A stretch of 63,365 bases of DNA, counting the filler. It is 7 parts of 7 records of this genome, joined end to end, with 100 filler letters (N's around TTAATTAATTAA, not from the genome) between each part and the next. Parts side by side here need not be neighbours in the genome. Positions count along the whole stretch, not along the records: positions 36,744 to 43,503 come from SRR31156797_2286; 6 more parts are not named here. One strand, 5' to 3'. The notes beneath the pieces are model-generated. The model saw nothing but the letters and a program-made list of their open reading frames with translations. It searched no databases and was not told the DNA's origin. Below are positions 1-63,365 of this stretch, piece by piece. Each line of letters opens with the position of its first letter. The stretch's first letter is position 1. The position numbers and the translations under genes were made by a program.

Positions 1-1
1 G

Positions 2-82
2 GAGATATTCGTTGATAAGAGTAAGATGAACGAAGCAATGGCTATCGTGCTGTCCATTGCAGGAGAGCAGGTGGAGGACTAA
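2..82 (+). CDS. 3' end of a gene truncated by the window edge (possibly DUF2007-like)
   Basis: Open frame EIFVDKSKMNEAMAIVLSIAGEQVED* ending TAA at 80-82, converging on the next gene. Confidence 0.45.
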   Translation, partial: EIFVDKSKMNEAMAIVLSIAGEQVED

Positions 83-865
83 TCATCTGTCTATAATCCT
101 TGTTTTACTTAGGATATTTTTATTACAGCTATCTATTGTATCCATATCTTGTGCCATTACGTAGATAACAATGGTACTATTATATTCTTCGAAATATCTG
201 GCATATAGCCTGCCGTAGAAATTTTCTATCTTAAAATCAGTATTGTAAGCTCCAGATGGAATACCATACTGAATATATGATCTTTGTTTTGTTTTGTAAT
301 TATGAGCCATTCCATTCGTGATGATTAAAGCTTCAATCATTGTCCAGTTATCATAACCTAAATAACTGATGTTTTCAGTAATTTTATATTCAGTTACATT
401 AAACTGAGGATTTTGACATCCTATGCTTTGTAATACCAACTTGCAGTAATCGTATTTAAATGCATTTATCAAATCTTCTGTCATTACTTTCCCATTATTA
501 AAACCATACACTTCATTATTCATAGATAAGATATATGCTCCGTAAAATGCAGAGTAGTATGGAGATGATTTATTGTATACAAGACTGGATTTTCTATCAT
601 AAAACTTTCCGAAATTATACATAATGCTCATTTTGGCATCAGTTCCTGAGTATTTGCCAAAGCCTAGTGCATTAAAGGTTATGACAAAAGGATACCATTG
701 TTTGCCTGAATCCATTTTTATTCTAAATCCGTTTTCCTTCATGACGCTGCAGCTATTCTCATAGCCAGTTAATGCCTTCATTATTATATAACTTCTAAGA
801 GGATAATAAACAAAAGATATCAGTATGAGGACTGATAGTGTAATCAATATAATTGTTTTATTCAT
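83..865 (-). CDS. Hypothetical protein with N-terminal membrane anchor
   Basis: 260-aa ORF, hydrophobic N-terminus (IILITLSVLILISFVYY), Tyr-rich body, no family recognised. Confidence 0.75.
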   Translation of the reverse strand: MNKTIILITLSVLILISFVYYPLRSYIIMKALTGYENSCSVMKENGFRIKMDSGKQWYPFVITFNALGFGKYSGTDAKMSIMYNFGKFYDRKSSLVYNKSSPYYSAFYGAYILSMNNEVYGFNNGKVMTEDLINAFKYDYCKLVLQSIGCQNPQFNVTEYKITENISYLGYDNWTMIEALIITNGMAHNYKTKQRSYIQYGIPSGAYNTDFKIENFYGRLYARYFEEYNSTIVIYVMAQDMDTIDSCNKNILSKTRIIDR

Positions 866-1300
866 ATTGCTATTTTGTCCAACTAATCCGTGAATAAATA
901 CATTTCATAATAAAACTATTTGCGGAGTAAAGGTAATATTTGGTACGGAATTGACTGCTGCTGACAGGTCCTCGTAAAAATATAATGGCTGTTTGAAATA
1001 ATAGGTTATATATGTTAACGAAGCTAAAGCTAAGAGATTTTGATATGAATAAGAATTTAGTGAATAAGCTTTGTATTAGATGAATTTAGGACTGAGTGCT
1101 AGTTAGAGCGGTACAAACAAATAACTAGCCCGACTATTATAGGAATTTGTTTCTAATAATTTTTTTATATCTTGTGTAACATTATTACATACCTATAGTT
1201 ATACTTATGTTAATATTGAGGTACAAATTGATATTAGTATTAATAACTATATAATTTGAAAAATAACACTAAGTAAAGATTAATAGTGAAGGAGGCTGTT

Positions 1301-1801
1301 ATGAATAAAAAATTAGTAGAAGAAATAAACAAGCAGATATCATATGAAATATTTTCTGCTCACTTATATATGGCGATGGCGGCATACGCAATAGATGTAG
1401 AACTTCCGGGTATAGGAGCGTGGTTCTTGGCTCAGGCTGATGAGGAAAAGCAGCATGCAGATAAATTTATAGCATATTTGCAGCAAAGAAATCAGAGAGC
1501 TTTGATATTAGGAATTGAACAGCCAAAGAATGACTATAATTCTGCTCTGGAAGCATTTCAATATGGTCTTAATCATGAGAAATTTGTTACCAGCAGAATT
1601 AACGATTTGATGAAAATAGCACATGAAGACAATGACTATGCAACAGTCAATTTCCTTAACTGGTTCATAGACGAGCAGGTAGAAGAGGAAGCATCATTTG
1701 CTGCAATTATTGGTAAATTGAATTTAGTTAACAACAGTCCGGTTGGTTTGTATCAATTGGATAAGGAGCTGGGGGCAAGAACCTTTGCACCTGTTCAATA
1801 A
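1301..1801 (+). CDS. ftnA: Non-heme ferritin
   Basis: Ferroxidase motifs QADEEKQHA, HEKFVT, FLNWFIDEQVEEE; SD GGAGG before ATG 1301 (ORF track starts at 1286). Confidence 0.93.
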   Translation: MNKKLVEEINKQISYEIFSAHLYMAMAAYAIDVELPGIGAWFLAQADEEKQHADKFIAYLQQRNQRALILGIEQPKNDYNSALEAFQYGLNHEKFVTSRINDLMKIAHEDNDYATVNFLNWFIDEQVEEEASFAAIIGKLNLVNNSPVGLYQLDKELGARTFAPVQ

Positions 1802-1830
1802 AGGTTGAAACTAAGTTATATATTATATTA

Positions 1831-1854
1831 AAGAACCGCTTTTTGGCGGTTCTT
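1831..1854 (+). terminator. Hairpin terminator after ferritin
   Basis: AAGAACCGCT-tttt-GGCGGTTCTT stem-loop 30 nt after the stop codon. Confidence 0.7.
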
Positions 1855-1963
1855 GTATAATCACACTATCTAGTTGATGTTTATTGTGATACAATCAGTG
1901 TAAACTTATATTATAAGGAATTGTATTTGGAGCATAAATTTATTTAATGGGAGTATTAAAACG

Positions 1964-2116
1964 ATGTCAAACAGAGTTATCAGCTTTATCTTAAGTGTTG
2001 CAGTTATGGTGGTTATAGTAGGTTCAATCCTGCTTTTAGCGACTTATATCAATAAGCGCATTACAAAGAAGGAACAGGAACAAATATCTGAAAAAGAAAA
2101 TGAGGGTGAAGAATAG
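1964..2116 (+). CDS. Small single-pass membrane protein (50 aa), absent from the ORF track
   Basis: MSNRVISFILSVAVMVVIVGSILLLATYINKRITKKEQEQISEKENEGEE*; GGGAG SD about 10 nt upstream; TM helix plus charged tail. Confidence 0.7.
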   Translation: MSNRVISFILSVAVMVVIVGSILLLATYINKRITKKEQEQISEKENEGEE

Positions 2117-2120
2117 GGTC

Positions 2121-2238
2121 AAATCATCCCTTTTGCACCATTTAATAAAATAGTGCTTTCGGGCAATAGATTTTCTCAAATGGGAAAATCATCCCTTTCG
2201 CACCATTTAATAAGTAGTGCTTTCGGGCAATAGATTTT
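2121..2238. repeat. Tandem imperfect direct repeat (2 x ~54 bp, ~65-nt period) with internal stems
   Basis: AAATCATCCCTTT(T/C)GCACCATTTAATAA(AA/G)TAGTGCTTTCGGGCAATAGATTTT at 2121-2174 and 2186-2238. Confidence 0.9.
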
Positions 2239-2257
2239 TGCTTCACAAAAATCATGC

Positions 2258-2286
2258 TTGACTTTATTTCTGCAATAATATATACT
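2258..2286 (+). promoter_or_regulatory. SigmaA promoter of the pyr operon
   Basis: TTGACT-17 nt-TATACT directly upstream of the PyrR leader. Confidence 0.8.
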
Positions 2287-2303
2287 TTATTGAGGATTAA
2301 TAT

Positions 2304-2423
2304 ACCTTTAAATCAGTTCCGTGAAGCTGGCAAGGTGACAAAGTGCATACTATAGTTGTAATTTGGTACAACTCTATCTTTTTGTAGTATTTATAAGTCT
2401 TGCCGTATGGGCAGGACTTTTTT
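2304..2423 (+). promoter_or_regulatory. PyrR-binding attenuator leader
   Basis: ACCTTTAAATCAGTTCCGTGAAGCTGGCAAGGT matches the PyrR loop (CUUUAA + CNGNGA hexaloop); terminator AAGTCTTGCC/GGCAGGACTT+U tract at 2395-2423; GGCAAGG (2329-2335) can pair with TCTTGCC as antiterminator. Confidence 0.9.
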
Positions 2424-2430
2424 GATATAA

Positions 2431-2992
<562 letters not shown>

Positions 2993-2994
<2 letters not shown>

Positions 2995-3018
2995 TCTATG
3001 TATTTGCATAGGCTTTTT
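2993..3018 (+). terminator. Terminator-like hairpin between pyrR and pyrP
   Basis: AGTCTATGT-attt-GCATAGGCT followed by TTTT. Confidence 0.55.
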
Positions 3019-3060
3019 ATTTATACATAATTATTTATTTTTCATAGGAGGATTTATCTG

Positions 3061-4326
3061 ATGAGTGAAAACTCTGTACAAAAGAAGTTGGATTGGAAGA
3101 TGTTAGTATTAGGACTGCAGCATTTGTTTGCTATGTTTGGCGCAACAATTGTAGTACCTGCGTTAACAGGACTGGATGTAGGAGTGGCACTGTTTACTGC
3201 TGGCTGCGGTACACTGCTGTTCCATTTCATAACAAAAAGGAAAGTACCAGTATTTCTAGGTTCATCATTTGCATTCATGGGAGCTATAGCATACATTGTT
3301 CAGTCTGAGGGCAAGGAATATGCAACAGGAGCGATTATGATTGCTGGTGTATGTTATCTGATTTTTGCACTGCTGGTAAAGTTATTTGGTTCTGAAAAAG
3401 TGAGGAAGATATTCCCTGCTATTGTTACAGGTCCTGTAATTATAGTAATTGGTTTGACTCTTGCCCCAACAGTTATTTACAATGACATTACTGCTGATTT
3501 CGTAGGCGGTCTGCTATGGACAAAGTGGGTGGTAGCAGTCAGTGCAATTATTACAGTCGTAGTAGTATCAATCTTTACAAAAGGTTTCTTTAAACTTGTA
3601 CCAATATTATTCGGTCTTATTGTTGGATACTTAGTATCTGTTCTTCTGCACTTTAGTGTTGCAGTACCTGAGGGAGTATCGCCGTTGATGAGCTTTACGC
3701 CATTTACAACTGCAAAGGTCTTTAGTTTACCAAACTTCCATCTTCCGAAATTCAGCTGGACATCCATTCTGGCTATAGCACCTATTTCTATAGCAACATT
3801 TATGGAGCATCTAGGGGATATCACTACAAATGGTTCTGTTGTAGGTGAAGATTTCTTCAAAGATCCTGGACTGGACAGAACATTAATCGGTGACGGTATT
3901 GCCACAATGTTTGCTGGTCTTTGCGGTGGTCCTGCAAATACTACATACGGAGAAAACACAGGAGTATTGGCAGTAACAAAGAACTACAATCCAAAGACAA
4001 TTAGAGTCGCTGCTATATATGCAATAGCGCTGTCCTTCATCGGCTTCTTCGGAGCATTTTTGCAGTCAGTACCATTGCCTGTAATTGGCGGAATGAGCTT
4101 CGTACTCTTTGGCATGATTGCATCTATCGGTATCAGAACTATGGCGGAGGCCAAGGTTGACTTTACAAAGAGCCGTAACCTGCTGATATTATCTATCATA
4201 CTAATTACTGGTATCGGTGTAACTATTCAGGTTACTGATGTATTCTCTGTGTCAGGTATCGCTCTGGCTGCACTTGTAGGAATTATCCTAAATGCAGTAC
4301 TGCCAGATAAGATTGACAATAAATAA
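3061..4326 (+). CDS. pyrP: Uracil permease (NCS2/UraA family)
   Basis: GLQHLFAMFGAT, FLGSSFAF, EHLGD, TTYGENTGV; position in the pyr operon. Confidence 0.93.
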   Translation: MSENSVQKKLDWKMLVLGLQHLFAMFGATIVVPALTGLDVGVALFTAGCGTLLFHFITKRKVPVFLGSSFAFMGAIAYIVQSEGKEYATGAIMIAGVCYLIFALLVKLFGSEKVRKIFPAIVTGPVIIVIGLTLAPTVIYNDITADFVGGLLWTKWVVAVSAIITVVVVSIFTKGFFKLVPILFGLIVGYLVSVLLHFSVAVPEGVSPLMSFTPFTTAKVFSLPNFHLPKFSWTSILAIAPISIATFMEHLGDITTNGSVVGEDFFKDPGLDRTLIGDGIATMFAGLCGGPANTTYGENTGVLAVTKNYNPKTIRVAAIYAIALSFIGFFGAFLQSVPLPVIGGMSFVLFGMIASIGIRTMAEAKVDFTKSRNLLILSIILITGIGVTIQVTDVFSVSGIALAALVGIILNAVLPDKIDNK

Positions 4327-4446
4327 AGATAAAAAACTTGAGGGGCGATAAGCCCCTCTTAACAAAAATTATTGTTGTTCCAAGGTACAGACTTTGGAAG
4401 AGCAAGTAATCAAGTATAAGGATATGCAAAACAACGGGAGGACAAA

Positions 4447-5361
4447 ATGCGAAAAGACTTATTAGGACTAGAGGACATAAGTAAGGATGAAATAAATGAT
4501 ATCCTAAAGGCCGCTGTTCAGATGAAAAAAATACTGGACTCACCTACAAAAAAGACCCCCCATCTTCAGGGCAAATCTGTGGTAACGCTCTTTTATGAGA
4601 ATTCTACAAGGACAAGGGTTTCATTTGACTTAGCGTGTAAATACCTATCAGCTGCCAGCAGCAATGTTTCAGCGTCTTCATCAAGTGTATCAAAGGGAGA
4701 AACTCTGCTGGATACTGCAAGGACACTGGATAGAATGAAAGCTGATGTTCTGGTAATGCGCCATCCTATGGCAGGTGCACCTCACTTTATGGCAAAGCAT
4801 GTCAGTGCAAGTGTGATAAATGCAGGTGACGGTATGCATGAGCATCCTACTCAAAGCCTTTTGGACATTATGACTATAAAGGAACATTTCGGTACTCTGG
4901 AAGGGCTGAAAATAGCACTTATAGGTGATATATTTCATTCCAGAGTTGCCAGAAGTAATATATACGGCATGACGACAATGGGGGCAGAAGTAACTCTTTC
5001 GGCACCAAACACTATGCTGCCCTATGGTATAGATTCTTTGGGAGCAAAGATAGCAAAGAATATGGATGAAGCAGTTACAGGTGCTAATGTAATCATGGGA
5101 CTAAGAATTCAGAAGGAAAGACAGAGCCAAGGACTTTTTCCAAGCATAAGAGAATATCACAAGTACTTTGGAATAGATGAAAGGCGAGTTGCACTAGCCA
5201 GTGATGATGTGCTTATTATGCACCCGGGTCCTGTAAACAGAGGAGCGGAAATATCATCAATGGTAATGGACTATGACAGTTGCCTGATAGATGAGCAGGT
5301 GACCAACGGTGTGGCAATACGTATGGCATTGCTGTACATGCTGACACGGAGATTCACTTAA
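4447..5361 (+). CDS. pyrB: Aspartate carbamoyltransferase catalytic subunit
   Basis: FYENSTRTR, NAGDGMHEHPTQ, MHPGPVNRG. Confidence 0.97.
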   Translation: MRKDLLGLEDISKDEINDILKAAVQMKKILDSPTKKTPHLQGKSVVTLFYENSTRTRVSFDLACKYLSAASSNVSASSSSVSKGETLLDTARTLDRMKADVLVMRHPMAGAPHFMAKHVSASVINAGDGMHEHPTQSLLDIMTIKEHFGTLEGLKIALIGDIFHSRVARSNIYGMTTMGAEVTLSAPNTMLPYGIDSLGAKIAKNMDEAVTGANVIMGLRIQKERQSQGLFPSIREYHKYFGIDERRVALASDDVLIMHPGPVNRGAEISSMVMDYDSCLIDEQVTNGVAIRMALLYMLTRRFT

Positions 5362-5380
5362 TACAGGAGGTAAGGATTAG

Positions 5381-6655
5381 ATGAATATTTTAGTTAAGAA
5401 CATAAATATAGTAAGTCCGGCGGATGAAATTGACAAGCAATGTGATCTGCTGACAGCAAATGGCGTAATAAAAGAAATTGGTGAAAATATTGAGCATGAT
5501 GCAGATATCTTTATCGATGGACAGGGACTAACACTGCTTCCAGGCTTTGTGGATATGCACACACATCTAAGAGAACCAGGGCAGGAATATAAAGAGGATA
5601 TAGTAACAGGTACAAAGGCAGCGGCAAAGGGAGGCTTCACATCAATTGCCTGCATGGCAAACACATCTCCTGTTAATGACAGCCCTGCTATTACAGCATC
5701 CATTGTACAAAGAGCAAAGGAAGATGGATATGCTAAAGTTTATCCTATAGGTGCTATTACCAAAAACTTGGATGGTAAGGTATTGGTGGAGATGGGTTTG
5801 ATGAGTCAGGCTGGATGCGTGGCATTCTCTGATGACGGCATAGGACTTACCAGCGCAAAGGTAATGTATAATGCTATGCAGTATGCCAAGCACTTTGATA
5901 AATTTATTATCAGTCACTGTGAGACAGACTTGGCAGAGGGCGGAAGCATTAACGAAGGTATCATCAGTACGAAGATGGGCTTAAAAGGTATCAATCATAT
6001 TGCCGAGGAAATGATGGTTTATCGTGAAACGGCACTTGCAAAGGAACTGAATACAAGAGTGCATATCGCACATGTATCCACAAAGGAAAGTGTTGAGATT
6101 ATTCGCAGAGCAAAGGCTGAAGGTGTAAAGGTAACATGTGAAACCTGTCCTCATTACATAGCAGGCACAGAAGAAATGGCACTGACATTTGATACATCTA
6201 CTAAGGTTAATCCTCCTCTCAGAACAGAAGGTGATAGACTTGCTATTATCGAGGGAATAGTGGATGGTACTATTGACTGCATAGTGACAGATCATGCACC
6301 ACATCATGTGGATGACAAGCTGGTGGAATATCAATTAGCAGCAAACGGTATTTCCGGACTGGAGACTTCATTCGGTATTTGCTATAAATATCTGGTAGAA
6401 AGCGGTGAGATATCTCTGAAAAAACTGATTAAGCTGATGAGCATCAATCCGGCAAAGATTCTAGGTATTGAAGCAGGCAGCGTAGCTGTTGGAAAGAATG
6501 CAGACTTTACAATTGTAGATATAAATGAGGAATGGACAATAGATGTAAATGACTTTGTATCAAAGGGTAAGAATAATCCATTTAATGGGTATAAGGTACA
6601 AGGCAGAGTTGTGACAACTGTTACAGATGGTAAAATTATGTATCAACAGAACTAA
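5381..6655 (+). CDS. pyrC: Dihydroorotase (type I)
   Basis: DMHTHLREPG, KVNPPLR, TDHAPH. Confidence 0.97.
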   Translation: MNILVKNINIVSPADEIDKQCDLLTANGVIKEIGENIEHDADIFIDGQGLTLLPGFVDMHTHLREPGQEYKEDIVTGTKAAAKGGFTSIACMANTSPVNDSPAITASIVQRAKEDGYAKVYPIGAITKNLDGKVLVEMGLMSQAGCVAFSDDGIGLTSAKVMYNAMQYAKHFDKFIISHCETDLAEGGSINEGIISTKMGLKGINHIAEEMMVYRETALAKELNTRVHIAHVSTKESVEIIRRAKAEGVKVTCETCPHYIAGTEEMALTFDTSTKVNPPLRTEGDRLAIIEGIVDGTIDCIVTDHAPHHVDDKLVEYQLAANGISGLETSFGICYKYLVESGEISLKKLIKLMSINPAKILGIEAGSVAVGKNADFTIVDINEEWTIDVNDFVSKGKNNPFNGYKVQGRVVTTVTDGKIMYQQN

Positions 6656-6716
6656 TAAATATGCATGTTGATTTATAATTATGCATTTGCTATAATAATA
6701 TGCATAAAATAATCAA
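6650..6716 (+). promoter_or_regulatory. Internal sigmaA promoter overlapped by ARG-box-like sites upstream of pyrF-carAB
   Basis: TTGATT (6668)-17 nt-TATAAT (6691); ATGCA half-sites at 6661, 6681 and 6700 in AT-rich 18-mers resembling the ArgR consensus. Confidence 0.65.
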
Positions 6717-6780
6717 TAATTTACTTCTGCAAAACTTGCATGAATAACAAGTAAGGTAATATAAATTAAAGGTAATAATT

Positions 6781-7662
6781 ATGATAATAGATAAATTGAT
6801 AGGTAAAATAAAAGAAAAGGATAATCCTACATGCGTAGGCTTAGATACTCACCTTGGTGTGATGCCTAAGAGTTTTACAAGTGAATATGACATATCAAGT
6901 ACTGAAGGTATCGCTAATGCAGTGTATGAGTATAACAAGATATTGATAGATACTTTGGCTGATTATATCCCCAGCATAAAGATACAAAATGCATATTACG
7001 AGATGTATGGCATAGAGGGTATAAAGTGCTATGTAAAGACAATTGATTACGCAAAGAGTGCTGGTCTAGTAGTAATAGCCGATGTTAAGCGTGGAGATAT
7101 TGGTTCAACATGTAAGGCATATTCCAAAGCTCACCTAGATAATTCAGTATTCGGTGCTGACTTTATGACTATCAATCCATACTTTGGTGCTGACGGAATG
7201 CAGCCATTTATCGATGACTGCAATGAACTGGATAAGGGTGTATTTATACTGGTTAAGACATCTAATCCTACATCCAGCCAGCTACAGGATCTGCGAACAA
7301 CGGACAACATGACAATCTATGAGAAATGCGCTGATATAGTAATCCAGCTCGGCGGACAAAAAACAGGAGAATATGGATATAATTCAATCGGTGCTGTAGT
7401 TGGAGCTACTCATCCAGATCAGGGTATATCCCTCAGAAAAAGAATGAAAAATACTTTCTTCTTGATACCCGGTTATGGTGCACAGGGTGCAGGGGCAAAA
7501 GATATTGCAGGAATGTTTGATGAAAAGGGCATTGGCGGTATAGTAAACTCCTCCAGGGGTATTATAGGAGCATGGAAAAAACAAAACACAGACGACTTTG
7601 CAATAGCAGCACTTGATGCAACCATTGCAATGCGTGATGATATAAATAAGGCGATTAAATAA
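6781..7662 (+). CDS. pyrF: Orotidine-5'-phosphate decarboxylase (long subfamily)
   Basis: CVGLD, ADVKRGDIGST, LVKTSNP, GAVVGAT, LIPGYGAQG, VNSSR. Confidence 0.96.
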   Translation: MIIDKLIGKIKEKDNPTCVGLDTHLGVMPKSFTSEYDISSTEGIANAVYEYNKILIDTLADYIPSIKIQNAYYEMYGIEGIKCYVKTIDYAKSAGLVVIADVKRGDIGSTCKAYSKAHLDNSVFGADFMTINPYFGADGMQPFIDDCNELDKGVFILVKTSNPTSSQLQDLRTTDNMTIYEKCADIVIQLGGQKTGEYGYNSIGAVVGATHPDQGISLRKRMKNTFFLIPGYGAQGAGAKDIAGMFDEKGIGGIVNSSRGIIGAWKKQNTDDFAIAALDATIAMRDDINKAIK

Positions 7663-7688
7663 AACAACTAATTTAGGAATGGTGTAAC

Positions 7689-8735
7689 ATGGCATTTTTA
7701 GTATTAGAAGATGGAACAATGTACGAGGGCAAATCCTTTGGTTCAGTAAGTGATACTGTAGGTGAAGTTGTCTTTAACACAGGCATGACAGGTTATCAGG
7801 AGGTTCTAACTGATCCGTCCTACTACGGACAGATTGTTATGATGACATATCCTTTGATAGGTAACTACGGTGTCAACTGGGAAGATCCAGAGAGCCAGCA
7901 TCCGCAGGTAAAGGGCTTCATAGTTCGTGAATTGTGTGAAATTCCATCAAACTGGCACAGCGAAAGCAGTCTGAATCATTATATGGAAAAGCACAATATC
8001 GTAGGTATTCAGGGCATTGATACTCGTTCGCTGACAAGGAAAATCCGTGACCATGGTACAATGCGTGGAGTAATCTGTCATGATAATGACTGCAGTGACA
8101 GAGCGGCACTTGCCAAGGAATATATAAATACCAATCCTGTTGCTGAGGTTACATGTGAGGAAAAATTCACTATACCTGGTACAGGGAAAAAGATAGCAGT
8201 AATAGACTTTGGGCTAAAGGCATCTATCCTATCATCATTGAGGAAAAGAAACTGTCAGATAACTGTTTATCCAGCAGATGTAAAGGCTGATGAGATAAAG
8301 GAAGACAAAGCTGACGGCATAATGCTGACAAATGGTCCAGGAGATCCAAAAGATAATGAGGAAATAATAAATCAGCTAAAACAGCTTATAGGATACAAGC
8401 CAATATTCGGCATATGTCTGGGTCATCAGCTGATGGCATTGGCAAATGGGGCAGACAGCGAAAAGCTTCGCTATGGTCACAGAGGAGCTAACCATCCTGT
8501 AAAGGATTTGGAAAAGGACAGAGTGTATATCACAAGCCAGAATCATGGATACACAATTGTTGAGGAAAATTTGCCGGATAATATGATTGTTACCCATAGA
8601 AACTGGAATGATATGACCATTGAGGGCTTAAAATACACTGACCATGATACATTTACTGTTCAGTTCCACCCTGAGGCAAGTCCAGGTCCTAAGGATACTG
8701 CACACTTATTTGATGAATTTCTAGCAAAGCTATAA
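7689..8735 (+). CDS. carA: Carbamoyl-phosphate synthase small subunit
   Basis: GEVVFNTGMTGYQE, NGPGDP, GICLGHQ, QFHPE. Confidence 0.98.
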   Translation: MAFLVLEDGTMYEGKSFGSVSDTVGEVVFNTGMTGYQEVLTDPSYYGQIVMMTYPLIGNYGVNWEDPESQHPQVKGFIVRELCEIPSNWHSESSLNHYMEKHNIVGIQGIDTRSLTRKIRDHGTMRGVICHDNDCSDRAALAKEYINTNPVAEVTCEEKFTIPGTGKKIAVIDFGLKASILSSLRKRNCQITVYPADVKADEIKEDKADGIMLTNGPGDPKDNEEIINQLKQLIGYKPIFGICLGHQLMALANGADSEKLRYGHRGANHPVKDLEKDRVYITSQNHGYTIVEENLPDNMIVTHRNWNDMTIEGLKYTDHDTFTVQFHPEASPGPKDTAHLFDEFLAKL

Positions 8736-8747
8736 TAGGGAGATATT

Positions 8748-11700
8748 ATGCCACTTAATAAAGACATAAAAAAGGTAATAGTAATAGGCTCTGGCCCTAT
8801 AGTAATCGGTCAGGCAGCGGAATTTGACTATGCAGGTACTCAAGCCTGTCGTGCCCTGAAGGAAGAAGGCATCGAGGTTGTGCTGTGTAATTCCAACCCG
8901 GCTACTATTATGACTGATTTAAATATTGCCGACAGTGTTTACCTAGAACCTTTAACTAAGGATTTGATAATAAACATTATAGAGAAGGAAAAGCCTGATT
9001 CAATGCTTCCAACTTTGGGAGGTCAGACTGGTCTGAACCTTGCTATGGAATTGTTTGAGGACGGTTACCTGGAACAATCTGGTGTAAAACTGCTGGGCAC
9101 AAATGTTGAGAGTATTTACAAAGCTGAGGACAGAGATGCATTTAAGCAGACAATGCTGGAAATCGGTGAGCCAGTTATTGATTCTACAATAGTATTTGAT
9201 GTAGATGCTGCTTTGGAATTTGCGGCGGAAGTGGGCTATCCAGTTATTGTTCGTCCTGCCTATACTCTGGGCGGAAGCGGCGGCGGTATTGCTGATGACC
9301 CAAAAGAACTGGCAGTAATCTGTTCTGACGGTCTCCGATACTCACGTACCAGTCAGTGTCTAATAGAAAAGAGTGTATCCGGCTATAAGGAAATAGAATA
9401 TGAAGTAATGCGTGATTCCAAGGGCAATTGCATTACAGTATGTAATATGGAGAACATCGACCCTGTTGGTATTCATACAGGTGACTCAATAGTTGTTGCT
9501 CCCAGTCAGACCCTACGTGATGCAGAATATCAGATGCTGAGAACATCTGCTATAAATATCATTTCATCACTAAAGATAGAAGGCGGTTGTAATGTACAGT
9601 ATGCCTTGGATACTGATAGTATGAAATATGGAGTTATCGAGGTTAACCCAAGGGTTTCCCGTTCATCTGCTCTGGCATCAAAGGCTACAGGATATCCAAT
9701 AGCAAAGGTTGCCACAAAGATAGCAATTGGTTATGGATTAGATGAGATAGTAAACTCAGTTACAGGCAAAACATATGCCAGCTTTGAGCCGACTCTAGAC
9801 TACGTGGTAGCTAAATTCCCACGCTGGCCCTTTGATAAATTCACAAATGCGGAGAATACCTTAGGAACTAGAATGATGGCAACTGGTGAGGTTATGAGTA
9901 TTGGTGCTAATTTTGAAAGTGCATTTCTAAAGGCTGTATGCTCACTGGAACTAGATATGGATTCCTTAGAATTTAAAGATGCTCACAAATACTCCGATGC
10001 AGAGATTGAGGATTTGTTGAATTTTAAATCTGATGAGAGAATATTTGTTGTGACGGAAGCCCTAAGACGAGGCATATCACCTGACACAATATATGAAATA
10101 ACAAAGATTGACATATGGTATCTATATAAATTGCAGTCTATTGTTAAAACTGAAGAAAAATTAAAATCAGGTGACAAAAGCCTATTGACCAAGGAATACC
10201 TTACATATATAAAGAAAATGGGCATAAGCGATTCGGCTATTGCCAGAATGTGCAAAATTGATGAGCAGCAGGTACGTGCACTTCGCAGTGAATTTGACAT
10301 AATACCAACATACAAGATGGTTGATACATGTGGTGCAGAGTTTGATGCAGTCAGTCCATATTATTATTCTACATATGAGGATGAGAATGAAGCACAAATC
10401 GGTGATAACAAATCTGTAGTTGTTCTAGGCTCAGGTCCTATCAGAATTGGTCAGGGTGTAGAGTTCGACTATTGTTCTGTTCATTCTATCTGGGCATTAA
10501 AGGATATGGGATACGACACAGTTATAATAAACAACAATCCAGAAACGGTATCAACCGACTTTGATACATCTGATAGACTGTACTTTGAGCCTTTGACTCC
10601 TGAATATGTTTGGAATGTACTAGAGATGGAGAAACCAGACGGCGTAGTGGTACAGTTTGGTGGACAAACAGCTATAAAGATGGCAAAGTATGTACAGCAG
10701 TTAGGATACAAAATATTAGGAACTAGTCTAAGTGATATAGATGCTGCTGAGGATAGAGAGGAATTTGAAGCACTTCTGGAGAAACTGGATATTCCCAGAC
10801 CAAAAGGCTCAACAATCTTTACGGCGGATGAAGCCCTGCAGGTGGCAAATGAATTAGGCTATCCTGTGCTGGTTCGCCCATCATATGTATTAGGCGGTCA
10901 GGGTATGGAGATAGCTTATTCTGATGCTGATATCACTGAATATATGTCTATCATCAACAGATACGGTACAAAGGATCACCCGATACTAGTTGACAAATAT
11001 ATTACTGGTAAGGAAATAGAGGTTGATGCTATCTGTGATAATGAGGATATGCTAATCCCTGGTATTATGGAGCATGTAGAAAGAGCAGGTGTCCACTCAG
11101 GTGACTCAATATCAGTTTATCCTGCATATACTCTGTCAAAGATTATGATAGAGATGATAATAGAAACAACAAGGAAGTTATGCAAAGGTCTAAATGTTGT
11201 AGGAATGATAAATATACAGTACATTGAGTGTAATGGTGATTTGTATGTCATAGAAGTTAATCCTCGTTCATCCAGAACAGTACCCTATATTTCAAAGGTG
11301 ACAGGTGTTCCTATGATTGAGCTGGCTACCAAGTGTATGATAGGACACAAGCTAAAGGACTTAGGCTATGGAACAGGGTTGTATCCTTCAAGGGGAATAT
11401 ATGCCGTAAAAGTGCCTGTATTCAGCTTTGAAAAATTGCCTGAGCTGGAGGTCAGCTTGGGACCAGAAATGAAATCTACTGGTGAAGCACTAGGTGTAGA
11501 CGAGAAATTGGAACTGGCAGTGTACAAGGGATTAATCGCTGGAGGCGTTAGAATAAAGAAAAAGGGTAAAGTGCTGATATCTATTGCTGACAACAATAAG
11601 CAGGAGATAATACCATATGCAGAGGACTTGATTTCTCTAGGGTATGAAGTGTATGCAACCAGTGGTACACAGCATGCATTAACAGCAGGATATGTACCTG

Positions 11701-11966
11701 CATCGCTGATTGGTCACTTTGGTGAGGAAAAGCCAAATATTGATTCTCTGATTAAAGGCGGCAATATAGCATTAATCGTAAATACGCCTACAAAAGGTAG
11801 AGATGCCAAAAGGAGCGGATTCCGAATTCGCCGTATGGCAGTAGAGTACAAAATACCTTGTATTACAAGTCTGGATACATTGGGTGCACTGATAAAAGCA
11901 CTGAAGCTGAACCTTGAAGAAAAGGACATTGAGCCTATGGCACTTAATGAAATATATAAAAGCTAA
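8748..11966 (+). CDS. carB: Carbamoyl-phosphate synthase large subunit
   Basis: GSGPIVIGQAAEFDY, duplicated ATP-grasp halves (EVNPRVSRSS / EVNPRSSRT), C-terminal MGS domain. Confidence 0.98.
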   Translation: MPLNKDIKKVIVIGSGPIVIGQAAEFDYAGTQACRALKEEGIEVVLCNSNPATIMTDLNIADSVYLEPLTKDLIINIIEKEKPDSMLPTLGGQTGLNLAMELFEDGYLEQSGVKLLGTNVESIYKAEDRDAFKQTMLEIGEPVIDSTIVFDVDAALEFAAEVGYPVIVRPAYTLGGSGGGIADDPKELAVICSDGLRYSRTSQCLIEKSVSGYKEIEYEVMRDSKGNCITVCNMENIDPVGIHTGDSIVVAPSQTLRDAEYQMLRTSAINIISSLKIEGGCNVQYALDTDSMKYGVIEVNPRVSRSSALASKATGYPIAKVATKIAIGYGLDEIVNSVTGKTYASFEPTLDYVVAKFPRWPFDKFTNAENTLGTRMMATGEVMSIGANFESAFLKAVCSLELDMDSLEFKDAHKYSDAEIEDLLNFKSDERIFVVTEALRRGISPDTIYEITKIDIWYLYKLQSIVKTEEKLKSGDKSLLTKEYLTYIKKMGISDSAIARMCKIDEQQVRALRSEFDIIPTYKMVDTCGAEFDAVSPYYYSTYEDENEAQIGDNKSVVVLGSGPIRIGQGVEFDYCSVHSIWALKDMGYDTVIINNNPETVSTDFDTSDRLYFEPLTPEYVWNVLEMEKPDGVVVQFGGQTAIKMAKYVQQLGYKILGTSLSDIDAAEDREEFEALLEKLDIPRPKGSTIFTADEALQVANELGYPVLVRPSYVLGGQGMEIAYSDADITEYMSIINRYGTKDHPILVDKYITGKEIEVDAICDNEDMLIPGIMEHVERAGVHSGDSISVYPAYTLSKIMIEMIIETTRKLCKGLNVVGMINIQYIECNGDLYVIEVNPRSSRTVPYISKVTGVPMIELATKCMIGHKLKDLGYGTGLYPSRGIYAVKVPVFSFEKLPELEVSLGPEMKSTGEALGVDEKLELAVYKGLIAGGVRIKKKGKVLISIADNNKQEIIPYAEDLISLGYEVYATSGTQHALTAGYVPASLIGHFGEEKPNIDSLIKGGNIALIVNTPTKGRDAKRSGFRIRRMAVEYKIPCITSLDTLGALIKALKLNLEEKDIEPMALNEIYKS

Positions 11967-12043
11967 GAATTATTATTTGAATATTTTGGATTATGTGATA
12001 GCATTATTTTATCAGATAATAAACAACATAAAGGCGGTAATAA

Positions 12044-12823
12044 ATGGGCAAACATCACAATGCCATTTTGATTGATAGTAAAGAAATAGCGACAGATACA
12101 TTTGAACTGACGTTTAAAACGGAGAATGCGAAAAAGCCTGCAATAGCAGGGCAGTTCCTGCATATCAAAGTACCAAATAGAAATGAGCTGCTTCTTCGCA
12201 GACCTATAAGTATAAATACAGTGGATAAAGCAAGTAGCACAATCTCCATAGTAGTACAGGCAAAAGGAGAAGGTACACAGCATTTGTGTTCTATAGCAAT
12301 AGATACAGAAGTTGATATAATAGGACCTGTAGGCAGAGGCTTTATGCCGGATAAGAGTATAAAGCGAGCTGCTGTAGTAGGCGGAGGACTAGGAGTTGCT
12401 CCTCTTCGCTATCTAATAGAGAATAATAAAAAGATTATGTTTGACTCCTACATAGGATTCAGAAATAATGATTTTGCATATCAGACAGATATATTTGAGG
12501 GTATAAGCAATATGCATTTGTTCAGTGATGACGGCTCAATAGGAACAAAGGGTTTTGCTACCAGTGCTTTGGATGAAAATCTAGAAAGCGTTGAATATGA
12601 CGCTATCTATGCATGTGGACCTACACCGATGTTCAGGGCATTGAAGAGCGTTGTGGAAAAGACGGATATCCCCTGTTATATTTCTCTGGAGGAGAGAATG
12701 GGCTGCGGAATAGGAGCTTGTAAGACCTGTGTATGCAAGATAAAAGCAAAAGATGACTCATATGATCATCTAACTGTTTGTCAGGATGGACCTGTTTTTG
12801 AGATACGAGAGGTTATATTATGA
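12044..12823 (+). CDS. pyrK: Dihydroorotate dehydrogenase electron transfer subunit
   Basis: LRRPISI, GGGLGVAP, ACGP, EERMGCGIGACKTC...C [2Fe-2S] motif. Confidence 0.95.
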   Translation: MGKHHNAILIDSKEIATDTFELTFKTENAKKPAIAGQFLHIKVPNRNELLLRRPISINTVDKASSTISIVVQAKGEGTQHLCSIAIDTEVDIIGPVGRGFMPDKSIKRAAVVGGGLGVAPLRYLIENNKKIMFDSYIGFRNNDFAYQTDIFEGISNMHLFSDDGSIGTKGFATSALDENLESVEYDAIYACGPTPMFRALKSVVEKTDIPCYISLEERMGCGIGACKTCVCKIKAKDDSYDHLTVCQDGPVFEIREVIL

Positions 12824-13728
12824 CAGATATGAAGGTTAAAATATGTGATAAGGTACTAAAGAACCCTATTATAGCTGCATCAGGCTGCTTTGGATTCGGT
12901 AAACAGTTTACTCCATATGAAAATCTGTCTGATTTGGGAGGAATATCCCTCAAGGCATTGACCAAGGAAAAGAGAGTAGGAAACGATGCACCCAGAATAG
13001 CAGAAACCCCATCAGGCGTTCTTAATGCTGTAGGACTGCAGAATCCCGGAGTGGACGAATTCCTAATAAGTGAAATGCCAAGGCTTGAAAGTGTAGGGAC
13101 AACTCTTTTTGCCAATGTTTCAGGCTCTACCATAGATGAATACCTGTATGTAATAGACAGGCTGAATGATACCAGCATTGACTTTATTGAGCTAAATATC
13201 TCCTGTCCTAACGTAAAGGAGGGGGGAGCATCGTTTGGCTCATATCCTAAGACGGTTACAGAAATTGTGAAAGCTGCCCGAGAAGTATGCGAGAAACCAT
13301 TGGTGGTAAAGCTAACGCCTAATACAACGGATATTACAGCTACTGCGCTGGCTGCTCAGGACGCAGGTGCCGATGCTATCAGCTTAATAAATACACTTAA
13401 GGGTATGGCGATAGATGTCTACAGACAAAAGCCCATATTGGCAAATATAACAGGAGGGCTGTCAGGTCCAGCTATTATGCCAGTAGCACTTGCTATGGTT
13501 TATGCTGTAAGCAAGGTAGTGGAAGTTCCCATAATCGGCATGGGAGGGATTTCATCTGGGGAGGATGTGGCGGCATTTATGCTAGCAGGAGCATCTGCTG
13601 TCATGGTGGGCACTATGAACTTGGTTTATCCTGATGCATGTACTATGATAAATCATGAATTCAAAGACTACCTAAAGAAAATGGGAATAAAGAAAGCCTC
13701 GGATTTGGTAGGACAATTGAAAGTTTGA
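12820..13728 (+). CDS. pyrD: Dihydroorotate dehydrogenase B catalytic subunit
   Basis: NAVGLQNPG, ELNISCPN, VKLTPN, INT, GGLSGPA; 4-nt overlap with pyrK. Confidence 0.97.
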   Translation: MTDMKVKICDKVLKNPIIAASGCFGFGKQFTPYENLSDLGGISLKALTKEKRVGNDAPRIAETPSGVLNAVGLQNPGVDEFLISEMPRLESVGTTLFANVSGSTIDEYLYVIDRLNDTSIDFIELNISCPNVKEGGASFGSYPKTVTEIVKAAREVCEKPLVVKLTPNTTDITATALAAQDAGADAISLINTLKGMAIDVYRQKPILANITGGLSGPAIMPVALAMVYAVSKVVEVPIIGMGGISSGEDVAAFMLAGASAVMVGTMNLVYPDACTMINHEFKDYLKKMGIKKASDLVGQLKV

Positions 13729-13733
13729 TACAT

Positions 13734-13759
13734 AGAGGCAGTGATAACTGTCTCTTTTT
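13734..13759 (+). terminator. Terminator-like hairpin between pyrD and pyrE
   Basis: AGAGGCAGT-gata-ACTGTCTCT followed by TTTT. Confidence 0.55.
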
Positions 13760-13782
13760 AATAAAACACTTTGGAGGAAACA

Positions 13783-14364
13783 ATGGAAAAGGAAAAGGCA
13801 TTAAAAATATTTGAAGAATCGCAGTTGATGCAAAAGGGACACTTTCTGCTGACATCAGGTAGACACAGCGATACATATATGCAGTGTGCCAGGCTTTTTG
13901 AGCAGCCGCACTACAGCGAAATGGTTGCAGAAGATATCGCAGAAGGCTTTGCTTTTGATGATATTACTGTAGTAGTTGGTCCTGCAATGGGTGGAATCAT
14001 TTTGGCATACGAAGTATCTCGCGCACTTGGTGTAAGGAATATATTTGCTGAAAGGCAAAATGGTGAAATGGCTCTTCGCAGAGGATTTGCATTATCGCCG
14101 GATGATAAGGTGTTAATCGTCGAGGATGTCGTTACAACCGGCGGGAGCGTATTTGAAGTAATGGAAGTGGTTAAGGAAACAGGTGCAGAGATTGTGGGAG
14201 TTGGCTTGGTAGTAGACAGAAGTAATGGCAAGATTGATTTTGGCGTCAAAAAGCATGCGGTTGTTACTATGGAAGTTATCAGCTTTGAAGAAAAGGATTG
14301 TCCTCTTTGTAAAGAAAATATTCCTGTTATTAAGCCGGGAAGCAGGAATATAAATAAATCATAG
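13783..14364 (+). CDS. pyrE: Orotate phosphoribosyltransferase
   Basis: GHFLLTSGRHS, VLIVEDVVTTGGS; SD GGAGG before ATG 13783. Confidence 0.96.
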   Translation: MEKEKALKIFEESQLMQKGHFLLTSGRHSDTYMQCARLFEQPHYSEMVAEDIAEGFAFDDITVVVGPAMGGIILAYEVSRALGVRNIFAERQNGEMALRRGFALSPDDKVLIVEDVVTTGGSVFEVMEVVKETGAEIVGVGLVVDRSNGKIDFGVKKHAVVTMEVISFEEKDCPLCKENIPVIKPGSRNINKS

Positions 14365-14450
14365 AGGAAATATCTCCATATAATTAACAAAATGTGTATA
14401 TAATAATATAATTATTTACTTGCACATTAGTATTTGATAGAATGTAGCTT

Positions 14451-15866
14451 ATGAAAAGGATAATAATATTAATTGCGGCACTGGCAGTCCTGGTATCTGG
14501 GTGCAGTGCACAAACGGATGAAATAGATACTGCTGAAGTAACCACAGAACCAGTTGTTGATGAAACTGCTGAGGTAATAGAAACACAAGAAACACAAGAA
14601 CCAGTGGAAGCAGCAGCAGCTGAGATAGCACAAGTTGACCCTAAAACACTACCAGAGAATTCTCTGAATGGAGTACTTCTTAATTATGAGATTCCAGAGG
14701 ACAGTTCTCAGATTATACTGGTAGTAGTTGACGACAGCAGAGAAAAGATGTACCTGATGGAGCTTGCCGAAAATGGATTGTGGCAGGTAGCCTATGGTCC
14801 GTTTGAGGCGGAAATAGGCAGAAATGGGTTAGGTAAAGAAAAAGAGGGGGATGGAAAAAGCCCTGTTGGTGTGTTTGACTTAGGATATGCATTCGGTCGT
14901 CATGGTGCGCCTAGTGGTACAACATGGCCTTGGCGAGATACTGTCTCTGGTGATTTGTGGATAGAAGATTCTGATTCCCAATACTATAATCTCTTTGTAA
15001 AAGAAGATGAAATAGAGGAGAAGGACTGGAAAAACGGCAGTAATTTGAATATTAGTGCCTATGAAAAAGCTATCGAAGTCAGGTACAATGAGGATAGAAC
15101 TCCTGGACTTGGCAGTGCAATATTTATCCACTGCTGGGCAGATTCTACTACATCTACGTCTGGATGTACTGCAATATCCGAAAAGAACATCACAAAACTG
15201 ATACAGTGGATGGATCCCTTAAAGCATACAGTCTTGGTTCAGACTCCTTATGATATGTTAGGCAATGGTGATTTAGAATATCTCTGTGATTTTGATTATT
15301 CTATTTCTTATGATATTAAGTTATCAGGAGATGATAATTTTTTTGGAGAGATACTGCCTGATTATAATACAAATACAGTGATTACAACGACAGAAATAAT
15401 TGAAAAGATATTAGATATTAATGATTATTTGAAAGACTGGGACAGGCAGCTATATATATATGAAGCGTATAGACCGATTAAAGCATATGATTATATTAAT
15501 GAATGGATATTGCGAAGCGATGATGCTACATACAAGGATGATTATTACCCCAATATGAAAAAGGAAGATTTGATTAAGAAATACTTTGAGATAAAAGATT
15601 TAGCATTATATCCTAGAGCACAAGTAATACATGTAGGTTTAGCTGATATGGAAGGCAATCCTCTTGACATGGGCGGAGAGTATTTTGTATTTGATAAAAG
15701 TACAAGTTATGAATATACTGATATTTCAGCAGAAGCAGAATATAACCGTGAACTGCTCCATGATATAATGGTTAATACAGGATTCACTGCGAATACTGAT
15801 AACTGGTGGGAGTATATTTTTGATCCAGATCCGTATGGAACAAAATATGACGAGATAATTCAATAG
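14451..15866 (+). CDS. Lipoprotein: L,D-transpeptidase (YkuD-like) domain fused to a degenerate VanX/M15 D-Ala-D-Ala dipeptidase domain
   Basis: Lipobox LVSGC; KEGDGKSPVG and GSAIFIH...TSGC (LDT); YEAYRP, DMGGEY, NRELL..IM...GF....NWWEY (VanX-like). Confidence 0.8.
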   Translation: MKRIIILIAALAVLVSGCSAQTDEIDTAEVTTEPVVDETAEVIETQETQEPVEAAAAEIAQVDPKTLPENSLNGVLLNYEIPEDSSQIILVVVDDSREKMYLMELAENGLWQVAYGPFEAEIGRNGLGKEKEGDGKSPVGVFDLGYAFGRHGAPSGTTWPWRDTVSGDLWIEDSDSQYYNLFVKEDEIEEKDWKNGSNLNISAYEKAIEVRYNEDRTPGLGSAIFIHCWADSTTSTSGCTAISEKNITKLIQWMDPLKHTVLVQTPYDMLGNGDLEYLCDFDYSISYDIKLSGDDNFFGEILPDYNTNTVITTTEIIEKILDINDYLKDWDRQLYIYEAYRPIKAYDYINEWILRSDDATYKDDYYPNMKKEDLIKKYFEIKDLALYPRAQVIHVGLADMEGNPLDMGGEYFVFDKSTSYEYTDISAEAEYNRELLHDIMVNTGFTANTDNWWEYIFDPDPYGTKYDEIIQ

Positions 15867-16049
15867 AAAATAGTTAAATTATTGTAAATATTTTATTTTT
15901 CTGCATTTTTTACTGTTTCATAATATGACTTTGGGTGTATTATATATACAATGTAATGTATTAGTATTGTTATACACATCGTAATTATATATTCTATATT
16001 CAGTTTACCATGTTATAGCATAAGAATTTTTAGAGAAAGACTTGGGATA

Positions 16050-18050
16050 ATGAAGAAATTAAAAACAAGCATTGTGCTGCTATGTGCTGCTGTTGCTATT
16101 GGTGCAACTTCTAGTACAGCATATGCAGGTAGCAGTTTTACAGAATCGAGTAATAATTCGTTTGCAGAATTTTTTGGGAATTTACTTAATATTGATGTAT
16201 CAAATACAGTAACGCTAGGGTACATTCTGCCAGTTGCACTTGTACTGATACTGATATTAATAGCTATTCCTGTTATCAGTAACATGATGGTAAAGAAGAT
16301 AAAAAGATCTGCTGGAGTATATTCAGCACAGATTGTTGAGTCAATACCTGATGCTGTTATTGGTCTTGATAACAAGAGCAACGTTATTTTTGTTAATAAT
16401 GCTGCACTAAATATGTTCGAATTAAAGGAATCTGAGATTATAGGGAAAAAGCTCTTTCCTATGATGGATTTTAGAGAAGTGGCATCTCAAGGCACTCAGA
16501 GTGCACTGTATGATGCATTGCTCATAGAATACCCAGCAACAGTAAGAAAGATATCCAGTACTAATAGTTTAGATCCTAATATTGCTTTTGAAGTTGCTAA
16601 AATAAAGAAGTACATTAGTGTGAAAAACCTGCCTATGAATGTTTCCAGTTCATCTGGTAAGCAGTATGTCGTAAATCTGGATATTCGTCCTTTTGATGAG
16701 GATAATCTTGATGATGGTATGATTGTTGCACTCCATGATGTTACTCAAGAGGCAAAGGCACAGGAAAGGCTAAAGCATTTGGCTACTCATGACAATCTGA
16801 CAACACTGTACAACAGAGACGGTTTATTAGAAAAAATGAAGGCACTGGATTTAGCAAACAATCAATATGGCGTTATAAATCTGAACATAGATAATATCAA
16901 AAGTACTAAAGATGTATATGGTCATAATGTATATGATGACTGCATTAAGATTTTTTCCACTATTATCAAAGAATATTCTCCTAGTAATTCAATAGTTGCC
17001 AGAACTGGTGACGGAGAATATATGGTTGTTATGCCATATACAGTTGAATCCCAGATAGAATCCGCTGCAGGTAAATTCATTCGTCAGGCAGCTTTAATCA
17101 GAGGTGGTATCTACAATCTGCAGATTTCTGCAGGTATTGCGTATGCACCTACACATTCAACAAATGTGGATGAAGTAATAATGTATTCTGAAATCGCTAA
17201 TACAAATGCGAATAAAGCTGGTAAGAATCAAATGGTTACATTCAACCAGAAGATGATTGACGAAATCATGGAAGAGCATAGATGGGAAAATGAAATAGAA
17301 AAAGCATTCTATGATAATGAATTCATGATGTATTACCAGCCTATAGTAGATTTGAAAAGAGAGAGAATCGCAAAGATGGAGGCTCTGGCAAGATGGCAGC
17401 ATCCAGAAAAGGGTGTATTGTCACCATGGTACTTCATCAACAGAATAGAGCGTATGTCTATTGTTCACGAGTTCTGCTATTGGGTTATTGAGGAAGTGTT
17501 CAAGGATTACAATGATTTTGTTAAAACCAGATATTGCGCTAACAATCCTATAAGCATTTCAATAAATGTATCACCACAGCAATTATTTGATGATGAATTT
17601 ACAAACGTATTAAAACAATTAGTGAAAAAGTACAAAATTCCAAAAGATTCAATGAACATTGAAGTAACAGAGTCATTTTTTGAAGGGGATTTCGCTCGTT
17701 CATTAAAAGTTGTTAAGGAGATAAAGGATATTGGATTTATGATATCTATGGATGACTTTGGTACAGAGTATTCAACGCTATCTAAACTTCATACAATAAA
17801 TTTTGATGAAGTTAAGCTGGACAAGAGTTTCGTAGATAATATTACTACGTCTGAGATTTCGCTGTCTATAACAAAGATGTTGGTTGAGATATCAGAGAAG
17901 AATAATTATGAGCTGGTTGCAGAGGGGGTAGAGACAGAGGAGCAATTGCAATTACTGGCAAGTTATGGATGTAACCTTTTCCAAGGATATTATTTCTACA
18001 GACCAATATCCAAGGATGATATAATTTATATCTTTAATACTACTATTTGA
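16050..18050 (+). CDS. Membrane-anchored PAS-GGDEF(degenerate)-EAL protein, probable c-di-GMP phosphodiesterase
   Basis: Signal/TM segments, PAS (IVESIPDAVI), HDNLTTLYNR, ARTGDGEY, MEALARWQHP, DDFGTEYS, EGVET. Confidence 0.9.
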   Translation: MKKLKTSIVLLCAAVAIGATSSTAYAGSSFTESSNNSFAEFFGNLLNIDVSNTVTLGYILPVALVLILILIAIPVISNMMVKKIKRSAGVYSAQIVESIPDAVIGLDNKSNVIFVNNAALNMFELKESEIIGKKLFPMMDFREVASQGTQSALYDALLIEYPATVRKISSTNSLDPNIAFEVAKIKKYISVKNLPMNVSSSSGKQYVVNLDIRPFDEDNLDDGMIVALHDVTQEAKAQERLKHLATHDNLTTLYNRDGLLEKMKALDLANNQYGVINLNIDNIKSTKDVYGHNVYDDCIKIFSTIIKEYSPSNSIVARTGDGEYMVVMPYTVESQIESAAGKFIRQAALIRGGIYNLQISAGIAYAPTHSTNVDEVIMYSEIANTNANKAGKNQMVTFNQKMIDEIMEEHRWENEIEKAFYDNEFMMYYQPIVDLKRERIAKMEALARWQHPEKGVLSPWYFINRIERMSIVHEFCYWVIEEVFKDYNDFVKTRYCANNPISISINVSPQQLFDDEFTNVLKQLVKKYKIPKDSMNIEVTESFFEGDFARSLKVVKEIKDIGFMISMDDFGTEYSTLSKLHTINFDEVKLDKSFVDNITTSEISLSITKMLVEISEKNNYELVAEGVETEEQLQLLASYGCNLFQGYYFYRPISKDDIIYIFNTTI

Positions 18051-18070
18051 CAGAATAAATACGAACAGAT

Positions 18071-18104
18071 AAAGCCGCAGAGTAAATAAGCACTGTGGCT
18101 TTTA
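18071..18104 (+). terminator. Intrinsic terminator
   Basis: AAAGCCGCAG...CTGTGGCTTT stem followed by a T-rich tail. Confidence 0.6.
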
Positions 18105-18187
18105 TAATATAAGTTTATAGATATTATATTTGTCTATAATAATGAGAAAGAGAAATATTTTTTATTTAATTATAGTAAGCTAAATAA

Positions 18188-18879
<692 letters not shown>

Positions 18880-18979
18880 NNNNNNNNNNNNNNNNNNNNN
18901 NNNNNNNNNNNNNNNNNNNNNNNTTAATTAATTAANNNNNNNNNNNNNNNNNNNNNNNNNNNNNNNNNNNNNNNNNNNN
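18880..18979. other. Artificial contig spacer
   Basis: 44 N + TTAATTAATTAA (stops in all six frames) + 44 N; composition changes across it. Confidence 0.98.
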
Positions 18980-19912
18980 GTACATGTACTGACCGTAACG
19001 ACCGGGGGACGTTGCGCATGCCATCTGTTCGATTTCAATGGCCAGATGGATGAACCAGAAGGATTGGATGGCTTCGCGGAAATTGCGGGCCGGGAATTCA
19101 GGGACGCGGCGGCAAATCTCAGCGATTTCCAACAGCTCTTTTTTGGCTTTGGGATCACTTTCATCGGCAGCGGTTTTTTCGGCGAGGTCTGCATAACGGT
19201 GAGAGTGGGCGATGACAGCTTCCAAGGTAACGAGCATGGACCGGTACAGGTCGTGCTTTTCCTTGTTTTCCAGTGTGGTGGGGCAATCTTCGAAGCGTTT
19301 CTTTACGTCATCAATGAGCCAGCGCAACCCTTTGTTCAATGCCATGGGGTAATCGGCAATACCGGAACCACTCGCGACACTGACATTTTCATAGTACATG
19401 CCAGCTTTTGCATACGGCTTGGGGTTAATGCCGTATTTTTCTTTGAACAGTTTGTTGTTTAGATCAATGCAGGTGCGGCCTTTCCACAATTTGTATGTCT
19501 TTTCCAACAACTCCTGTGTCTCGGCGGGAATCTTCATTTCGCCAAGAGAAGCCATTTTGGCCATCTGCATTTCTTCCTTGATCCAGGACACGTTCCATTC
19601 GGGGTATGCATATACACCGGCTCGTACGCCGGTCAGTGTACCAACGATGGGGTTGCCGTCGAGAAAGATGTTCTTTTTGGTCAGGACACGCTCAAATAAC
19701 TTGGCGCGGATGTAGAAAGTGGATTCACCCTGATATTTTTCATAGACTTCGTTCAGGAATTGCAGGCGTTCAGGGTCCATTACCTGCGGAGCGTTCATCA
19801 AGAAGTCTTTCAACTCCTTGACGCGGTCTTCGGCGGTGTCCCAGTCGATGCCATACCCCATGGAGGGGGAGGCAGAGGAATCAGAATCTTTTATCATGGA
19901 AAGATTGGTCAT
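18980..19912 (-). CDS. Glycyl radical enzyme (PFL-like superfamily), N-terminal part, truncated by contig end
   Basis: RAKLFERVL, IADY..ALNKGL, ELLEIAEICRRVPEFPARNFREAIQSFWF, SPGRYGQYMY; SD AGGAGA. Confidence 0.92.
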
Positions 19913-19989
19913 TGATATCTCCTGTTTGTGTAAGATTTTCCCTGAAGAAAATTGAAAGCGGTGTTCATTCGCTTGTTCTTTTTGTCACT

Positions 19990-20005
19990 AGCAGGAGGTG
20001 TGCCA
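19990..20005 (-). promoter_or_regulatory. Sigma54 -24/-12 promoter of the glycyl radical enzyme gene
   Basis: Minus strand TGGCACACCTCCTGCT (GG-N10-GC). Confidence 0.8.
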
Positions 20006-20214
20006 TGCGGCTTATTGCTGATGTTTTTGTTCTTAATTATTTGTTATAATTTGATTTATTTGTATTTATGCTCATTTTTGAGATAGTGAAAAAAGTTTTT
20101 TTTTGTAAAAAAAACTTTCCTTTTTAATAAAAATTTTTCATTGGAGATGCGGAAGCGTAGCCGTTTATGTCTGCATTTCGATTGCCCACACCAACTTTGA
20201 AGGGGTCGTGAGAT

Positions 20215-21711
20215 ATGTATTTTGACGAGAAAAAGTTCTTTAATGTCAGTCGTGAAAGCGTTTTGACACCTTCCATGAAAGCCATTTGGGATGATATGGG
20301 ACTTGGGGTCGCCGTCGTGGATGCCAGTGGTATCTGTGAATACATGAATCCCATTCAGAGTCAGGTGGACGGTTTTGGACGGATACCTGTGGTTGGGCAA
20401 CACATAACAAGTCTTTATGTGCCACACGAGTTGGAGTGTATCCCCACCATGGAATGTCTACAGAAGGGGCAACCGCTTCTCAAGAAGAGTTATTTTTACA
20501 AGACGACAAATAATTATCTTGCCAGCACGGTTTCTGATTTCTTTCCGCTGTTTGATAACGGAAAAAAGGATGGCGTCATTGCCTTTACCATTTGGACCGG
20601 CACGACATCACTGGTGAAGAGACAAAGGCGTCCTGCCAAGGCGATTGGTCCTGGGCGAAGCTCTTATGAATATTATACATTCGACAGTCTGGTCGGGAAA
20701 GATGATGCCCTGATTGAAGTGCTGAACGAAGCGCGAACTGCTGCGCAGGCTCCGTCTCCTGTGATGATTTGGGGAGAAAGCGGGACGGGTAAGGAGTTGT
20801 TTGCTCAGGCAATTCATGCTGCGAGTGAGAGGTGTGATCATCCCCTTGTCCCGGTGAACTGTGCGGCTATCCCCGAAAATTTGTTGGAAGGTATTCTCTT
20901 TGGGACGGCTAAGGGGGCGTATACTGACGCTGCTGACAAGCCGGGGCTTTTTGAAGAAGCTGATGGTGGAACATTGCTTCTTGATGAGCTGAACTCCATG
21001 CCCATGGGATTGCAGGCCAAGCTTCTTCGTGTGCTTCAGGAGAAACGTGTGCGTCGACTCGGGTCGCGTACGGAAATCCCTGTGGACGTGCGAGTTATCA
21101 GTATATTGAATGTCGATCCGCTTTACGCAGTGGAGCAGAAAATATTGCGGCGTGATTTGTTTTATCGGCTTGCTGTCGTGGGGCTTGCCGTGCCGAGCTT
21201 AAGCCAGCGTAAGCAGGATATTCCGTTGTTGGCTCGAACGTTTATTGATCGTTCAGAGCAACGGAAAGACAGGAAGGAGATTCGTATCGATGATGATGTC
21301 CTTCGTATGTTTCATGATTATGAATGGCCAGGTAATATTCGTGAGCTGCTTCATGTCATTGAGGGAAGTCTTGCTTTGATTGGCGATCGCCTTTCGATTG
21401 ATTGGGGGTGCCTCCCGCGTCATTTCAGAGATGCCTGCAGAAACGCTGCCGCACCGCAAATTACCGAGTCCATTTCGCCTGCACCTGTGTTGAGTCAGGC
21501 GACGGAAAAGGCTTTTTATGATTATCATGCGGTCAAACGAAGCAGTGTGGTGTCACTCAAGGGGTGTGTGCAGGAATATGAGGCGGAGTGCATCCGCAAT
21601 GTGTTGCGGGTGACAGGCGGTAATGTGGCCAAGGCCGCACGGATTATGGAAATCACCGGTGCTGGTTTGCGGTACAAAATTAAACAGCTGAATATTGAAG
21701 AAGAGGATTAG
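20215..21711 (+). CDS. PAS-AAA+-HTH sigma54-dependent transcriptional activator (RocR-like architecture)
   Basis: GESGTGKE, VNCAAIP, GAYTDA loop, LDELNSM, WPGNIREL, C-terminal GNVAKAARIM HTH. Confidence 0.95.
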   Translation: MYFDEKKFFNVSRESVLTPSMKAIWDDMGLGVAVVDASGICEYMNPIQSQVDGFGRIPVVGQHITSLYVPHELECIPTMECLQKGQPLLKKSYFYKTTNNYLASTVSDFFPLFDNGKKDGVIAFTIWTGTTSLVKRQRRPAKAIGPGRSSYEYYTFDSLVGKDDALIEVLNEARTAAQAPSPVMIWGESGTGKELFAQAIHAASERCDHPLVPVNCAAIPENLLEGILFGTAKGAYTDAADKPGLFEEADGGTLLLDELNSMPMGLQAKLLRVLQEKRVRRLGSRTEIPVDVRVISILNVDPLYAVEQKILRRDLFYRLAVVGLAVPSLSQRKQDIPLLARTFIDRSEQRKDRKEIRIDDDVLRMFHDYEWPGNIRELLHVIEGSLALIGDRLSIDWGCLPRHFRDACRNAAAPQITESISPAPVLSQATEKAFYDYHAVKRSSVVSLKGCVQEYEAECIRNVLRVTGGNVAKAARIMEITGAGLRYKIKQLNIEEED

Positions 21712-21733
21712 GCGGCAAATTTACCGGGAGCAG

Positions 21734-21751
21734 GGGAGGAATGATCCTCCC
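21734..21751. terminator. Hairpin between convergent genes
   Basis: GGGAGGA-atga-TCCTCCC. Confidence 0.5.
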
Positions 21752-21767
21752 GCTACTCGCATGTTTT

Positions 21768-22502
21768 TTACAAAAAGGAACGCCCCAAGCAGACTATACC
21801 TGCCAGTACAATGACGGCCATGAGAACGCGTCTGAATGTCTCGACATTGATGTGTTTCACAACGGGAAAGGCACAGAATGTTCCTAGAATAGTGGCCGGA
21901 ACTCCATATATGACATAGTCGAATAATTCCGGGGTGTACAAACCTGCCGAGGCTTGCAGGACGCAGGTCATGGTACCTCTGATAACAAAGAATACACCAA
22001 GGGTTCCAAGAAAGACCCGAGGTTTCCAGTTGACGTACAGGCCGTACGCCCCAATAGGCGGCCCATCGAAAGAAATGGCTGTTCCCAGCAAGCCTGCGCC
22101 GAATCCGGCCGCTCCTCCCCGCCCCCATGATTCTTCGTGGACTTCTTTTACATGAAATGTCTGTTGCCAATATACATAGTATAAAAGTAAAGCGCCGACG
22201 GCTCCCTGCAAGATGGCACCGGAGACAAATTGAAGGATAAACAGCCCTATAATAGCTCCAGGGATGGACCCGATGAGCATGGGCCATAAAGCTGATACGC
22301 GGCAATGGCGGAAATGCATACACGCGATACAACCGTCCATGATGACATTCAGGATGCAACTGAGAGGGATCAGGTCATGCATAGGGATGAACATGGCGGC
22401 CACAGGGACTGCGACCATGGCCCCTCCAATGCCGCTGACGCCGGAAACAAAGCCGCCGACAAACCACGCGCAGAAAACCATGATGTATATTGGATCAGGC
22501 AT
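21768..22502 (-). CDS. TauE/SafE (TSUP) family permease
   Basis: GGFVSGVSGIGGAMVAVP and GLLGTAISFDGPP repeats, about 8 TM helices. Confidence 0.9.
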   Translation of the reverse strand: MPDPIYIMVFCAWFVGGFVSGVSGIGGAMVAVPVAAMFIPMHDLIPLSCILNVIMDGCIACMHFRHCRVSALWPMLIGSIPGAIIGLFILQFVSGAILQGAVGALLLYYVYWQQTFHVKEVHEESWGRGGAAGFGAGLLGTAISFDGPPIGAYGLYVNWKPRVFLGTLGVFFVIRGTMTCVLQASAGLYTPELFDYVIYGVPATILGTFCAFPVVKHINVETFRRVLMAVIVLAGIVCLGRSFL

Positions 22503-23082
22503 CGAATGATTTTCCTGTCGTGTGTGAGTGTTGCGCGATCAGGTTTGCTTCACAGTTTTTCAGCGAGCCATGCCCCAGTTTAACCATCAGAAGTTCGTAT
22601 CTTTCTTGAACCAGATTCAACTTTTTCTTTTGGGCATTTTGTACGCAGACTTCATACGCATCCATGGTGGAAGTGGAGTAGGTTTCGAGCTCGCAACCGA
22701 GATAGAGACAAAAGCTCTCATGCCCATCGGGGTGGATTGTATGAGGGAATTCCTTGGCAACGTCTTTGCGCCATGCGCTTTCTATGGCGACGATTTTTTT
22801 AATACGTGGATCTGTGCTGATGGACGGAATCAGTTGATCCATGAGCGCGTATTTTTCGGTCATGAAGTTACGCCCTTTTTTTTCAGCATGTTGCAAGTCG
22901 TTGCGGTAGGACTGGAGAAATTCGTCCGAGAGAACTCCGTGCGTGATTTCGCGCATGATGCGAAATGATTCAGGCCGTTCCTGACACATGGATGTGCCGC
23001 CTTGATTTTTTACTGCAAGGAACATGTCCAGTTCAAGATTTATGATTTCCTTAATGAGGTTTGTACGAGTATTTTTTGACAT
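22495..23082 (-). CDS. DUF4125-like protein
   Basis: ELDMFLAVKNQGG.S.CQ, F..MR, SY..DL..A...GRNFMTEKYA.M, YL.CEL.TYS; overlaps the TSUP start by 8 nt. Confidence 0.8.
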   Translation of the reverse strand: MSKNTRTNLIKEIINLELDMFLAVKNQGGTSMCQERPESFRIMREITHGVLSDEFLQSYRNDLQHAEKKGRNFMTEKYALMDQLIPSISTDPRIKKIVAIESAWRKDVAKEFPHTIHPDGHESFCLYLGCELETYSTSTMDAYEVCVQNAQKKKLNLVQERYELLMVKLGHGSLKNCEANLIAQHSHTTGKSFDA

Positions 23083-23241
23083 CGTTTTTTCCTTATTCCC
23101 CTGAATTGTGTGAGCATAGTTGAGTGCGGGGGTGTTGGTATGTTTGCTGTTCGAGTGTAGCGTTTCGATTTACACAAATGGAGTTGAGTAAGAGGATCAA
23201 GTCCCTCGGCAACTTTATGAAAAAAAGAACGAGCATTGTTG

Positions 23242-23257
23242 TGCAAAGCTGGTGCCG
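23242..23257 (-). promoter_or_regulatory. Sigma54 promoter of the DUF4125-TSUP operon
   Basis: Minus strand CGGCACCAGCTTTGCA (GG-N10-GC). Confidence 0.75.
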
Positions 23258-23529
23258 TTTGTCTTTTTTTATTATCCGTGTGATTTAATTTTGATGAAGA
23301 GTTTTTAACATGTTGAAATAAATGCAATATTTATAAAATTTTAAATATCATACGATCTTTTCAATTTTATTTTTTTACTGGTAGGGGTGTGGAAAAATAT
23401 TTTGTAAAAGAAAAGTTTTTTTCTCAAAAAGATATTTTTTTTTATTTTTGATGAGGAGTAATAAATGGCATGTTGTCAAATAGTCAATTTTTTTAGGTAA
23501 ATAGATAGATGGTGAAGAATTTCACGTAG

Positions 23530-23545
23530 TGGCATCGTCTTTGCT
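23530..23545 (+). promoter_or_regulatory. Sigma54 promoter of the APC permease
   Basis: TGGCATCGTCTTTGCT (GG-N10-GC). Confidence 0.8.
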
Positions 23546-23828
23546 TATACACATCTAGCAATTCACAAATTTGCTTTTACCTGAAGAGATTGAAACGCGG
23601 AGGACCTGTTCGCCCCTCTGCAATGACACAAAGACTGTGTGGTTCGCTCTGGATTTTTCAGAGTACATGGTCGCCAGGTGGCTGGACGTATTTGTTTTAC
23701 GTCTCATGGCAGAGGCGTTGTCTGCATCGGGAAGTATGTTGACAGCACCGCTCTGAATGCCTGTCTGTATTAATTTTATGATTGATACAGGCATCCACAA
23801 AGAACTCCTTAAATTGAAGAGAGTTGAC

Positions 23829-25352
23829 ATGTCTCAAGATAAACATTTGAAATTGGAAAAATCGCTTTCCCCAGCTCAGGTCTGGGCGTTGGCGCTTGGA
23901 TCGATAGTTGGCTGGGGTTGCTTTGTGCTGCCCGGCGATATGTTTTTGCCTCAAGCCGGTCCAATGGGAACCCTGATCGGTTTTTTGGTAGGAGCCTGTT
24001 TACTGTGCTTTGTCGCGGTCTGCTATAGCTATATGATTAAGTATGCCCCGGTTGCTGGTGGCGCTTTTGCGTATGCCTATGTCGGGTTCGGGCCGACTGC
24101 GGCGTTTATTTGTGGTTGGGCTCTCGTGCTCGGATATATAGCCATTATTGGTATTGATATTGCCGCACTTGCACTTATTTTTCGTTTTCTTTTTCCGGGC
24201 GTTTTTGAGTTTGGCGCGTTGTATTCCATTGCCGGATGGGAAGTTTACACGGGTGAAGCCCTCCTCATGTCTGGTGCGACTTTGCTGTTTGGTTGGTTGA
24301 ATTATCGGGGTATCAGTTTTGCTGGTAAGTTGCAGGTCGTTCTCGCTTTCCTGCTTACCGTTGGTATTATCAGTCTGTTCACCGGTGCTGCTTCATTGGA
24401 AACCGCCAGCATGAGCAACCTTGTTCCCTTGTTTGCAGAACACCGCTCTGTCCTTTCCTGCGTGTTGGTTATTTTTGCTATTTCTCCCTTTCTTTTTGTG
24501 GGGTTTGATACTGTACCGCAGGCAGCTGAGGAATTTTCTTTTGATCCCGCACGAGCTCGTAATATAATGATCATTGCCATTTTGTGCGGCGTGGTTCTCT
24601 ACAGCCTCGTGACACTTTCTGTCGCAATCGTTTTGCCGTACCCGGAAATGCTCGCAAAGATGGATGCCCTTCGTGCAAGTGGCGGCACAGCGTGGGCAAC
24701 GGGTGAAGCAGCCACCATGGCTTTCGGTAAGTTTGGTGCAATCGTGTTGGCCTGTGCTGTCATGGGCGCTGTCTGCACTGGAATTAACGGTTTTTATATC
24801 GCGACTTCCCGGTTGCTGCTCAGCATGGCCCGTGGTGGAATCCTGCCTTCCTGGTTCGGTGATATTCATCCCAAATACCGTTCTCCCTACAAGGCTATTC
24901 TGTTTACTATCGCTATTGTTTTGCTGACTCCTTTTGCCGGTCGTGCTGTTGTTGTCTGGATTGTGGACATGAGTTCAGTGGGTACAGGAATTGGTTATCT
25001 CTTTACTTGCCTTGCTGCACGTCGAGTCTTGCTTGGTAGTCCTGAGGTGACCGAAAGAGCCACTCGTATGTTCTGCTGCGTTGTGGGCACACTGACCGCC
25101 GTAATGTGCATAGTCCTGCTGCTTGTCCCCGGTTCTCCGGCTTCCATTGGTGTGGCTTCTCGCTGGTGCCTAGTTGTATGGGTTGGTATGGGCTTTTTCT
25201 TCTACTTCTCCAACAAGAGCGCATGGGCAAAGCTGCCTGAAGCGGAATTGCGTGCACAGATTCTTGGTCGTCGAGATATTCCTGTGTTTTTCAAATCCCG
25301 TGAGCCGCAACCTGTGTTGCAAGAGCAAACGCAGAGTTCCTCGGCCGAATAG
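23829..25352 (+). CDS. APC-superfamily amino acid/amine permease
   Basis: ALGSIVGWGCFVLPG, PVAGGAFAYA, FVGFD..PQAAEE, SRLLLSMAR; about 12 TM helices; likely start ATG 23829. Confidence 0.93.
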   Translation: MSQDKHLKLEKSLSPAQVWALALGSIVGWGCFVLPGDMFLPQAGPMGTLIGFLVGACLLCFVAVCYSYMIKYAPVAGGAFAYAYVGFGPTAAFICGWALVLGYIAIIGIDIAALALIFRFLFPGVFEFGALYSIAGWEVYTGEALLMSGATLLFGWLNYRGISFAGKLQVVLAFLLTVGIISLFTGAASLETASMSNLVPLFAEHRSVLSCVLVIFAISPFLFVGFDTVPQAAEEFSFDPARARNIMIIAILCGVVLYSLVTLSVAIVLPYPEMLAKMDALRASGGTAWATGEAATMAFGKFGAIVLACAVMGAVCTGINGFYIATSRLLLSMARGGILPSWFGDIHPKYRSPYKAILFTIAIVLLTPFAGRAVVVWIVDMSSVGTGIGYLFTCLAARRVLLGSPEVTERATRMFCCVVGTLTAVMCIVLLLVPGSPASIGVASRWCLVVWVGMGFFFYFSNKSAWAKLPEAELRAQILGRRDIPVFFKSREPQPVLQEQTQSSSAE

Positions 25353-25400
25353 CCTAGACTCTTGTCCGGCAGAGAATTCTGTAAGTACGGACTTCCTTTC

Positions 25401-25433
25401 GCCCCTGTCTGCAATATGCAGACAGGGGCTTTT
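25401..25433 (+). terminator. Intrinsic terminator
   Basis: Perfect 13-bp stem GCCCCTGTCTGCA-ata-TGCAGACAGGGGC + TTTT. Confidence 0.85.
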
Positions 25434-25472
25434 CAATGGAGAAGACCGGTTATGGTATGGGGTCGAGAGGTG

Positions 25473-27296
25473 CTAACCGGTGATGGCCGATTGAAAACTT
25501 TTTGCAATACTAGGGGAATTCTGACCAATGATGACAAGAAAGCATTCCTTGTGCTTTTGATCGGCGGGAGTCAGTGAATGCGCTCCTGGGACGTACTGGA
25601 ATATTTCAGGTTCTTCCGTATCATGGAAACGGACGACGCCTTTGGCTCGGAGGACCTGATCGGAAAGCTTGGCCACGGATTTTTCGAATATGGTGCGGTC
25701 AAGAGGGGCGCTCAAATGAATTAATGAACTTTGGATGTTGTCGTCTTCATGGGTGGCATTGTGCCCCATGGGTTTGAGTTGTGGTGTAGGGCGGGTGAGT
25801 TCTTTTCTGAAATTCACACCATACAGTGTGGTAGACGGGATATCTCCATGGGACATGAAGTACAGGTCGCCTGATGGATTGAGCTCGCGAAGTGTTTGTT
25901 GCAGTGAAATCAGCGTGTTGTCGTCTACAAGATCGGTTTTGTTGACCAGAAGGATGTCAGCCAGCCTAATTTGACTGCGTGCCACTTCGAATTCTGCCAG
26001 AGTGTGATCCGCACCGACCGCGTCAATGACGGTTGTCACTGAGGCGAAGTCCAACATGTCGTCGAGGTCCGCCAGTTCCGAAAGCAGGTTGGCAGGATTG
26101 GCCAAACCAGTTGTTTCCAATACGACGAAATCCGGTTGAAATTCCGAAAGGATACCAGAGAGAGCCGAGCGCAGGCTCCCAGCCAGTGTGCAACAGACGC
26201 ATCCTTCATCTACTTCGGTTACGGCATAGCTTTGACCAAGGAGTTTCCCATCCAGTCCTTTTTGGCCGATTTCATTTTGAATGACCGCGACAAAGCCGTT
26301 TTTGGCCGCCTGATCTTCGATGAATCGGGTGAGAAAGGTGGTCTTACCCGACCCGAGAAAACCGGTCAGGACGATGAGACGCGGGCGATCTGTAATGCCC
26401 ATGGTGCGCTTGTCCAAACTGTTGGTCGCACCCGGCAGGTCGGCGGACAGCCAAGGGGAATCGGCGAATTCATCAGGAATGGAGGCCGGGGGAGACCATG
26501 TCAGTTCCGGTGCTTTGAGTTCCGGGTTGTCCGGGACACGTGTATTCCAGCCAAGACCGAGGCGAATATCTCGTGTGTCTGGTGCTGGTTCGCTCTGAAT
26601 ACCGATTTCCTTGCCATACGTTCGCCGCATTCCGGGGCGGGTTTGTCTGGTGAGCGATTCCGGAGTTGTTTTCAGGCAGTATGATGCGGATGCTGCCAAG
26701 GCATCAAACAAGGGCATGGCTGTTTCCCATGCCGGGAAATTTTGGTCTTCTTCTCCAGGGGTGACTGCTTGTACCAACCCAGTTGGTGTTTCGAGCGTGA
26801 CTCCGTCCAGTGCGATGACAGTGTCGTTTTCCGGGGCAGTCAAAGTCAGGGCCACACCTGATTCTTCCGCGAGATAAAAGGCTTCAAGGACACCGATTCC
26901 AAAGAGGGCGCAGAGGTCAGGGTATAGGGTGAATTCTCGAACACGATCAAGATAGTCGTCCTGTTGTGCAGCGATTCCCGCCTGCACACTGAAGAATTCG
27001 ATCAGGTCTTCATCCGGGGCGGGAAAGTAGGCGATGTGAAAAGTCGCCTGTCCCATGGTGTCGGATTCGTTGACATTGAGAAACTTCAGGCCGTAAACAC
27101 CACGCATGCCTGTGACACGCACCGTCAATCCGCCTTGTCCTTTGGCGCAGTCGCGAACACCACGCCATCCGAGACGGTGGCGAACGCCGGGAATGAAATT
27201 GGCGCGTGTCATCAATGCGCGTGGAAGTTCCATCGCGGCTTGTGCCGGACTGGTCTGTAAGGCCGGTGGGAGTAATGTGTTGAGGGAGACAGGCAT
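25473..27296 (-). CDS. CobW/COG0523 G3E GTPase metallochaperone with ~300-aa unknown N-terminal domain
   Basis: TGFLGSGKTT, QNEIG, GCVCC, ETTGLANP, NKTD, CobW_C (LRAKG). Confidence 0.88.
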   Translation of the reverse strand: MPVSLNTLLPPALQTSPAQAAMELPRALMTRANFIPGVRHRLGWRGVRDCAKGQGGLTVRVTGMRGVYGLKFLNVNESDTMGQATFHIAYFPAPDEDLIEFFSVQAGIAAQQDDYLDRVREFTLYPDLCALFGIGVLEAFYLAEESGVALTLTAPENDTVIALDGVTLETPTGLVQAVTPGEEDQNFPAWETAMPLFDALAASASYCLKTTPESLTRQTRPGMRRTYGKEIGIQSEPAPDTRDIRLGLGWNTRVPDNPELKAPELTWSPPASIPDEFADSPWLSADLPGATNSLDKRTMGITDRPRLIVLTGFLGSGKTTFLTRFIEDQAAKNGFVAVIQNEIGQKGLDGKLLGQSYAVTEVDEGCVCCTLAGSLRSALSGILSEFQPDFVVLETTGLANPANLLSELADLDDMLDFASVTTVIDAVGADHTLAEFEVARSQIRLADILLVNKTDLVDDNTLISLQQTLRELNPSGDLYFMSHGDIPSTTLYGVNFRKELTRPTPQLKPMGHNATHEDDNIQSSLIHLSAPLDRTIFEKSVAKLSDQVLRAKGVVRFHDTEEPEIFQYVPGAHSLTPADQKHKECFLVIIGQNSPSIAKSFQSAITG

Positions 27297-27313
27297 GGAT
27301 TCTCCGGTTGTTT

Positions 27314-27341
27314 GCGGCCGCCCCGGGGGTGGGGCGGCCGC
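27314..27341. other. GC-rich intergenic hairpin
   Basis: 11-bp stem GCGGCCGCCCC/GGGGCGGCCGC between the MBL and CobW genes. Confidence 0.6.
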
Positions 27342-27356
27342 GAGTGATGGGTGGGG

Positions 27357-28514
27357 TTACCCGAAGGTAATGGTATCCCCGTTTCCGAGGTATGCTTTAT
27401 CCTTTGATCTGAACTTGGCGGTTCCTTCCACTACCGGATAGCCAGCAGCGATGAATTTTTTGGCGCAGAGTACACCGGTGCAATGGTTGCAACCGATGCG
27501 TTCGAAGCCGTAATCGCCAAGTGAGATGACAAGATCATCGTACTTGGGGTCCCAGTCATCAAAGGGCGAGATGTGTAACCCGCCGTAGATGCCATGGCAC
27601 TTGTCATTTTCGTATTTGATCTCGTTATAGGCAGTCTCGGCGAAACGGATGATGCCCTGATGACAACAACCCGTGACACTGACAAGGCCCTTGTCCGCTA
27701 CGTTGAAGTACAGGGATTGTTCTCCGTACACGCGGCAGATGATGGGAATGGCGAACACGTAGCTGGCCATGCCGGGGATGACCTTGTTCAAACCGTTTTT
27801 GACCGTGATGAGTTTGCCCGTGTGGCCGCAGTCCTTGATGTACTGCAAACCTTCCGGGTAGAAACCTTCGGGGATATAAATTGTTATATCCGGGTCGTAT
27901 TTCAAGGCGACGGGGAGTCCCCAGAAGTGATCGAAGTGCTCGTGAGAGAAGAACAGAGCTTCGATTTCCTTGTTCTCCAGCATCTTGTCGATGCCTTCCC
28001 GCTTGAAGCATTCATCACACCATTTGTAGGACCAGCCTACGTCGAGAAGGAATTTGCGTTTGTTGCCGCTCATTTCCTCGACTTCTACCAATGCTGCGTA
28101 TCCACCCGCGTTTTCAGGATGTACGGAGTTGGCTTCAATGATGTCCCAAGCTTCTTCCAATCTGTTGGGCAGCAGATGTTTGATCTTGGCAATACCCTCG
28201 TCATACGAGCCTTTGCCAAGCCCCTTGCCGTTACCAAACGGAGGCCAGTTGTAGTCGTACTGGTTCACGAGCAGTCCGCCCGCGCCCTTGATGTCACCCA
28301 TGAGGACACCGTTTTCAAACCAGCTTGTTTCCGAGATGTTCGTCACCTTGACGCTTCTACACGTCCCGATGTCGGTCATTTTTCGTTCTGTTTCAGGGAA
28401 GTATCCTTCACGCATGGGGGAGTATGAATACAAACCCATGGCTCCAAGCAGGCCAACGCCTACACCGGTTGCGGCTCCCTTCAGGAAGTCGCGTCTTTTC
28501 ATGTTGTCTGACAT
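27357..28514 (-). CDS. Tat-exported metallo-beta-lactamase-fold hydrolase
   Basis: Twin-arginine signal KRRDFLKG; SHEHFDH, TGCCH, GGLH, NHCTG. Confidence 0.88.
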   Translation of the reverse strand: MSDNMKRRDFLKGAATGVGVGLLGAMGLYSYSPMREGYFPETERKMTDIGTCRSVKVTNISETSWFENGVLMGDIKGAGGLLVNQYDYNWPPFGNGKGLGKGSYDEGIAKIKHLLPNRLEEAWDIIEANSVHPENAGGYAALVEVEEMSGNKRKFLLDVGWSYKWCDECFKREGIDKMLENKEIEALFFSHEHFDHFWGLPVALKYDPDITIYIPEGFYPEGLQYIKDCGHTGKLITVKNGLNKVIPGMASYVFAIPIICRVYGEQSLYFNVADKGLVSVTGCCHQGIIRFAETAYNEIKYENDKCHGIYGGLHISPFDDWDPKYDDLVISLGDYGFERIGCNHCTGVLCAKKFIAAGYPVVEGTAKFRSKDKAYLGNGDTITFG

Positions 28515-28532
28515 GCGATTCTCCTTTCCGGG

Positions 28533-29249
28533 CTACTTGCCGGGGATGATGTTGACGGCTGCATAGACCGAAGGCAATGCCCAAACCGTGACGAAGTAGA
28601 AGATAACGCCCATGGCAACGCCTGCGCCGAGGCCTGCACCGAATCTCGGAGTCCAGCGGACATCTTCAATGGCAGCTTTGTGTGCTTCATGATCGGCTTC
28701 AATTTCTTCGGCTGTCTTGGGAACCATTTTCCATGCCGGCCAGTTATCCATGAACCAATGGTGGACCAGCCAGATGTTGACCAGCCAGATCATCGGAATC
28801 ATGGGGAACTGTTGCGGATGGGAGAAACCCTTTTGGGTGCCAAGGAACATATGGGACGTCTTGTAATAGACGATGTACAGCGCGATGGCGCCGAGCAGAG
28901 TGACCACGGTGCGCAGGAGCACGTTGACGGGCATGGAATACTTCTTGGGCCAGTTGTCGCAGTAGAATGTGACAAACAGGGCTGGGACCAGGAAGAAGAT
29001 TGCCATTTCACCGACATGCAGCCAACGCCAATCAGGTGCGAATGCACGGCGGGTTCCTCGAATAGCCTCGCCCCAAGTCAGTTCCTGCGCGAAGTAGAGG
29101 AAGAAGTGCATGGCAAGGGCGATGCCGATGATGCCGAAAAAGCATGCAAAACGGCGAGCCCAGTCGTTTTTGATCAAGTTGAAGGGATAGCGCTCCCAGA
29201 TTGTTTCCACCAGCCAGACAACCACGGTGCAGCACATGATCCATGAGAC
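28533..29249 (-). CDS. Polytopic membrane protein (putative transporter), 5'-truncated at contig end
   Basis: Several TM helices ending in repeated W/Y-P turn motifs (WERYPF, YCDNWP, FMDNWP); frame is open to the contig edge. Confidence 0.75.
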   Translation of the reverse strand, partial: VSWIMCCTVVVWLVETIWERYPFNLIKNDWARRFACFFGIIGIALAMHFFLYFAQELTWGEAIRGTRRAFAPDWRWLHVGEMAIFFLVPALFVTFYCDNWPKKYSMPVNVLLRTVVTLLGAIALYIVYYKTSHMFLGTQKGFSHPQQFPMIPMIWLVNIWLVHHWFMDNWPAWKMVPKTAEEIEADHEAHKAAIEDVRWTPRFGAGLGAGVAMGVIFYFVTVWALPSVYAAVNIIPGK

Positions 29250-29250
29250 A

Positions 29251-29350
29251 NNNNNNNNNNNNNNNNNNNNNNNNNNNNNNNNNNNNNNNNNNNNTTAATT
29301 AATTAANNNNNNNNNNNNNNNNNNNNNNNNNNNNNNNNNNNNNNNNNNNN
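29251..29350. other. Artificial contig spacer
   Basis: N44-TTAATTAATTAA-N44. Confidence 0.98.
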
Positions 29351-29388
29351 AAATATGGAGTAACAATGTTAACTGCTATCTATTCTAA

Positions 29389-30006
29389 TTACAGTAATTT
29401 AATTCCCTGTTCAATGAAAAAGAAAGAAAATAAAATATATACAATACCCAGAAAACGAATCGTATTGAGATAATAATTATTTATCAGGAAGGTTCGGGAT
29501 CTTCCTACAAGCAATGCAATAACTATCTTTGAACCAATAAGAAACGTATAGAATCCTCCAACAAACAATAAGGCCATCAGAATATTAATATCCAGTGTCT
29601 GGAAAAGGATAGGTGCACCAATTGATATCCAGAAAAGATATGGGTGCGGACTCAGGAAATTTGCAACAATGCCTCTTTTAAATGAACCCTTTTTCCCTAC
29701 TCTAAGATCAAGATCAGTATCTTTAGTCCGAAATGAAGAGATTCCAAGATACAAAAGATAAAATGCACCTGAAAAGCTTATCAAGGCAATTGCAAGACTT
29801 TGATCCTTTAATCTCATCAGAAAAAAAATAATTGCCGAAACTATCACAATGTCAGTAATTAGCGGAGAAACAGCAACCTTAAAACCTTCCTTTGAACCAT
29901 GTTTCAGGGTTTCAGAAATTGTCATGGCCATCAAAGGACCTGGAGATATCCCTGCTGCAAACCCAAGAACAATTCCAGACAATAGGAACTCATTGGTAAA
30001 AAGCAT
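29389..30006 (-). CDS. LysE-family exporter
   Basis: GISPGP, G..EG..VA.SPLITD, GAFYLLYLG, NFLSPHPYLFW. Confidence 0.9.
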   Translation of the reverse strand: MLFTNEFLLSGIVLGFAAGISPGPLMAMTISETLKHGSKEGFKVAVSPLITDIVIVSAIIFFLMRLKDQSLAIALISFSGAFYLLYLGISSFRTKDTDLDLRVGKKGSFKRGIVANFLSPHPYLFWISIGAPILFQTLDINILMALLFVGGFYTFLIGSKIVIALLVGRSRTFLINNYYLNTIRFLGIVYILFSFFFIEQGIKLL

Positions 30007-30224
30007 AACTGAATATTCTAGCAACTAAAAACGTTTAAAGTTATTGATTAAAAACGTTTATTCAAATAAAACCACATATTAAATTATATAAGTAAACAAT
30101 ACATACTATAAGATGAATTATTATCTTTGAATTATTCATTCAAAATCGAAGGAGAGAAAACCACAAAAATTGTGGCTTGAAGATTAAAACATATATGACT
30201 ATGCTTCAAAGGAAAAACAAAAAA

Positions 30225-33002
30225 ATGAAGTATTCAGACAAGAATCAAGACCTGGTTAAAATCGAAGAATCACTTAAAAGAAGGCTTGATTATGAGCACG
30301 CTACGATCAAATGCATGCGTACTTTACTTGAACTGGGAAGTCAGAATGATATTTTACCCCGTATACTTAATATAGTACATGAAGTTGTAGACAATAGCAG
30401 AACATATATTTTTAAAAATGAACTTGACCCTGAACTGGGGCTTTGTATGTCCCAAATATATGAAGCTGTTTCTGATGGCATTGAAGCTCAGATAGATAAT
30501 CCTGACCTTCAGCATCTTTCATATAAAGAAGCTACACCTACATTATTCTCTGTTCTAAAATACAGACAATACTTTGCGCATTTAGTAGAAGAACTGGATG
30601 GACCTGAAAAAACGCTCCTTTCTGAACAGGGTATTCTTTCAATACTTATTATTCCGATTTTTGCCGGGCAAGAATTCTGGGGTTTTATCGGGTTTGATGA
30701 TTGCATCGAAACCCGTGAATGGGATGGAGATGATATTAGTCTTCTTACAGTAGTTGCTGATGGAATTGGAGAATTTATTTTCCGAAGGAAAGCCGAAGAT
30801 GAACTGAAGGAAAGTGAAGAAAGGTTCAAAACACTGCACAACGCAACCTTTGGAGGTATACTCATTCATGATAAAGGAAAAATTCTTGACTGCAATCAGG
30901 GACTATCCGACATGACTGGCTATTCTAAAGAAGAACTGCTTGCAGGTGACAGTTTCAAAATTGTCACTGAAGAGTCAAAAGCTATTATTATGGAAAGGTT
31001 AGCTTCCGGTTCAGAAGAAACATATGAAATTGTGGGTCTCCGAAAAGATGGAACAGAGTACCCCATGAGAGTGCAAGCAAAAAATATCCCCTATAAAGGA
31101 AAGCAGGTAAGAGTAACCGAATTAAGGGATGTAACGGAACAGAAAAAGTCAGAAAATGCATTGAGAGAAAGTGAGGAAAAGCTGGGTGCAATGATAGCAA
31201 ACATAGCTGATGTTATTGCTATTATCGATAAAAATGGAATTAACAAGTACAAAAGTCCAAACATAGAAAAATGGTTTGGATGGAAACCAGAGGAAATTAT
31301 TGGTACTTCCACATGGAATAATATACATCCTGAAGATCTGGACTACACACTAGAATTTTTTTCCTCCATTCTGGACAAGCCTGGTGCCACAGTAAATGCA
31401 GAGTCACGCTATCGTTGCAAAGATGGTAGCTATAAATGGATGGAATTCACAGCTATTAACCTGCTGGAAGAACCTGCAATCAGTGGAATCTTATTGAATT
31501 ATCATGATATTGATGAGCGTAAACAAGCTGAAGATGCACTTCGTGAAAGTGAAGCGAAGCAGAGAGCAATGATTGCAAATAGTAATGACATTATTGCCAT
31601 CATAAATGAGGAAGGAATTAACAGATACAAGAGTCCAAATGTAGAAAAATGGTTTGGATGGAAACCTGAAGAACTAATTGGTAATTCTGTATGGGATAAC
31701 ATTCATCCGGATGAACTGAAGTACACAAAAGAACTTTTTCCTATGTTCCTCACAATTCCGGAATCAATGCAGACTTCAGAAACAAGGTACCGTTGCAAAG
31801 ATGGCAATTACAAATGGATTGAATATACGATTACTAACCTCTTACATGAACCTTCAATCAACGGAGTACTGCTGAATTACCATGACATTACTGAACGCAA
31901 ACTCGCTGAAAATGCACTTCGTGAAAGTGAAAGAAAGTTCAGAAACTATCTCGAAAATGCACCTTATGGCATATTCATAATAGATGAAAATGGGAACTAT
32001 CTGGAAGTAAACAAAACAGCTTGTATGCTTACAGGATATGATGAAAGCGAACTTGTAGGAATGAATATCACTGATTTAATTGCTTCTGAATCATTAATAA
32101 AATCAGGACATAGTTTAGATGAACTTAAAAGTACCGGGTTTACTTCAACTGAACTGCAGGTAAAACACAAAAATGGGAACGTAAGCTGGATAAGAAGAGA
32201 TGGTTCCAAACTTGCAAATAATAAATATATTACATTCTCCAGTGATATTACTGAAAAGAAAAGGGCTGAACACTCCTTAGTACAAGCTAAAATACTGGCA
32301 GAGGACAACAACCGCATCAAATCTGAATTCCTTGCAAATATGAGCCATGAGCTACGCACACCCCTTACTGCTGTAATAGGTTTTTCAGACATTCTGGATG
32401 CTGGAGTAGCAGGAGTGCTTACTGAAAAACAACTGAGATATGTAAACCACATAAATAAAAGCGGAAAGCATCTTCTGGAAATAATAAATGATATTCTTGA
32501 CATATCAAAAGTTGAAGCAGGTAAGATGGAACTTGTTCGTGAGACGTTTTCTATTACCAGCATATTAAAAGAAATACTGGAATCCATGTCTGCAGTAGCA
32601 GGGAAGAAGAATATTAAACTTAAATTGATGAATGAATTAAATGCAACCAATATCATTGCTGATAAAGTGAAATTCCAGCAAATACTATTCAACCTGCTTA
32701 GTAATGCCATAAAATTTACTCCTGAAAATGGCGAAGTATCTGTCATCATCAAAAGAACAGATAACGCAGTATTGGTTTCTGTTATGGATACAGGAATTGG
32801 GATTTCTGAAGATATGAAATATGAAATATTCAATCCTTTTACGCAGGTTGATGCTTCAAGCAAAAGAAAATACGGTGGAACAGGCCTTGGGCTTGCTCTT
32901 GTCAAACAGTTTGTTGAAATGCACGATGGTAAGATCTGGCTTGAAAGTGAAGAAGGAAAAGGTAGTACATTTACATTTACAGTCGGAAATCAAAAACTTT
33001 AA
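30225..33002 (+). CDS. Cytoplasmic GAF-4xPAS histidine kinase
   Basis: GAF (FWGFIGFDDC), four PAS domains, EFLANMSHELRTPL, NLLSNAIKFT, DTGIGI, GGTGLGL; start uncertain (30177-30225). Confidence 0.93.
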   Translation: MKYSDKNQDLVKIEESLKRRLDYEHATIKCMRTLLELGSQNDILPRILNIVHEVVDNSRTYIFKNELDPELGLCMSQIYEAVSDGIEAQIDNPDLQHLSYKEATPTLFSVLKYRQYFAHLVEELDGPEKTLLSEQGILSILIIPIFAGQEFWGFIGFDDCIETREWDGDDISLLTVVADGIGEFIFRRKAEDELKESEERFKTLHNATFGGILIHDKGKILDCNQGLSDMTGYSKEELLAGDSFKIVTEESKAIIMERLASGSEETYEIVGLRKDGTEYPMRVQAKNIPYKGKQVRVTELRDVTEQKKSENALRESEEKLGAMIANIADVIAIIDKNGINKYKSPNIEKWFGWKPEEIIGTSTWNNIHPEDLDYTLEFFSSILDKPGATVNAESRYRCKDGSYKWMEFTAINLLEEPAISGILLNYHDIDERKQAEDALRESEAKQRAMIANSNDIIAIINEEGINRYKSPNVEKWFGWKPEELIGNSVWDNIHPDELKYTKELFPMFLTIPESMQTSETRYRCKDGNYKWIEYTITNLLHEPSINGVLLNYHDITERKLAENALRESERKFRNYLENAPYGIFIIDENGNYLEVNKTACMLTGYDESELVGMNITDLIASESLIKSGHSLDELKSTGFTSTELQVKHKNGNVSWIRRDGSKLANNKYITFSSDITEKKRAEHSLVQAKILAEDNNRIKSEFLANMSHELRTPLTAVIGFSDILDAGVAGVLTEKQLRYVNHINKSGKHLLEIINDILDISKVEAGKMELVRETFSITSILKEILESMSAVAGKKNIKLKLMNELNATNIIADKVKFQQILFNLLSNAIKFTPENGEVSVIIKRTDNAVLVSVMDTGIGISEDMKYEIFNPFTQVDASSKRKYGGTGLGLALVKQFVEMHDGKIWLESEEGKGSTFTFTVGNQKL

Positions 33003-33085
33003 TTGAAGAAATGATTCATGATATATCAAAATCAGTTATTTAAAATTACAATTTCGTTTTTGCTGGAAACAAAGACCTGCATGCC

Positions 33086-33931
33086 CTAGTTTATAAGAAT
33101 TTCAAGATTTTGCTCGACTACCTTTGAACATGTTTTCAGGCTACTAAGTTCTTCATTTGTTTTATCCAGCTTATTTTTAAGTTCAAAGACTTCATCTTCA
33201 AGAGTCTTGATGTAGGCAAGCTGTTGTTCTATCCTGGCATCCTTCTTGATGACATTGATCTGTTGCTTATGGATTGTCATCTGTTTGCCTATTTCATCCT
33301 CAGTTTTCTCCACCAATTTTAACAGTTCATTTTCACGTACTTCAAAGTCCTGCTCTTTTTGGGAAAGCTTTTCCTGATGGTGCTTGACGTATTCACGTCT
33401 GCGCTCTATTTTTTCAGTCTGTACCTCTATGTCAAGCTCACTGAATTCTATTTCCTTTAACTGGGAAGCTACTTCCTTTGCTTTTGCATTAAGCCTTTTT
33501 TTGGTTCTTCCGAGCCTTTTTTCCCTTTTACCAAGAGACATTTCTTCTTCAAGCTGAGCATGCATAACCCTGTAATGTTCAGATTTTCTTTTCTGAAGAG
33601 ATTCATAATTGATCTCATACCTGTCCATACGGGTTACTAGCTCGGTTTCCTTTTTTAAGAAGTCTACCTTTTTTTTCTCGTAATCATTTTTTGCCTGTTT
33701 AAGCTCATTTGTTTTGACTACGAGCTTTTCGTATTCCTGAGCTATGAGTTTTTTTGCTTCACGTATCTTATGATACTCCTCCATGATCAGAGATTCATCT
33801 GCCTTTATATTCTCTTTCTTAGAAGCGATCTCAGCCCGCTTTTTTTCGACTTCGTCTAACTGATTGAAATATGTGGCTTTAATCTCTTCAAGGTTTTGAA
33901 GCTGGTTTTGATAAAAAAGTTCTTCGCTCAT
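33086..33931 (-). CDS. Long coiled-coil hypothetical protein
   Basis: 281 aa, E/K/Q/L-rich heptad pattern throughout, no recognisable globular domain. Confidence 0.75.
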   Translation of the reverse strand: MSEELFYQNQLQNLEEIKATYFNQLDEVEKKRAEIASKKENIKADESLIMEEYHKIREAKKLIAQEYEKLVVKTNELKQAKNDYEKKKVDFLKKETELVTRMDRYEINYESLQKRKSEHYRVMHAQLEEEMSLGKREKRLGRTKKRLNAKAKEVASQLKEIEFSELDIEVQTEKIERRREYVKHHQEKLSQKEQDFEVRENELLKLVEKTEDEIGKQMTIHKQQINVIKKDARIEQQLAYIKTLEDEVFELKNKLDKTNEELSSLKTCSKVVEQNLEILIN

Positions 33932-34577
33932 ATTACGATTTCATCCTTGTTGAATTGTAACGGACATTTCTGGAACATATCCATTAACCTGTCAAAGAGT
34001 ATTTATGTCGAAGTATAAAAGAAAGATGTACATAGTTTTCGATTATTAGCGGATCTATGAACAAAGGTAATATTTAAATTTTAATTAAAAATTAATACCA
34101 AATGGCACATTCTTTTTTTGGCTCTTTGGAAATGAAATTCATACACTGCTCTGCCTACTTGATCTTTGAGAAAAGAAACAGATTTATCAACAAAATCATA
34201 AAAAGCACGTGCATCCTCAATGATATTGGTTGGTATGCGAGTTTTTGCTAAAGATATCTTTTGTAATATCACCGTGCCTTGTTTTCCAAATATCCGATGT
34301 TGTATTTAAGTTTTTATAGATTACTCAAAGGCATTACACATGAATTACAGATATACTGTTGTGCCGGACAGAATCGTTTGAGAATGTATAAATTAAGCAG
34401 CTAGCAGTCGCATCATCATCTAGAACACTAATAAATAGTATCGGTAACTTTATCTTGCATAAAATTAATTCCAACATACATATATAGTTACGCGAGGTGA
34501 CGTATATACAGGGATTGTATATTCACCAATTATGCATAAATGTGTATTTATAATATACAGAGGGGTGGGATAAATTC

Positions 34578-35807
34578 ATGCAAAAATTGATGATCCTTGG
34601 AGCCGCTAAATCACAGGTTCCAATAATAAAACTAGCTAAGAAACGTGGCTTTGAAACAGTTGTAGTGAGCTGTAATGGAGATTATCCTGGTTTAAAGCTC
34701 GCAGATAAGACCTATGAAATAGATGTATGCAATAAAGCAAAAGTCCTTGAAGTTGCTGAAAAAGAGCATGTTGATGGGATCGTTACAGATCAACTTGATT
34801 TTCCAGTTCCAACCGTTGCTTATGTAACTGAGAAATTAAACCTGCCAAGTATTGGCTATGATTGCGCACTAAAGTTCACCAATAAATACCTAATGAGAAA
34901 TGAATCTTCTAAATTAGGAATAAAGAATCCTGAATACTATAAGGTTTCAACCCTGGACGAAGCCAGAGAAAAAAGTTTGGACATTGGCCTTCCAGTAGTA
35001 ATGAAACCTACAGACAGTGCTGGTAGTAGGGGTGTATCAGTAGTAAGAACTATCGCAGAACTTGAGGAAAACTTTGAGCCTGCAATTGCTTATTCTAGTG
35101 AGAATTGCCTGATAATAGAAAAGTACATCCATGGAGTTGATTATGGAGTTTCAGGCTTTGCCTCAAATTATAAATTCACAAATTTAGTTCTTGGAAAAAG
35201 GGAATTATTTGATATCCCAGGCGCATTCATTCCCAGCTCAACTTTTTATACTTCAGTTCCTGATAATGATATTGAAGAGCAGATACTAAAAAACAATAAA
35301 ATTCTGATTGAGGGCTTTGGTTTAAAGTTCGGTGTTACTCACTGTGAATATATAGTTGAAGAAGGAACAGGGGACATATATTTTGTAGAATGTGCTGCCA
35401 GAGGTGCTGCCATATGTATTTCGTCCCATCAAATACCATTAGCTACTGGCGTCGATGCAAATAGCCTGTTGATTGATGTTGCAGTGGGGAACACAGAGGA
35501 AATTAAAATTGAAAATATTAAGAGCAATGTTTCGGGATATTTAGCGTTTACATTACCAAAGGGTGTTGTTAAAGAAATTAGAGGGATGGAAAATATAAAA
35601 TCAGTGCCAGGTGTCCAGAAAGTGTACATTGACCCTATATATATTGGAATGGAAACAAAAACAGCGACCGATAAAGGGAACCGCATGGGTCCGATCCTCT
35701 TCAAAGGTGAAAGTAAAGAACAATGTGAAAAGATAATAAATGAAATAAAGTCTTTGCTTGAAATAGATGTTGAAACCTCTGAAGGAATAAAAGGTATAAT
35801 TTGGTAG
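34578..35807 (+). CDS. ATP-grasp family protein (amino acid ligase/carboxylase-like)
   Basis: FTNKYLMR, PVVMKPTDSAGSRGV, IIEKYI, HCEY, FVECAAR. Confidence 0.88.
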   Translation: MQKLMILGAAKSQVPIIKLAKKRGFETVVVSCNGDYPGLKLADKTYEIDVCNKAKVLEVAEKEHVDGIVTDQLDFPVPTVAYVTEKLNLPSIGYDCALKFTNKYLMRNESSKLGIKNPEYYKVSTLDEAREKSLDIGLPVVMKPTDSAGSRGVSVVRTIAELEENFEPAIAYSSENCLIIEKYIHGVDYGVSGFASNYKFTNLVLGKRELFDIPGAFIPSSTFYTSVPDNDIEEQILKNNKILIEGFGLKFGVTHCEYIVEEGTGDIYFVECAARGAAICISSHQIPLATGVDANSLLIDVAVGNTEEIKIENIKSNVSGYLAFTLPKGVVKEIRGMENIKSVPGVQKVYIDPIYIGMETKTATDKGNRMGPILFKGESKEQCEKIINEIKSLLEIDVETSEGIKGIIW

Positions 35808-36055
35808 GGATCGTATTGAAAAGATTGATTTGGAGAAAATCTATTTTCTCTAAAAATTAGTCTCGTATAAATCCTCATTTAAGTGGTAACATAATCTTGC
35901 TAGAGGTAGCAGTATTATTTGTGATATTTAGATGAACTTGTCGACACTTTTATATGCAAGATTAATATATAATTGTATGATGGTATATTCACAAATATAA
36001 TTCTATTTGTGTGAGTGTATCAATTTAAAATATATATTACTGGAGTTGCTGGTTC

Positions 36056-36643
36056 ATGAAAAAACTGATGGTCCTTGGAGCCGCTAAAACACAGGTTCCA
36101 ATAATCAAACTAGCTAAGAAACGTGGCTTTGAAACAATTGTTGTAGGTTCTAAGGGTGACTACCCCGGTTTAAAATTTGCAGACAAGAATTATGAAGTTG
36201 ACATAGCTGATAAAGAAAAAGTGTTGGAAATTGCTGAAATAGAGCAAGTTGATGGGGTTGTTACAGATCAACTTGATTTTCCTGTTCCAATCGTTGCACA
36301 TGTAACTGAGAAATTAGGCCTGCCAAGTATTGGTTTTGATTGCGCACAAAAGTTTACTAATAAATACCTGATGCGAAATGAATGTTCTAAATTAGGCATA
36401 AAGAATCCTGAATACTATAAGGTTTCAGCCCTGGATGAAGCCAGGGAAAAGTGTTTAGATATTGGTTTTCCAGTAATAATAAAACCTACGGATAGTGCTG
36501 GTAGTAGAGGTATATCAGTGATAAGAAATATCGCTGAACTGGAAGATAAATTCGAACCTGCAATTGTTTATTCTAGTGATGATTCTTTGATAGTAGAAAA
36601 GTACATTCAGGGAGATGAATATGCAATTGCGGGCTTTGCTTCA
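36056..36643 (+). CDS. ATP-grasp family protein, paralog of the preceding gene, 3'-truncated
   Basis: Near-identical N-terminus (LGAAK.QVPIIKLAKKRGFET, TDQLDFPVP, KPTDSAGSRG). Confidence 0.88.
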
Positions 36644-36743
36644 NNNNNNNNNNNNNNNNNNNNNNNNNNNNNNNNNNNNNNNNNNNNTTAATTAATTAAN
36701 NNNNNNNNNNNNNNNNNNNNNNNNNNNNNNNNNNNNNNNNNNN
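36644..36743. other. Artificial contig spacer
   Basis: N44-TTAATTAATTAA-N44. Confidence 0.98.
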
Positions 36744-36768
36744 GCTGTTTGTGGATGAGGTGGTGGTG
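36744..36768 (+). repeat. Left copy of the 25-bp terminal direct repeat
   Basis: GCTGTTTGTGGATGAGGTGGTGGTG, identical to 43479-43503; continues GAG TAA (LFVDEVVVE*). Confidence 0.95.
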
Positions 36769-36831
36769 GAGTAAGTAAAAAATATCTTATCCAGGAAAAA
36801 ACCTAACTTTACTCACAAATTTATATTTACC

Positions 36832-37446
36832 ATGCAATTCAATTTATTCTCGAATCCCAGTAATGATATACAACACCTAACCAATGGAGAGTATCTACTC
36901 CTCCCCAATTTTTACAACTACGTTGAGAGTAACGATCTTATGGAAGCCCTTGCCAAAAAGACAAACTGGAAACAGGAAAAAATAGATATGTATGGAAAGG
37001 AAGTTTTATTTCCGAGGCAAACAGCATGGTACGGAGACCAGGATAAAGACTACAGTTTTTCAGGACTAAAACTACGGCCGGAAAAATGGACTCCAGATTT
37101 ACTTCAAATAAAAAATGACATTGAAAAACTTGGCTATGGTAAATTTAATAGTGTTTTGCTAAACCACTACCGCGATGGTTCCGATTCCATTTCATGGCAC
37201 AGCGATTCCGAAAAAGAATTGGGTAAAAATCCAGTAATCGCATCATTAAGTTTTGGCGCAACAAGAAAGTTCCAATTGAGGCATAAGCTTACCAAAGAAA
37301 AAGTTAACCTTGAGCTGCAACATGGAACCTTGCTCATCATGATGGGTGAAATGCAACATTACTGGCAGCATCAAATTCCAAAAACAAAATCCGATATTGG
37401 CCCAAGAATAAATTTAACATTCAGATACATTTATGATTTGGGATAA
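36832..37446 (+). CDS. AlkB-family (ALKBH2/3-like) 2-oxoglutarate/Fe(II) dioxygenase
   Basis: PRQTAWYG, LLNHYRDGSDSISWHSD (HxD), SLSFGATRKF, WQHQIPK, RINLTFR. Confidence 0.93.
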   Translation: MQFNLFSNPSNDIQHLTNGEYLLLPNFYNYVESNDLMEALAKKTNWKQEKIDMYGKEVLFPRQTAWYGDQDKDYSFSGLKLRPEKWTPDLLQIKNDIEKLGYGKFNSVLLNHYRDGSDSISWHSDSEKELGKNPVIASLSFGATRKFQLRHKLTKEKVNLELQHGTLLIMMGEMQHYWQHQIPKTKSDIGPRINLTFRYIYDLG

Positions 37447-38461
37447 GCTAAATATCAAAACCGAAAATGGTGAAACGGTTGAAGCACAGGCACCCATAAT
37501 TATTAGCGCCAGCCGCTCAACAGATATACCTGCATTTTATTCTGACTGGTTCATTGAGCGGGTAAGAAAGGGGTATTTGAAATGGATAAACCCCTTTAAT
37601 GGACTTCCACTTTATGTCTCATTTGCCAATACAAGGCTTGTCGTTTTTTGGTCGAAAAATCCTGAGCCAATCATTACCCACTTAGATTACCTTGATGAGA
37701 AGGGAATCAATTACTATTTTCAGTTTACGCTCAACGATTATGATAAAGAAAACTTAGAGACTAATGTGCCTAAAGTTGAAAACCGAATTGATACATTTAT
37801 CAGATTATCTGAAAAAATAGGAAAGGAAAAAGTGATCTGGCGATTTGACCCATTTATTTTAACTGATGACATGGGCGTTGATGAACTTTTACGGAAAACA
37901 GAACGAATTGGAGACCAGCTTAAAAATCACACCAATAAACTTGTATTTAGTTTTGCTGACATAAAAGAATATAAGAAAGTTCAAAATAATTTAAGACGGA
38001 GTGCTGTAAAGTATCAGGAGTTTAATGAACGAACCATGAATGAGTTGGCAGCAGGGCTAATGCAGCTCAATAAAAAATGGGATTTCGAAGTCGGGACATG
38101 TGCTGAAAAAATCGACCTGGAAAATTATGGAATTAAGCACAACAAATGTATTGATGATGATTTAATGATCAGATTATTCAGCAGCGAAAAAAAATTAATG
38201 AGTTTCCTGGGGCATCATCCAAGCCCTTCCCAGCTTGATTTATTCTCCGGTGAATCAGACCAAAAAAGCAAACCAAAAAAGATAAAGGATAAAGGGCAGC
38301 GCAAATTATGCGGCTGTATTGCCAGCAAAGATATTGGCCAATATAATACATGTATCCACGGTTGTTTGTATTGTTATGCAAATACATCACATGAAACGGC
38401 TGCTAAAAATTTTGAAAAGCATCAATTAAATCCTAAAGCAGAATCAATTACCGGGAAATGA
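37433..38461 (+). CDS. DUF1848 family protein (Cys-rich, probable Fe-S, radical-SAM-like)
   Basis: IISASRSTDIPAFYSDWF, VFWSKNP, WRFDP, QR..CGC..SKDIG.YNTCIHGCLYCYAN. Confidence 0.9.
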   Translation: MIWDKLNIKTENGETVEAQAPIIISASRSTDIPAFYSDWFIERVRKGYLKWINPFNGLPLYVSFANTRLVVFWSKNPEPIITHLDYLDEKGINYYFQFTLNDYDKENLETNVPKVENRIDTFIRLSEKIGKEKVIWRFDPFILTDDMGVDELLRKTERIGDQLKNHTNKLVFSFADIKEYKKVQNNLRRSAVKYQEFNERTMNELAAGLMQLNKKWDFEVGTCAEKIDLENYGIKHNKCIDDDLMIRLFSSEKKLMSFLGHHPSPSQLDLFSGESDQKSKPKKIKDKGQRKLCGCIASKDIGQYNTCIHGCLYCYANTSHETAAKNFEKHQLNPKAESITGK

Positions 38462-41400
38462 AAATGAAAGAATACAACTTAAAGATTGAGCAATTAGAAT
38501 TACCGACATTCCAGCAAATACGGAAAATAGCTAATGAAAGCATTTCTCATTTGACAACTGAAAAGCGAAATAAACTATGGCATGATTTACAACGCGGCGA
38601 AATTCTATTGAATAGTCATGAACTACTGTGCCAGTATCTTTGGTCTTACGGAAATATGCATGAGGCAAAAATAAACTCAGCCTTAAATTCAATTGAAGAA
38701 CCTGAAAAGGTTTTTAATAATGAATTCGATATCATCGATTGGGGGTGTGGACAAGCATTAGCAACTATATGTTTTTTTGACTTTTTGAAAGAAAAAAACA
38801 TAAATAATAATGTTAAAGAAGTTACTCTAATTGAACCTTCTAAAATAACCATTGAAAGAGCTAAACTACATACAAATAGTTACCTGAAAAATGGGAGTAA
38901 GATACGTACAGTAAACAAATATTTGGATCATGTAGAAAAATCTGATATTAAAACCTCTCAACAGCTAACATTGCATTTTTTCTCAAACATTTTGGACATT
39001 TCCTCCATTGACTTGAAGAGGTTAGCCAGCCTTTTCCTGAATGATATTATTGGAGAACATTATTTTTTCTGTGTTGGTCCATTAAATTATCATTCAACCC
39101 GTATTGAAGAATTTGCCAATCACCTAAAAATTGACACTGATCTGATTATCAAAAAGTATCAGGGGCAACTGAAAAATACAAAAGGTACAATAAAATTATT
39201 GGTATTTAAAATAAAAGGCAAAGAGATTGAAGTATTAAAAACTGATTATTATCCACGTGCTCCTAATAATATAAACAGCTTAATCATGGTAGAAAAAATT
39301 TTAAGTAAAATCGATCCGGCAATAATGGTAGCAGAAGAAAGAATAATTCAATTTTATAAATCTGTTATTGAATTAGAACAACAAAAAGAACCGGAAATAA
39401 AAGAGTTTTATCAATACCCATTATCCAATGTAAATGATCAATCGTTCTCAATAGATTTATCACAAAATAGTGACTTCTTGAATAAGTTTGAGAACAATAG
39501 AGACCCAATAATCACAGATTGGCCCGAAGATTTATATATAGGAATCAATGCAGTTTTAAATCAGAAATCCTATTCATTGCTAAGCTATATAATTCCCTTT
39601 GATGAAATAAAAAACATCGATCCTAAAACGCAAAAACTAAATGTTAGGTTGCAGGACTTTACCTTAAATCTAAGTGTATTTGACAAGCTTGAATTTTCAG
39701 AAAAACAAATATCAGAATTAGAAGAAAGCATAAAAGAGGCGTCATCAATATCAAGACTATCTTCGATTTTTGAAGAAAAAATTGATAAAGACATAGAAAT
39801 TCAAGAAGGGTTGTTTTTAGCCCTTAGCTCAAAAAAACAGTCCTTGCTTCAAATATATTCTGAATTGAACAGGATAGATTATGACAAAATATTATTTGGA
39901 AAATTATTACATCAATTCCTTTTAAGCGTTGAGATTGAGAATGAAATGAATGACCTAAAAAGGGAAGATTTAGTACAAATTACTGATATTGATGAGAGAC
40001 AGAAACAGGCTATTTTACATGCTTTTAATAACAAATTATCAGTTATAACTGGCCCTCCGGGAACCGGTAAAACTCAAGTGATTTTAAATATCCTGGCAAA
40101 TGCAATTATTCAGAATAAAAAAGTATTAGTGGCAAGTAAAAACAATAAGGCTGTTGATAACGTAAAAGACAGGTTTGACAAGATTGACAACTTGGGATTT
40201 TTATTACGATTTGGGTCAAAAGATGTTTTAACAAATACTTCTATTCCATCTATAAATACTATTGTAAATTCAATTCCAGATTTGGAATTTGATGAAGAGC
40301 ACCTAAAAAATTTAAAATTGCGGAGTACTCTTTCAAAAAAGATAATAAATGAACAAAAAGCCAGGCTTAAAGAAAGAGATAATTTAATAGCTAAGCTACC
40401 TGACATCGAATCACAAATTACAAGTGCTGAAGAAACAATATCTCGATATCACAACAAATATGTAAATGACCGTAATAAATTAATTGAAAATAATAGTGAT
40501 ATAGACTTCATCAGAAGTATATATAATGTATCGCAAATGGACAAGTTAAATTCGAAACTCATAACGCAAAAAAACTATTTAGATTTAAAACACTCTGGTA
40601 TCAGAAAAATTTGGATGAATTGGTTTTATAAGAAGAAAATTGCAAATGAATTTTTAAACACAATTAACGAATATCCTTTTGAAATTAAGAACTATTTGAA
40701 ATTAAATGGATTGAAAACACAGATTTCAGATTATGAAAACTGCCAAGATATATTAACTTCCTACAAAATACCAATCTCATTATTTTCTAACGCCATTGAG
40801 TACATTAAAAAGCTAAATGACTTAGAAAAGGAATATTTGAAAAATGATGAAAGCCAAAAAGTTAATCTAAAAAAGTTGACAGATACTAGGATAGACTACC
40901 AAAACGAAATAAAAGAAATAACGGATAATGAATTGGAGATTAAGCGTAATATTGAAGAAAATGAAGTGACATTGATAAAATTAGGTAAACCTCTGGTTTT
41001 GGAGACAATTAAATCAAGAATAAAACATGCACATATTCCGAACATAATTAACTACTTAAATTATCTACCGGATGATATCCCTTGGCAATTTGCACTCATA
41101 CCAGCTTTTGTTAACGCTACTAATTCGTTTTTAGATATTTTCAATATCTCATCTGTTACAAGTTTGTCAGCAAAAGCAGCTTTTCCGCTTGAGCATGAAT
41201 TATTTGATATGGTTGTAATAGATGAAGCTTCTCAATGTGATATTGCCTCCGCAATTCCATTAATTTTAAGAGCAAAACAATTAGTGGTCATCGGTGATCC
41301 ATTGCAGTTAAAGCACATATCTAAAGTAAATGGTTATGAAGAAGCTTTAATAAAAGAGCATTTGCAAATCAGTGATTTTGCCTTTCTACACTATAATGAC

Positions 41401-42057
41401 AAATCTCTTTGGGATTATTGCAAAGACCTTTTGGCTCGCACTGCATCGCCAAATAAATTTCCAATAATGTTAGATAAACATTACAGAAGTCACCCAAATG
41501 TAATTGGATATTCTAATGAAGCATTTTATACAAACTTACTTAACAACCCATTAGATATATGCACCAAGGATTCTCAATTTCAAATAGAGCCAAAGGGGAT
41601 GTTTTGGATTGATGTGAAAGGTCTACAGAAAGCAAACAACATTAATGTTAATGAAAAGGAAGTTGAAACATCAATTAAGATTGCTGTAAAACTTGCCGAT
41701 AAATATCCTGATATTTCAATTGGAATCGTTACACCTTTTAAGGATCAAGCAAAACAATTAAAATCCAAAATTCCGGCAAAACATAAAGTTAATGAAAGAA
41801 TATTTGCTGACACCGTACATAAATTCCAAGGTGACGAAAAAGATATTATGATTTACAGCCTTGTTGTTACAGATAATTCTCCTAAAACAAAAATACGATG
41901 GATTGATGAGTATGTGCCAAATTTGGTTAATGTTGCTGTTACAAGAGCAAGAAATACTCTATATATTGTTGGTAACAAACAATACATAAAGAACAACTCC
42001 AATGCAACAAAGCCTCTTGGTAAACTCCTCCAATATGTTGAAAATCTATCAAATTGA
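38458..42057 (+). CDS. Class I methyltransferase-like domain fused to a Upf1/Dna2-like SF1 helicase
   Basis: N-terminal IIDWGCGQALAT, LIEPS, FFSNILDI; GPPGTGKT, VIDEASQ, VIGDPLQL, HYRSHP, IVTPF, TVHKFQGDEKD, NVAVTRAR. Confidence 0.9.
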   Translation: MKMKEYNLKIEQLELPTFQQIRKIANESISHLTTEKRNKLWHDLQRGEILLNSHELLCQYLWSYGNMHEAKINSALNSIEEPEKVFNNEFDIIDWGCGQALATICFFDFLKEKNINNNVKEVTLIEPSKITIERAKLHTNSYLKNGSKIRTVNKYLDHVEKSDIKTSQQLTLHFFSNILDISSIDLKRLASLFLNDIIGEHYFFCVGPLNYHSTRIEEFANHLKIDTDLIIKKYQGQLKNTKGTIKLLVFKIKGKEIEVLKTDYYPRAPNNINSLIMVEKILSKIDPAIMVAEERIIQFYKSVIELEQQKEPEIKEFYQYPLSNVNDQSFSIDLSQNSDFLNKFENNRDPIITDWPEDLYIGINAVLNQKSYSLLSYIIPFDEIKNIDPKTQKLNVRLQDFTLNLSVFDKLEFSEKQISELEESIKEASSISRLSSIFEEKIDKDIEIQEGLFLALSSKKQSLLQIYSELNRIDYDKILFGKLLHQFLLSVEIENEMNDLKREDLVQITDIDERQKQAILHAFNNKLSVITGPPGTGKTQVILNILANAIIQNKKVLVASKNNKAVDNVKDRFDKIDNLGFLLRFGSKDVLTNTSIPSINTIVNSIPDLEFDEEHLKNLKLRSTLSKKIINEQKARLKERDNLIAKLPDIESQITSAEETISRYHNKYVNDRNKLIENNSDIDFIRSIYNVSQMDKLNSKLITQKNYLDLKHSGIRKIWMNWFYKKKIANEFLNTINEYPFEIKNYLKLNGLKTQISDYENCQDILTSYKIPISLFSNAIEYIKKLNDLEKEYLKNDESQKVNLKKLTDTRIDYQNEIKEITDNELEIKRNIEENEVTLIKLGKPLVLETIKSRIKHAHIPNIINYLNYLPDDIPWQFALIPAFVNATNSFLDIFNISSVTSLSAKAAFPLEHELFDMVVIDEASQCDIASAIPLILRAKQLVVIGDPLQLKHISKVNGYEEALIKEHLQISDFAFLHYNDKSLWDYCKDLLARTASPNKFPIMLDKHYRSHPNVIGYSNEAFYTNLLNNPLDICTKDSQFQIEPKGMFWIDVKGLQKANNINVNEKEVETSIKIAVKLADKYPDISIGIVTPFKDQAKQLKSKIPAKHKVNERIFADTVHKFQGDEKDIMIYSLVVTDNSPKTKIRWIDEYVPNLVNVAVTRARNTLYIVGNKQYIKNNSNATKPLGKLLQYVENLSN

Positions 42058-42318
42058 CATATCATCTGAGAGAGCTTTTAGGTCAACCCATTTTACAAAA
42101 AGAAACCATATAAAAAACCAAAAAACAAGAATTTCGGAAATCAAAGTCCAGCTTTTGAAAAAACAAAATATGAACAGTTACATAACCTGGGCGATTTTGA
42201 TAATAGGATTTGTGATCGTGGGATTATTTGCAGCTTATTAAAGTATTGGTTTTGTATGGCAAGAGTCCTTCCACATTTTTTCACCTCCTGAAGTTTGGTT
42301 ATCAATTATTATTTACTC

Positions 42319-43341
42319 CTAAAAAGGCGGCCTGTTATCAAATTCATCTCCGTAAAAGTCTAAATCAAATTGCAAATCACGCCTCTGTTTTTCTCTTTCA
42401 GCTACATACTCCTGATAGTAATAATCCGCACATTTTTCACTGTCCGGCTCTAAAAAATCATCCTCGAGATAAAATTCAAGTCGATCCAGGCCATGGTTCA
42501 TCAGGTGTATATGTAAGCGGACATCGCGTAATACCGATTTTATTTCGGCTTCCGCATCGTAGTCAGATTCAAGCAGGATAATTCCGTAGGCAAGCATCTT
42601 ACGTAGTTTTAAGGCATCTTCACAAAGGATTGCATACATCTTTTCATAAGGTGCAATTTCTTTAAAATCCAGCAATACCTGCTCAACCCGGTCAACATAA
42701 TTTAATTTGCCATGAAAGTCAGTCGCGTCACGTGAAAAATAATGATCATAAATCGTGTTGAGTTTTTTCACAAATTCATCCCTGGCCGCAAGAAATTCCT
42801 CATCGAATTTCCGGCAACCCGGCAATTCCCTGCTCCTATCGATATCAGGTATAATTTCGTTGTAGTAGTACTGTTCTGCAAACTTTCTTTCTTCCACTAT
42901 CTTCTGCCTTGTTTGCGCATTAAGTTTATATTCATCCGCTCTGAGATATCGTTCTTCTTCGGTAGTTAATTCCTCCTCCGGGATTTCGTTTATTGCTTCA
43001 TCATCCATCCCCAATTTTTTCATAAGCTTCCACCGCATGACTTTCACCCCCGCTAAACGAAGATCAATTTCAGGTCCATCAGTGTGATCTGGCTCCAGGC
43101 CATTAATCAAATCCATCATTTTGAGAATGATATTGCAAACTTCTTCCAGGATACTTTCATCTGTTGAAGTCTTTTGCCTGGGGCAGTCTAAAACCCGGAG
43201 CATATTTTTCAAGCCAATCCGGAGCATTCTTACATTTCGGGTAGCAATGGAATTGGACATTTCCCGCAAAATTTCATGGGTTCGTTCCTGGTTTCTGACA
43301 GGTTGCTGTGAAACAGAGTGTGATTTTAGCATGTTGTCCAT
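42319..43341 (-). CDS. Hypothetical acidic helical protein
   Basis: 340-aa ORF; Bacteroidota-type TAAATTTG element 26-33 nt upstream on the minus strand. Confidence 0.75.
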   Translation of the reverse strand: MDNMLKSHSVSQQPVRNQERTHEILREMSNSIATRNVRMLRIGLKNMLRVLDCPRQKTSTDESILEEVCNIILKMMDLINGLEPDHTDGPEIDLRLAGVKVMRWKLMKKLGMDDEAINEIPEEELTTEEERYLRADEYKLNAQTRQKIVEERKFAEQYYYNEIIPDIDRSRELPGCRKFDEEFLAARDEFVKKLNTIYDHYFSRDATDFHGKLNYVDRVEQVLLDFKEIAPYEKMYAILCEDALKLRKMLAYGIILLESDYDAEAEIKSVLRDVRLHIHLMNHGLDRLEFYLEDDFLEPDSEKCADYYYQEYVAEREKQRRDLQFDLDFYGDEFDNRPPF

Positions 43342-43366
43342 TTTTTATTAATTGACCTACTCCCGG

Positions 43367-43374
43367 CAAATTTA
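43367..43374 (-). promoter_or_regulatory. Bacteroidota-type -7 promoter element (TAnnTTTG)
   Basis: Minus strand TAAATTTG upstream of the 42319-43341 ORF. Confidence 0.5.
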
Positions 43375-43443
43375 GGAATTTTGCAAAATCACAAAAAGTG
43401 TTGTTAACAAAACATCAAACTCTTATTGTTCAAGAATTAAACT

Positions 43444-43503
43444 CCACCCTGGCACCGCGGCGCCGGGGATGACGCCTGGCTGTTTGTGGATGAGGTGGTG
43501 GTG
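43444..43503 (+). repeat. Orphan gene 3'-end fragment containing the right copy of the 25-bp direct repeat (att-like)
   Basis: Reads PPWHRGAGDDAWLFVDEVVV; 42/60 GC in an AT-rich contig; in-frame TAA just upstream at 43438-43440. Confidence 0.8.
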
Positions 43504-43603
43504 NNNNNNNNNNNNNNNNNNNNNNNNNNNNNNNNNNNNNNNNNNNNTTAATTAATTAANNNNNNNNNNNNNNNNNNNNNNNNNNNNNNNNNNNNNNNNN
43601 NNN
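43504..43603. other. Artificial contig spacer
   Basis: N44-TTAATTAATTAA-N44. Confidence 0.98.
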
Positions 43604-43604
43604 T

Positions 43605-44159
43605 CCCCTTGTAAATCCTCAACCTGAAAGTTATTGGGGAAATGTCAATCCTGTTGGACCAAGAGGAGTATATGACGAGGCTAAACGATATGCAGAAGCT
43701 ATTACTATGGCATATCACACTCACCACGGAATTGACACAAGAATTGTCCGCATATTCAACACATATGGTCCACGAATGAGAGCAGGTGATGGAAGAGTGG
43801 TTCCTAATTTCATAAACCAGGCATTGAAGGGAGAAGATATCACAGTATACGGGGATGGCTCTCAAACACGTTCATTCTGCTATGTATCAGATCTCATTAA
43901 TGGAATATACAAATTGATGATGTCTGACTTTTGCGAGCCTGTGAATTTAGGAAATCCACTAGAGATGTCAATATTAGAATTTGCTAAAACTGTTATCGAG
44001 ATAACAGGTTCCGATTCAAATATTGTTTTCAATGATTTGCCGATTGACGATCCGAAGGTCAGAAGACCTGATATTAGTAGGGCTAAAGAGATCTTGGAAT
44101 GGGAACCTAAGGTTGAGTTAAGAAGTGGGCTGAAAAAGACAGTGCAGTATTTTAAATAA
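43605..44159 (+). CDS. UDP-glucuronate decarboxylase-like NAD-dependent SDR, 5'-truncated
   Basis: [19 protein letters not shown] (YxxxK), [34 protein letters not shown]. Confidence 0.92.
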
Positions 44160-44249
44160 AAATGTATCGAATATTTATAGTACATTATTGGATAATGTAA
44201 TCAAAATTTTTTTAAAAATAAATTCCCACTGGCCATCTAAGGTAAAGAT

Positions 44250-45725
44250 ATGTTTTTAAAAGAATTATACTCAAGAATAATAAGTGTTGGAGAAGTTCAA
44301 CGTCAGAGCATAGCCTTATTAGTTGGACAGATCTCTTATACATTTCTTGGATTTCTTAGTACAATGTACTTTGCCCACACCCTTGGCTCAAGTGCACTAG
44401 GAGCTTACTTCCTTTTTCTCGCATATTATGGCATAATCAACATGATTAGTGATGGAGGGTTTGGAGGAGCTGCAACAAAACGCATAAGTGAAGGAGAACA
44501 GCAGAATGAATATTTCACAGCTTTCTTTTTATTACGTTTTTCAGTAGTAGTAGTTGTTATCTTTAGCCTGTTAGTTTTCCAAAAATATTTTGTTGATTTG
44601 ACTGAAGCGGGTCTTTTCAATTGGCTTTTCCTTGCATTAATAATATCGTTCATTTACGGATCACTCATAAATGGAATTGCGGGCACTGGCAAAATGGGAA
44701 TATATGCAGCGGGGACTTTCGTCAGTAATACCTCTAAATTTATAATTCAGATTATTGCGGTGTTCTTAGGATATGGTGTTGCAGGATTGATAGGTGGATT
44801 TATTGCAGGATTTTTTATTGCTTCAATAATTGAATTCAAATTTTTTGAGTTACATTTTGCCAAGTACAAATTGTCACATGTAAAAAATTTACTTACATTT
44901 TCATTCTGGTTATTCTTAACATCATCTGGAGTAGTCCTATATTCACATATTGATACAATAATGATTGGATATTACATGAGTAATTCCGATGTTGGTATTT
45001 ACAAAGTCGTTTTTCAATTTTCAACACTTGCAATTGTTCCAACAACTGCAATCCGTGCGGCATTGTGGCCAAAAATCAGTCGGTGGAACAAAAACAATAA
45101 AATAGATTTAATTGAAAAATCACTCTCTAAAGCCATTACATATTCACTAATGGTATCTTTGCCTATATTTGCAGGAGGAATCATAATTGGAAAACAACTG
45201 CTTTACTATTTCTATGGTTCAGACTTTAAAAGTGGGTATTTAGTACTTATCATTCTGCTTTTTGTGCAAACCATTAATGTATTTCAATTTTTTATAACTA
45301 TGTATATTAGTGCCCTTGACAGGCAAAAAGACTCGTTCAAGGTCACAGCTATTGGTGCTTCTGCAAATATTGTTGTAAACCTGGCACTTATCCCAATTAT
45401 TGGAATAGAGGGAGCCGCCATTGCAACCTTGATAACTATGGGACTAAACACCATTCTAGCAAAAAAAGTATTAGACAGCATGATTACAATTAAATTGAAC
45501 TATGAAAACATAACCAATATTTTCAAGGCCTCTGCAATTATGGCTTTATTAATAGGAGTTTATCGGTTTTTTGTACCCATATCCAACATTTGGATGGCAA
45601 TAATTCCAGTTCTTCTGGGAGGAGCAACATATGGAATACTACTATTAAGATATGACAGGATAATATGCAAAGAACTTAAAAGCATATTTGAGCAAATGAG
45701 AATTACATGGCCAACTTGGTTGTAA
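44250..45725 (+). CDS. Oligosaccharide flippase (Wzx/AglR-like, MOP superfamily)
   Basis: About 14 TM helices, IDTIMIGYY, VGIY, NLALIPIIGIEGAAIAT. Confidence 0.9.
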   Translation: MFLKELYSRIISVGEVQRQSIALLVGQISYTFLGFLSTMYFAHTLGSSALGAYFLFLAYYGIINMISDGGFGGAATKRISEGEQQNEYFTAFFLLRFSVVVVVIFSLLVFQKYFVDLTEAGLFNWLFLALIISFIYGSLINGIAGTGKMGIYAAGTFVSNTSKFIIQIIAVFLGYGVAGLIGGFIAGFFIASIIEFKFFELHFAKYKLSHVKNLLTFSFWLFLTSSGVVLYSHIDTIMIGYYMSNSDVGIYKVVFQFSTLAIVPTTAIRAALWPKISRWNKNNKIDLIEKSLSKAITYSLMVSLPIFAGGIIIGKQLLYYFYGSDFKSGYLVLIILLFVQTINVFQFFITMYISALDRQKDSFKVTAIGASANIVVNLALIPIIGIEGAAIATLITMGLNTILAKKVLDSMITIKLNYENITNIFKASAIMALLIGVYRFFVPISNIWMAIIPVLLGGATYGILLLRYDRIICKELKSIFEQMRITWPTWL

Positions 45726-45809
45726 TGAGCAAAATTAACTATTGAGATTTCATTTCTTATCAAACTGTTACATCAATCCTCACAAGGAAGAAAACATGGA
45801 GAATAGCGG

Positions 45810-47237
45810 ATGACTAAAAAAAGTATATTATTTATCACGCATCATAATAACGATTTTGATCATTTTTTACCTTTAATTAGTAATTATGTACAAAACAAAG
45901 ATTTTGCAGTTAAAATCTTAGCTTTCTATTCAAAGGATGAAATTCTAAAGAACAAATTGCACCGGCATATTTGTAGGAAAAACTCTATTGATTTAGAATC
46001 AATGGCAGAAGTCTGCCATCTAAAAACAGTAAATAATCTTATAAATAAAATACATAGTTACTCTTTGAATTCAAAAGAAAGCAAAAAGACTAAAAATTTA
46101 ATTGAAAAAATTAAACGAGGAATAATTGGTTTTCTGGAATCACCAAAAAATACAATACTACAGTATTCAAAATTCGTGATATTACGATATCATGTGATTT
46201 GTTCAATTTTCATGTTGAATGAAAATAAAATAAAAGAATACATCAAACTAAATAATATTAACTTATTAATTATCGATCAAAGATCAGTAGACAAATCATT
46301 AATCTCTTCTAATCCATTTAAAGGATTTATTAACTCCTATCTTAGAAAAATAGATCCAATGAATTTGGTATTGTTCCGAGTTACAAATGTGGCTAGAAAA
46401 TGTGGAATACCCATTTTTATGATGCCGCATGGACCCCAACCCATCTCAAAAGGTAACCTTGACAAAAGAAACAAATGGCGTATTGAAAATCAAAAAAATC
46501 CATTTCGTCCTGATCATCTAATATTATGCTCAAGTAAAGAAATTAATTCATTGCATTATATGAAAGGACTAAAATCAACTTCCTGTCTTGGTGATCCCAG
46601 ATTTGACATTGAATGGATAAATTATCTTGAAGCATGCGCTTTGAAAGCATATGAATCTACTATATCAAAACCTGCAGGAAAAATAGTTTTGTTATATTTA
46701 ATGGATATTTTTGCGTATAATGTTGAAAACAATTTTTGTTTCAAACAAGAAATGAACAAAGATATTTTGTCCCTAGTTAATTATTTTCCTGAATTGGAAA
46801 TCTGGGTCAAACACCACCCCCGTGATGTTTACAAAATATCACTCGACTTCATAGATATTAATAGAAGGGAAAATATCAAACAATTTGGAAATGATACAGA
46901 TACAAACATTCTACTAGCTAAAGCGGACATTTGTCTGGCAGCATCTTCTACTGTATTGATATCCCCAATATTACAAAGAAAACCAGTTATATTTTATAGC
47001 AAATGGAAAAATGTTCTTCAAAATGTAACATGTATTTATGATGGCATGACATTTGAAGCTTCATCAAAAGAGCAACTAATAGAGATGTTCGAACTAGTAA
47101 AAAACAACAACTACTCAATAAAAGATTCCTTTTTACAGAATTTTTATAATAGCGTCTTTTCAGGGGATCGTTTATATGAGAACATGCTTGAAAAATACAT
47201 TAAAAAAATAGATGAAATTCTAGAAAAGCCGATGTAA
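45810..47237 (+). CDS. GT-B fold transferase-like protein (polyol-phosphate/sialyl transferase-like)
   Basis: MMPHG, LGDPRFD, VKHHPR, ASSTV..SPILQRKPVI motifs; glycan cluster context. Confidence 0.6.
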   Translation: MTKKSILFITHHNNDFDHFLPLISNYVQNKDFAVKILAFYSKDEILKNKLHRHICRKNSIDLESMAEVCHLKTVNNLINKIHSYSLNSKESKKTKNLIEKIKRGIIGFLESPKNTILQYSKFVILRYHVICSIFMLNENKIKEYIKLNNINLLIIDQRSVDKSLISSNPFKGFINSYLRKIDPMNLVLFRVTNVARKCGIPIFMMPHGPQPISKGNLDKRNKWRIENQKNPFRPDHLILCSSKEINSLHYMKGLKSTSCLGDPRFDIEWINYLEACALKAYESTISKPAGKIVLLYLMDIFAYNVENNFCFKQEMNKDILSLVNYFPELEIWVKHHPRDVYKISLDFIDINRRENIKQFGNDTDTNILLAKADICLAASSTVLISPILQRKPVIFYSKWKNVLQNVTCIYDGMTFEASSKEQLIEMFELVKNNNYSIKDSFLQNFYNSVFSGDRLYENMLEKYIKKIDEILEKPM

Positions 47238-47360
47238 GATGAAAAGAGAATCATAGGGGATGCATATATATTAATGTGACTCATATTACATGAGCACAAA
47301 TTAATATTATATTAACAAATAATAAATTTGCATTCAATAAAATATAATATCGAGGGGAAT

Positions 47361-47900
47361 ATGAAACAGGACAATACTGAAGAACGGAAAGCTTTTTTGC
47401 TAGATCACTATGAAGGCAAGAAAATAGTAAATGTAGGTTCTGGTGGATTGTATTTGAAGAATGCAATAAACATTGATATGAACAAAATGAAAAAGCCTGA
47501 CATTATAGGAGATTTTCATCATCTTCCTTTCAAAAATAACTCATTTGACGTTGCTTTTGCACTTGATATTATAGAGCATACCAGAACTCCAGTGAAACTG
47601 TTGGAGGAACTGGAGCGAGTTAGCACTAACGTAATTGTGGAATGTCTTGATTTTGATTTATGCCATGAAAACTGGACGAATGATGATACCCACGTATACT
47701 ACATTAACAAAAAATCGATGGGAGAGTTGATGGTTCCAAGAGGATACAAATTATTTGAGTTTTTAAGATTACACATCGATGGGAAGCATTTCAGAAAAAG
47801 TATGCTTGTTGGTGTAAAAAAACAGAAAAAATTTGATAAGCAAATGTACTTCCTCGTTTCTATGAAACTGGCATTTAAGCGAGTATTGAACAAACTATGA
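47361..47900 (+). CDS. Class I SAM-dependent methyltransferase (type 11-like)
   Basis: VNVGSG, GDFHHLPFKNNSFD, DIIEH; SD GAGGGG before ATG 47361. Confidence 0.8.
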   Translation: MKQDNTEERKAFLLDHYEGKKIVNVGSGGLYLKNAINIDMNKMKKPDIIGDFHHLPFKNNSFDVAFALDIIEHTRTPVKLLEELERVSTNVIVECLDFDLCHENWTNDDTHVYYINKKSMGELMVPRGYKLFEFLRLHIDGKHFRKSMLVGVKKQKKFDKQMYFLVSMKLAFKRVLNKL

Positions 47901-47926
47901 TAGCCAAGTAATATAATGTAAAAAAA

Positions 47927-49306
47927 GTGATGAATATGGGAGAAAGCAAAAATATATTGTTAGTTGACCCACCACAGAATAATTATCATGAAGGTATGAG
48001 AAAAAAATATCCATCTGGAGCACTGATATTACTTGGTACTTTGTGCTACAATCAGGGACATAACGTCAAAATTGTGGATATGGCAACTGAAGAAGTAGAC
48101 ATTACAGAACTGAAGGATATAATAAAATCATTTCAAACTGACATCTTAGCAGTAACCGAGAATACATTCCAAACTAAATTTTCAAAAAAGGTCATTGACG
48201 CGTGCAAAGATGTAGACCCAAATATATTAACAGTTGTTGGTGGACCGCATCCATCTTCAATTGGATTGAAAATATTTGAAGAGATATCATTAGTAGATGT
48301 ATCAGTTATTGGAGAAGGGGAAATCACATTTTTAGAAATTATAAAAGGTGTTGATCTTAAATCAATTAAAGGCATTTGTTACAATAATAAAATGAACGAG
48401 CCCAGACCATTTGCAGAAAATCTGGATGATATTCCTTTGCCTAAATTAGATTTGGTCGATATCAATAAATATACTGGACTGGGTAAAAATAGTGAGAAAT
48501 CAATGTATATTATGGCTTCAAGAGGATGCCCTTCACATTGTATCTATTGTAACAAATCTGTTTTCGGTCACAAAGTACGATATCGAAAACCAAGTAAAGT
48601 CATAGAAGAAGTAAAGTGGCTCTACGAACAATATGGAATTAAAAACATATATTTTCAGGATGATACATTTAATTTGAATCGCAAATGGATAGAAGAAATA
48701 CTAAACTTAATAATAGACAATAACTTAAATGGAAATATCTCATACCAAGCCCCTTTCAGAGCAAACAAAAGTTTAGTGGATGAAGAATTGTTGCAATTAG
48801 TAAAAAAAGCTGGGTTTAAACGAGTATTATATGGTGTGGAAAGTGGAAACCAGAATATGCTAAACACAATGAAAAAAGGGATAAAGATTGAAGAAGTAAG
48901 AAGAGCTTTTAAACTTACGCGAGATGCAGGTTTAGATTCACTTGCTTTTTTCATGATAGGTCTACCTGGAGAAAATGAAAAAACAATAAAAGATACTTTG
49001 GATTTACAAAAGGAATTAAATAGTGATTCTGGATTATCCTTAGCCACACCATTCCCTAACACAGAATTTGACCAGATGTTACGCGATAAAGGTCATTTGT
49101 TAAATGGCAATTACGATGACTATCACTACAGTGGATGCTATATCCGTACAGATGAATTATCAAGCGATGAAATTGAGTCATATCATGCACTTATCAATCT
49201 GAGTAAAAGGAGTAAATTAGTAGCAAAGTTGCCTGTATTAAAAATTGCAAAAAATAGAGTATTTAGAAAATTATACCACTTTTACAACAGCGCCCTGAAA
49301 AATTAA
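47927..49306 (+). CDS. Cobalamin-binding radical SAM enzyme (class B methylase-like)
   Basis: VVGGPHPS, GEGE, SRGCPSHCIYC (CX3CX2C), FQDDTF, GVESG, FMIGLPGE. Confidence 0.92.
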   Translation: MMNMGESKNILLVDPPQNNYHEGMRKKYPSGALILLGTLCYNQGHNVKIVDMATEEVDITELKDIIKSFQTDILAVTENTFQTKFSKKVIDACKDVDPNILTVVGGPHPSSIGLKIFEEISLVDVSVIGEGEITFLEIIKGVDLKSIKGICYNNKMNEPRPFAENLDDIPLPKLDLVDINKYTGLGKNSEKSMYIMASRGCPSHCIYCNKSVFGHKVRYRKPSKVIEEVKWLYEQYGIKNIYFQDDTFNLNRKWIEEILNLIIDNNLNGNISYQAPFRANKSLVDEELLQLVKKAGFKRVLYGVESGNQNMLNTMKKGIKIEEVRRAFKLTRDAGLDSLAFFMIGLPGENEKTIKDTLDLQKELNSDSGLSLATPFPNTEFDQMLRDKGHLLNGNYDDYHYSGCYIRTDELSSDEIESYHALINLSKRSKLVAKLPVLKIAKNRVFRKLYHFYNSALKN

Positions 49307-49356
49307 CTAATTTATTATTTTTATAGATATAAAGCCAAATACTAAAAGGTAATTGC

Positions 49357-49686
49357 ATGAAAGTAGGAATCATAACAGAAGTCATGGATCTGGAAGAAAA
49401 ATCCGGCATACCTAACTATCTTAAATATATTCTTTCCAATATTCCCCATGTAAATCAAGGACATGAATTTTGTCTCATCCATTATCAAAAAAGCAATGAC
49501 CAATTGTATAAAAGTATGGATGAGATGATTGTTCCATTATACAATGTAAAACCAACAAGATTTTTACAAACTGTACTCACTGATACAATTAAACTACCCT
49601 CTATGATAAAAGAGAATGAAATTGATGTAATTCATAATCCATCACCAACTCCCTTTCATAATCCTTTTTTTCTTCAGAATGGATTT
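49357..49686 (+). CDS. Glycosyltransferase family 4, 3'-truncated
   Basis: MKVGII...SGIPNY...I, IDVIH GT4-like N-terminus. Confidence 0.75.
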
Positions 49687-49786
49687 NNNNNNNNNNNNNN
49701 NNNNNNNNNNNNNNNNNNNNNNNNNNNNNNTTAATTAATTAANNNNNNNNNNNNNNNNNNNNNNNNNNNNNNNNNNNNNNNNNNNN
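49687..49786. other. Artificial contig spacer
   Basis: N44-TTAATTAATTAA-N44. Confidence 0.98.
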
Positions 49787-49787
49787 T

Positions 49788-49847
49788 CTGATCGTCCTCG
49801 GTTTCGCTGTCAAAGAGAAGAAGGAAGCGGTGCCCGCGGCCGCCTGA
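49788..49847 (+). CDS. 3' end of a membrane protein gene truncated by contig start
   Basis: LIVLGFAVKEKKEAVPAAA*. Confidence 0.45.
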   Translation: MIVLGFAVKEKKEAVPAAA

Positions 49848-49858
49848 GTCCTGCTATA

Positions 49859-50022
49859 GGAATTATATGGGGTCGCCGGCTGACGCCGGACAGGCTCTAT
49901 ATAGTGCGGCTTGCGAAGCAAACGCACGGACTATGGTCCAATGCCCTATCGGGAGTTCCTTAATCCGGCTTCCAGTCGGGATCGCTCCTCGGCCTACGGC
50001 CTGTGGTGCGACCCTATAATCC
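49859..50022. repeat. Palindromic REP/MITE-like intergenic element
   Basis: Imperfect terminal inverted repeats GGAATTATATGGGGTCGC / GCGACCCTATAATCC; internal GCTT-GCG-AAGC and GGCC-TAC-GGCC hairpins. Confidence 0.5.
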
Positions 50023-50228
50023 ACGCCGCCGGAGAACTCCCGGGCATTTCCCCTCCGATCCTTCGGCCGGAAGGGAAAAAACGCCCGGAAAAGGATTCAT
50101 ACTTTGGTATGAATCACCCCTATACCGTTCATACTTCCGTCGTATTTTCCTATTTAACAGCGATTTAGCCATAGAACACAGATCCGGAGCTTATTAAGAT
50201 CCACCCATCTTCAAAACCGGGAGGATCT

Positions 50229-51353
50229 ATGACAGATCGCAATGACTGGATAGACAATCTGAAACTATTTCTGACCCTGGCGGTCATCACCCATCATGCG
50301 GCCATAGCCTACGGCGCGGAGGGATTGTTCGGCCTCAGCCATCCGAACACGACACCCGTCACATCCCTGCTGCTCACCCTTATGGTCGCCCTAAACCAGA
50401 GCTACTTCATGGGACTGTTCTTCTTCCTTTCCGCCCTCTTCTCCCCGGCCTCCATCGACAAGGCCGGACCTGGGAGCTTTATGATGAAACGGGCCTTCCG
50501 CCTGGGGCTTCCACTTCTGATCAGCGTCATCGTCATTCGCCCGTTGATCGCCTATCTGATCGATTTCCGCATAGGGGGGAATCCGGGAGATTTTCCGGGC
50601 TTCGCCCTCCACTATCTACAGAACTGGGACGGAGAGCTGGGCCCTCTCTGGTTCCTGGCTGCCCTTCTCCTCTTCCACGCCGTCTACGCTCTTTTTTATG
50701 CCCGCGGCTGCAGGCCCTCGGACAAAGCCGGGGCCCGGGGGCTTCCCGGGCGGACGGCCTTCGCCATAACCATCATCCTACTGACCGCCACCACTTGGCT
50801 CATCAGGACGGTATACCCCGTGGGAAAGAGCATCCTCTTCGGCTTTCAGCTGGGCCATTTCGCCCAGTACATCCTCGCCTACCGGCTGGGCATCATATCC
50901 GGCCGGAACGGATGGTTGGAAAAATCATCCGGCATGGATTTCAAGGGCTGGCGGAGGCTGGCCCTTTTCCTGCTGGCCCTCCTTCCCCTGGCCATGGCGG
51001 GCAGCGCTATTGGGGGAGTGACGAACGAATCCTTTATGGGAGGGAGAAACGCCTTCAGCCTCGGCTACGCCCTGTTCGAGGCCCTGGCCTTCTTCAGCAT
51101 ATCCCTGATCCTGATCGACCTGTTCCGCAGAAAACTGAACATAAGCCCCCGCTACATCAAGAGCATCAGAAGAGAGGCCTTCTTCGTCTATTTTATCCAT
51201 GAGCTCTGCCTGATCATTCTGATCGGCAGCTATTACAATTCGCCCCTTCCCCCGGCCCTGCTCTTTGTAATTGTTACCCTTTTGGGGATTGTCACAAGTT
51301 TCAGCGTGAGCCTCTGCCTGAGAAGGATGCCCCTGCTGAGGGCCGTATTCTGA
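50229..51353 (+). CDS. Acyltransferase family 3 (OpgC-like) membrane protein
   Basis: WIDNLK...V..HH, FMGLFFFLS, KRAFRLGLP, GPLWFL, VYFIH. Confidence 0.9.
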   Translation: MTDRNDWIDNLKLFLTLAVITHHAAIAYGAEGLFGLSHPNTTPVTSLLLTLMVALNQSYFMGLFFFLSALFSPASIDKAGPGSFMMKRAFRLGLPLLISVIVIRPLIAYLIDFRIGGNPGDFPGFALHYLQNWDGELGPLWFLAALLLFHAVYALFYARGCRPSDKAGARGLPGRTAFAITIILLTATTWLIRTVYPVGKSILFGFQLGHFAQYILAYRLGIISGRNGWLEKSSGMDFKGWRRLALFLLALLPLAMAGSAIGGVTNESFMGGRNAFSLGYALFEALAFFSISLILIDLFRRKLNISPRYIKSIRREAFFVYFIHELCLIILIGSYYNSPLPPALLFVIVTLLGIVTSFSVSLCLRRMPLLRAVF

Positions 51354-51416
51354 TTCAGAATGTATTCACATGGCAGAAAAGGCATGCCGCCCCCAGGCTG
51401 CACACCCGGCGCCGGT

Positions 51417-52280
51417 TCAATCGCTGAGCCGGCTGTTGATAAACTGGACCAGCTCCAGGCGGCTGGCGACGCCGAGCTTTCTGAAGATACGGGTGAAATG
51501 GGTCTTCACAGTGGAGGGCGCGATAAAGAGCTTCCCGGCGATGGCGTTATTGTCCAGTCCCAGAAGAAGGCAGTTCACAATATCCCTCTCCCGTGGGCTC
51601 AGCCCCAGTTCACGGGCTTTCTCCTCACTCACTTCGCCGCCGAGTCCCCTCTCCCCGGCCGGGTTATCCTTGAGTCTCTTGAGTTCCCAGGCCATGCCCA
51701 GGGCGATCACGGCGGCCGTCAGGGGAATGAAATGGAAGGGCAGAGGGATCAGGCGAAGCTGCTCGTTCACGATAAAAGGGGAGAGCCCAAGGATCAGCAG
51801 AGCCCCTCTGTTCCCGCTCCGCCGCAGATACAGAACCCCGCAGAACAGGATGCTGAGATAGAAAAGGTAGTCCACCGGAGAGAACCAGGGATGCAGGGAC
51901 CGGTCATAGCGGGGGAAGAACTGGTCGTACGCGAAGAGAAGGAGAGTCAGGACGACAAGGAGCCCCACATGAAGACGTCTCGGCCTGATCTTCAGCAGCA
52001 CCAGCAGGAAGTACAGCAATCCGAACAGCAGGAGAAAGTGGGAGGCCATGATCAGCATATAGGGAAGGCGCCGGTATACTGGGTCGAGGATATGGAGATT
52101 GATCCCCATATAACGATAGATCAGATTAATGAATACATCGAAACAGAAGGCGGCCTGCACGGCGAAAAGGCCTCGCGCCGCCGGCTCCCCGAAGCGTCCC
52201 CGCCTCTGATACTTCTGTATAAGCATAAAAAACAGAGCGACAAACGATACCAGATACGCCAGCAGCCAGAGATGTTCCAA
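51417..52280 (-). CDS. Membrane-embedded LuxR-family transcriptional regulator
   Basis: About 7 TM helices, then LSPRERDIV..L..GLDNNAIAGKLFIAPSTVKTH. Confidence 0.88.
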   Translation of the reverse strand: MEHLWLLAYLVSFVALFFMLIQKYQRRGRFGEPAARGLFAVQAAFCFDVFINLIYRYMGINLHILDPVYRRLPYMLIMASHFLLLFGLLYFLLVLLKIRPRRLHVGLLVVLTLLLFAYDQFFPRYDRSLHPWFSPVDYLFYLSILFCGVLYLRRSGNRGALLILGLSPFIVNEQLRLIPLPFHFIPLTAAVIALGMAWELKRLKDNPAGERGLGGEVSEEKARELGLSPRERDIVNCLLLGLDNNAIAGKLFIAPSTVKTHFTRIFRKLGVASRLELVQFINSRLSD

Positions 52281-52389
52281 GACTCCCCCTTATTCAGTCC
52301 CATTTTAACGGATAATCTGTCGCCTTGGCCAGCGAACCTTTCTGCCGGCACTCATCCGGTCATACCCCCGACGCGATATAAGAATTCAT

Positions 52390-52426
52390 TTGACAGCACT
52401 CCAAAGCAATGCTAAGTTTAACTTAG
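52390..52426 (+). promoter_or_regulatory. Sigma70 promoter with overlapping palindromic operator
   Basis: TTGACA-17 nt-TAAGTT (extended TG); inverted repeat CTAAGTT-T-AACTTAG at 52412-52426. Confidence 0.65.
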
Positions 52427-52460
52427 TATCTAAATAAGCCAAACTTAGCAGGAGAGTGTT

Positions 52461-53657
52461 TTGCCCTCAGCCGGTTCCAGAAATTCAAAAGAGCAGAGAC
52501 GGGACAACGCCTATAGAGTTCTGAATATCATAAGACAGAATAAGTCAGAGGTGTCCCGCAAGGTCCTGAACGAACAGACGGGACTCAGCTTCCCTTCGGT
52601 CAATGATATCGTCAACTACCTTCAGGATTTCCGTTTGATCAGCAGTTTTGAGGGAGAGGGCAGCAACGGAAAAAAGCTGCCCTGTTACAACTTCGCCACA
52701 GAACACTACGCCCTCCTCGGCCTGACCATCTACCCGGGCAGGGCAGTCGGTGTCTGCACCGACCCGGAAGGCGCTCTTCTGAAGGAGTTCTTCATTCCGT
52801 TCGAGGGAGACACGCCGGGTTTCCTTTCCGACATACTGTCAAACCTGGAAGAACTGAAAAGCTTCGCCCAGGCCGGGAACAGGCGTCTCCTGGCTCTGGG
52901 AGTGGGCTGTCCCGGTCTTATTGACTACAAGGAGCGGAGGATCATCTACTCCGACCAGTTCCCTCAGCTGGAGAAGCTGGACTTCGTCGATCGCTTCGAA
53001 CAGGCCCTGGGCCTCCCCTGTTTTATCGACCACAACCCCAATCTGAGCGCCTTTGCCGCCAGAACCATCGGCTCCGCCCGGGATCTGAATGACTTCATCT
53101 ACGTCATCCTCGACAGAGGCGTGGGGGGCAGCCTTTTCCACGGGGGCAGGCTCTTCAGGGGGACCTCTTCCTTTATAGGCGAGCTGGGCCATTCCAGCAT
53201 CGTCAGCGACGGAGAGCTCTGCGGCTGCGGCAACAGGGGATGCCTGGAGGCCTATGCCGCCGCCGATGCCATCCGGAGAGCCATGGAGAGCTGCGAAAGC
53301 GATGGGGAGAAGGATGCGGTTCTCCAGGACATTGCCGAAAAGATAGGCCTGGCCGTGGGAAATCTGATCTGCTTCCTGGGGATAGGGAATGTTGTTTTCG
53401 GCGGATTATCCCTTCGGAACTATCCGGAGCTCTATTACAAGATCCGTCAGGTCCTCCTTTCCCGGACCCTTCCCGTGTTCCGTCCTGATCTGGAGATCAG
53501 AAAGTCCGAAGGGGATGAGAAGGACTCGCCCATGGGGGCGGCGCTCTGGGCGGGTGAGATAGCCCTGTCCAACCTGAGCTCCCGGTTCTTCGGGGAACCG
53601 GCCCCCGATCTGCCCCTGAAGACGGATCATCTGACGAAGGGATCATTTAGCGAATAA
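52461..53657 (+). CDS. ROK-family transcriptional repressor (NagC/XylR-like)
   Basis: N-terminal HTH (SRK.L...TGLSFPSV..IV), GVGCPG, GELGH, CGCGNRGCLE; TTG start with AGGAGA SD. Confidence 0.92.
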   Translation: MPSAGSRNSKEQRRDNAYRVLNIIRQNKSEVSRKVLNEQTGLSFPSVNDIVNYLQDFRLISSFEGEGSNGKKLPCYNFATEHYALLGLTIYPGRAVGVCTDPEGALLKEFFIPFEGDTPGFLSDILSNLEELKSFAQAGNRRLLALGVGCPGLIDYKERRIIYSDQFPQLEKLDFVDRFEQALGLPCFIDHNPNLSAFAARTIGSARDLNDFIYVILDRGVGGSLFHGGRLFRGTSSFIGELGHSSIVSDGELCGCGNRGCLEAYAAADAIRRAMESCESDGEKDAVLQDIAEKIGLAVGNLICFLGIGNVVFGGLSLRNYPELYYKIRQVLLSRTLPVFRPDLEIRKSEGDEKDSPMGAALWAGEIALSNLSSRFFGEPAPDLPLKTDHLTKGSFSE

Positions 53658-53714
53658 TCGGAACCCGGATTGCCCGGTCCGATTGATAATATTTTTTTGA
53701 AAGGAGTCTAAGAA

Positions 53715-55046
53715 ATGAAAAGGAAGAGAGTCTTAACGACCCTGGCGCTTATCGTGTTGGCAAGCGCAGGCGCCTTTGCCAACGGCCAGGCGGAGGAGCC
53801 ATCGTCCTCAGGCGGAAGCCTTGAAATCTTCGCGTTCGCCGGTCCTATAAAGGAAGCATTCTGGCAGGAGGCCGTCAGTGAGTTCAACACCCGCTTTCCA
53901 GAGACAGAGGTTGCGCTCACCACAGGCCCCAAGATAAATGACCAGGTCAGGATCAATATCGCTGCCGGAAATGCTCCCGATATCTATTTTAGTGCAGGGG
54001 CCGGAAAAATATCAATTCCCCAGCTTGTGGCCGAGGATCTGATAAGCCCCCTTGACGACCTTCTCTCCGGGCCCGACTGGGAGAACAAGGGAAGCCTTGA
54101 GCAGTCCATCCTTCCCGGCCGGGTTCAGAAGCTGGACGGCAGGACATACGGTATAGAGGTTCCCTTCCATCTGGGCGGTTTCTTCTACCACGAGCCCACC
54201 TTCGAAGAGCATGGCTGGAAGGTACCCGGCAACTTCCGGGACTTTATGGAGCTATCCCCCCGCATTGCCGCCGACGGCATGTCTCCCATGGTGACCACGG
54301 GCATCTACCCCTACTATTTCGAACACTTCGTGATGCGGGGCTCGGTAGTCTCGGACGGAGGCAAACAGGCCGCTCTGGACTGGGTGAACCTGAAGCCCGG
54401 ATTCTTCACTTCGGACGTATTCAAAGGCGTCGTGGAAAAACTGGAATGGACCGTTCAAAACGGATACCTGATGGGTGAGTCCGCCGGTCTGAACCATACG
54501 GCGAGCCAGACGGAGTGGGTTCACAGCAAGGCCGCCTTCATCCCCTGCGGCACCTGGCTGGAAAGCGAGATGAAGAACGACTTCCCCGAAGGATTTGCCG
54601 AAGGCATCCGCTTCATGCCCTCCTTTATGATCAACGAGAAGAGTCCCCTTATCGTCACCACCTACGGCAACGCTCCGGTTACCGTATTCAAGGGCGATGA
54701 CGAGGCGGCGGCCAAGGAGTTTATCCGGGCCCTCTACTCCCCCCGGGTCATGGCCAAGCTGACGGAAATCACAAACATCATGTCCAATGTCCCCGAGGCC
54801 AACGACATCTCCCGGAAAAGCCCCGCCATCACCAGCGCGGTGAACTGGATGAACGATGCGGACAGCGTGAACTGGCCCGTGGGAGGCTATTCCACCCAGG
54901 ACGTGACCAAGGCCATTCAGGGCAATCTTCAGGGACTGATGTCCGGTCAGCTGACGAGTGACGAGTTCTGCAAGAATGTGGAAGCCGCCGCCGAGAAGGT
55001 AAGGAACGACGGCTCCATCAGCTACTTCGAAGCCTATATCCCCTGA
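53715..55046 (+). CDS. Carbohydrate ABC transporter substrate-binding protein (NgcE-like)
   Basis: FANGQAE spirochete-style N-terminus; HTASQTEW..SKAAFIPCGTWLESEM. Confidence 0.85.
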   Translation: MKRKRVLTTLALIVLASAGAFANGQAEEPSSSGGSLEIFAFAGPIKEAFWQEAVSEFNTRFPETEVALTTGPKINDQVRINIAAGNAPDIYFSAGAGKISIPQLVAEDLISPLDDLLSGPDWENKGSLEQSILPGRVQKLDGRTYGIEVPFHLGGFFYHEPTFEEHGWKVPGNFRDFMELSPRIAADGMSPMVTTGIYPYYFEHFVMRGSVVSDGGKQAALDWVNLKPGFFTSDVFKGVVEKLEWTVQNGYLMGESAGLNHTASQTEWVHSKAAFIPCGTWLESEMKNDFPEGFAEGIRFMPSFMINEKSPLIVTTYGNAPVTVFKGDDEAAAKEFIRALYSPRVMAKLTEITNIMSNVPEANDISRKSPAITSAVNWMNDADSVNWPVGGYSTQDVTKAIQGNLQGLMSGQLTSDEFCKNVEAAAEKVRNDGSISYFEAYIP

Positions 55047-55053
55047 CCCCGGC

Positions 55054-55082
55054 AAGGCCGCTCTCCGCCGGGGAGCGGCCTT
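55054..55082 (+). other. Strong hairpin after the binding-protein gene (probable mRNA stabiliser)
   Basis: AAGGCCGCTCTCC-gcc-GGGGAGCGGCCTT without a U tract. Confidence 0.6.
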
Positions 55083-55132
55083 CGGCAGCTCATCCATCTT
55101 CATAAAATAAAAAACCATAGGAGGTAACCCCC

Positions 55133-56056
55133 TTGTCCAACTCATCCCTGATCAAGGGCAATGCCGTCAACAGAAAGGATATGATTCTATTCGTGATCCT
55201 GGGTCTCGCCCCGGCCATGATCCTGTCCTTCTGGCTCCATATCTATCCCGTCATCCAGGGCCTGCAGATCAGCATGTTCCGCTGGAGCGGGCTTTCCGCA
55301 AAGAAAAGCTTCTTCGGCCTGGGAAACTACAAACTGCTTCTCTCAGATCCGATCGTCTGGCAGGCCCTGGGCCACGACCTTTACATCGTCCTGTTCAAGA
55401 GCCTGTTCACCATGGCCCTGGCCCTGCTTTTCTCCCTGACCCTGTACTACTCCCGCAGCCGCAGCCAGAAAATCTTCCAGGGCATACTGTTTTTCCCCAA
55501 TATTCTGTCTGTGGCCATCGTGGGCATTCTGTTCACCTTTATCTACAACCCCTCCATCGGCCTGCTGAACGCCCTGTTGGAGCAGCTCGGCCTGGAGGGA
55601 TGGACCCGGGCATGGCTGGGCGAGCACGATACGGCCCTGAAGGCCATACTCTTTCCCTCGGTCTGGGGAGCCGTGGGCTATCAGATGCTCCTGATCGGAG
55701 CGGGATTGAGCGCCATCCCCGATTCCTATTTTGAGGTGGGACGCCTTGAGGGAAGCTCGGGCATTCAGGACTTCCTCTACATCGTCTTCCCCCTGCTGCG
55801 CAATGTATTGAAAACCTGCCTGTCCCTGCTGATCATCAACACATTGAACGAGACCTTCATCTTTATCCGGGTGATGACGGGTGGCGGCCCCAACCACGCG
55901 ACCGAGGTGCTGGGAACCTATATGTACTACCAGGCCTTTGAGAACTTCCGCTTCGGCTACGGCACCAGCGTCGCTGTGATCAACTTCCTGACCGCCCTGG
56001 TTCTGACCTTTGCGGTTACCCGCCTTATGAAGAAGGAGGATCTGGAATATGCCTGA
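55133..56056 (+). CDS. Carbohydrate ABC transporter permease 1
   Basis: FFGLGNY..L, FFPNILS, GLLN.LL, AGLSAIP.SYFEVGRLEG (EAA loop), FGYG. Confidence 0.92.
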   Translation: MSNSSLIKGNAVNRKDMILFVILGLAPAMILSFWLHIYPVIQGLQISMFRWSGLSAKKSFFGLGNYKLLLSDPIVWQALGHDLYIVLFKSLFTMALALLFSLTLYYSRSRSQKIFQGILFFPNILSVAIVGILFTFIYNPSIGLLNALLEQLGLEGWTRAWLGEHDTALKAILFPSVWGAVGYQMLLIGAGLSAIPDSYFEVGRLEGSSGIQDFLYIVFPLLRNVLKTCLSLLIINTLNETFIFIRVMTGGGPNHATEVLGTYMYYQAFENFRFGYGTSVAVINFLTALVLTFAVTRLMKKEDLEYA

Positions 56057-56873
56057 TAAGAGAAGAATATCCCTTCCCCGGCTTCTGGCCCTTCTCCTCC
56101 TGCTGCTGTGGACGGTCATGATCGTCTATCCCATGATCTGGACGGTTCTGGGCTCTCTGAAGAACAACGCAGAGCTCTATGACAATCCCTGGGGGCTGCC
56201 TGCCATCCTCCATCCGGAAAACTATGCCAAGGCCTGGAGCGAGGCCAATATCAGCCGCTACTTTGTCAACAGCATCTTCGTCACCGCCGTTTCGGTAGGC
56301 GCCGGTGTCTTCCTTTCCGTTCTGGCGGCCTATATCGTCTGCCGCTTCCCCTTTCCCCTGGTGAGAGCCTGCTTTACGGTTATGACCCTCTCGATGATGC
56401 TCCCCCTGGTGCTGACCCTGGTCCCCAAGTTCATGCTGATAAAAAGCGCCGGGTTCCTGGACAGCCATCTGGGCCTAATCCTGATCTATGTGGCCGGGGG
56501 CGTTCCCTTCGGAGTCTTTACCATGGAGGCCTACTACAGGACCCTCCCCGTGGACTTCGAGGAATCCGCCTACCTGGACGGGGCCACCCCCTTGAGAACC
56601 TTCGTCAGCATCATCATGCCCGTCACGACCTCGGGTACGGCGGTGGTTTCCATCTTCCTCTTCCTGCGCAGCTGGAACGAGGTCTACCATGCCATGATCC
56701 TGCTCCTCTCGGAAGGGAAGTACACGATCCCCCTGGGTATGATCAAGCTGATAGAGGTACAGCAGTACGCCGTGGAAATGGGACCGATCCTGGCGGGAGT
56801 GACCATCGCCGTCATCCCCATCCTCTTCTTCTACGCCCTCTCACAGAAAAAACTTGTAGCCGGACTGACCGAA
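56049..56873 (+). CDS. Carbohydrate ABC transporter permease 2, 3'-truncated
   Basis: SLK, ENY.KAW, YFVNS, LP.DFEESAYLDGA, SWNE; overlaps the previous stop. Confidence 0.92.
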
Positions 56874-56973
56874 NNNNNNNNNNNNNNNNNNNNNNNNNNN
56901 NNNNNNNNNNNNNNNNNTTAATTAATTAANNNNNNNNNNNNNNNNNNNNNNNNNNNNNNNNNNNNNNNNNNNN
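56874..56973. other. Artificial contig spacer
   Basis: N44-TTAATTAATTAA-N44. Confidence 0.98.
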
Positions 56974-56982
56974 AGGTTCGTC

Positions 56983-59900
56983 ATGTCTTTATCTGCGCAC
57001 CGTCGTAACCAAGGCTCTACCCGGAAATCACTTTCGGTCATTCTCATTGCATGTCTGTGCCTGAGCAGTATTGCCTCAGCATCTCCGTCCACGTTCGGCG
57101 GCGACATCATGATGTCCTATGCACTACGGACTGACCATACACTCTGGGCATGGGGCAGTTTCCTGGTGGGACCGCTCGGACCGAATGTTGAAGGTGGTTC
57201 AGATGTTCCGGTTCAGGTTGTGGATTACACGGACATCATCGCGGCATCCAGTGGAAATGCCCACATGGTGATTGTGCGTGAGAATGGGACCGTCTGGGCG
57301 TGGGGATTTGACGGGTGGGGGCAGATCGGCCAAGGAAAACCTTCCCCTGAAGACGGTTTCTATGATGACCCCGTGCAGGTTGATGGGATATCGGAGATCA
57401 TTGATGTCTCAGCTGGCGTATCCCACAACCTTGTAATCAACAGCAATGGAGAGATCTGGGGGTGGGGACTCAATGGCAGCGGACAGATCGGCATCGGTAC
57501 GGATACCGACGTGTACACCGCTGAGAAGATTGATCTGAACAATGTGATTGATATATCTGCCGGCTGGACCCATAGCCTGGCGCTCCGCCAGGATGGAACG
57601 GTCTGGGCGTGGGGCGCCAATTCCCTGGGCCAGCTCGGCGACGGAACGCAGGATGAACAATGGGAACCTCAGCAGGTTTCGGGACTGACGGATATTGTCG
57701 CGATCTCTGCCTGCTACCACAGCCTTGCGCTTTCGGCAAACGGCGAGGTCTGGATGTGGGGTATCACGTGGACTGGTGATCCTGCAGAACAGGGTACCCA
57801 GATGTTCAATCCAACACCTGTTGCAGGGTTGAATGGCGTTATCGACATTGCGGATGGTGCTTCGCACAGTATGGCCTTGAAAGCCGATGGAACCGTCTGG
57901 ACATGGGGAATGAACGAAAACGGCCAGCTTGGGGACGGAACCACCGACGACAGTTTCACTCCGGTGCAGGTCGCGAACCTGACTGATGTCGTTGCGATCG
58001 CTTCCGGAGATTACCACTGCCTGGCCGTCAAGGAAGATGGCACATTATGGGCATGGGGCATGGGTGGTCCGATCGGTGATGGTTCAAACGAAGACCAGCT
58101 TGTACCGGTTCAGGTTCTCACGGGTGTAATGATTGATCCAGATGCTTCCCCCGATGAGTTGTGGGTATCCAATTACACCGGTGTAACGGACTCTGTCGTA
58201 TCCACCATGATCTGGAAGTCCGATCTTAAAAATGGAGCCACCGTTGAACTCAAAAACGGCGAGACTGTCGTCGTCGAAGCGGATGTGTATTATGAAACAG
58301 GTGGTTACCTCACGGCGACCTTCGATCTGACAGGCGTCGATGTTGGAGAGTATGACCTGATCATCACCAACACCGATGAGCAGGAATTGACGGCACCCGA
58401 ATCATTCGTGGTTGAAGCCGAAAAGAACATCGATCTGCACCTGGATATTCTCGCCCGTGATGCGATCCGCGTGGATCAGCCGCAGACGTTCACCGTACTC
58501 TTCAGTAACCGAGGAAACGTCGATGCGGTTGGTGTGCCGCTGTTCATCTCCGGGATTCCCTCGGATGCGACATTCGAGCCGCTGTTCGATATTGGTCTGC
58601 CGCCTGAGTTTACCTTCTCGGATATGATCGACTACAGCGAGATTCCGACCACCCTGGAAATCAACGATGAGATTTACCTGCCGCTGTTCGTTCCGGTGAT
58701 TTATGCGGGCGATACGCAAACCTACCAGTTCCGCATTACGATGCATTCCGAGCAGCAGTTCCAGATTCGTGCGTGGACGGGCCAGCCACTTTTCAGTTCG
58801 CCATTGAAAACCTCCTGGGAAGAATGTCTCAAGGTGATCGGGAAAGAAGCGTTTGCGAAACTTCCTCCAGTCATCGACTGCGCCCTGGCGATGGATGAAT
58901 TGGGCGAGAAATTCTTCGAGTTCCAGCGACCCGGTGGTGCGAGCCTGACGTCGTTCTTTTATCTGGTCACGGCAACTTTGAATGCGGGGGTGCAGTGCGG
59001 TGGCGAGGCGTTCGCGCCGTACACACTCGGAGGATCCATGCTGGTCGAAGGGGTCGCTGACGCGCTGATCATCCTGATGACGGCTACGGACCCGAAATGT
59101 CTTGATGCTCTCATGAAAACTGCGGATGCGATCAGTAACTTGATTTCCAGTGTTCTGTCCATTGATCCCAACGACAAGGCCAGTTCCACAGACGGAACCG
59201 AGGATGGTTTCTTTGCCGGGGATCAGCCATTGAGCTATGCCGTCTTCTTCGAGAACCTGGAATCGGCATCCGCGGCGGCGAGGGAGGTCGTCATTACCGA
59301 TCAACTCGACACGGAGAGTCTGGACTTGAGCACGCTGGAGCTGGGGATCATCACTTTCGGTGAGACGACGGTGTCTCCACCACCCGGTCAAAGCAGTTAC
59401 ACAACGGATGTGGATCTACGGCCGGACCAGGACATCCTTGTTCATATCGAGGTCTCGTTGAATCAATCGACCGGCGTCCTGACATGGGCGTTTTCGACGC
59501 TCGATCCGGAGACCAGCGAGCCACCGGACGATCCGCTCGCCGGCTTCCTGCCTCCCAACGTGACATCACCGGAAGGTGAAGGAAGCGTGCTGTTTACCGT
59601 TATGGCGAAACAACCTCCGGTCTCCGGCACGGTGATTACGAACCAGGCATCGATCGTCTTTGATACGAATGAAGCGATTGAGACGTCTGAAGTAACGAAC
59701 ACCATCGATAATAATGCTCCGGCCAGTGAAGTGGATGCTTTATCCTCTACGCAGCGAAACACGCAGTTTACCGTGTCCTGGAGTGGAACGGACAACACGA
59801 ACGGTTCTGGGATTCGCGATTACACAATATACGTGGGCATCGACGGCGCTGACGCAGAAACCTGGCTCGTAGACACAACCGAAACTTCGGCGACGTATAC

Positions 59901-60123
59901 CGGTGAGCGGGGACACACCTACAGCTTCTACAGCATCGCAACGGACAACGTGGGGAATGTGGAAGCCATGCCCGATACACCCGATGTGACGACAACCATT
60001 TCCACCAGTTCGTCGAATGGGTCATCCGGACAGACGGGTGGCATGTGTGGCTTTGGAGCTCCGGCTGCTACATTCTTCACAATGGGGATTCTGCTGACTC
60101 TGAGACTGCATCGTCGTAGATAG
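56983..60123 (+). CDS. Secreted/surface protein: RCC1 (BLIP-II-like) propeller, Ig-like domains, SxDPNDK domain, FN3-like domain, C-terminal Cys-Gly/TM/basic anchor
   Basis: Signal peptide; about 7 HSLAL..DGTVWAWG.N..GQLGDG repeats; SIDPNDK, YAVFFEN, ITNQASIVFD; YSFYSIATDNVGN; GGMCGFG...RLHRRR. Confidence 0.88.
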   Translation: MSLSAHRRNQGSTRKSLSVILIACLCLSSIASASPSTFGGDIMMSYALRTDHTLWAWGSFLVGPLGPNVEGGSDVPVQVVDYTDIIAASSGNAHMVIVRENGTVWAWGFDGWGQIGQGKPSPEDGFYDDPVQVDGISEIIDVSAGVSHNLVINSNGEIWGWGLNGSGQIGIGTDTDVYTAEKIDLNNVIDISAGWTHSLALRQDGTVWAWGANSLGQLGDGTQDEQWEPQQVSGLTDIVAISACYHSLALSANGEVWMWGITWTGDPAEQGTQMFNPTPVAGLNGVIDIADGASHSMALKADGTVWTWGMNENGQLGDGTTDDSFTPVQVANLTDVVAIASGDYHCLAVKEDGTLWAWGMGGPIGDGSNEDQLVPVQVLTGVMIDPDASPDELWVSNYTGVTDSVVSTMIWKSDLKNGATVELKNGETVVVEADVYYETGGYLTATFDLTGVDVGEYDLIITNTDEQELTAPESFVVEAEKNIDLHLDILARDAIRVDQPQTFTVLFSNRGNVDAVGVPLFISGIPSDATFEPLFDIGLPPEFTFSDMIDYSEIPTTLEINDEIYLPLFVPVIYAGDTQTYQFRITMHSEQQFQIRAWTGQPLFSSPLKTSWEECLKVIGKEAFAKLPPVIDCALAMDELGEKFFEFQRPGGASLTSFFYLVTATLNAGVQCGGEAFAPYTLGGSMLVEGVADALIILMTATDPKCLDALMKTADAISNLISSVLSIDPNDKASSTDGTEDGFFAGDQPLSYAVFFENLESASAAAREVVITDQLDTESLDLSTLELGIITFGETTVSPPPGQSSYTTDVDLRPDQDILVHIEVSLNQSTGVLTWAFSTLDPETSEPPDDPLAGFLPPNVTSPEGEGSVLFTVMAKQPPVSGTVITNQASIVFDTNEAIETSEVTNTIDNNAPASEVDALSSTQRNTQFTVSWSGTDNTNGSGIRDYTIYVGIDGADAETWLVDTTETSATYTGERGHTYSFYSIATDNVGNVEAMPDTPDVTTTISTSSSNGSSGQTGGMCGFGAPAATFFTMGILLTLRLHRRR

Positions 60124-60151
60124 CGATGCGTTTCAGACTTTGTGCTTTAAC

Positions 60152-60192
60152 AAAAACCCCTGAGTCGACGTTTTCGGCGGCTCAGGGGTTTT
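60152..60192. terminator. Bidirectional intrinsic terminator
   Basis: AAAACCCCTGAGTCG...CGGCTCAGGGGTTTT between convergent genes. Confidence 0.85.
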
Positions 60193-60212
60193 ATCTTGAG
60201 ATACAGATTTCG

Positions 60213-61856
60213 TTATTTTGATTCTTTGCGTTGTTCGATGTATTCGAGTGCCTTGCTCAGTGGCAACTGGGCGCTGGATGGACCGCTGCGGATGTAGAAG
60301 GCTTCATCATTCTTATTGATCACGAAGACGGGCTTTTCCGAAGGTGTACAGGCAAACACCATGACCTCTTTGCCTTGTACTTTTTTGACGTCATAGCGCA
60401 GGCTTGCGGAGAACTCTGCACCGATATGCTGGTTGAACACGTTCTTGACGTGCAGCATACAGCGGTCTTCATTTTCAAACGCATCCGCTCCGAGACCGAG
60501 TACTTCGCCATCGTCCGCGACGCCGATCAGCAGGATTCCTCCTTCGCTGTTCATGAAAGCAGCGATGGTTTTGAGCCAGGCGATTTCGATTTCCTTGCCG
60601 AACTTTTCGCTGCGGAGGTTCATCCGGATGGTGGACTTGAATTCCACGCGGTCGCCTTCGCCCGCACGAATTACATCGAGAATGTGCTGTTCATAGTTGT
60701 CCGAATCAAAGAGCGGATCGGGTTCGATGCGGAACTGTTTTCCGTACCGCCTCAGCACAATGACCGACACGACCACTCCTGCAACCAGGATGACGAGCGA
60801 CAGAATCACGGCTACGTAACCACTGCGATCCGACTCGCTGATGAAATCGGTTTCGGGAACTGCGACTCCGATCCAGGCCAGTCCTTCATCATCCGGGTTC
60901 AGTTTCGTCGCTCCGAACCAGCATCTCTGCCCCTCGCTCAGAAACGAGAAAATCTCTTTTATGTTCCTGTCTTTCCGTTTATTGAGTTCCCGTACGGCAT
61001 CAGCGACAATCGGATCGGACACCTGATCCACGGGGATAAACGCCCTGGGTTCTGTCTGCCCCTTGCTGTCCGGTTCGAACACATCGCCCTGATCATCGAA
61101 CAGAAAGACCTTACCGTTCGTATCCGGGCGGATTTTCTTCAGTTGTTCGAACAGCTCCGTCAATGTGAGGTCGATACCCACAACGTAGGTCAGCTCTTTC
61201 CCATCGACCGTTGCTGTCCATTTCATGGAACTGGTGACGCCCTTGATTCGACTTTCATCGAAAACATATGGGCTTGTCCAGCTGGATTGACCATCCTTTT
61301 CGTTCATTGCGACAGACCACCACTGCCTTTTTCTCGGATCGTAACTTCTCTGCTGAACCGTAGGCTTGCCATCAGGCTCATTCGCTTTCTTCCAGAATTG
61401 CACGTGAGCGCTGCCCGGCTGTCTTTCGGCATCGGTGAAGCGTGATTTCCACTTGCCGTCTTCGCGTGTCAGAAAGTAGGCCTGCCCGGCTGAGTTGCCG
61501 ATGACGATTCCCGAAATCTTCGGAAGAACATCCATAATCGGCATGAACTTGGCATTGAGCGATTCCACATCATTCAGGTCGGTCGGGATCGTTCCATCCT
61601 GGCCCCACTGCTGGATGATCTTCAACTGGTTTCCGATTGTCGTACCGAGCTGGCTGAACTCGGTACTCGCGCTGGTTCTCGCCTGGTCGATGTAGGAGTG
61701 AGACAGTTCCTGCCGCGTGTGATGCATGAACAACCCGCCCGTCACTGCAACGCCGAGCGCGGTGATGATCATGATTGCCACAATGATTCTTAGTGGACCA
61801 GAGCTGTATTTTTTCGATCCGGTCGAAGCCGGACATGGTGAATCTGAATCTGCCAC
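60213..61856 (-). CDS. Transmembrane protein: periplasmic dCache sensor fused to a cytoplasmic Schlafen/AlbA_2 domain
   Basis: TM1, YDPRKRQWW...WTSPY...VVGID (Cache), TM2, then GEGDRVEFKST, KTIAAFMNSEGGILLIGVADDG, FYIRSGPSS. Confidence 0.88.
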   Translation of the reverse strand: MADSDSPCPASTGSKKYSSGPLRIIVAIMIITALGVAVTGGLFMHHTRQELSHSYIDQARTSASTEFSQLGTTIGNQLKIIQQWGQDGTIPTDLNDVESLNAKFMPIMDVLPKISGIVIGNSAGQAYFLTREDGKWKSRFTDAERQPGSAHVQFWKKANEPDGKPTVQQRSYDPRKRQWWSVAMNEKDGQSSWTSPYVFDESRIKGVTSSMKWTATVDGKELTYVVGIDLTLTELFEQLKKIRPDTNGKVFLFDDQGDVFEPDSKGQTEPRAFIPVDQVSDPIVADAVRELNKRKDRNIKEIFSFLSEGQRCWFGATKLNPDDEGLAWIGVAVPETDFISESDRSGYVAVILSLVILVAGVVVSVIVLRRYGKQFRIEPDPLFDSDNYEQHILDVIRAGEGDRVEFKSTIRMNLRSEKFGKEIEIAWLKTIAAFMNSEGGILLIGVADDGEVLGLGADAFENEDRCMLHVKNVFNQHIGAEFSASLRYDVKKVQGKEVMVFACTPSEKPVFVINKNDEAFYIRSGPSSAQLPLSKALEYIEQRKESK

Positions 61857-61965
61857 AACGAACCCTCACGATCTTTCCGTGAATCGACGGTGTTCCCTCC
61901 TGCACACAGGAGGGATGTCATCGAAAAATCGTATCCCCCCTGCCCCTGATCCGCAAGAATGACAT

Positions 61966-62004
61966 AAAAAAGGCCTGGAATCCACTCTTCAATGATTCCT
62001 GGCC
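61966..62004 (-). terminator. Terminator after tryptophanase
   Basis: GGCC-GGAATC stem on the minus strand followed by TTTTTT. Confidence 0.6.
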
Positions 62005-62029
62005 CTCTCAATTGGCTGTTGTCTTCTTT

Positions 62030-63364
62030 TTACTTTTCTGCAAATTCACACGTGAAGTGCCGCAGGGCCGGCGGTTCCTTGACGATCTTCATGCCGCGAA
62101 GCTTGTCCCGCTCTGCATGCAGTTCGATGATCGCCTCGGCAACGTAGTCGATGTGCGACTGCGTATACATGCGACGCGGGATCGCCAGGCGGACCAGCTC
62201 CATCGCGGCGGGCTTGCCTTCCTGGGCGAACATCACGCTGCCGATTTCGCAGGCGCGGATACCACCATGGCGATACATGCCGCACGATAATGCCTGACCC
62301 GGGAATTCCAGCGGCGGGATGTGAGGGCAGAATGAAGCAGCATCGATATACACGGCGTGTCCTCCCGGGGGCTCGACGATCTGGATACCTGCATTGAGCA
62401 GTTTTTCCCCGAGATACTCGGCGGTACGGATGCGGTAGTGCAGATAGTCTTCGTGGAGGACTTCTTCGAATCCCTGGGCCATCGCTTCGAGATCGCGACC
62501 GGCCAGCCCGCCGTAGGTCGGGAAGCCTTCGGTGAGGATGAGCAGGTTGCCTGCCTGCTGTGCGAACTCGTCGTCACGGAACATCAGCACACCACCGATA
62601 TTCACCATGCCGTCCTTCTTGGCGCTGATCGTCGCCCCGTCGGCCAGGTCGAACATCTCGCGGACGATCTCGGCTACGGTGCGGTTTTCCTGGCCCGGCT
62701 CTCGCTGCTTGATGAACCATGCGTTTTCGGCAAAGCGGCACGCATCCAGGAACAGCGGCTTGTTGTACTTGTCACAGATGGCACGGATCTGACGGATGTT
62801 CTCCAGGCTGACCGGCTGACCACCACCGCTGTTGTTGGTGACCGTGATCATGACGATGGGGATTACATCCGGTCCGACTTCTTCGAATAGTTTTTCCAGC
62901 TTGGCCGGATCGAGATTGCCCTTGAACGGAGCGCGGCTCTTCGGATCTTTGCCTTCATCGACCACCAGGTCGACCGCCTTGGCACCGGAGTGCTCGACGT
63001 TTGCCCGCGTTGTGTCGAAGTGATTGTTGTTCGGCACGACTTTGCCGGGCCCGCCGACCACTTCGAACAGGATCCGCTCGCTTGCCCGGCCCTGGTGGGT
63101 CGGCAGGATATGATCGAATCCCGTGATCTCGTGAAGGCATTCATGAAACCGGAAGAAGCTCCGGGCTCCCGCGTAGGACTCATCGCCCCGCATGATCCCC
63201 GCCCACTGCTCGCTGCTCATCGCCCCGGTCCCGCTGTCGGTCAGCAGGTCGATCAGGACATCCTCGGCTCGCAGCTTGAAAACGTTAAACCCCGCCTGGT
63301 GAAGCTTTTCCTCGCGTTCCTCGCGGGTGGTCATGCGTATGGGTTCAACAACTTTGATTCTGAA
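62030..63364 (-). CDS. tnaA: Tryptophanase, 5'-truncated by the window edge
   Basis: FRIKVVEPI, IDLLTDSGT, THQGR, HFDTT, SAKKDG (PLP Lys), RLAIPRR, LRHFT; D in FDTT and H in LRHFT favour tryptophanase over tyrosine phenol-lyase. Confidence 0.9.
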   Translation of the reverse strand, partial: FRIKVVEPIRMTTREEREEKLHQAGFNVFKLRAEDVLIDLLTDSGTGAMSSEQWAGIMRGDESYAGARSFFRFHECLHEITGFDHILPTHQGRASERILFEVVGGPGKVVPNNNHFDTTRANVEHSGAKAVDLVVDEGKDPKSRAPFKGNLDPAKLEKLFEEVGPDVIPIVMITVTNNSGGGQPVSLENIRQIRAICDKYNKPLFLDACRFAENAWFIKQREPGQENRTVAEIVREMFDLADGATISAKKDGMVNIGGVLMFRDDEFAQQAGNLLILTEGFPTYGGLAGRDLEAMAQGFEEVLHEDYLHYRIRTAEYLGEKLLNAGIQIVEPPGGHAVYIDAASFCPHIPPLEFPGQALSCGMYRHGGIRACEIGSVMFAQEGKPAAMELVRLAIPRRMYTQSHIDYVAEAIIELHAERDKLRGMKIVKEPPALRHFTCEFAEK

Positions 63365-63365
63365 C

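Follow-up and report, generated by a model that had tools for sequence, protein, structure and literature searches.

A methyltransferase-like domain linked to AlkB and DUF1848 proteins suggests an undescribed nucleic-acid methyl-mark conflict module

What could an AlkB-type dioxygenase, a DUF1848 protein and a methyltransferase-like helicase do together in one operon? The three genes lie in a window of 63,365 nucleotides (the whole stretch of DNA analysed), composed of seven contigs with artificial spacers (N44-TTAATTAATTAA-N44) between them, and contigs placed side by side in it do not physically adjoin one another. A sequence-only reading of this DNA had described three co-oriented, overlapping genes, and we find these open reading frames at 36832-37446, 37433-38461 and 38458-42057, with overlaps of 14 nt (ATGATTTGGGATAA) between genes 1 and 2 and 4 nt (ATGA) between genes 2 and 3. 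The same reading had them on an AT-rich stretch with direct repeats at its borders. This island interpretation proved wrong, and what it describes is either an artefact of the contig or an element that is circular. The module is carried by a separate contig between spacers (SRR31156797_2286; 36744-43503, 6,760 bp), whose GC content (0.338) is similar to that of the two contigs placed beside it (0.353 and 0.321) and confers no compositional distinctness. The repeats are the contig's own ends: its first 25 nt (36744..36768) and last 25 nt (43479..43503, inside a 35-nt node of the assembly graph whose depth is doubled) are 100% identical, with a spacing of 6,735. An insertion scar was rejected as their source, as they are contig termini produced by an assembly-graph overlap. 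Since this overlap is an assembly sign that the element closes on itself, we regard the contig as a small, high-depth element that is tandem or, probably, circular. Downstream of the helicase are a putative hydrophobic peptide ORF of 23 codons (42170..42241, plus strand; translation only) and, convergent with the operon, ORF4 (42319..43341, minus strand; 340 aa, local GC ~0.41), which has no match in Pfam, NCBIfam, PADLOC or PHROG; a search of 5.8 billion clusters gives it only two homologues, at 70-72% identity.

The first gene (36832..37446, plus strand) encodes a 204-aa AlkB-type 2-oxoglutarate/Fe(II) dioxygenase (PF13532, 7.5e-36; 124.6 bits, cut-off 31.2). Its earlier assignment to the ALKBH2/3 type holds: it matches human ALKBH3 at 7.6e-40 and ALKBH2 at 7e-34, and its 16 PDB matches at E<=0.001 consist entirely of ALKBH2 and ALKBH3 structures. 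The iron triad (H123-x-D125 and H180) and the 2-oxoglutarate-binding R192 and R198 (RxxxxxR) align to ALKBH3, and these residues are invariant in all eight cassette AlkBs. Orthology to E. coli AlkB is ruled out by the scores for TIGR00568 (28.8 bits versus a cut-off of 231) and NF011930 (28.2 versus 267). AlkB activity requires molecular oxygen.

Gene 2 (37433..38461, plus strand) encodes a 342-aa DUF1848 protein, as had been recognized from the sequence (PF08902, 9.3e-96; 321.1 bits, cut-off 30.5; profile positions 1-262 of 262 covered), and is predicted to form an alpha/beta barrel (AF2 model, pLDDT 88.9). The CxxxCxxC motif pointed out previously is present as CIHGCLYC (residues 307-314). 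The spacing C307-x3-C311-x2-C314 is kept in 36/36 DUF1848 sequences, and all seven cysteines of the window protein are invariant in this alignment. The resemblance to radical-SAM enzymes drawn from this motif stands only in part: the motif is C-terminal rather than after the first strand, a Pfam profile search gives no match to Radical_SAM (PF04055) at E<=0.01, and fold matches are weak, the best being generic TIM barrels; of radical-SAM enzymes, CteB (5why) is matched at E 9.7e-4 and PFL-AE (3cb8) at probability 0.99 and a TM-score, normalised to the target, of 0.45. Among NCBIfam radical-SAM models only the PA0069 family matches, over 24 residues (E 2.7e-4; 20 bits versus 360). Radical-SAM membership is only suggested.

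The third gene (38458-42057) encodes a 1199-aa protein in which the fusion of a methyltransferase-like region to an SF1 helicase, proposed earlier, is confirmed by a DWGCGQ motif at residues 94-99 and by AAA_11 and AAA_12 matches over residues 511-1174. Domain A (residues 1-260; 38458..39237, plus strand) is class-I SAM-methyltransferase-like, with the motifs YGxMH, DWGCGQ, LIEPS and FSNILD. Its AF2 model (pLDDT 87.1) has 348 PDB matches at E<=0.001, and all among the matches listed are SAM-dependent methyltransferase-fold proteins, CmoA/YecO being the best at low TM-scores of 0.34-0.40. D94, G96, G98 and Q99, which we take to be motif I (hhDxGxGxG-like), are invariant across the domain A alignment, as are P127 and S128; E126, presumably the acidic residue after strand 2, is present in at least 90% of sequences. 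Residues 1-500 of the protein match no Pfam family at E<=0.05, and relatives of domain A reach Methyltransf_31 at sub-threshold scores (21.1 and 18.6 bits versus 27). As no Pfam methyltransferase family is matched above threshold and the CmoA/YecO TM-scores are low, methyl transfer by domain A, like its substrate, is a prediction. Domain B (residues 276-500; 39283..39957, plus strand) is a helicase-associated middle domain, also found in ~930-aa helicases without domain A, and is possibly DUF4011-like, a lead from a protein atlas score of 0.86, under the 0.9 mark. The Upf1/IGHMBP2-like SF1 helicase core (39958..42057, plus strand) matches AAA_11 (1e-21, 78.3 bits) and AAA_12 (5.8e-31, 108 bits; cut-off 27 bits) and, weakly, PF01443 (Viral_helicase1 type; 1.6e-09). 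It has the motifs GPPGTGKT (532-539), DEASQ (922-926), GDPLQL (946-951) and VAVTRAR (1159-1165), with a long insertion separating motifs I and II. Judged by their motifs, the active sites of both the AlkB and the helicase are intact.

The association of these genes extends well beyond the window. AlkB and/or DUF1848 occur within ~4 kb of domain A in 24 of the 28 loci examined outside it, and in three of the four loci without a partner (L087, L088, L101) the contig breaks off where one would be expected. Where a helicase relative has no domain A, DUF1848 is its neighbour in only one of 11 cases, so the linkage follows domain A and not the helicase. The invariant core of the module is the methyltransferase-like domain, a point absent from the sequence-only reading, which had otherwise rightly taken the genes for a module. 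Each of the 17 Bacteroidales genomes that carry domain A also matches DUF1848 (16 above the family cut-off, one through a below-cut-off fragment at a contig start), against a background of 72/401. Domain A itself is sporadic (3/401, 17/401 and 5/391 genomes, ~1-4%) and elsewhere is standalone or fused to UvrD-like helicases, DEAD helicases or LRR/Sel1 repeats. Viewed from DUF1848, a family of at least 8,000 members (all 8,000 scored candidates match), only six of 33 loci have a domain-A neighbour and seven more have another methyltransferase-like gene upstream. Proteins in which DUF1848 is itself a fusion partner include P0129 (with Methyltransf_23; 26 member sequences), P0144 and others (with N6_N4_Mtase/UPF0020 DNA methylases) and P0125 (with domain A and a UvrD-like helicase); a further fusion joins it to a canonical Radical_SAM domain. 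Could three unrelated genes have met by chance on a short contig? Their exact order is found on one contig only, yet the translational overlaps and a linkage that recurs across phyla, in varied orders and as fusions, already contradict this idea, which we consider extremely improbable. The co-occurrence in many unrelated genomes indicates a conserved functional module.

Within this module AlkB and DUF1848 substitute for one another in the same slot, which the sequence-only reading likewise missed, and the partner shifts with host order. In the cassette that consists of AlkB and/or DUF1848, a small SF1 helicase, a fused ADP-ribosyltransferase/glycohydrolase (ART/ARG) gene and X+domain A, both enzymes are present at L002, DUF1848 only at L059 and AlkB only at L100. 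Domain A-DEAD fusions are partnered by DUF1848 at L016 and by AlkB at L058, and domain A-Upf1 fusions by both in the window, by DUF1848 at L081, L046 and L047, and by AlkB at L034. DUF1848 adjoins domain A in 14 of 17 Bacteroidales genomes, and AlkB does so in none of the 17 examined; in Flavobacteriales, AlkB adjoins domain A in 4/5 genomes and DUF1848 in 1/5. PF08902 as a whole is ~18-fold commoner in Bacteroidales (72/401 versus 4/391 Flavobacteriales genomes). The oxygen lifestyles of the two orders are taken as contrasting, and the substitution hints at an oxygen-free way of acting on methylated bases. The contrast comprises two clades only, and phylogenetic inertia may lie behind it. Partner labels are scattered over the domain-A tree; because good support is limited to 3 of its 23 inner branches, one switch of partner would also fit.

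Our preferred explanation, which in our judgement falls somewhat short of being probable, is that the operon is one instance of an undescribed, conserved and horizontally mobile nucleic-acid methyl-mark conflict module, with DUF1848 as the oxygen-independent counterpart of AlkB. The helicase would load onto nucleic acid and unwind the strands, and domain A would methylate the bases thus exposed. The O2-dependent AlkB and the DUF1848 protein (taken to be Fe-S, radical-SAM-like and O2-independent) would share one methylated base as their substrate, and the likeliest outcome is removal of the mark. Such a module could serve in genetic conflict, as anti-phage or anti-plasmid defence or as plasmid addiction. 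For strict anaerobes, we know of no settled route to the direct reversal of methyl lesions such as m1A and m3C. A more specific proposal, that DUF1848 is the anaerobes' AlkB, reversing or transforming N-methylated bases of single-stranded DNA or RNA by Fe-S (radical-SAM-like) chemistry, and that either enzyme, or both where oxygen fluctuates, is paired with a helicase-tethered methyltransferase as a hitherto unrecognised class of methylation-based conflict system, is in our view rather doubtful. The hypothesis is concrete and cheap: DUF1848 shares AlkB's cassette slot, is commoner in Bacteroidales and is repeatedly fused to methyltransferases. As Bacteroides thetaiotaomicron (our control genome) has a DUF1848 gene, a tractable model is available.

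The same enzymes might instead form a dedicated pathway for repair of alkylation damage, in which the helicase would hand single strands to AlkB or DUF1848 and domain A would be a SAM-binding regulator or recognition module rather than a writer. The window AlkB most resembles ALKBH3 and ALKBH2, both of which are repair enzymes, likely anaerobes widely carry DUF1848 as a solitary gene, JGI labels DUF1848 proteins 'DNA repair photolyase', and many genes near the related loci are housekeeping genes. The ALKBH3-ASCC3 partnership, as far as the relevant part of its description goes (PMC8254245), is a precedent. We nevertheless consider this account unlikely, since it leaves unexplained an invariant methyltransferase-like partner with conserved SAM motifs, the LRR/Sel1 fusions, the presence in only 1-4% of genomes, and the BREX insertion and ART/ARG company described below.

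If erasure by AlkB and DUF1848 is set aside, the fusions also invite a sequential scheme, in which domain A would methylate a base and AlkB or DUF1848 would oxidise or rearrange the methyl group into a stable, complex mark for self-marking or RNA tuning. Fusion of DUF1848 to three kinds of methyltransferase and to a Radical_SAM domain is expected for consecutive steps; it would be unusual for a single polypeptide to join a writer to the eraser that undoes its work, and such fusions fit sequential modification as well as they fit erasure. ALKBH8 carries a methyltransferase domain and works in this sequential way on tRNA. It is also a tRNA hydroxylase according to the part of the source that concerns it (PMC4051686). 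Against this scheme, the window AlkB matches ALKBH3 and ALKBH2 (1e-40 to 1e-33), its PDB matches are confined to these two proteins as given above, and Pfam and PADLOC searches find no restriction or reader component on the window element; we judge it fairly improbable.

Part of the genomic context favours a conflict role for the module, as does its sporadic distribution. One cassette is flanked by pglX and pglZ within a complete BREX locus, the L059 cassette adjoins a HipA_2-like kinase gene, and the L058 cassette adjoins a DUF6361/PLD/helicase operon. Sister cassettes carry the ART/ARG gene (PF22546 + PF22545), and a copy on a Moraxella plasmid, where domain A and AlkB are directly followed by an SSB gene, has a viperin-family gene ~4 kb away. 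On the other side, 144 neighbours taken from 18 related loci form a heterogeneous set, largely of ordinary genes such as TonB receptors, ThiC and RecA, in which no defence-type family occurs more than twice, so that enrichment in defence islands, suggested earlier as a check, is not observed; modified phage genomes as the target, proposed in the sequence-only reading, gain no support either. The module could alternatively be counter-defence or establishment cargo of mobile elements, shielding single-stranded plasmid or phage DNA on entry by methylating it, or clearing methyl damage that the host has caused. In favour of this are the window copy, whose element is small, of high depth and probably circular, the SSB gene of the Moraxella plasmid, and a copy on a contig deposited as a phage. 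Most copies, however, are chromosomal (contigs of 0.1-4 Mb), one is inside a host BREX operon, and the putative 'phage' record is unannotated and very like Bacteroides chromosomal loci. This alternative therefore seems to us decidedly improbable.

How does the proposed conflict module compare with known systems? PADLOC has no system with the composition AlkB, DUF1848 and methyltransferase-helicase, and our search of the published literature found no account of the module, in agreement with the initial statement that no named system has this composition. Of the UG25/DRT type, only the DUF1848 accessory model of PADLOC (RTasDUF1848) matches here; it attaches DUF1848 to a reverse transcriptase associated with defence. 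In the part of Mestre 2022 that concerns them (PMC9226505), UG25 methyltransferase-reverse transcriptase fusions (class 1 UG/Abi, DRT-type) are linked with a DUF1848 cluster. As far as that part goes, both systems combine a methyltransferase-like domain fused to a nucleic-acid enzyme with a DUF1848 gene, and a defence role is predicted for both, but the window fusion has an SF1 helicase instead of a reverse transcriptase (no RVT family match in any protein of the contig in Pfam) and an added AlkB gene. The replicase of plant Flexiviridae, in the portion of Bratlie and Drablos 2005 (PMC544882) that sets out its architecture, strings together methyltransferase, AlkB, SF1 helicase (Viral_helicase1 type) and RdRp, the first three being the activities that the window operon combines. 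Within that portion it differs in that its capping methyltransferase belongs to another family, it is an RNA-virus replicase and not a bacterial operon, and it has no DUF1848.

Among defence helicases of PADLOC and NCBIfam, the window helicase matches MkoC (7.9e-56), MkoA (1.8e-52), ProA (1.3e-34) and Hhe (5.6e-23), with which it shares the Upf1-like core and possibly the DUF4011-like middle domain. The helicase part alone matches, and the methyltransferase-like N-terminus is left uncovered. Mokosh systems (type I, MkoA+MkoB; type II, MkoC) have a PLD-type nuclease, separate or fused. Pfam finds no PLD or other nuclease in the four proteins of the contig, and the MkoC profile is matched only over 193-963 of 1136, so membership of Mokosh was rejected; likewise, identity with ProA (119 bits versus an NCBIfam cut-off of 1500) or Hhe (80.4 versus 2000) was rejected. 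ASCC3 is an SF2 Ski2-like helicase. The human ALKBH3-ASCC3 pair resembles the module in joining an ALKBH3-type demethylase to a helicase that supplies single-stranded substrate, but it is not known to include a methyltransferase domain or DUF1848, and it serves housekeeping repair, whereas the cassettes are mobile and sporadic. Spore photoproduct lyase and COG1533 'DNA repair photolyase' are radical-SAM enzymes that directly reverse a DNA base lesion. They are barrel enzymes with a CxxxCxxC Fe-S motif; DUF1848 has such a motif in a predicted barrel, and it aligns to that of the PA0069 family. In DUF1848, however, the motif is C-terminal, and Pfam gives no Radical_SAM match.

DarT/DarG is a toxin-antitoxin and anti-phage system whose writer modifies single-stranded bases and whose eraser reverses the modification. 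The writer-eraser design proposed here would resemble it, and also the ART/ARG gene of the sister cassettes, although DarT/DarG uses ADP-ribosylation where we propose methylation, the two have no homology, and toxicity and rescue in the window are hypothetical. If the writer-eraser design is true, base methylation would be a new chemistry for toxin-antitoxin-like and anti-phage systems, beside DNA ADP-ribosylation, and the DUF1848 accessory of UG25 reverse transcriptases would also be explained.

All three genes of the operon lie on the plus strand and overlap, as the sequence-only reading had it: the gene encoding AlkB (36832-37446, 204 aa; PF13532, 7.5e-36) shares 14 nt with that encoding DUF1848 (37433-38461, 342 aa; PF08902, 9.3e-96), which in turn shares an ATGA with the gene for the 1199-aa protein (38458-42057). 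This is an operon with translational overlaps, and its catalytic motifs are intact. AlkB carries H123-x-D125, H180, R192 and R198, all of them invariant across eight AlkBs from related cassettes. Among solved structures this AlkB is closest to human ALKBH3 (7.6e-40) and ALKBH2 (7e-34), which between them account for all 16 PDB matches at E≤0.001; the E. coli AlkB equivalog is ruled out (28.8 bits versus a cut-off of 231). One rival explanation, to be set beside this kinship, is that the operon encodes a pure repair machine resembling ALKBH3-ASCC3.

The seven cysteines of DUF1848 (residues 223, 239, 293, 295, 307, 311 and 314) are all invariant in an alignment of 36 sequences. The AlphaFold model is an alpha/beta barrel (pLDDT 88.9), for which Foldseek returned generic TIM barrels and weak radical-SAM matches (CteB, E 9.7e-4; PFL activase, probability 0.99, target-normalised TM 0.45). 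The Pfam Radical_SAM family has no match in DUF1848, and a sequence search of the PDB gave none at E≤1.

The 1199-aa protein is composed of three parts. Domain A (residues 1-260) contains the motifs YGxMH, DWGCGQ, LIEPS and FSNILD, and matches no Pfam family over threshold. Its model has a pLDDT of 87.1, and among 348 PDB matches at E≤0.001 those listed are all of the SAM-dependent methyltransferase fold; the best in the fold search was CmoA/YecO, with METTL6 at rank 11. Domain B (residues 276-500) is common to ~930-aa helicases that lack domain A, and may be DUF4011-like, a lead from the protein atlas (score 0.86). Domain C is an Upf1-like SF1 helicase with its motifs intact. A complex prediction for domain A and DUF1848, run without alignments (score 0.01, mark 0.34), speaks neither for nor against their association. 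Just 3' of the helicase there is a candidate 23-codon ORF (42170-42241, plus strand) encoding the hydrophobic peptide MNSYITWAILIIGFVIVGLFAAY.

The window (1-63365) comprises seven contigs joined by spacers of 44 N, TTAATTAATTAA and another 44 N. Given that their GC contents in window order (0.377, 0.497, 0.353, 0.338, 0.321, 0.566 and 0.551) spread over 0.32-0.57, the assembly is probably a mixed bin, and thus adjacency across spacers carries no meaning. The module has its own contig (36744-43503; 6,760 bp, GC 0.338), and the contigs flanking it in the window (GC 0.353 and 0.321) are not its physical neighbours. We therefore reject the earlier suggestion of an island bounded by direct repeats: the segment forms a contig of its own, set off by artificial spacers, and the "repeats" are the 25 nt at either end of that contig, which are 100% identical and spaced by 6,735 (family D3). 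The preceding contig carries a tandem pair of paralogous genes for ATP-grasp enzymes resembling L-amino-acid ligases (LAL_C2, ATP-grasp_4; 34578-35807 and 36056-36643, plus strand), the second truncated by the contig end.

Public run X1, the probable source, contains an identical 6,760-nt contig (depth 336.9), a 35-nt contig (depth 690) that spans 43474-43503 and extends 5 nt beyond, and a 1,765-nt contig (depth 348.9) whose reverse complement finishes with 60 nt nearly identical to 43444-43503. We read these as two loops, of 6.7 kb and 1.77 kb, with one short node in common. Thus the replicon, as deduced from contig depths and not junction reads, would be a high-depth circular element of ~8.5 kb, a 6.7-kb circle or a tandem array. 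Fragments 90-99% identical occur in three runs labelled microbial mat metagenome, and no RNA-type run is listed among the sequencing runs with matching sequence. The search for iterons and tandem repeats gave just two trivial low-score repeats. Promoter-like sites (30 versus 27.7 in shuffled sequence) and terminator-like sites (4 versus 4.0) are not in excess, and Rfam gave no match at E≤0.1. ORF4 (42319-43341, minus strand, 340 aa, local GC ~0.41) has no family: it has no match in Pfam, NCBIfam, PADLOC or PHROG, none by tblastn against 72,556 plasmids, and no usable match in the protein atlas. Among 5.8 billion protein clusters it has just two homologues, both unnamed and 70-72% identical, whose contigs measure 1.1 and 2.8 kb. 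ORF4 might serve to replicate or maintain the element; the family, plasmid and atlas searches lend no support to a replication or known plasmid protein.

The module recurs across genomes, and the rule of linkage is tighter than had been proposed from the sequence. In a DUF1848-anchored survey of 33 genome loci, domain A adjoins DUF1848 in six, either fused (to UvrD-like SF1 helicases, a DEAD SF2 helicase or Sel1/LRR repeats) or as a protein of 480 aa; seven further loci have another methyltransferase-like gene directly upstream of DUF1848. A helicase-anchored survey of 19 metagenome loci recovered three full-length relatives with domain A, followed by DUF1848 in L046 and L047 and by AlkB in L034, where the final 690 nt after AlkB contain no DUF1848. 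DUF1848 adjoins 1 of the 11 helicase relatives without domain A, and no split domain-A gene was found upstream of the helicase in L035.

A third survey, anchored on domain A, was a profile search of genomes, plasmid records and a phage collection. Strong hits occur in 3 of 401 Bacteroidota genomes (with two further weak matches at E≤1e-5), 17 of 401 Bacteroidales and 5 of 391 Flavobacteriales genomes, two plasmid records (Moraxella osloensis) and one unverified record of the phage collection. Outside the window, 28 domain-A loci were examined, and in 24 of them AlkB and/or DUF1848 lies within ~4 kb of domain A. Of the other four, three (L087, L088 and L101) have a contig end at the expected partner position, and one of these cut contigs opens with the 18 C-terminal residues of DUF1848. 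In L083 the miss is genuine, with no partner within 12.9 kb. Every one of the 17 Bacteroidales genomes with domain A also matches DUF1848 (16 over the family cut-off and one as a below-cut-off fragment at a contig start), against a background of 72/401. Domain A is recurrently and specifically linked to AlkB or DUF1848, and we are confident that the module is real and conserved. At E≤1e-10, a set of 1.84 billion proteins yields 1,253 representatives of the domain-A family, and those listed span 237-2,494 residues. The family is defined by one conserved domain joined to variable modules.

AlkB and DUF1848 substitute for each other: equal architectures are found with AlkB, with DUF1848 or with both. 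The cassette ordered [AlkB/DUF1848], small SF1 helicase, fused ADP-ribosyltransferase/glycohydrolase (ART/ARG) and X+domain A, in which the N-terminal half X has no family, has both enzymes in L002, DUF1848 alone in L059 and AlkB alone in L100. The domain A-DEAD fusion has DUF1848 alone in L016, AlkB alone in L058 and both in no locus. The domain A-Upf1 fusion has both in the window, DUF1848 alone in L081, L046 and L047, and AlkB alone in L034. Between the small SF1 helicase and X+domain A, L002 (12154-13815) and L059 (11329-12933) encode fused 2CompART and 2CompARG; at this position L100 has a 629-aa gene (11127-13016). Partner labels are scattered on a tree of 26 domain-A sequences, with 5 changes of AlkB for 6 rows versus a shuffled mean of 5.6. 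As just 3 of 23 inner branches have good support, repeated AlkB/DUF1848 switching is suggested, not proven.

As AlkB depends on O2 and an Fe-S enzyme can do without it, the partner is predicted to follow oxygen use. Bacteroidales (the order to which a Bacteroides genome belongs) are mostly anaerobic, and Flavobacteriales (that of Aequorivita) and Moraxella mostly aerobic. DUF1848 adjoins domain A in 14/17 Bacteroidales and 1/5 Flavobacteriales genomes, and AlkB in 0/17 examined and 4/5 (a contig end truncates the fifth), a contrast between two clades that are not independent samples. PF08902 is present anywhere in the genome in 72 of 401 Bacteroidales and 4 of 391 Flavobacteriales. On the Moraxella plasmid the order is domain A, AlkB, SSB. 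We give even chances to DUF1848 being a functional counterpart of AlkB; a bolder reading is that it represents a new, oxygen-independent enzyme activity. As speculation, the presence of both on the window's element would suit a host with changing oxygen levels.

DUF1848 also occurs in fusion proteins with methyltransferases. It is joined to Methyltransf_23 (P0129, 26 member sequences), to DNA methylases of the N6_N4_Mtase/UPF0020 type that bear a DPPY motif (P0144 and seven more) and, in a single sequence (P0125), to domain A and a UvrD-like helicase. Fusions among P0131-P0157 include a canonical Radical_SAM domain (PF07505 is present in two) and an AAA+/DNA-polymerase-III-delta' module, and one copy is interrupted by an intein (PF14528/PF14890). 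These fusions tie DUF1848 functionally to at least three kinds of SAM-dependent methyltransferase. The same fusions favour a rival explanation, an ALKBH8-like sequential hypermodification. Four Bacteroidaceae loci have a gene of ~190-210 aa directly upstream of DUF1848 (L011 9401-9979, L012 9350-9979, L014 9401-9979 and L016 6374-7003), the L011 copy being trypsin-like (Trypsin_2, 1e-06); a 192-aa ORF in L063 (6961-7539) probably occupies the equivalent position.

The five-gene cassette of Aequorivita capsosiphonis is embedded, between pglX and pglZ, in a complete BREX locus whose order is BrxA, BrxB, BrxC, a 534-aa insert, PglX, cassette, PglZ and BrxL, with strong PADLOC matches. The 534-aa gene between brxC and pglX (L060, 11779-13383) has a weak PADLOC pAgo match (6.6e-12) and would be a second embedded gene in this operon. 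The L059 cassette adjoins a gene for a HipA_2-like kinase, and in L058 a DUF6361/PLD-like/DEAD-ResIII helicase operon (2474-8911, minus strand), which may be another defence system, is divergent from the AlkB and domain A-DEAD pair. In the Moraxella locus (L062, AP031476.1; 4754-5680 and 8881-11019), SSB directly follows stand-alone domain A and AlkB, and a gene with the annotation viperin-family radical SAM protein lies ~4 kb upstream of them. The surroundings speak against a uniform defence-island picture: the 144 neighbours of 18 loci belong to heterogeneous families and are mostly ordinary genes, with retron RT, REase-ARP, PLD and PDDEXK_13 each seen at most twice. As these are raw counts without a control set, we claim no enrichment. 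The distribution is sporadic, with carriage on plasmids and small elements, and a rival account would make the module counter-defence cargo of mobile elements.

We class the module as a putative modification-based conflict module of writer-eraser design. The helicase would expose single strands and domain A would methylate bases; AlkB (with O2) and DUF1848 (without O2) would then act on the methyl mark, most likely erasing it. Erasure could protect the host's own nucleic acids or restrain the writer. The fused ADP-ribosyltransferase/glycohydrolase gene of the sister cassettes shows a parallel writer-plus-eraser logic. Our best reading overall, put forward tentatively, is a helicase-tethered methyl writer with AlkB/DUF1848 acting on its mark, most likely as erasers.

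PADLOC assigned the operon to no known system, in agreement with the sequence-only reading. Its DUF1848 entry is an accessory of a defence-associated reverse transcriptase and no other, its AlkB-domain entry is a CARF fusion, and its helicase-core entries are Mokosh-type proteins; the operon does not qualify as Mokosh, Hhe, ProA or UG25. A literature search of the main texts of openly accessible papers found no description of the module. The nearest published item is UG25, in which a methyltransferase is fused to a reverse transcriptase and partnered by DUF1848 (Mestre 2022, PMC9226505). Among functional analogues the pairing of ALKBH3 and the helicase ASCC3 comes nearest, and among architectural ones the Flexiviridae replicases, with their methyltransferase-AlkB-helicase order (PMC544882). 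In the reading proposed here, the module would be a methylation-based analogue of DarT/DarG. The present analysis newly contributes the three-way same-slot comparison, the two-order contrast, the difference in DUF1848 frequency, the embedding in BREX, the catalogue of fusions and the carriage of this copy on a small high-depth element.
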